Shown here piece after piece: positions 1 to 36,174 of a stretch of 36,174 nucleotides of DNA (within the stretch, counting starts at the first letter, position 1; every line of letters begins with the position of its first letter). The translations under genes were made by a program, and so were the position numbers. The notes under the pieces are model-generated. The model did no database searches. It was not told where the DNA came from and was given only the letters and a program-made list of their open reading frames with translations. The DNA is from Macrostomum lignano (taxonomy: Eukaryota): positions 1-36,174 of the forward strand of contig NIVC01003857.1 in NCBI GenBank assembly GCA_002269645.1, read 5' to 3'.

Positions 1-1266
1 CACACGGAAGAGTTCGTGAAAAGTATTAAAAAAAATAAAAAACTATGATTTTATTTTTAAGCAATTTCAAGTTTCCATTTTTAAAGCTCGTAATAAAAAA
101 TTTAAAACAAATCTTTGCATGTATTAGGTTTCCACTATAAATAATATCAGCAAAAAAGCAAAAGTATTAACCAAATTATCAGCAAAAAATGTTATTTTAT
201 GCAATTTAAAAACAAAATAATTCATTGTTGTAAAATTTGTTGGCGTACACTGTCACTGGTGTACCAAAAATATTGTGAGAGATTTTAGTCTGGCATACAT
301 TCAGGGTGTTTGGAACTATGGCTGCCTAGGCCTAGCAATTTGCATTTCAAAAAAATAGGCCTACAAAGACAGAATTGTATATGCACTCCAAATTTTCCCT
401 AAAAAGTCATTTAACTTACATAAGAATTAGCCATTAGGGCCTACTAAAGGTCATTTAAATTGATTAGGCCTACTTAACTTAATAATTAATACCTCTTACC
501 CTTAAGTAAAGTAAGTAACTACATAATTTCGTGCACAAAAAAATTGATGCCTATTATTATTTTAACAAATATTTTCTAACAATAATTTTACAAAAAAAGA
601 AAGTTTCCACTTTCCACCCTCCATACCTTGAGCTGGGCTGGTCGCTGGATACCCCAAAAAATTGCATACACCCCGATCCCACCTTCCTGACTGAAGTTCC
701 TGAGTATGGACCTGTTACAACTTTTGGTGTCAGCAGTGGCCAGTGGGTATAGGATTTTTTAAAAACTGCAGGCAAAGTGCTATTAGTATACAACCTACAG
801 GCTAAACGTAGATCACGGCTAGTCGTCAGCTTTAGGAGTGAGAACGGCGGATTTGGAATGTATAAAGTGGAATTGAAATGAATCGAGGCTCGACCATGGA
901 TCTTTTGCAGCGTTCAAATCGGTGCTGAATTTCCGGCAGTCAAAATCAATTCAAACAAATTTAGAAGTGCAATAGGATTTCGATGGTAGCTGTGGTCGTG
1001 ACTGAAAGATTAAAGATGATGCCAAGCAGACAGGATTGCTTGTGAGCCGCTACAGAGAATTTAGTAATATGTAATAGATTCTTTAGAATATATAATATTA
1101 CTACTTTTGTGGGTCGTGCCACAACTCTTAGGTCTATTAGGTCTATTAGGTCACAATACGAGACTGAATTAGCGAGAATTAGCCAGAGAACTCTTCTTAA
1201 TTTCGATCGCTAAGGATCCGATACAAGGCCACTACTACATGTATGCTACTTTTTAGTCGTCCTGAT

Positions 1267-1641
1267 CAGGCGCTTTCGCCACCGCGGGGGGGACATGTCC
1301 CCCAGTAAAAGCTATGGGGGACATTCTAATGCTTTGTCCCCTCACTCCACCTTTTGACTCGCTGTGGTAATCAAAAATTTTTATTCAGGGCGCCAAAAAT
1401 AGCGCCTTCGGCGCCAAAAGGAGTGACTGTGGCGCCAAAAAGATCGTGGCTGCGGTGCTTAAAGGAATGCCTATGGCGCCACAATGAGTGCCTGCGGCGT
1501 TAAAGTGAATACCTGCAGTGCCAAAATGAGCGCTGACAACACGATTCTCAAAATAATGGAAATGTAGGAATTTAGTCATGTGCATGTTGATCGATTCTTG
1601 GCTTTAAGTCCCCCCCCATAAAATCAATGGCGACGCCCCTG
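1267..1641. mobile_element. Possible non-autonomous hAT-like MITE
   Basis: Imperfect inverted ends: CAGGCGCTTTCGCCA...GGGGGGGAC at 1267 versus GTCCCCCCC...TGGCGACGCCCCTG ending at 1641. Several internal GGCGCCAAAA-type repeats (1389-1480). No clear TSD. Confidence 0.4.
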
Positions 1642-1715
1642 TCGATAATACATTCCGCGTCCCAATGTCATGGAATTCATTTGGCGCATTTCTTTTAACA
1701 GCGCTTAATGGAAAC

Positions 1716-1954
1716 TGTTGTGTTGTGGTCTTTACAAGGAGTCTTTGCTCGCAACTTAACAGTTTTGTTTATTTCTTGGCTTTACCAGCCAGCTAATTTT
1801 GTCTTTTCGACATACTGCGTAAGCCATTCTTTTTAGGCGGTACTCGTACCATTATACAGTACAAAACGAAGTTCCCACTAGGCCATAGACCAAATTCTGC
1901 TGTGACTGATTCAAGAAAATATCATATAAATATAGAATAAATCGACCCACAACA
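1716..1954 (-). repeat. 3' LTR of the Gypsy element
   Basis: TGTTGTGG...CCACAACA inverted termini and adjacent PPT. About 50 bp at its left end is similar to 4636-4690. Confidence 0.8.
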
Positions 1955-2099
1955 CCTCCCCTCTTTGATAAAACTGTCCTTCGGAGACAAAACCGATAGT
2001 TTACTCACGGCTTCTGAGCGAGCCGAGTACTTTGTTATGGTGATACAGTTGCAGGCAATGGTGCGGGCTGCTCTTGCGTGCTCTGCTCCGTGCCGGGCA

Positions 2100-3010
2100 A
2101 CTCGGTCGGGCTGTCAATATAGTTTCAGGAGGATTTGCTGGAGGTTCTTGCACTGCGGAAGATTCTGCTTAAATTCCGTCTCCGACAGCCGCATCTTCCC
2201 CTGGGCCGTGCAACTGATCAAGGTGGACCTTTGTACTGCAGGGCTGCCCCGGAGGGGGACACAGCGGGAAGGCGCAGACGCCCATTCCGCTAAAAGGGCC
2301 TTTGTACTGTCCATTGGTTAACATGACCAGCGAGGTGTTTCTTCCGGTCAGAAAAACAATCTTGGCCAGATCTGCGGTGTTGCCCGCCATGTCGTCACCG
2401 AAGACCCACGTGTGGCCCGGTAGAACAGCAGAAACCGATCCAAATTTTGTTGACTCAGTCCAGTGGCCTCTTCGGACGAACCTTTATGCGAGCTCGTTGC
2501 TTTGAGGGTTGTATGGCGGTGTTGTACATGCTGGCAACCATATTAAACTCTTCAGCCAATTTTGGTTGTCTCGGCAGATACAAAACTGCGTCCATTGTCA
2601 GTCACCAGAGTCCTGGGAATTCAGATCTGTGAAAAGTTCGTCGTTACTAGGACACCGCTGTGGCTGATTCCACTTGTCGTTAGTCAGATGATGGACCTCT
2701 AGGTGGCGCTTGAGAAAAAATCTACCAGCACAAATAAGTACTGCCCATTGATTGGTCCCGCGAAGTCTGCATGTACGATCCCACGGCTCTGTAGTCTGTG
2801 TGGCCAGGAACTGAGGTGATTCCTGTTGCTTTATTTTACCATCTTGCACTCTGTCCAAAGCTGCAGGCCACCATGTATTAAAGGCTTAGTCCTTTCCATG
2901 CCCAGGTGCGTCGAATGAGCTTCCTCCATGATGGTTTGTCTCAACGCACGCGGTGGAACTACTCTCAAACCTCTAATCAACAGACCGTCTTCCATAGTGA
3001 GTTCGGTGGA
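2100..3010 (-). pseudogene. Gypsy integrase remnant
   Basis: GLRVVPPRALRQTIMEEAHSTHLGMERTK (HHCC zinc-finger region) and TTPPYNPQSNELA*RFVR (the PQSNGxAER motif with a stop at the catalytic Glu), spread over several frames. Confidence 0.88.
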
Positions 3011-3299
3011 CACCATCTTGTACGCCCGTAGATCCTGGTGGTTGAAATTACTAGCTTGAATCGCTTCTTGGAGTCGTTTTAACTCCGGACATTGCTCCGA
3101 CTGAATCCGCAACGTACTGCTCAATAGTTGAAGTCGGGGAGCCAGCTCAACACTGCCAACGCTGAATGTTTGCCCCTGTCCGGGTCCAAGAAGCCAAGAC
3201 AATGCATCGGAATTCATCAGGCCAGATCTCTTATAGAAGTCATATGTCATCAGGAGAATGGCCCAGCGCTGCAGCCGTGCTGATACTCGTGCCAGTAAC

Positions 3300-3975
3300 T
3301 CTTGGTCTGGCCGTAAGTGAGTGGACGATGGTCGGTTATCAAAGTGAATTGCCTCCCTGCCAAGAACCTGTGACACCTTTGCACTGCCCATAAAATTACA
3401 AGTGCCTCTCGCTCGATCTAGGAATATTTGCGTTCCGCTTCTGAGAGTAGCTTGCTCACGTATAGGACTGGACGATCTTCCTGCATGAAAACTCCACCGA
3501 TACCTTTCTGTGATGCGTCACATTCTAGCTCGTAGCATAGTGTGCTTTGCTGGGTCGAAATTGGCTAGGGCCGACTATTCCGTTAGCATGGCCTTCAATT
3601 TTCGATAAGCGGCGATAAGCGGATAAGCGGCGATAAGCGATAAGCGATAAGCGGCTGCAGCTCAGCTATGTCGGTTGGAGCGGACATCTCCCTGAGGCCT
3701 AGCACCTTCTCCGCATCCGGGCGGATCAGACCGTCATCCAGTACGAAGCCTAGGAATCGCACCTTTCGCTGAGAGATTTGGCATTTCTTTTCGTTAATTT
3801 TGAGATTGTGCTGCTGAAGTCTCGCTCTCACCAGCGCTTCCCGTTGTTTCAACTGCTCTTTAGTCTGACCGCCAATGAGTATGTCATCAATACAGGCTAC
3901 GGCTCCTTTAATTCCCTGTACGACCTGTGGGATTATCTTTGAAATATGCTGGGCGCTGTAGTGATACCTTTATAA
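3300..3975 (-). pseudogene. Gypsy RT C-terminal half and RNase H remnant
   Basis: GITTAPSIFQ...VACIDDILIGG (YxDD mutated to CIDD), LKINEKKCQISQRKVRFLG, and CDASQKGIGGVFMQEDRPVLYVSKLLSEAERKYS. The protease and N-terminal RT are missing. A (GATAAGCG)n insertion lies at about 3603-3655. Confidence 0.88.
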
Positions 3976-4024
3976 CGGCCGTGCTATCTCCTTTTGGTGT
4001 GCTCTTCATGATCTCCGTGGCTAT

Positions 4025-4613
4025 TCAGGCGTAATGAACCTCAGCCTTGGCAACCGCATCCTTGAAGGTAAAGCTATGATGGTCCTTGACCAAAAGCTTG
4101 CCTACGATCTGTTGATCCATCAGACAGCAGATGAGTTGGTCCCGCAGGCGCTCATCCTTATTATCGAATTTGCATTTCTCCGCTGACGGCAGAAGCACTG
4201 ACTCTCTACGTGTGCGCGAGTACACTGTTGGAACGTGTACCGTTCAGCCAATACGAAGGTTGCCGGTACCAACAGTTCCTTTAAGGCAGCCTCCAACACC
4301 GTAGCTGACAATTGACTCGGCTTTGTTGGAGCCACCCGATCGGCTACTCGGTCATACAGGGCCGGAGACAGTTTCATGAGCAGCATCTGCGACTTTGTCT
4401 CGTTATCCACGCGGTAAAATTTTGCCGCAACTTTAAAGTCATACATTATCCATCGGGTGAAATTATTTCCGACGTCCAGCTGCTCGATCTCCATGGAGTT
4501 TTAACTGGAGTCTTAACAACAGAGACTGCTGCCTTGGTCGACTGGCCAGCCGGTGGACCTGCCACTGCCTTTGCAGGGGAGCCCAGTGTTTGTTCGCCTT
4601 AATTGCTTGCTCA
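4025..4613 (-). pseudogene. Gypsy gag remnant
   Basis: LEAALKELLVPATFVLAERYTFQQC followed, after a frameshift, by AEKCKFDNKDERLRDQLICCL, typical of metazoan Gypsy gag. Confidence 0.8.
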
Positions 4614-4637
4614 TGCTGATTCTGCTTGCGACGACAC

Positions 4638-4813
4638 TGTTGTGTTGTGGACTTTACAAGGAGTCTTAGCTCCCAAGTTACCGTTTATTTGTTTCGAATA
4701 AACGGTAAAGTGCGAAAACCCCGCCCCATATATCCGATAGTATGTACATTGCTACGCATTACTAAACGTACACAATCACACTCACTTAGACAAGCAGCGT
4801 ACACTTCACAACG
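4638..4813 (-). repeat. 5' LTR-like segment of the Gypsy element
   Basis: Shares ACTGTTGTGTTGTGG(A/T)CTTTACAAGGAGTCTT with 1714-1745, ends in CACAAC(G), and abuts the gag leader. No clear TGG primer-binding site. Confidence 0.65.
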
Positions 4814-5271
4814 GGAAGCGTATCGCACCCGGAGCTGGGGCTCAGGCTCCGCCGGCCAAGCGGAAACCCGACCCAGAGCCTAATAAGGCAATCCGCGCTG
4901 CTGAGTCTGCCTCGCGCGGACGTAGACCCACCCGCAGTAGTCGGCTGTCCGGGCTAATTCAGCGCCCCCTCAATGAAGCTCAGTTCCTGAGAATTCACCT
5001 CGAGCGGCCTCGTGCCGCTCGTCAAACTGCTCAAAGCCAGCCAAAGGAACTGGACGACGACACGGCTTGACAACCCAACTGGTGGGATTGCCACCAGAAG
5101 GATGCTGCCGGCCGAGTTCAGACTCCCGACTGTTGCGCACAAGAAGAAGACAGCAGACGTACCCCAGTCGCTGGGGATGAAGGCAGTGCAGTGCGGTCAG
5201 GTGTCTCACCTGCCGCGGGCACCGCGTCCACCTTCGCGGCTGGGGAGGCGGCTAAGCCCGAGCCAAGGGAC

Positions 5272-6146
5272 ATCAGCTTTAATGGCTTTTTATCAGCTTG
5301 ATTGGCTTTTTATCAGCTTGATTGGCTTTTTATCAGCTTGATTGGCTTTTTATCAGCTTGAATGGCTTTTATCAGCTTGATTGGCTTTTTATCAGCTTGA
5401 TTGACCTTCTATCAGCTTGATTGGCTTTTTATCAGCTTGATTGGCTTTTTATCAGCTTGATTGACCTTCTATCAGCTTGATTGGCTTTTTATCAGCTTGA
5501 TTGACCTTCTATCAGCTTGATTGGCTTTTTATCAGCTTGATTGACCTTCTATCAGCTTGATTGGCTTTTTATCAGCTTGATTGACCTTCTTTTAGCTTGA
5601 TTGGCTGATTATCAGCTTGATTGGCCTTTTATCCGCTGGATTGACCTTCTATCAGCTTGATTGGCTTTTTATCAGCTTGATAGGCTTCTTATCAGCTTGA
5701 TTGGCTTTTTATCAGCTTGATTGGCTTTTTATCAGCTTGATTGGTCTTTTATCAGCTTGATTGGTTTTCTATCAGCTTGATTGGCTTTTTATCAGCTTGA
5801 TAGGCTTTTTATCAGCTTGATTGGCCTTTTATTAGCTTGATTGGCCTTTTATCAGCTTGATTGGCCTTCTATCAGCTTGATTGACCTTCTATCAGCTTGA
5901 TTGGCTTTTTATCAGCTTGATTGGCTAGTTTATCAGCTTGATTGGTCTTTTATCAGCTTGATTGGTTTTCTATCAGCTTGATTGGCTTTTTATCAGCTTG
6001 ATTGGCCTTTTATCAGCTTGATTGACCTTCTATCAGCTTGATTGGCTTTTATCAGCTTGATTGGCTTTTTATCAGCTTGATTGGCTAGTTTATCAGCTTG
6101 ATTGGCTTTTTATCAGCTTGATTGGCTTTTTATTAGCCTGATTGGC
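5272..6146. repeat. 20-bp minisatellite (ATTGGCTTTTTATCAGCTTG), about 43 copies
   Basis: Directly visible tandem array with variant units (ATTGACCTTCT..., ATTGGCTAGTTT...). Confidence 0.98.
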
Positions 6147-6351
6147 AATGGCCGATTGCAGTCATGTGGCAGTGGCTGCTACAGCGAATGAGGATTCCCA
6201 CTTGATTATTATTTTCAATGACAAAAGCATCATTCGGCCTGCTTCTTTAAATTCGCAGACAATAATTTGGCGTTTGCTGAACCCACGCTGCTAGTTTTGA
6301 GAGCTTCTTGCTCACTTCTTCAGTTCATTTGCACTTGTCGTTGTTTACTCT

Positions 6352-6372
6352 GTTTTCTCTCTCTCTCTCTCT
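6352..6372. repeat. Short (CT)n microsatellite
   Basis: Visible CT run. Confidence 0.85.
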
Positions 6373-6643
6373 GGCCAGTTCAATGTCGTTAGTCTCATCT
6401 CTCCCCCTCGCTTCCTTCTGATTGGCTCTTGGCGTGCGCCCTACTTATGTATAAATTTTTAATTCAAATTAAGTAGTCTTTCTTATTTTTCTCTACATGG
6501 CTCCCGAACAAAAAATTCCCTAACGTAAATAAATTAGTTAAAACAAAGGGCCATGCCATTGCAGCCGCCCACCAATTTTCTCGTCAAATCATCATCCCTT
6601 CATCTGGCATCTGGTTTCGGGTTTCGTTGCTCATCATAATGCC

Positions 6644-7104
6644 GCCGACCTCTCATGGCCTCCCGTCTGCTGGCCTCTCATGGCCTACCGTCTGCCGACC
6701 TCTCATGGCCTACCGTCTGCCGGCCTCTCATGGCCTCCCGTCTGCTGGCCTCTCATGGCCTACCGTCTGCCGACCTCTCATGGCCTACCGTCTGCCGGCC
6801 TCTCATGGCCTCCCGTCTGCTGGCCTCACATGGCCTACCGTCTGCTGGCCTCTCATGGCCTTCCGTCTGCTGGCCTCTCATGGCCTACCGCCTGCCGGCC
6901 TCTCATGGCCTCCCGTCTGCTGGCCTCTCATGGCCTACCGTCTGCCGACCTCTCATGGCCTACCGTCTGCCGGCCTCTCATGGCCTCCCGTCTGCTGGCC
7001 TCACATGGCCTACCGTCTGCTGGCCTCTCATGGCCTCCCGTCTGCCGGCCTCTTATGGCTTCCCGTCTGCCGGCCTCTTATGGCCTCCCGTCTGCCGGCC
7101 TCTC
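6644..7104. repeat. 25-bp GC-rich minisatellite (GGCCTCTCATGGCCT[C/A]CCGTCTGC[T/C]), about 18 copies
   Basis: Directly visible tandem array. It accounts for the three overlapping plus-strand ORFs starting at 6627, 6655 and 6680. Confidence 0.97.
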
Positions 7105-7562
7105 AACTCTTCGCTTGATGTCTCTTTACTCGGGCTGCCGGTCTCGTCTTCGGAGTCGGTGTCGGCGGTCAATCGCACCGGTCTCTTTCTCTCGTCAATT
7201 TTCGTCACTCGCTTCGTCACATCTGCTGCAGTTGTTGTTGTTGCCAAACACCTTTCATCCACGGCTAGGGGCCTCCTTCCTGGCCCCCACGGCGGGTGAC
7301 CTCTCCACCACTCCCAGTACTTCATAGCTTCTTCCGGTTGTTCACAGACCGCCCGAAGGCCGTTGCAACACCACACCCTCCTCCACCCAGCTGCTGAAGT
7401 CTGTGCGCTACACTAGAATATGAAGCTGTGACCACATATTTACACATATGAGGCTCTGCTGCAGCACTTTTAACAGCAAAACTTTCTGCGTCAGTGCGGC
7501 CCTTAGGAAGTATATATTGTTTGAGAGAACACGGACACTGCGGACAATGTTTAAAGATTGCG

Positions 7563-7568
7563 TTTATT
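7563..7568 (-). terminator. Candidate polyadenylation signal of the WSC gene
   Basis: AATAAA on the minus strand about 80 nt after the TGA at 7648-7650. Confidence 0.5.
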
Positions 7569-7647
7569 TGTTAATCAGAATCATCATGTTTTTCAATGAT
7601 GTGTCTTTAAAAGTTAGTTACTTCTCTGATAAATAATAAATCAGGCC

Positions 7648-7925
7648 TCATAAAAGCTGCTCGTACACTACCATCGAGTCAAAACCACCGCAGATCTGCT
7701 TTGGATTTCCCGGACACCTGTAATTACATTTTCTTAATGACAATTGCGTCCCCATTATTGAATCACCACAGTAGCAATATGTTCCACTTATTACTCCAAA
7801 GTAAGGAGCAGTAAAGACACTGCAGTCCTTTCGGCAGCTCTCGATTGTCATTGACTCGCTGGATGACATGAAGAGGCTTAGGCTATCCTGCTTTTTGGAA
7901 TTTAAGTAGCAACCGAGCAGTTTAA
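7648..7925 (-). CDS. Terminal WSC-domain exon (cassette 1)
   Basis: Acceptor TTTCAG|TT AAA CTG CTC GGT TGC TAC. Encodes KLLGCY...[10 protein letters not shown]...[14 protein letters not shown]...[15 protein letters not shown]...VYEQLL* with the WSC Cys pattern, and ends in a stop instead of a donor. Confidence 0.9.
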
Positions 7926-9167
7926 CTGAAATTTGTATGCAAACTAATTAAACATTAAGCGAACAACAAATTAACGAACTGCTCATGCTTAATCTCATGA
8001 ACAAGTAAAGTGGAAGGGCGCTAGTCACTTTGTCAGTTGTAGAAGGGGTCGGTGTACCCAAAGATGAAACAGTGCTCAATATTTATATCATTTTCGTGTT
8101 GAGGTTGATGGTATTGATTGTACATCTGAGTATATCTACTCAGACTCAGATACTCAGATAAACTCAGACGATCGAAAGCTCACTCAGCTGAGTCAGTCAA
8201 CTACGATACTACTCAGCGCTCCGTGCAGCCAAGTTCGTCGCTTGTCTGCCGGACTCGTGGAATCCAAGAGCATGTTGAGTGAGCCGCATTATTTCTTAGA
8301 GGGCTGGAGACTCGTACTGTATTGTGTCTGCCTGGGGACGGGTCGATCCCAACGATGACGCGATCTTCTGCTCAGAGTTCAAAGTGGGTCCGGCCAGAAG
8401 ACATTGGTTCAATTTAGGAGGGAGAGTGAGATCCGTTTCGGCCATTGTCCCCACACCAACCCCTTTACCAAACATTCAGAAGGTTAAATAAAGCGTTTGC
8501 ACTATAAATACTACGAAGGAAATTATAGCTACTCGTATATATTGGTGGATTGAGGATGAACTTACAGTTCGGGTGCTCTGCAACAAGAGACAGCAATTTA
8601 GTCACTTTAAAATTGAATACAGCAATACTTTACAGTGGCTTAAAACAAAAGCCGGCAAGTCAGTGCAGAATGCTGGCTCTCTTCCTTATTATCTCCGCTA
8701 GGTTAGAGACATATCTAAAGAAAGATAGCTTGGGGTCGAACGTGACACTCAGAATTTTTAGTGTAGCGCTGGCAGGAGTTGTGTGCCGTTGATGTACATG
8801 TAGACACGTAGTTGCCGCGAGTACCTGCTCTTTCCCGGGCTAAATAGGGTGGCGGTACATTTCGAGGTTGAAATCTGTAGTTTATGCGACTCGAGAGCAG
8901 AAAAAAGTTAGGCTAGGTATAGTCGTTGAGCTTTTCTTCGAGAGAAATGCTGTTTGGGGACGAGGCGGACGCGGTTGAGGTCATCCGCGTAGATGATCAG
9001 ATTGGTCTTCGGCGTTGCTGTGGCTCTTGCTGTCATTGATGTTGCTTGCTGTTGCTGTTGCTTTTCTTCAATATTACTAGCAAGGTTTGCCCCAGTTGGG
9101 AGACAACAAAACATGAAAAGTAAAGGTTTGACTCGGCATCTCAGCAACTTTCTCCTTAAGCAATGCC

Positions 9168-9257
<90 letters not shown>

Positions 9258-12200
9258 GTTTGGCCTACATGTACATGAGGTTGTAGCTTAGTAGTTAAAG
9301 CGTCGGACTCATGACTTGAAGGTCGGGGGTTCGATTCTCGAGCGAGTCGGAACAATTTGTGTCCTTGAGCAAGACACTTAACTCTGCATTGCTTCAGTTC
9401 ACCCAGCTGTAAAATGAGTGCCAGCATTTATAGCTTGGGTAATTGAGAGTGTGTGCGTGACCCCCCAGTCCAGTCCTTGGACTGAACAGCCATACACAGC
9501 TATCAGATGCGCCGTGCAATAGCTGCGGCTGAGCAGTCGGTTGCACACATGTCCATTAGGGCAGGTGTAATAAATTATTATTGTTACTATTTATAGGCCT
9601 AGTAGCAACTCCCAGTTAAGCATTATTATCTCAGAAATCCTCTCGTCAGCATTGGCACCTCAGCAACTTCCCTGCGAACCTTCATTCACTGCTTCAGGCA
9701 CAAAACCATACGGAGACGGAGCACGAATTATAAAAAATCCTGAAAACCCAAGTTTGAATTCGACAATTAAAGGAGAATGAAAATTGATTTTTAGATTATA
9801 CTCACCAGCAGAGGCGGGCTGCTCGTACACAACCATTGTGATGTGACCACCGCAGATCTGCTTTGGATTTCCCGGACACCTGTAATCACACTTTTTCAAA
9901 GACAATTGTGCACTCATAATGAAATCACCGCAGTAGCAATGCGTTCCACTTATTACTCCAAAGTAGCGATCAGTAGTCACACTGCAGTCCTTTTGGCAGC
10001 TCTCGATTGTCATGGACTCGTTGGATGACTTGTAGCGGCGTAGGTTGGAACTCGTATCGTCGTAATGAAAGTAGCAGCCTTCCAGTTTAACTGCAAGGTT
10101 TTCATGCGAAACAATTAAACAAACTCATGGACAAGTAAAGTGCAAGGGCGCTATAACCACATTGCCAGTTAAAGTCGGTATCGGTGTACCCAAGGATGAA
10201 ACAGTGCACAATATTTATATGATTTGTGTGTTGTGGTTGTTGAGTGAGAGCAAGAGCCCAAAAGTGTGTTGAGTGAGCTGCGTTATTTCTTAGAGGGCTT
10301 GTAGAGACTTATTAAACCATACCGTAATGCCCTACTTAAAGTATTATTCAAAGAAAGTCAATTTATTCTAGCGAGCTAGAATGAGTCATATCTACTTTTA
10401 GGAACCATGCGCAAACAGAGTGACTCAGAACCCCACGTGGGACCAACATTGTTTGATCAAGGAACCGGATTCCAACAGCTGTATTTGCTTAACCCCATAT
10501 ATGGTAATGCTCAAGCATACGTGACAGCATAATCAAACATGAATGACCTAAGTAAATATCCGATCCCAAACCAGTTTTTATCCAAAATTTTGCCATAAAT
10601 ATAAGTGAAAATCCGAGTAAAAAATTCAGACTCAGAGCGGTCTCTAAGAAGACTCTGAAGGAACAAAGAAGAAGACCAATCTCTGAGGGACCACACTTGT
10701 ACAATTGGTAAGCGTTTACCGGATTCATTTCTTTGATTGTTAGTGATAGTAAGTTGAATTATTGAGTTTACGAGAGCCGTTTATTGTCGACACATTTGAG
10801 AAAGGCCTCCTTGTTTCCTAGGATATATTCCTAGAGGATTATTGATTTGATTTGAGTTATCCGTTACGTTTCGGACGTAACGAAGAAGACGCCCTTCAGG
10901 AGGACCTATCACAGAAACTTAGAGAATTCGATTGTTCATTAGGGCGCACGTTCTACTGTTAATTCCGAGCTCGAGGAGCGTCAAGAATTCTGATTCGCTC
11001 TTGTTTTTGGTAACGAGTCACCTAAGCCAAACCAAGACGTCTAAAAGCTACTAAAGGATCCGCTGCAGTAAGAGTTTTTTGATTTTGCATACACCCAGGC
11101 ACTTGTCCCCAGTGTCTAGAAGTGGGAGTTTTCGAGTCACTGATCACCACTAACTCTTCAGGCTGGAGATTCGTACTGTACTGTGTCTGCCTGGAGGCGT
11201 GTCGATCCCAACGAAGACGCGATCTTCCACTCAGAGTTCGAAGTGGGTCCGGCCAGACGACCGAAGCTACCTTGAGCTGGTCCTCCGAGATTAATTGGAT
11301 TAATTTAGGAGTGAGAGTGAGATCAGTTTCTGTCATTGTCCCAACACCAGTGTAAATTTACCGAACATTCAAAAGTTGAGTACAGCGTTGGCACTTTAAA
11401 TACCAACAAGAAATTATAAGCATATATTGGTGGGTTGATGATGAACTTACAGTTCGGGTGCTCTGCAACAGGAGAAAGAGGAGAAAGCAGTTTGAAATTG
11501 AAAAATGGAAAATCAGCAAAAGCTACGTCGTAGTTTGCATATATGTCAATAGCAGGTTTGGCTACTGCTCTATGTAAAGTGCTAAGACTTGGTGAAATTG
11601 CAGTTCGACTGTCAGTTTCGACTAAAAACTCCAGACTAAAGGCTGGATCCAGGCTTTATTACTAAAGGCTTTATTCAGTCGAATAAACGGCACAAAACTT
11701 TTATGTTGAGCTTCGTGTGAATTTGAATTTGAAGATGAGGCCCATTGCTTCTCGATACGTGTATGATCTTCATCTCTTTAATCTGTCAGCGTATTTAATA
11801 TTATTGATGTTGCTATTTTTGTTAGCGGTTCCTTCATTTAAATTCTCGCCAGAATAATAATAAAATCCGATTTGTTTAAACGCGCTGCACCCCATCTCAC
11901 TCTTGACTATAAATATAGAGGAGTCTCAATTGAGGAATATCAGAGGATCGGTGAACCGCACAGACTCTCAGATAAGGGTCGAATAACCGATTCAAGTGTT
12001 CAAAGAATCTTTCTCATTTGCCAAAATTGTAAAAATATTGCTCATCGGCTGGTTGAGGGAACCAGTTTGTGCAAGCGAATACGTAGTCTAAGGAACAGAT
12101 TGCGAAACAGCAAGAGAAGTGAAGACGCGTTATTCGCTAAGTTATAGGAAGAAAATACTCCAACATTCCTTTCGAAATTGAATCCACCAATGACGGGTCG

Positions 12201-15200
12201 TAAACTGACATAAGTCAATCCCCACAAAAGGAAAATGGGGAAGAGAAAAACAGGACAACCTCGATCCATTGACAACGCCACTCAGCACTCAATGCCACAA
12301 AGTATAGTCAACAACAGTGTCTTGCCGCTAGGGCAGTGTACTCTACCGGAACGATCGGTTATTCACGTGAAAGCTCAATGCTACTCGTAAAATAATAATT
12401 TGATTCCAGAGCTCAAGTATACTATAGAAATTGTGGAAAGACCCAGAGGCCCTACAACATTTTCTGCGAATGCAATCAATCATTGCCCCCCAGTTGGGGG
12501 AAAAATTCCGTATTTTCGTATTCCGTATATTCCGTAATTCCGTATTCCGTATTTTAAAGCTTCGACGACTGCCCTATGCTTTCTACAAGTAGACCCACGT
12601 AACTTGGCAAGCACCTGGTGAATGCTAACTGCTCTGCACGTGCATGATTAGCTCCAGATTGCTTCAGACTCAAACGTATACGGAGACAGATACAAAAGTA
12701 TGAAATCATGAAAACTAAACTTTAAAGTTTGATATCATTAAACACGACCATTAATTATAATATTCTCACCAGCAGAGGCTGCAGGGAGTATATCCGGCTG
12801 CTCGTACACCATGTACTCAGAACCACCGCAAATCTGCTTTAGATTTCCTGGACACCTGAAATTACATTCGTTTGAAGTTTGCTCTTTTCTTAGTGAATCC
12901 CCGCAATAGCATTCTGTTTTATTTGCGACTCCAAAGTAGCGATAAGTATAGCGACTGCAGTCCTTTTGGCAGCTCTCAATTGTCATTGACTCGCTGGATG
13001 AAATGCGGTGTTGTAGATTAGAACTTGTATCGTTACTAATGTAGCAACCTTGCAGCTTAACTGAAATTTTAATGCAAAGTATTAAGAATAAGAAAGCGAA
13101 TTGCTACTGCTTAAACTCATAAAGAATTAAAGTAGAAGGTCGCTACAGTCGCTAGTCGCATTGTCAGTTGTAGTCAGGATTGGTGCACCCAAGGGTGAAG
13201 CAGTGTACAATATTTGTATGATTTGTGTGTTGAGGTTGATAACATGGCCGTGGTGCGCAGAGTCTACTCAGACTCAGATACTCAGATAAACTCAGACGAT
13301 CGAGAGCTCACTCAGCTGAGTCAGTCAACTACGATACTACTCAGCGCTCCGTGCAGCCAAGTCTGTACGGACTCGTGGAATCCAATAGCATGTTGAGTGA
13401 GCTGCGGTATTTCTTAGAGGGCTGGAGATTCGTACTGTATTGTAATCCTGGGGACGGGTCGATCCCAACGAAGACGCAATCTTCTGCTCAGAGTTCGAAG
13501 TAGGTCCGGCCAGAGAACCTAAGACACTTTGATCTCTTCCTCTGAGGCTCATTGGGTCAATTAAGGATTGGAGAGTGAGGTCTGTTTCTGCCATTGTCCC
13601 AACACCAGTGTAAATTTACCCAACATTCAAAAGGTTGAGTTAAGCGTTTGCACTATAAATACTATGGAAGAAATTATAATTATATATTGGTGGATTGATG
13701 ATATACTTACAGTTCGGGTGCTCTGCAACAAGAGGCAGCAATTTAATCGCTCTAAAGTTAAGAATCGATAAAAGCTACATCAGTTTTTGCATACATGTCA
13801 ATAGCAGGTTGGCTACTGAGCTTAGTAAAGTGCTCGAGACTTTGTAAAATTACACTTTATCTTTACGAGGGTGTTAGAGTTCTTTGAGTCTTCTTAGTTT
13901 AATGGAGCTTCTAACTACGAGCGTAAGTTGCAATTTAAACGTGCCAGTGGGTTATCTCCCATCAAGATATGAATTTTCGTCTCCGCGTCCAAGACAATTG
14001 ATTGCTTTAATATGGCTGTCAAGGAGGCTCCGGCAAAGGACGCTCCCTGTGAAATCTTGTGCATGAGTTTCTCCGAGGAGTAGGAGGACGCTTTAAAGAA
14101 GAGGACTCCCTCGAGGACATTGATCAGACTCTCTCACTGGCATCGATCACCGGAGTAATACCCTCGTTGAGATCTCGTTGCGACACCTGGAAGGTCTACT
14201 GCGCCAGTCTCGAGAGGCAGCACTCCACAACTCGCGGCTCGTCAGGTCCGTTAGGCACGACACGCTCGCACAGTGCAAATCCTTTTGAGCCTGGATGGTA
14301 ACTATACTACGAGCTACCAGTCCCGAAGGATCGCTTAATCTACTTCTCTTCTCCACCGGCTTTCCGCAGGTTCCTAATACTGAGTGCGTGGTCGATGACC
14401 ACAGACCCAGCGATCGGCCCCCTTACTAACAGTGCGCCCTTCAGCTGCTTCAGATGGCGCCGGATTCGTTTAAACCGTTCAAATCGCTTGGGCCGACAAC
14501 ATCGCCCCTGAATTCTTCAGGAGGCGCTTAAGCGGTAAGCGGCCGTGACTATACGAGTATAATAACTCAAATATACGGTCCGCGAGATCATGCTATTTCT
14601 GCTATTTCTAAGCGCACAAGAACGCTATAGGGTATTCCATTTTTTAAAACCACAATGACTGCTCTATTGCAGTGAGCCACTACCACAGCTGTTAGGCGTC
14701 TCACACTACTGTCAGCAGTTTTCCTTGCCCTCGCCTTGGGTTGCTATCTGGCGCTGGGCAGCTTCCCTTCCCTTTTTGGTCTGCCTGTTTTCTGCCTCCA
14801 TATTTTTGCTTCGCGCTCTTGTCTGCAGTCGCGCTCTTGTCACTGGCATCTCTGCTGTGGTCTGCTCTTCGTTCGCTAAAGTCCAGAGGTCACTGGTGGT
14901 TTCATTGATGGCCCCGTCCGTTTTACCCTTGTTTATGTGAGCTATAGTCACATGACAAGCCTTGTTTTCCTGGAGTCTTAAAGTGACTGGTCCGTGGCAA
15001 AAATCACATACCCCGGAACCCATGCCTTCTGTAAGGTGGGCGGTGACGTCAGTTTCTGACAAATAGACACTATGTCACGCGGTCTTGCGCACAATACTCG
15101 TAGAGCAGAGGGTTTTCCAAGGCTATAAATACGGAACCCCCTCACGCTTGTTTCCAGTCAAGAAGTTTCTCTATTTTTTGTTTTTAGCTATTTCTAAGTT

Positions 15201-16742
15201 CTTGAGACCCGCACTTTTATAAGTGCCTGAATTCAAAGCCTGAATAACACCCAAATAAACTCAGACGCCCAAGTCTACCAAAGGCAAACTCGCCTTCCCA
15301 ATCACCCACTGAGCCCAGGAAGATCTGCTGACCAGACGCCTATGATCGTAAACTTGAAAATCTTCGTTGTTTTGTTTATTTCTCTCTTTCCAACGAGAAG
15401 CTCATCTCACCGAAGACTGAGACCTGAAGGAACTTGTGGCAGCGACTAACAACGCTGCTAGAAAGAGACCCGACCGCGAGCCGTAACGAAAGGCAGCCGT
15501 ATTAACTGTACTCACGCTAATGTTCTACAAGTACTACAAAGTTAATGACGGGAAGCGTCTGTACGTGAAAGGAGATTGTTAGTTTCACCTGTCAGACAAC
15601 ATACTCTCTGCAATAGATAAGAATAAGGTCGACGACAATTTCTTCCACTTTTTTCTTTTACTAATAATCTGACGAGTAGTGAGCTAGAGACTACCCTCTA
15701 TAAGCGAGCGAGGAAATGAGACAATGACACCATTCATAAATGAACAATTGAACGTAATAAATTATGGCCGGCATTCTTACCGGCAGAGGCTGTAACGAGT
15801 GTAGCGGGCTGCTCGTACACAACCATCGTGCGAATACCACCGCAAATCTGCTTTAGGTTTCCCGGACACCTGTAATTACATCTGTTTAAAGATGTTTTAT
15901 GAGTAATTTTTGAATTACCGCAGAAGCATTCTGTTCTAGCGACTCCAAAGTGGCGGAAGGTATAACGACTTCGGCAGCTCTTTTGGCAGCTCTCAATTGT
16001 CATTGACTCGCTGGTTCATATGCGGTATTTTAGATTCTCAACTACCTTACTGAGGTGAACGTAGCAACCTTGCAGTTTAACTGAAATTGTAATGCGAATA
16101 AGAAAGCGCACTGCTCATGCTCAAACTCATGGACAAGTAAAGTAGAAGGGAGCTACAGTCGCTAATCGCATTGTTAGTTGTAGTCGGGGTCGGTGCACCC
16201 AAGGGTGAAGCAGTGCACAATATTTGTATGATTTGTTTCTTAAGGTTAATGGCATAGGTGATGCGCAGAGTCTACTCAGACTCAGATACTCAGATAAACT
16301 CAGACGATCGAGAGCTCACTCAGCTGAGTCAGTCAACTACGATACTTCTCAGCGCTCCGTGCAACCAAGCCCGTCGCTCGCTTGCCTGTCGGACTCGTGG
16401 AATCCAAGAGCATGTTGAGTGAGCTGCGTTATTTTTTTAGAGGGCTGGAGATTCGTACTGTATTGTGTCTGCCTGGGGACGGGTCGATCCCAACGAAGAC
16501 GCGATCTTCCGCTCAGAGTTGGAAGTGGGTCCGGCCAGAGGACCGAAGGTACCTTGAGCTCTTGCTCTGACGCTCATTGGGTCAATTTGGGAGTGAGAGT
16601 GAGATCCGTTTCTGCCATTGTCCCAACACCAGTGTAGATTTACCGAACATTAAAAAGCTTGAGTAAAGCGTTTGCACTTAAATACCACAAATAAATTATA
16701 AATACAAGCGTGGATTGATGATGAACTTACAGTTCGGATGCT
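7648..16742 (-). CDS. Multi-exon gene for a tandem WSC-domain protein (4 microexon + WSC cassettes; 5' end not found)
   Basis: Joining 16742-16731, 16080-15781, 13722-13711, 13060-12770, 11462-11451, 10090-9806, 8577-8566 and 7925-7648 uses only AG/GT boundaries and keeps one frame, giving [EHPNFKL(Q/E/L)GCY...MTIESC..C...YFGV...C(Y/F)CG...C.(Y/F)RCPGN.KQICGG...VYEQ]x4. One TGA lies in the first WSC exon. Confidence 0.85.
8566..8577 (-). CDS. 12-nt microexon (cassette 1)
   Basis: cttgttgcag|AGCACCCGAACT|gtaagt. Confidence 0.85.
9167..9255. repeat. (CT)n microsatellite
   Basis: About 44 CT units. Confidence 0.98.
9279..9594 (+). mobile_element. tRNA-derived SINE with CORE-like domain
   Basis: A-box-like TAGCTTAGTAG and B-box GGTTCGATTC. 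Then GTGTCCTTGAGCAAGACACTTAAC...CAGCTGTAAAATG, which resembles the MIR CORE (GTGACCTTGGGCAAGTCACTTAAC...TCTGTAAAATGG). AT-rich (ATT)-like tail. Confidence 0.85.
9806..10090 (-). CDS. WSC-domain exon (cassette 2), 285 bp, phase 1-1
   Basis: ttgcag|TT AAA CTG GAA GGC TGC TAC ... GCC TCT GCT G|gtgagt. Open frame with an intact WSC Cys pattern. Confidence 0.92.
10300..11160. mobile_element. Solo LTR (861 bp) with 4-bp TSD GGCT
   Basis: TGTAGAG...CTCTTCA flanked by GGCT on both sides. It interrupts TTAGAGGGCTGGAG, which is intact in the other three cassettes. A second copy lies at 18020-18951. Confidence 0.9.
11451..11462 (-). CDS. 12-nt microexon (cassette 2)
   Basis: cctgttgcag|AGCACCCGAACT|gtaagt. 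Confidence 0.85.
12500..12555. repeat. (TTCCGTA)n-like short tandem repeat
   Basis: About six degenerate TTCCGTA(T) units. Confidence 0.8.
12770..13060 (-). CDS. WSC-domain exon (cassette 3), 291 bp, phase 1-1
   Basis: tttcag|TT AAG CTG CAA GGT TGC TAC ... GCC TCT GCT G|gtgaga. Open frame with intact Cys pattern. Confidence 0.92.
13711..13722 (-). CDS. 12-nt microexon (cassette 3)
   Basis: cttgttgcag|AGCACCCGAACT|gtaagt. Confidence 0.85.
15072..15488 (+). mobile_element. Possible LTR fragment
   Basis: Starts TGTCACG, has TATAAATA (about 15124) and AATAAA (about 15255), and ends near CGTAACG. No TSD found. Confidence 0.3.
15781..16080 (-). pseudogene. WSC-domain exon (cassette 4), 300 bp, phase 1-1, with an in-frame TGA
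   Basis: Splice sites intact (tttcag| and G|gtaaga). TGA at 16016-16018 aligns with Ser (TCA) in the other cassettes. Confidence 0.8.
16731..16742 (-). CDS. 12-nt microexon (cassette 4)
   Basis: cttgttgcag|AGCATCCGAACT|gtaagt. The single difference from the other copies is synonymous (CAC to CAT). Confidence 0.82.
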
Positions 16743-18019
16743 CTGCAACAAGAGAAAACAGTTTACTCGTGTGAAAATTAAAAATCAATAAATGCTACGT
16801 CAGAGTTTCGCATGCATGCCGATAGCAGGCTGGCTACTGAGCTCAGTAAGGTGCTCAAGCTCAAGACTTAGTGAAATTGCGCTTTATGTCGGCGAGGTCG
16901 TTAGAGTTCTTTGGGTATTTTTATATTAATAGAGCTTCTAAGTAGGTTGCTATGTAAACAGGTGCCGGTGGGTTATCTCCCATCAAGATGTGACTTTCCG
17001 TCTCGGATAGCGATCCTGTTGCAATGCACTGCAATCATTTTGACTAAAATCTTATGGCATATGGCAAAATGCCAACAACAAACGATCGAGCGTCACGAAG
17101 CGTTTTTGTTGACTTCTGCGTTCATTTTAGTGGATACGAGATGAGGTTGATTCTTTATTGATACATGCATACTGTATTCAGGAAATACACCTTTGATCTG
17201 ACCGCCGTATTTGTTTTGTTTTTTCCTGATGTCCTTCCTGCTGATCATTTTGTTTTATTGGATTACATACGCTCGTACTATAGCAATCTTTGCATCTCGT
17301 TGGGAGACAACAAAGCAAGGGATTATAACGAATTCTTTGAATAAAGAATACATGTAAAACGCCTTGTGCAGTGGCTGAGGGCGTGGTGTAGACCCACCCC
17401 CAGTCCTGCGTGGCTGAGCTCCACCCAAGGACCACAGTAGTGCAACAGGATGTAAAAATCAAAGCTCGTGTTTTTTGTGCAAAATTCATTAAAAATAGGA
17501 ATAAATCACTTTTAATCACAAAAATATTGATTACATTTGATCTAGGGCAGCGAAGATTACCATTTTTTTACTTAGCATGCGTGCCTAGCTATTGTATAGT
17601 TGTCCTAGCTTTGTTTTTTATACATGTATACCGGTAGTTGTCGTGAAAGTTTTATTTTTATACTGTTTTCTTATTTTTATATGCCCAAAGTTGTAACTAC
17701 TCACAAATGGCATTAGTTGAACTCTTTATTTTTTACTTGCATCAAGTATATTTGCAATGGAAACTTAAACCGCGGGACTCCGTGACATCTGCCAGCTCTT
17801 CATTTTCGTGGAGCTTCTTCGTTCTTGTCTCCTGCTATGGAGGGCGGACCCCCTGCAGCCTTTTGCAGGGCAGGTGGCTAGTGCTGGTGCCACACGGGTT
17901 CTCAATGACCGCTCCTTTGGGGAAGGGCTCTGGCGTTGGCTGTCAACCCGACCTGGCGCCTTTACACTAGCCCCCGCCCGCTGATCTTGCAGAGCGTGGG
18001 CTGGGGCCTGCCGGAACCT

Positions 18020-18951
18020 TGTAGAGAGCCGGAACTATACCGTGATGCCCTACTTAAAGTAATATTCTAAGAAAGTCAATTTATTCTAGAATGAGTCATA
18101 TCTATTTTTAGGAATCATGCGCCAACAGAGTGACTCAGAACCCCACGTGAGACCAACATTGTTTGATCAAGGAACCGGATTCCAACAGCTGTATTTGCTT
18201 AACCCCATATATGGTAATGCTCGAGCATACGTGACAGCTTAATCAAACATGAATGACCTAAGTAAATATCCGATCCCAAACCGGTTTTTCTCCAAAATTT
18301 TGCTATAAATAGCTCGTATAAGTGAAAATCCGAGTAAAAAATTCAGACTCAGAGCTGTCTCTAAGAAGACTCCGAAGGAACAAAGAAGAAGACCAATCTC
18401 TGAGGGACCACACTTGTCCAATTTGTAAGCGTTTACGTTCTTTGTTCTTCTTGTCGAGTTGTCTTTGTTCTTGATTCAGTTCTTTGATTGTTAGCGTTAA
18501 TAAGTTGATTAATTGAGTTTATGAGAGCCGTTTATTGTCGACACATTTGAGAAAGGCCTCCTTGTTTCCTGGGATATATTCCTAGAGGATTATTGATTTG
18601 ATTTGAGTTATCCGTTACGTTTCGGACGTAACGAAGAAGACGCCCTTCAGGAGGACCTATCACAGAAACTTAGAGAATTCGATTGTTCATTAGGGCGCAC
18701 GTTCTACTGTTAATTCCGAGCTCGAGGACCGTCAAGAAATTCTGATCGCTCTCGTCTTTGGTCGACCTACAGATAAAAGTCAAGGACTCCCGGAGGTAAC
18801 AAGTCACCTAAGCCAAACCAAGACGTCTACAAGCCACTAAAGGATCCGCTGCAGTAAGAGCTATTTGACTTTACCTATACCTAGGCACTTGTTCCCCAGT
18901 GTCTAGAAGTGGGAGTTTTTGAGTGACTGATCACCACTCTTAAACTCTTCA
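18020..18951 (+). mobile_element. Second copy of the 10300-11160 LTR, followed by a PBS-like TGG
   Basis: Same TGTAGAG...CTCTTCA termini and a near-identical core, with several indels. Followed by ac-TGGTGATCTCG. Flanks ACCT/ACTG do not form a TSD. Orientation is inferred only from the PBS-like motif. Confidence 0.8.
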
Positions 18952-19206
18952 ACTGGTGATCTCGTCCAGGCATATACCAGGCTAGATCGCTGAAAGCACT
19001 TTGAAACAAAGTCCATTGCGCAAATTTTACTGAACTTTTTATAAACAGCCATTGTTTGCATATAGACCCTTTGATCCTTTGCATACCGCTTTATACTTTT
19101 GTTAAATTCAGGAATACCCTAATTCAATTACTTTCTTTTGGTAAAGGCAACACAGACAGTTTCGCCCCGTGCCACTTTTCCTTTCTTCCTAAGTAAATAA
19201 GAGCTT

Positions 19207-19207
<1 letters not shown>

Positions 19208-19243
<36 letters not shown>
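19208..19243. repeat. (CA)n microsatellite
   Basis: Visible CA run. Confidence 0.95.
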
Positions 19244-19246
<3 letters not shown>

Positions 19247-19768
19247 ACGCACCGGGCACTTGTTGGTACGGTATACAATGGTGGGCACTTATTTTGCAAT
19301 TTTTTTGACACACAAAAACACACATACACACAGTGCAATGACCTATTAAGTATTTTTAGCATTTAAATGATGAAAAAAAGCATACATTGAAATAAAAAAG
19401 CACGTCCCATACTAATAGTATGATCTATTGAAAGTGAAGTAATAGCGTAACATCGTGTACCTACGAGCTATATTGTCCTCAGTCCAGCGAATTCAGCATT
19501 ACTTGAAATACAAAAGGCTTCGTTAAAGCCAATCCACATGAAGGAAAAACTAGTTACAAGCAGTCTATTTACCTTTACCTTTACTAATACGCTATAATGC
19601 TGTACGCAATATGCCTGACTAATATGAATAAAAAATTCAATTACACTTGCGCTTAGGAAAAAACCTAAAATTGACAGTGAAACTGAAAAACTGAAACGCA
19701 GAGATTAGTTAAGCAGATTAAACAACAAATTCCGGTCGAGTGAGAAAACAGGAGTCTCGTTATTTAGA

Positions 19769-22700
19769 GCACTCTGGCATCCAGCATTACGCTCATAGAC
19801 TATTAGCTGCTCTCCTGAGTTCGAAGCTGACAGGTCCGTTGCAGCGGCATCGATTGAGTCGACTGCCAATTTAGTCAATGGGTTTCGTTTCTTCTTTTCA
19901 CTGGAACCTGTGGTGGGATTAGCAAAAGATCGATTTCGCATATCTATTTAGTGATTTCAAGGACGACAAAATCATTCTTCTCTGCATGTCTGCTCCAGAA
20001 GATGCTAGTTTGCTTGCAGCTTTCTGTAGGAGCATTCTACTTTAGTAAAGTATACCCATTCTAAAATAAGCTGTTTTTTATATGTCCCAACAAGTCTCTG
20101 TGCAGTGTGTCATCCGTTTGCCCATCAATTTGTTCTGGAGCCCTTTATTAATTGAGTTCTTTAGGTGACTTAACAAATGCGGAAAAAACTAGACACACAC
20201 ACACAGTGGCCCAACACTTCGTGTCCCAATAATTGCTAGGAAAAATGCACTGCAGTGTTTAAGCATCTCCTCTGAGGGGCCCTTGCATGCATAGCTATAG
20301 AATCTGCTAAGACCCGATCTGAGAGTTAAAAGTACAAAAAGTTATAACGCTTCTAGACACGAAAACGAATCCAGCCACAGCATGAACTAACCTTTCATTG
20401 AAGCTTCTGCTTAAGACTTTGATGCTGTGAAGCATTCTGGCATCTAGCATTACTCTCGTAGACTATTAGCTGCTCTCCTGAGTTCGAAGCTGACAGGTCC
20501 GTTGCAGCGGCATCGATTGAGTCGACTGCCAATTTAGTCAATGGGTTTCGTTTCTTCTTTTCACTGGAACCTGTGGTGGGATTAGCAAAAGATCGATTTC
20601 GCATATCTTTTAGTGATTTCAAGGACGACAAAATCATTCTTCTCTGCATGTCTGCTCCAGAAGATGCTAGTTTGCTTGCAGCTTTCTGTAGGAGCATTCT
20701 ACTTTAGTAAAGTATACCCATTCTAAAATAAGCTGTTTTTATATGTCCCAACAAGTCTCTGTGCAGTGTGTCATCCGTTTGCCCATCAATTTGTTCTGGA
20801 GCCCTTTATTAATTGAGTTCTTTAGGTGACTTAACAAATGCGGAAAAAACTAGACACACACACACAGTGGCCCAACACTTCGTGTCCCAATAATTGCTAG
20901 GAAAAATGCACTGCAGTGTTTAAGCATCTCCTCTGAGGGGCCCTTGCATGCATAGCTATAGAATCTGCTAAGACCCGATCTGAGAGTTAAAAGTACAAAA
21001 AGTTATAACGCTTCTAGACACGAAAACGAATGCAGCCACAGCATGAACTAACCTTTCATTGAAGCTTCTGCTTAAGACTTTGATGCTGTGAAGCATTCTG
21101 GCATCTAGCATTACTCTCGTAGACTATTAGCTGCTCTCCTGAGTTCGAAGCTGACAGGTCCGTTGCAGCGGCATCGATTGAGTCGACTGCCAATTTAGTC
21201 AATGGGTTTCGTTTCTTCTTTTCACTGGAACCTGTGGTGGGATTAGCAAAAGATCGATTTCGCATATCTATTTAGTGATTTCAAGGACGACAAAATCATT
21301 CTTCTCTGCATGTCTGCTCCAGAAGATGCTAGTTTGCTTGCAGCTTTCTGTAGGAGCATTCTACTTTAGTAGTAAAGTATACCCATTCTAAAATAAGCTG
21401 TTTTTATATGTCCCAACAAGTCTCTGTGCAGTGTGTCATCCGTTTGCCCATCAATTTGTTCTGGAGCCCTTTATTAATTGAGTTCTTTAGGTGACTTAAC
21501 AAATGCGGAAAAAACTAGACACAACACACAGTGGCCCAACACTTCGTGTCCCAATAATTGCTAGGAAAAATGCACTGCAGTGTTTAAGCATCTCCTCTGA
21601 GGGGCCCTTGCATGCATAGCTATAGAATCTGCTAAGACCCGATCTGAGAGTTAAAAGTACAAAAAGTTATAACGCTTCTAGACACGAAAACGAATCCAGC
21701 CACAGCATGAACTAACCTTTCATTGAAGCTTCTGCTTAAGACTTTGATGCTGTGAAGCATTCTGGCATCTAGCATTACTCTCGTAGTCTATTAGCTGCTC
21801 TCCTGAGTTCGAAGCTGACAGGTCCGTTGCAGCGGCATCGATTGAGTCGACTGCCAATTTAGTCAATGGGTTTCGTTTCTTCTTTTCACTGGAACCTGTG
21901 GTGGGATTAGCAAAAGATCGATTTCGCATATCTATTTAGTGATTTCAAGGACGACAAAATCATTCTTCTCTGCATGTCTGCTCCAGAAGATGCTAGTTTG
22001 CTTGCAGCTTTCTGTAGGAGCATTCTACTTTAGAGTAAAGTATACCCATTCTAAAATAAGCTGTTTTTATATGTCCCAACAAGTCTCTGTGCAGTGTGTC
22101 ATCCGTTTGCCCATCAATTTGTTCTGGAGCCCTTTATTAATTGAGTTCTTTAGGTGACTTAACAAATGCGGAAAAAACTAGACACACACACACAGTGGCC
22201 CAACACTTCGTGTCCCAATAATTGCTAGGAAAAATGCAATGCAGTGTTTAAGCATCTCCTCTGAGGGGCCCTTGCATGCATAGCTATAGAATCTGCTAAG
22301 ACCCGATCTGAGAGTTAAAAGTACAAAAAGTTATAACGCTTCTAGACACGAAAACGAATCCAGCCACAGCATGAACTAACCTTTCATTGAAGCTTCTGCT
22401 TAAGACTTTGATGCTGTGAAGCATTCTGGCATCTAGCATTACTCTCGTAGACTATTAGCTGCTCTCCTGAGTTCGAAGCTGACAGGTCCGTTGCAGCGGC
22501 ATCGATTGAGTCGACTGCCAATTTAGTCAATGGGTTTCGTTTCTTCTTTTCACTGGAACCTGTGGTGGGATTAGCAAAAGATCGATTTCGCATATCTTTT
22601 AGTGATTTCAAGGACGACAAAATCATTCTTCTCTGCATGTCTGCTCCAGAAGATGCTAGTTTGCTTGCAGCTTTCTGTAGGAGCATTCTACTTTAGTAAA

Positions 22701-25700
22701 GTATACCCATTCTAAAATAAGCTGTTTTTATATGTCCCAACAAGTCTCTGTGCAGTGTGTCATCCGTTTGCCCATCAATTTGTTCTGGAGCCCTTTATTA
22801 ATTGAGTTCTTTAGGTGACTTAACAAATGCGGAAAAAACTAGACACACACACACAGTGGCCCAACACTTCGTGTCCCAATAATTGCTAGGAAAAATGCAC
22901 TGCAGTGTTTAAGCATCTCCTCTGAGGGGCCCTTGCATGCATAGCTATAGAATCTGCTAAGACCCGATCTGAGAGTTAAAAGTACAAAAAGTTATAACGC
23001 TTCTAGACACGAAAACGAATCAGCCACAGCATGAACTAACCTTTCATTGAAGCTTCTGCTTAAGACTTTGATGCTGTGAAGCATTCTGGCATCTAGCATT
23101 ACTCTCGTAGACTATTAGCTGCTCTCCTGAGTTCGAAGCTGACAGGTCCGTTGCAGCGGCATCGATTGAGTCGACTGCCAATTTAGTCAATGGGTTTCGT
23201 TTCTTCTTTTCACTGGAACCTGTGGTGGGATTAGCAAAAGATCGATTTCGCATATCTATTTAGTGATTTCAAGGACGACAAAATCATTCTTCTCTGCATG
23301 TCTGCTCCAGAAGATGCTAGTTTGCTTGCAGCTTTCTGTAGGAGCATTCTACTTTAGTAAGTAAAGTATACCCATTCTAAAATAAGCTGTTTTTATATGT
23401 CCCAACAAGTCTCTGTGCAGTGTGTCATCCGTTTGCCCATCAATTTGTTCTGGAGCCCTTTATTAATTGAGTTCTTTAGGTGACTTAACAAATGCGGAAA
23501 AAACTAGACACACACACAGTGGCCCAACACTTCGTGTCCCAATAATTGCTAGGAAAAATGCACTGCAGTGTTTAAGCATCTCCTCTGAGGGGCCCTTGCA
23601 TGCATAGCTATAGAATCTGCTAAGACCCGATCTGAGAGTTAAAAGTACAAAAAGTTATAACGCTTCTAGACACGAAAACGAATCAGCCACAGCATGAACT
23701 AACCTTTCATTGAAGCTTCTGCTTAAGACTTTGATGCTGTGAAGCATTCTGGCATCTAGCATTACTCTCGTAGACTATTAGCTGCTCTCCTGAGTTCGAA
23801 GCTGACAGGTCCGTTGCAGCGGCATCGATTGAGTCGACTGCCAATTTAGTCAATGGGTTTCGTTTCTTCTTTTCACTGGAACCTGTGGTGGGATTAGCAA
23901 AAGATCGATTTCGCATATCTATTTAGTGATTTCAAGGACGACAAAATCATTCTTCTCTGCATGTCTGCTCCAGAAGATGCTAGTTTGCTTGCAGCTTTCT
24001 GTAGGAGCATTCTACTTTAGTAAGTAAAGTATACCCATTCTAAAATAAGCTGTTTTTATATGTCCCAACAAGTCTCTGTGCAGTGTGTCATCCGTTTGCC
24101 CATCAATTTGTTCTGGAGCCCTTTATTAATTGAGTTCTTTAGGTGACTTAACAAATGCGGAAAAAACTAGACACACACACAGTGGCCCAACACTTCGTGT
24201 CCCAATAATTGCTAGGAAAAATGCACTGCAGTGTTTAAGCATCTCCTCTGAGGGGCCCTTGCATGCATAGCTATAGAATCTGCTAAGACCCGATCTGAGA
24301 GTTAAAAGTACAAAAAGTTATAACGCTTCTAGACACGAAAACGAATGCAGCCACAGCATGAACTAACCTTTCATTGAAGCTTCTGCTTAAGACTTTGATG
24401 CTGTGAAGCATTCTGGCATCTAGCATTACTCTCGTAGACTATTAGCTGCTCTCCTGAGTTCGAAGCTGACAGGTCCGTTGCAGCGGCATCGATTGAGTCG
24501 ACTGCCAATTTAGTCAATGGGTTTCGTTTCTTCTTTTCACTGGAACCTGTGGTGGGATTAGCAAAAGATCGATTTCGCATATCTATTTAGTGATTTCAAG
24601 GACGACAAAATCATTCTTCTCTGCATGTCTGCTCCAGAAGATGCTAGTTTGCTTGCAGCTTTCTGTAGGAGCATTCTACTTTAGTAAGTAAAGTATACCC
24701 ATTCTAAAATAAGCTGTTTTTATATGTCCCAACAAGTCTCTGTGCAGTGTGTCATCCGTTTGCCCATCAATTTGTTCTGGAGCCCTTTATTAATTGAGTT
24801 CTTTAGGTGACTTAACAAATGCGGAAAAAACTAGACACACACACACAGTGGCCCAACACTTCGTGTCCCAATAATTGCTAGGAAAAATGCACTGCAGTGT
24901 TTAAGCATCTCCTCTGAGGGGCCCTTGCATGCATAGCTATAGAATCTGCTAAGACCCGATCTGAGAGTTAAAAGTACAAAAAGTTATAACGCTTCTAGAC
25001 ACGAAAACGAATGCAGCCACAGCATGAACTAACCTTTCATTGAAGCTTCTGCTTAAGACTTTGATGCTGTGAAGCATTCTGGCATCTAGCATTACTCTCG
25101 TAGACTATTAGCTGCTCTCCTGAGTTCGAAGCTGACAGGTCCGTTGCAGCGGCATCGATTGAGTCGACTGCCAATTTAGTCAATGGGTTTCGTTTCTTCT
25201 TTTCACTGGAACCTGTGGTGGGATTAGCAAAAGATCGATTTCGCATATCTATTTAGTGATTTCAAGGACGACAAAATCATTCTTCTCTGCATGTCAGCTC
25301 CAGAAGATGCTAGTTTGCTTGCAGCTTTCTGTAGGAGCATTCTACTTTAGTAAGTGTATACCCATTCTAAAATAAGCTGTTTTTATATGTCCCAACAAGT
25401 CTCTGTGCAGTGTGTCATCCGTTTGCCCATCAATTTGTTCTGGAGCCCTTTATTAATTGAGTTCTTTAGGTGACTTAACAAATGCGGAAAAAACTAGACA
25501 CACACACACAGTGGCCCAACACTTCGTGTCCCAATAATTGCTAGGAAAAATGCACTGCAGTGTTTAAGCATCTCCTCTGAGGGGCCCTTGCATGCATAGC
25601 TATAGAATCTGCTAAGACCCGATCTGAGAGTTAAAAGTACAAAAAGTTATAACGCTTCTAGACACGAAAACGAATGCAGCCACAGCATGAACTAACCTTT

Positions 25701-28700
25701 CATTGAAGCTTCTGCTTAAGACTTTGATGCTGTGAAGCATTCTGGCATCTAGCATTACTCTCGTAGACTATTAGCTGCTCTCCTGAGTTCGAAGCTGACA
25801 GGTCCGTTGCAGCGGCATCGATTGAGTCGACTGCCAATTTAGTCAATGGGTTTCGTTTCTTCTTTTCACTGGAACCTGTGGTGGGATTAGCAAAAGATCG
25901 ATTTCGCATATCTATTTAGTGATTTCAAGGACGACAAAATCATTCTTCTCTGCATGTCAGCTCCAGAAGATGCTAGTTTGCTTGCAGCTTTCTGTAGGAG
26001 CATTCTACTTTAGTAAAGTGTACCCATTCTAAAATAAGCTGTTTTTATATGTCCCAACAAGTCTCTGTGCAGTGTGTCATCCGTTTGCCCATCAATTTGT
26101 TCTGGAGCCCTTTATTAATTGAGTTCTTTAGGTGACTTAACAAATGCGGAAAAAACTAGACACACACACAGTGGCCCAACACTTCGTGTCCCAATAATTG
26201 CTAGGAAAAATGCACTGCAGTGTTTAAGCATCTCCTCTGAGGGGCCCTTGCATGCATAGCTATAGAATCTGCTAAGACCCGATCTGAGAGTTAAAAGTAC
26301 AAAAAGTTATAACGCTTCTAGACACGAAAACGAATGCAGCCACAGCATGAACTAACCTTTCATTGAAGCTTCTGCTTAAGACTTTGATGCTGTGAAGCAT
26401 TCTGGCATCTAGCATTACTCTCGTAGACTATTAGCTGCTCTCCTGAGTTCGAAGCTGACAGGTCCGTTGCAGCGGCATCGATTGAGTCGACTGCCAATTT
26501 AGTCAATGGGTTTCGTTTCTTCTTTTCACTGGAACCTGTGGTGGGATTAGCAAAAGATCGATTTCGCATATCTATTTAGTGATTTCAAGGACGACAAAAT
26601 CATTCTTCTCTGCATGTCTGCTCCAGAAGATGCTAGTTTGCTTGCAGCTTTCTGTAGGAGCATTCTACTTTAGTAAAGTGTACCCATTCTAAAATAAGCT
26701 GTTTTTATATGTCCCAACAAGTCTCTGTGCAGTGTGTCATCCGTTTGCCCATCAATTTGTTCTGGAGCCCTTTATTAATTGAGTTCTTTAGGTGACTTAA
26801 CAAATGCGGAAAAAACTAGACACACACACACAGTGGCCCAACACTTCGTGTCCCAATAATTGCTAGGAAAAATGCACTGCAGTGTTTAAGCATCTCCTCT
26901 GAGGGGCCCTTGCATGCATAGCTATAGAATCTGCTAAGACCCGATCTGAGAGTTAAAAGTACAAAAAGTTATAACGCTTCTAGACACGAAAACGAATGCA
27001 GCCACAGCATGAACTAACCTTTCATTGAAGCTTCTGCTTAAGACTTTGATGCTGTGAAGCATTCTGGCATCTAGCATTACTCTCGTAGACTATTAGCTGC
27101 TCTCCTGAGTTCGAAGCTGACAGGTCCGTTGCAGCGGCATCGATTGAGTCGACTGCCAATTTAGTCAATGGGTTTCGTTTCTTCTTTTCACTGGAACCTG
27201 TGGTGGGATTAGCAAAAGATCGATTTCGCATATCTATTTAGTGATTTCAAGGACGACAAAATCATTCTTCTCTGCATGTCAGCTCCAGAAGATGCTAGTT
27301 TGCTTGCAGCTTTCTGTAGGAGCATTCTACTTTAGTAAAGTGTATACCCATTCTAAAATAAGCTGTTTTTATATGTCCCAACAAGTCTCTGTGCAGTGTG
27401 TCATCCGTTTGCCCATCAATTTGTTCTGGAGCCCTTTATTAATTGAGTTCTTTAGGTGACTTAACAAATGCGGAAAAAACTAGACACACACACACAGTGG
27501 CCCAACACTTCGTGTCCCAATAATTGCTAGGAAAAATGCACTGCAGTGTTTAAGCATCTCCTCTGAGGGGCCCTTGCATGCATAGCTATAGAATCTGCTA
27601 AGACCCGATCTGAGAGTTAAAAGTACAAAAAGTTATAACGCTTCTAGACACGAAAACGAATGCAGCCACAGCATGAACTAACCTTTCATTGAAGCTTCTG
27701 CTTAAGACTTTGATGCTGTGAAGCATTCTGGCATCTAGCATTACTCTCGTAGACTATTAGCTGCTCTCCTGAGTTCGAAGCTGACAGGTCCGTTGCAGTC
27801 GGCATCGATTGAGTCGACTGCCAATTTAGTCAATGGGTTTCGTTTCTTCTTTTCACTGGAACCTGTGGTGGGATTAGCAAAAGATCGATTTCGCATATCT
27901 ATTTAGTGATTTCAAGGACGACAAAATCATTCTTCTCTGCATGTCAGCTCCAGAAGATGCTAGTTTGCTTGCAGCTTTCTGTAGGAGCATTCTACTTTAG
28001 TAAAGTATACCCATTCTAAAATAAGCTGTTTTTAATATGTCCCAACAAGTCTCTGTGCAGTGTGTCATCCGTTTGCCCATCAATTTGTTCTGGAGCCCTT
28101 TATTAATTGAGTTCTTTAGGTGACTTAACAAATGCGGAAAAAACTAGACACACACACACAGTGGCCCAACACTTCGTGTCCCAATAATTGCTAGGAAAAA
28201 TGCACTGCAGTGTTTAAGCATCTCCTCTGAGGGGCCCTTGCATGCATAGCTATAGAATCTGCTAAGACCCGATCTGAGAGTTAAAAGTACAAAAAGTTAT
28301 AACGCTTCTAGACACGAAAACGAATGCAGCCACAGCATGAACTAACCTTTCATTGAAGCTTCTGCTTAAGACTTTGATGCTGTGAAGCATTCTGGCATCT
28401 AGCATTACTCTCGTAGACTATTAGCTGCTCTCCTGAGTTCGAAGCTGACAGGTCCGTTGCAGTCGGCATCGATTGAGTCGACTGCCAATTTAGTCAATGG
28501 GTTTCGTTTCTTCTTTTCACTGGAACCTGTGGTGGGATTAGCAAAAGATCGATTTCGCATATCTATTTAGTGATTTCAAGGACGACAAAATCATTCTTCT
28601 CTGCATGTCAGCTCCAGAAGATGCTAGTTTGCTTGCAGCTTTCTGTAGGAGCATTCTACTTTAGTAAAGTGTACCCATTCTAAAATAAGCTGTTTTTAAT

Positions 28701-31601
28701 ATGTCCCAACAAGTCTCTGTGCAGTGTGTCATCCGTTTGCCCATCAATTTGTTCTGGAGCCCTTTATTAATTGAGTTCTTTAGGTGACTTAACAAATGCG
28801 GAAAAAACTAGACACACACACAGTGGCCCAACACTTCGTGTCCCAATAATTGCTAGGAAAAATGCACTGCAGTGTTTAAGCATCTCCTCTGAGGGGCCCT
28901 TGCATGCATAGCTATAGAATCTGCTAAGACCCGATCTGAGAGTTAAAAGTACAAAAAGTTATAACGCTTCTAGACACGAAAACGAATGCAGCCACAGCAT
29001 GAACTAACCTTTCATTGAAGCTTCTGCTTAAGACTTTGATGCTGTGAAGCATTCTGGCATCTAGCATTACTCTCGTAGACTATTAGCTGCTCTCCTGAGT
29101 TCGAAGCTGACAGGTCCGTTGCAGTCGGCATCGATTGAGTCGACTGCCAATTTAGTCAATGGGTTTCGTTTCTTCTTTTCACTGGAACCTGTGGTGGGAT
29201 TAGCAAAAGATCGATTTCGCATATCTATTTAGTGATTTCAAGGACGACAAAATCATTCTTCTCTGCATGTCAGCTCCAGAAGATGCTAGTTTGCTTGCAG
29301 CTTTCTGTAGGAGCATTCTACTTTAGTAAAGTGTACCCATTCTAAAATAAGCTGTTTTTAATATGTCCCAACAAGTCTCTGTGCAGTGTGTCATCCGTTT
29401 GCCCATCAATTTGTTCTGGAGCCCTTTATTAATTGAGTTCTTTAGGTGACTTAACAAATGCGGAAAAAACTAGACACACACACAGTGGCCCAACACTTCG
29501 TGTCCCAATAATTGCTAGGAAAAATGCACTGCAGTGTTTAAGCATCTCTCTGAGGGGCCCTTGCATGCATAGCTATAGAATCTGCTAAGACCCGATCTGA
29601 GAGTTAAAAGTACAAAAAGTTATAACGCTTCTAGACACGAAAACGAATGCAGCCACAGCATGAACTAACCTTTCATTGAAGCTTCTGCTTAAGACTTTGA
29701 TGCTGTGAAGCATTCTGGCATCTAGCATTACTCTCGTAGACTATTAGCTGCTCTCCTGAGTTCGAAGCTGACAGGTCCGTTGCAGTCGGCATCGATTGAG
29801 TCGACTGCCAATTTAGTCAATGGGTTTCGTTTCTTCTTTTCACTGGAACCTGTGGTGGGATTAGCAAAAGATCGATTTCGCATATCGATTTAGTGATTTC
29901 AAGGACGACAAAATCATTCTTCTCTGCATGTCAGCTCCAGAAGATGCTAGTTTGCTTGCAGCTTTCTGTAGGAGCATTCTACTTTAGTAAAGTGTACCCA
30001 TTCTAAAATAAGCTGTTTTTAATATGTCCCAACAAGTCTCTGTGCAGTGTGTCATCCGTTTGCCCATCAATTTGTTCTGGAGCCCTTTATTAATTGAGTT
30101 CTTTAGGTGACTTAACAAATGCGGAAAAAACTAGACACACACACAGTGGCCCAACACTTCGTGTCCCAATAATTGCTAGGAAAAATGCACTGCAGTGTTT
30201 AAGCATCTCTCTGAGGGGCCCTTGCATGCATAGCTATAGAATCTGCTAAGACCCGATCTGAGAGTTAAAAGTACAAAAAGTTATAACGCTTCTAGACACG
30301 AAAACGAATGCAGCCACAGCATGAACTAACCTTTCATTGAAGCTTCTGCTTAAGACTTTGATGCTGTGAAGCATTCTGGCATCTAGCATTACTCTCGTAG
30401 ACTATTAGCTGCTCTCCTGAGTTCGAAGCTGACAGGTCAGTTGCAGTCGGCATCGATTGAGTCGACTGCCAATTTAGTCAATGGGTTTCGTTTCTTCTTT
30501 TCACTGGAACCTGTGGTGGGATTAGCAAAAGATCGATTTCGCATATCTGTTTAGTGATTTCAAGGACGACAAAATCATTCTTCTCTGCATGTCAGCTCCA
30601 GAAGATGCTAGTTTGCTTGCAGCTTTCTGTAGGAGCATTCTACTTTAGTAAAGTGTACCCATTCTAAAATAAGCTGTTTTTAATATGTCCCAACAAGTCT
30701 CTGTGCAGTGTGTCATCCGTTTGCCCATCAATTTGTTCTGGAGCCCTTTATTAATTGAGTTCTTTAGGTGACTTAACAAATGCGGAAAAAACTAGACACA
30801 CACACAGTGGCCCAACACTTCGTGTCCCAATAATTGCTAGGAAAAATGCACTGCAGTGTTTAAGCATCTCCTCTGAGGGGCCCTTGCATGCATAGCTATA
30901 GAATCTGCTAAGACCCGATCTGAGAGTTAAAAGTACAAAAAGTTATAACGCTTCTAGACACGAAAACGAATGCAGCCACAGCATGAACTAACCTTTCATT
31001 GAAGCTTCTGCTTAAGACTTTGATGCTGTGAAGCATTCTGGCATCTAGCATTACTCTCGTAGTCTATTAGCTGCTCTCCTGAGTTCGAAGCTGACAGGTC
31101 AGTTGCAGTCGGCATCGATTGAGTCGACTGCCAATTTAGTCAATGGGTTTCGTTTCTTCTTTTCACTGGAACCTGTGGTGGGATTAGCAAAAGATCGATT
31201 TCGCATATCGATTTAGTGATTTCAAGGACGACAAAATCATTCTTCTCTGCATGTCAGCTCCAGAAGATGCTAGTTTGCTTGCAGCTTTCTGTAGGAGCAT
31301 TCTACTTTAGTAAAGTGTACCCATTCTAAAATAAGCTGTTTTTAATATGTCCCAACAAGTCTCTGTGCAGTGTGTCATCCGTTTGCCCATCAATTTGTTC
31401 TGGAGCCCTTTATTAATTGAGTTCTTTAGGTGACTTAACAAATGCGGAAAAAACTAGACACACACACAGTGGCCCAACACTTCGTGTCCCAATAATTGCT
31501 AGGAAAAATGCACTGCAGTGTTTAAGCATCTCTTCTGAGGGGCCCTTGCATGCATAGCTATAGAATCTGCTAAGACCCGATCTGAGAGTTAAAAGTACAA
31601 A
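19769..31601. repeat. Tandem array of a ~663-bp unit, about 18 copies (macrosatellite)
   Basis: Near-identical units recurring every 660-666 bp; the ORF track repeats the same 69-aa ORF with this period. The first copy is diverged at its left edge. Confidence 0.99.
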
Positions 31602-32797
31602 ACTTATAATTTTTGTGGTTGGACACGTAGGCTATTGAATGTCAATGGATTCAGACGAAATGTCAAGTTTTACTCAAAGCTTTTACAGCTTACCGGTTAA
31701 AGTCGACGGATCCTTTGGCAATTGCGCCACATGGCAGTTGATCAAAGGTGATATACCTGAAGGAAAGGTAGGTACTGCTTAGCAGGAGCAGTATTTTTTA
31801 TAGCATTTAAATATAAATGCTTCTTGTTTCCGACAAAGTTTTTTAATACCACTTACATGTTTATCGCTGTGCCATTCCATGCTGTTCTTTCCATACCATG
31901 GTGACTCGGGTGCCATGGCAGAGGCAGAGTTGACCATTGATTTCAGCATGGCGAGTACATGCCAATTTTGTTTACCGTACGTTTGCGGGGTGGCGTCAAT
32001 AATAGACCAAAATAAATGTACACCTAACTAGCAAGGGGACTCTGGTAAATTGGAGCCATGTACACAGGGGGGTAGGGCTTAGTCCTAACATGTATGGGGT
32101 AAGTCCTAATATGAGTGGGCTTTTGTAAACGACACTCTAGCACACAGTTCCAACAATTTATAGAATATCGAATGCGCGCAGCAGTCAATAGCATGAGTCC
32201 TAACAAGAGTGGGCTGTTGTATTCAACACTGCAACACTGTCCTAACAATTTAGTTCGTGTAGAGTACTGATGCCCATCACAGTCAGAAGTAAATTTAAGC
32301 CCTTGTCATTTCTTTAGGTTTATCTCCATCCAGAACCATCCTTTGACAATAAAATACCCTTAAAAGTGTTTTGCTATGCTTTGCTTTGTATGTATTTTAA
32401 TGTATGCTATGTATTTACGTCTTAAAACAAAGACTGCAGCAAATGAATGCGCTTGAAATCTACTATTAGTAAAAATATGAGAAAAAACCAATAAAAATAT
32501 GCGGGAGCAGATTAGCCATTTCAGTGTCCCAATAGTGATTTGGTCGAATTTTGTATCATTTTTACTTATTGGGACGCCAGTTTTTGCTTATTTATTGACA
32601 CAGCAAGTAAAATTATTAAAAATGAGTTGCACCATCAAAAAGAGGCTGTCGAGCTGAATCCATAGAGTATTTTTTTGAGCTGCTATTGTAACTTTTTTGG
32701 AAGTGTTGGACGGACTTGATGGGACAGTCCCAACATTTTTTTTGGCCCAACAGTGCGGGTCCCGTTGTACGCGTATGGCCCAACAAATGCCCCGTGC

Positions 32798-32801
<4 letters not shown>

Positions 32802-32833
<32 letters not shown>
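32802..32833. repeat. (CA)n microsatellite
   Basis: Visible CA run. Confidence 0.95.
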
Positions 32834-32835
<2 letters not shown>

Positions 32836-33311
32836 TACACCCCAGTGAAAGCCTCTGTGTGGTCACTGAGAGAGGCAAACAGCAGGGTAAGAGAGAGAGA
32901 GAGACCAACCCGCATTCACCCCCTGTTGCATGGGCAGAACAGGTGGATACTTGTAATATGCTGAAAGGCTGGTAGCACAGCCCAACATTGTCATAGAGCT
33001 CTCTTTCGCTGATAGTTCATCTGCTTTTGCGTGTCTCGATCATAGGAATATTGGCAATATTATTCTTCCCAATACACCGAACCCACCAGATCCCATGGCA
33101 GTCCACAGAGAGATTTGTTCAGCTGGATTGGGATAACCCGAACCCATTTCGGCAATATTGCTATTGTTTCAGCTAAAATAAGTAGGTTTGCACTATTTTT
33201 TTTGCCTTGATATAGCTACATGTAGATATTGTTGAACCAAGCCATACGAAAAGTAGTGTGATATGAAATTTGAAGTGAATTGCAACAGTCAATCGAAGTA
33301 TATTCCTAGAG

Positions 33312-33718
33312 CAGGGGTCAGCTCAGAATCCAGCTCATGGCTGCGGCCTAAATTAGAGAGGAAAGGAGAGGGAATAAAGGAGATAAGAGACGTGACAAGA
33401 TGAGAAAAGAGGGGAGAGACGAGAGAAGGGAGAGAAGAGAGGGGAGAGTGGAGAGAGGAGAGAGGGGAGAAGAGAGGTGGGAGAATAGAGGGAGAGAGGA
33501 GACAGAGGGGAGAGAGCAGAGAGAGAAGAGAGGAGAGAGGAGGAGAAGAGAGAGGGGAGTGGGTGGAGAGGAGAGAGGGGAGAGGTGCAGAGGGGAGAGA
33601 GGAGAGAAGAGACAAAAGCATTGAGCGGGCCGGATTGCTATTGTGAAGTTTCAACGGACCCGAGGGCCGGATAGAGGCTTTGCGGGCCGCATGGGGCGCC
33701 AGAGTTTGCCGACTCCTG
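33312..33718. mobile_element. hAT/Charlie-like MITE containing a GA-rich tract
   Basis: CAGGGGTC... and ...GTTTGCCGACTCCTG termini, GGGCCG subterminal motifs, and a near-TSD TCCTAGAG/ACCTAGAA with a CTAG core as in hAT-Charlie insertions. Confidence 0.65.
33358..33612. repeat. GA-rich polypurine low-complexity tract
   Basis: About 250 bp of almost only G and A on the plus strand. Confidence 0.95.
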
Positions 33719-33860
33719 ACCTAGAAAGTTCCTAGATAGACCCAAAATATTACTGTGAATATGAGACAGATATTGCTTCTTATTTGATTCTGAGAGACTT
33801 GAGTAGTTTCTGACCATACGGTGGATCCATTGCTGCAGGAACGAGTTCTCCATCTACCAG

Positions 33861-34505
33861 GACTCACTGAGCCAGAAGGTGGACGTGCTTGTTCTCATCA
33901 ATGACATCAACGATGAACAACCAAGCTGGCCAGTGGCTGGCAATGTCATTCGGGTCGAATTCCTCGACGGCGATGGGCCCGGCAAGAACAAATTTATCCT
34001 CAACGCGGTAGACAAAGACCTGGGCAAGAACGGCAGAGTTCGCTATAAGCTGAACAACCTTGGTGCGCCATTCTCGCTGAAGCAGACGGCGGAGGACAAC
34101 CGACTGTCACTGGAGACGTCGCGAATTATCGACCGAGAGGAGAAGGATTCGTACAACATGAGCCTCGTGGCAATCGACGAGGGAAACCCGCCGCTCACTG
34201 GTTCCATCATGCTGCAGGTGATCATCATCGACGTGAACGATCACGCGCCCGAGTTCGACCGCGCCTTCTACACGCCTCCCAAGCCGATCTACGAGAACGA
34301 GGTGGTGAACAGCGAAGTGCTGCAGCTGCAAGCCACGGACAGGGACTCCGGCGACTACGGCACCGTTGTTTACGACTTCGCTGCCACGGCCGGCGAGGAC
34401 CAGCAGGTGGCCAGGCAGTACCTGGCCGTGCTGGCAAACGGCAGAATCATCATTCGCAAGCCGCTAGACTATGATCGAATGACCAAGAAGTACTTTCTGT
34501 TTGAG
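33861..34505 (+). CDS. Protocadherin-like exon (about two extracellular cadherin repeats), phase 0-0
   Basis: ctaccag|GAC...TTT GAG|gtatgt, 645 bp. Ca-binding motifs DINDEQP, AVDKD, IDRE, AIDEGNPPL, DVNDHAPEF, ATDRD and LDYD. Confidence 0.93.
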
Positions 34506-34593
34506 GTATGTGCAACTCTCAGAAATAAAATATTCCAACTGAACAAACACGTTTGTGAATTAAAATTAGCAAAAATTCGATTTGCTTTTGCAG

Positions 34594-34963
34594 GTGATTG
34601 CCAGGGATAATGCTCGCGACAAGGAGTACCGCAAAACGGCCACAGCCACCGTCAGCATTTCGGTGCTGGACAGAGTCGACGAAGCGCCCACCATCGAGAC
34701 CTGCTTCCTGCCGTCTGGATGCACTGCCAGCCCATCAGCGCCAAGCATTCCAGAGAACCTGGCGCTGAGAAGCAAGATTGGCCGAGGTCATTGTTCGCGA
34801 CCTGGACACGGGCGACCATGTCCAGTGTGAGACCGTTCTGAGTGACAATCAGCCGCCTTCGCACCTGCAGGTTGGAGGCCTGAGCGAGCACGGGCAAGAG
34901 GTGCCTTTTATTCTGCTGTCCTCCAGTGTCAACTACGGATCATCGGCACCCACCGATTCCACG
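34594..34963 (+). CDS. Next protocadherin-like exon, with a +1 frameshift near 34780
   Basis: ttttgcag|GTG ATT GCC AGG GAT...TCC ACG|gtaagg. Encodes VIARD...VLDRVDEAP...IPEN, then AEVIVRDLDTG in a shifted frame. Length 370 = 3n+1. Confidence 0.85.
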
Positions 34964-36174
34964 GTAAGGAAGAGTCAGTGAGCTTTCAGAGCTTTCCCAA
35001 GCTGAAATGCCTGGGAGTCTTCCATTCTTAGGAGCTCTTTTTAGCGATGCTCCAATGTACCCAATGCAGTAAGCTATCTGATTTTCTCAACTTTGGATTC
35101 TCAGGTAGATCATTCCGAATAGCTGAATAGGTTTCGCACCTCAGCCTAATCCACAAGAATAGCTATTGAAATCAATCAATTGCAAAAACCAGAAAATAAA
35201 GAGGAATTTTTTCTACTCATGAAAAACTGAAGTTAATTAAGAAATCGTTTCTTTGAAAAAATGATAAACGCTCAATCAAGCGAAAACAGTCGTGCTGAGT
35301 CAGTGCGGGCAGAGCTAATTCTTGTGATAGCCAAGGATCGCTTGAATCTCTGAAAACAGCACCGTTTTCTCTGTTTTAATCTGTCAGCCCGCAGTTATTT
35401 GCACGCAGAATTGCGTTTTTAGGCCCCTATATTTTTTGTTCTGAAAGCTGAATTCCCTTCTCCTCCATGGGGACAACGGGCCGTCAATGCCGAGTTGTCT
35501 CCGCGAGGGGATTATGAGATTGCTTCATGTGCTCCCTCTGACCCTTCATTCTCATTTCCAAGAATCGATTTGCAGAAAGAAAAGGAGGCAGAGAAAGGGT
35601 GCAATGGCTTTAATCTAAAAATCATGGAGCATAGCACAGGCCCTTTTAACGGTGCTCTGATTGCGAAAATCGGCCATGCTCTCCTCAGTTTTTCCCCACG
35701 CGTCAAATCACGAATTGACGGTCTGTGCGTACAGCAGCCTTGCAATCATTATTTAAATTGCCCGGTGCAAAATTGCAAAGCGCTACTCGATAATTGGACA
35801 GCAAAGTCAAGCCTCCGGGGAGACAAGAATCTCGCTACTAAGTTATGGGCATGAGTTCAACCGTTTCGTCTACGTTCTATTGAGCAGTCGTTGAAGTGTA
35901 TCGGTCCGTAGAAAAAATAACTCTTCTTTACTTTCGACACATTAGTAGGTATGAATTCATGTGTATCTCCATCAGAAAAAGCGATATAAATAGAAGTTAT
36001 TAGGCACGGATTAATGAAGCCAGTTGCACCGATGTCAACATCTGCTTTCAACTACTAATGAAGAGAAGCCATATCTATTGCGTCATTGGCTTTTGCAGAG
36101 AGGCTAGGAATGATAAGAAGCCTTACCAAAGAAGACGGCATTAAAATTAGAGACCAAAAAATGAAAAGATGACA

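Follow-up and report, generated by a model that had tools for sequence, protein, structure and literature searches.

In the micro-exon genes (MEGs) of schistosomes, the coding sequence is for the most part made up of numerous distinct symmetric microexons of up to about 36 nt, which are used combinatorially. A distinct principle of assembly is found in the phase-1 'exon-shuffling' modules of extracellular proteins, where a domain is confined to a single symmetric 1-1 exon that is expanded in tandem, and the genes of the MHC combine homogenised introns with divergent exons. WSC folds, which bind carbohydrate in other proteins, are shared by yeast Wsc1, Kremen1, WSCD1/2 and proteins of the 'fungistatic metabolite' type of fungi and oyster. 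The system closest to the locus investigated here was described in the model hermaphrodite Macrostomum lignano itself, where the transcripts Mlig-pro1 to Mlig-pro76 are limited to the prostate (PMC5977470) and where a shared Mlig prefix denotes transcripts that were clustered at 95% identity (PMC5730564). Knock-down of Mlig-pro46 lowered offensive sperm competitiveness P2 (p =.0035 unadjusted,.06 adjusted), and knock-down of Mlig-pro63 lowered the 'suck' behaviour of the partner (10.1101/734301). Many of the Mlig-pro transcripts were found to encode WSC proteins.

The window analysed in this study, a stretch of 36,174 nt of M. lignano DNA, contains on its minus strand four tandem cassettes, each composed of a candidate microexon of 12 nt, an intron and a WSC exon of 278-300 nt (Table 1). 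All 16 splice sites are canonical, with the microexons embedded as ..ttgcag/AGCAYCCGAACT/gtaagt and the WSC exons as ..cag/TTAA...CTG/gtragw (slashes mark exon borders). Each junction is in phase 1 and in frame, with a spliced reading of ASA-E-HPN-F-KL.GCY, and any number of cassettes would thus preserve the frame. The coordinates, the splice sites and the translation of the exons bear out the preliminary description of this architecture, including its introns of about 650 bp prior to the insertion of a transposable element, where the insertion is by its similarity to a second segment of the window a dispersed repeat. The polyadenylation signal does follow the terminal exon, but the earlier statement that only the last exon carries a stop is incorrect: W4 is interrupted by an in-frame TGA at a position occupied by TCA (Ser) in the other cassettes and in a paralogue with 86% identity (P0001). 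In the unspliced sequence, the region 5' of the WSC exons lacks an ATG and is closed by in-frame stops at a distance of no more than about 10-25 codons. As W4, W3 and W2 moreover end without a stop, these exons cannot stand alone and require splicing. Together with the existence of transcripts covering about three WSC domains and with the 771-nt amplicon of Mlig-pro46, which extends over several exons, this supports the view of a modular gene in which symmetric phase-1 cassettes supply multiple WSC domains. The locus therein resembles classical exon-shuffling modules, from which it differs by the additional 12-nt exon in the duplicated unit. One Val codon is missing in W3.

Table 1. Features of the WSC locus and its surroundings, ordered along the minus strand (positions refer to the window).
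Feature	Position	Strand	Description
Satellite	19768-31609		about 12 kb, upstream of the cassettes
TE-like repeat	18033-18951		upstream of the cassettes
Stretch 5' of m4	16743-16960	-	about 200 nt, homologous to the stretch 5' of m3 (13723-13935)
Microexon candidate m4	16731-16742	-	AGCATCCGAACT; flanks ctcttgttgcag/ and /gtaagt
Intron m4 to W4	16081-16730	-	650 nt
WSC exon W4	15781-16080	-	300 nt, phase 1-1, in-frame TGA at 16016-16018
Microexon candidate m3	13711-13722	-	AGCACCCGAACT
Intron m3 to W3	13061-13710	-	650 nt, homologue of the intron m4 to W4
WSC exon W3	12770-13060	-	291 nt, phase 1-1, open, 8 Cys
Microexon candidate m2	11451-11462	-	AGCACCCGAACT
Intron m2 to W2	10091-11450	-	1360 nt, interrupted homologue of the intron m4 to W4
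Dispersed-repeat (TE-like) insertion in intron m2 to W2	10315-11160	.	about 846 nt, 86% identical to 18033-18951
WSC exon W2	9806-10090	-	285 nt, phase 1-1, open, 8 Cys
Microexon candidate m1	8566-8577	-	AGCACCCGAACT
Intron m1 to W1	7926-8565	-	640 nt, homologue of the intron m4 to W4
Terminal WSC exon W1	7648-7925	-	278 nt including the TAA stop at 7648-7650
AATAAA polyadenylation signal	7563-7568	-	80 nt 3' of the W1 stop

The assignment of the encoded domains, for which a search of the spliced product with the Pfam model had been suggested as a check, is confirmed by scores far above the cut-off: the product of W3, W2 and W1 matches the WSC family (PF01822) in three stretches with an E-value of 1.9e-50 and 169.4 bits (gathering score 27.8 bits), and W4 matches it with 2e-14 and 54 bits. 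Eight conserved cysteines are retained in the translations of all four exons. The fold was compared on an AF2 model of P0001 (pLDDT 81), which stands in for the product of the window and whose best match is the domain of yeast Wsc1 (7pz2, TM 0.84, rmsd 1.8 A), with a further match to Kremen1 (E about 4e-7); judged from this paralogue model, the fold of the family is WSC/PAN-like. The HMM match, the eight cysteines and the predicted fold are thus common to the locus and to the broader WSC family, and an oyster protein (P0003) shares the arrangement of WSC domains in tandem arrays. What differs is that the product of the locus contains no transmembrane or enzymatic partner domain, and that its tissue context is the male accessory gland. 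The oyster gene (L001) was uninformative as a comparison of architecture, since its WSC repeats seem to be divided between two or more exons, whereas in M. lignano each domain occupies a single exon. Neither did tblastn detect further WSC remnants elsewhere in the window, nor did open reading frames in the long introns match any Pfam family.

The relationship to studied genes is defined by published RNAi and ISH primers, of which the reverse primers for Mlig-pro49, Mlig-pro63 and Mlig-pro46 match W1, W4 and W2 exactly. For Mlig-pro49, the reverse primer is located at 7665-7686 and the forward primer, with three mismatches, at 7897-7919, also within W1, and the resulting amplicon of 255 nt equals the reported length. 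For Mlig-pro63, the reverse primer at 15809-15828 combines with a forward primer at 16161-16181 (one mismatch), which is located inside the intron between m4 and W4, to an amplicon of 373 nt compared to 370 nt reported. In case of Mlig-pro46, the reverse primer is found at 9936-9959 and the forward primer shows four mismatches to the window. The three fragments map to one cluster, Mlig021499 (members.g3,.g4 and.g8/.g10), whose numbering up to.g10 indicates a multi-copy gene. The matched transcripts are prostate-limited seminal-fluid candidates (PMC5977470, PMC6953679), which places the function in seminal fluid and not in immunity, adhesion or mucus as had been proposed initially. The closest matches in UniProt are the M. 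lignano proteins A0A1I8G5V8 and A0A1I8G441 with 86-87% identity, and corresponding segments of the UniProt paralogues differ from the window by only one or two residues. By these matches, the region is assigned to the cluster Mlig021499 as a copy of a prostate-gland gene that has been studied before. It shares with this gene exact reverse-primer sites, amplicon sizes and WSC domains. In contrast, one to four mismatches in the forward primers, the TGA in W4 and the missing 5' exon suggest a paralogous, allelic or defective copy, which is not demonstrably the expressed one.

We thus consider it likely that the region constitutes one genomic copy of a prostate gene encoding a secreted WSC chain (Mlig021499), in which cassettes of about 1.2 kb are arrayed in tandem and linked by microexons, the copy itself being probably defective. 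Such a minus-strand gene would have originated from tandem duplication of a unit comprising the 12-nt exon, the 650-nt intron and the WSC exon. In the mature mRNA, WSC domains would most likely be joined by a microexon-encoded linker (..ASA-EHPNF-KL.GCY..). If the window copy is expressed in the same way as the matching transcripts, the protein would be made in prostate gland cells and passed on in the ejaculate, where the WSC fold and the published RNAi phenotypes suggest that it may act through glycans that it binds on sperm or inside the mating partner.

The use of the microexons in this gene was approached with a scan for sites consisting of a pyrimidine tract, YAG, 6-51 nt and GTRAGT, with a length that is a multiple of three and open in phase 1. 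On both strands of the window it returned exclusively m1-m4, compared to 0.47 such sites expected per 72 kb in shuffled sequence. The only substitution among the four is a synonymous CAC>CAT (His) in m4, and their splice sites (ttgttgcag/gtaagt) surpass the sites of the WSC exons in strength. The block around the microexon forms the best-conserved window of 30 columns in the cassette unit, with 28 of 30 positions invariant, but the adjoining intron is conserved to nearly the same extent (27 of 30), and conservation does thus not single out the microexon. A further indication comes from the amplicon of Mlig-pro46, which was reported with 771 nt and for which the window gives 765 nt with and 741 nt without microexons. 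With microexons included, it would be exactly 771 nt if the middle exon had 297 nt as in P0001, and, on the basis of paralogue exon lengths, this product appears to fit inclusion better than omission; the listed length of the transcript labelled 16008.2 (555 nt) is inconsistent with it. Database proteins returned by homology searches do not carry the EHPNF linker: a second search, started from P0004, yielded no proteins other than P0001 and P0004 itself, and an exhaustive representative search with P0001 found 4197 WSC relatives, none of them closer than P0004 or informative on the linker, and a look-up found no contig record encoding P0001. The junctions that would distinguish the possibilities in transcripts are GCCTCTGCTGAGCACCCGAACTTTAAACTG, GCTG/AGCACCCGAACT/TTAAA or GCTGAGCACCCGAACTTTAAA for an included microexon, GCCTCTGCTG/TTAAACTG for a direct connection of two WSC exons and GCCTCTGCTGTTAAACTG for a skipped microexon. 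Recursive splicing was dismissed as the end of the upstream exon followed by the start of the microexon does not regenerate a GT donor. Taken together, inclusion of the microexons in the mRNA is plausible from the sequence.

If instead the WSC exons were spliced directly, with gene and function unchanged, the 12-nt element would be a conserved pseudo-exon, a decoy or part of a homogenised intron. This scenario draws on the junction ASA-V-KL displayed by three UniProt models (A0A1I8G5V8, A0A1I8G441 and A0A1I8H2M3), on the preserved frame upon skipping, the lack of EHPNF in database proteins and the similar conservation of the neighbouring intron. Gene predictors, however, routinely miss exons of 12 nt, and the three models are clearly incomplete, since they start inside a WSC exon without a signal peptide, one of them also lacking a cysteine. 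The strength of the microexon splice sites, the low number of such sites expected by chance and the 771-nt amplicon, which could then be reached only with exons of about 310 nt, outside the observed range of 278-300 nt, also speak against direct splicing, which we regard as unlikely. Much less probable is the initial interpretation, which saw in the product a lectin of immunity, adhesion or mucus and ascribed its diversification to combinatorial splicing of microexons in the manner of MEGs. Its attraction lies in the symmetric phase-1 exons that would allow skipping of any cassette in frame, in the listed transcript sub-forms (16008.1/.2/.3 and 38600.1/.2) and in the carbohydrate binding known for the fold; the flatworm origin, the presumably secreted product and the frame-preserving 12-nt length of microexons in phase 1-1 are indeed reminiscent of MEGs. 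The resemblance is nevertheless superficial, since the microexons account for only 4% of the coding region (4 x 12 = 48 of about 1,200 nt) and repeat one and the same linker between large domain exons. Since a single peptide is specified by all four of them, including them does not make the protein more diverse in sequence. The prostate-limited expression of the matching transcripts and a homology search, in which no resemblance to MEG proteins showed up, also count against the initial interpretation. Inclusion or skipping of a microexon would change only a fixed linker of four residues.

A different partition of the locus, in which every cassette is transcribed separately from a promoter within the conserved 'intron' and in which pro49, pro63 and pro46 are separate genes, is hardly credible. 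The forward primer of Mlig-pro63 binds 81-101 nt before the W4 acceptor and its amplicon is colinear with the genome across this intron sequence, the transcripts RNA815_39357 (Mlig-pro63) and RNA815_38600.1 (513 and 522 nt) contain one WSC domain each, and the intron is unusually conserved, as might be expected for separate units. Such units would, however, lack an in-frame ATG or signal peptide in front of any WSC exon, with stops located just upstream, and W4, W3 and W2 would end without a stop or a polyadenylation signal. The three fragments fall into one cluster of 95% identity, and a multi-WSC transcript is represented by RNA815_16008.1 (1062 nt), where a blastx alignment of 292 residues corresponds to about three domains. 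Fragments and contigs with retained introns are common when highly expressed, repetitive genes are assembled de novo. A further concern relates to the integrity of the copy, which is probably incomplete or defective in light of the nonsense codon in its first cassette and the fact that no signal-peptide exon was recognisable in the window. On the gene strand, scans of 7000-20500 and of 16743-36174 outside the satellite detected no hydrophobic exon starting with ATG and followed by a usable phase-1 donor, and such an exon may be located beyond the window; a weak candidate at 12269 was discarded due to its poor donors. Since the stretch 5' of m4 is homologous to internal sequence, cassette 4 appears as a copy of an internal cassette and not as the natural start of a gene. 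These features, the TE-like repeat and the satellite directly upstream and the many near-identical gene copies in M. lignano could also describe a dead, 5'-truncated pseudogene array, which would be a decaying duplicate of a functional Mlig021499 gene that was cut from its promoter and signal-peptide exon by repeats and satellite. This possibility is real although not the one we favour, because W3, W2 and W1 have remained open with eight cysteines despite an exon divergence of 21-30% between cassettes, all splice sites and the polyadenylation signal are intact, three published primers match exactly and the symmetric W4 cassette could be skipped.

A second pronounced feature of the array concerns the relation between its introns and exons. 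Between cassettes, the introns are 82-89% identical compared to 70-79% for the exons, a contrast that is reflected in Fisher p-values of 3e-7 to 0.04 in five of the six cassette pairs. Exon divergence is concentrated mainly in four loop segments. For the WSC exons, we obtained dS values of 0.39-0.61 and dN values of 0.21-0.35, resulting in dN/dS ratios of 0.40-0.76. With ratios below 1 and an exon dS that is about threefold the intron distance, accelerated evolution of the exons by positive selection alone was rejected, and homogenisation of the introns or constraint explains the pattern better. The sequence comparison thus suggests that introns have been homogenised next to domain exons that diverged: recombination or gene conversion among cassettes might keep the former similar, whereas the latter remain different, mainly in their loops. 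MHC duplicates show the same relation, although there the contrast is between alleles or loci and here between repeats of one gene. The conserved intron does not appear to host a known snoRNA or other non-coding RNA, as the whole window gave no match in Rfam and no tRNA in ARAGORN, and the frame of open reading frames inside the intron is not conserved between cassettes. It contains a block rich in TGACTCA/ACTCAG.

Neither the cassette and microexon anatomy nor the contrast between introns and exons is described in the literature on Mlig-pro genes that was consulted for comparison. In its widest form, our interpretation would hold that the microexons are real and part of the duplication unit, that a protein of sexual conflict is assembled from cassettes of linker microexon and domain exon, whose number varies by gene copy and perhaps isoform, that selection keeps the domain exons different while recombination homogenises the introns, and that the TGACTCA/ACTCAG-rich intron might also be repeated as an element regulating splicing or prostate-specific expression. 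This combination is doubtful as a whole. The microexons and the intron-exon contrast, if they hold, would offer a compact example of the diversification of reproductive proteins by cassette duplication, and RNAi or ISH probes derived from one cassette would be expected to cross-react with others, with one published probe covering intron sequence. While no new class of biology is opened by the locus, our analysis ties a window of bare genomic sequence to the seminal-fluid genes Mlig-pro46, -49 and -63, which have been tested functionally. It also suggests that public protein models of this WSC family are wrong in detail, with absent linker microexons, truncated N-termini and apparently collapsed cassettes. 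In this respect, P0001 resembles a mosaic of W4/W3 and W2/W1, which might point to unequal crossing-over; as this protein is devoid of 'DYRC' and one cysteine, a collapse in the assembly would explain it equally well, and no conclusion is drawn from it.

The gene occupies the minus strand of the window and is transcribed in the order m4-W4-m3-W3-m2-W2-m1-W1, where W1-W4 are exons encoding WSC domains and m1-m4 candidate microexons, each forming a cassette with the following intron and WSC exon. All four candidates share the context ..ttgttgcag/AGCAYCCGAACT/gtaagt, and the WSC exons are bordered by ..cag/ on the acceptor and /gtragw on the donor side. Phase 1 is found at every junction and the spliced frame reads ..ASA-E-HPN-F-KL.GCY.., as the preliminary description had proposed, with a poly(A) signal (AATAAA) 80 nt past the stop of W1. 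The Pfam WSC model recognizes three domains in the spliced W3-W2-W1 product (E 1.9e-50) and W4 by itself (2e-14). The modular WSC gene of that description is real and correctly delineated. The introns leading from microexon to WSC exon measure 650, 650, 1360 and 640 nt, the long one in cassette 2 carrying an insertion (10315-11160) that was rightly attributed to a transposable element, since it is 86% identical to 18033-18951 in the same window. Both copies of this dispersed repeat (~850-930 bp) have the same orientation, and neither contains clear terminal inverted repeats. In the intron between W2 and m1, a (CT)44 microsatellite is followed by a tRNA-like stretch of SINE appearance, with motifs resembling A and B boxes (together 9167-9400), in which ARAGORN calls no tRNA.

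Exons of the WSC gene and matches of published primers
Feature	Coordinates	Strand	Details
m4, microexon candidate	16731-16742	minus	12 nt
W4, WSC exon	15781-16080	minus	300 nt, in-frame TGA at 16016-16018
m3, microexon candidate	13711-13722	minus	12 nt
W3, WSC exon	12770-13060	minus	291 nt
m2, microexon candidate	11451-11462	minus	12 nt
W2, WSC exon	9806-10090	minus	285 nt
m1, microexon candidate	8566-8577	minus	12 nt
W1, terminal WSC exon	7648-7925	minus	278 nt, TAA at 7648-7650
Mlig-pro49 primers	reverse exact, W1 7665-7686; forward 7897-7919, 3 mismatches		255 nt in window, 255 nt reported
Mlig-pro63 primers	reverse exact, W4 15809-15828; forward 16161-16181, 1 mismatch		373 nt colinear, 370 nt reported
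Mlig-pro46 primers	reverse exact, W2 9936-9959; forward 4 mismatches at W4/W3 starts		771 nt reported

Membership in the WSC family is reflected in the HMM, the cysteine pattern and the predicted fold, the latter taken from the model of the paralogue A0A1I8G5V8, which resembles most closely the Wsc1 domain of yeast (7pz2, TM 0.84) and next Kremen1. The gene shares the textbook phase-1 design of one domain per symmetric exon, to which the linker microexon candidate is an addition; this linker is absent from annotation and constitutes a plausible prediction. The locus is not a micro-exon gene of the schistosome type, to which it had been likened: microexons would account for only 4% of its coding sequence, and as one and the same peptide is specified by all four, they add no combinatorial sequence diversity.

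The family to which this WSC gene belongs has been described before, including its function. The closest database matches are the Macrostomum lignano UniProt entries A0A1I8G5V8 and A0A1I8G441 (86-87% identity) and A0A1I8H2M3 (48%). Compared segment-wise, just one or two residues separate A0A1I8G5V8 from W3 or W2, which indicates a paralogous or allelic copy from the same or a very closely related species. Its model is a mosaic, with a W4-type start and W3-type rest followed by a W2-type start and W1-type end, lacking 'DYRC' and one cysteine, and results either from cassettes having crossed over unequally or from collapse of the assembly. Among the 76 prostate-limited transcripts described as seminal-fluid candidates (Mlig-pro1 to -pro76; Weber et al. 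2018, PMC5977470), WSC proteins are numerous (Table S1, PMC5977470), and published primers (PMC6953679) for three of them match the window. These three belong to one Mlig_3_7 cluster (Mlig021499.g3,.g4,.g8/.g10), where a common prefix denotes clustering at 95% identity (PMC5730564). Knock-down of Mlig-pro46 is reported to make sperm less competitive in the offensive role (p =.0035 before and.06 after adjustment) and that of Mlig-pro63 to reduce 'suck' behaviour by the partner (10.1101/734301). These findings place the gene in the context of seminal fluid and sexual conflict, and not of immunity, adhesion or mucus as initially suggested.

Read unspliced, each WSC exon meets in-frame stops 10-25 codons upstream without an ATG, while W4, W3 and W2 reach their donors without a stop (for the TGA in W4, see below); the exons thus cannot be free-standing ORFs. 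That the cassettes would nevertheless belong to separate genes or mRNAs is suggested by the Mlig-pro63 forward primer, which is located 81-101 nt into the 'intron' 5' of W4 and defines an amplicon colinear with the genome. However, upstream of W4 the reading frame is closed and offers no start codon. We therefore take this contig for a piece of pre-mRNA, or of a transcript with a retained intron, from a repetitive gene with very high expression, and not for a separate mRNA. With the dsRNA/ISH forward primer residing in intron sequence, the probe and contig RNA815_39357 therefore contain unspliced sequence. A single gene is favoured by multi-WSC transcripts such as RNA815_16008.1 (1062 nt, 292-aa alignment) and by the Mlig-pro46 amplicon, which must span two full cassette boundaries before a W2-type exon, in agreement with the order W4-W3-W2. 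Within this gene, the WSC exons might be spliced straight together, as in the direct ASA-V-KL joint of the models A0A1I8G5V8, A0A1I8G441 and A0A1I8H2M3; EHPNF is found in none of the proteins of the searched databases, and the 300 nt of intron next to the microexon are almost as conserved (27/30 columns) as the block of splice site and microexon (28/30 invariant). The UniProt models are poor witnesses though, as they start within a WSC exon without signal peptide and one has lost a cysteine. Inclusion is favoured by the fact that, when the four cassettes are aligned, no other stretch of 30 columns is as well conserved as the splice-site and microexon block, in which the only substitution is synonymous (CAC>CAT), and that the candidates have stronger splice sites than the WSC exons. 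A scan of both strands of the entire window for a pyrimidine tract, YAG, an insert of 6-51 nt (length divisible by three, phase 1 open) and GTRAGT retrieved m1-m4 and no other site. Shuffled sequence yields 0.47 such sites per 72 kb, or ~0.01 when only the gene strand of one ancestral 1-2 kb intron is considered. From the window, the Mlig-pro46 amplicon should measure 765 nt if two microexons are included and 741 nt if they are not; a middle exon of 297 nt, as in A0A1I8G5V8, together with microexons yields exactly the reported length, whereas their omission requires exons of ~310 nt compared to the observed 278-300 nt, an arithmetic that relies on an unseen paralogue and a transcript label inconsistent with the product length. 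We thus consider it probable that the candidate microexons are included in the mRNA.

Contrary to the claim that only the last exon carries a stop, W4 contains a TGA at a position that encodes Ser in its sister cassettes and in the closest paralogue. Nowhere upstream on the gene strand within the window was an exon for a signal peptide found that ends in a phase-1 donor. Together with the nonsense codon, this suggests that the copy may be a 5'-truncated pseudogene, although W3 to W1, the poly(A) signal and 16/16 splice sites are intact. Alternatively, the first exon may be located beyond the window and the symmetric W4 cassette skipped. The 200 nt 5' of m4 share homology with the intron 5' of m3, which is internal to the gene; cassette 4 therefore looks internal rather than like a gene start. 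Directly upstream of the gene follow the second dispersed-repeat copy and a 12-kb satellite (19768-31609), in which a 663-bp unit is repeated 17.9 times head to tail with 98.4-100% identity.

A further interesting trait of the gene is the contrast between conserved introns and divergent exons. In comparisons among the cassettes, identity is 82-89% for the intron from microexon to WSC exon and only 70-79% for the WSC exons, a difference that is significant in 5/6 cassette pairs. In the exons, dS (0.39-0.61) and dN (0.21-0.35) are each greater than the distance between introns (~0.12-0.21), with dN/dS of 0.40-0.76, and the differences cluster in four segments between conserved Cys motifs, which are mostly loops in the predicted model. 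Because synonymous divergence is likewise raised, positive selection alone is disfavoured as cause; a likelier cause is homogenisation of the introns by recombination or gene conversion, with the domain exons being kept different, or a constraint on the intron itself. Invariant columns rise sharply at the microexon acceptor from 38% upstream to 74-85% downstream. The most similar block of cassettes 4 and 3 (16258-16374 and 13250-13366, 97% identical), whose counterpart in cassette 1 (8122-8238) is 88-91% identical to both and which is deleted in cassette 2, contains ACTCAG/TGAGT repeats including TGACTCA, and possibly serves in regulation or splicing, or represents a repeat that has been homogenised.

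Just 3' of the gene, two minisatellites extend over 5272-6146 (20-bp unit, 43.8 copies) and 6644-7105 (25-bp unit, 18.5 copies), latter of which gives rise to long spurious ORFs. The ORFs at 2831-3391 and 4120-4494, both on the minus strand, resemble the H2C2 domain of retroelement integrases and DUF7083 weakly, with scores below threshold, and are likely degraded LTR-retrotransposon remnants. On the plus strand, 33879-34610 is open for 243 aa with two cadherin repeats (Pfam Cadherin, 2.2e-20), and probably belongs, as an exon, to a cadherin or protocadherin gene unrelated to the WSC gene and encoded opposite to it.
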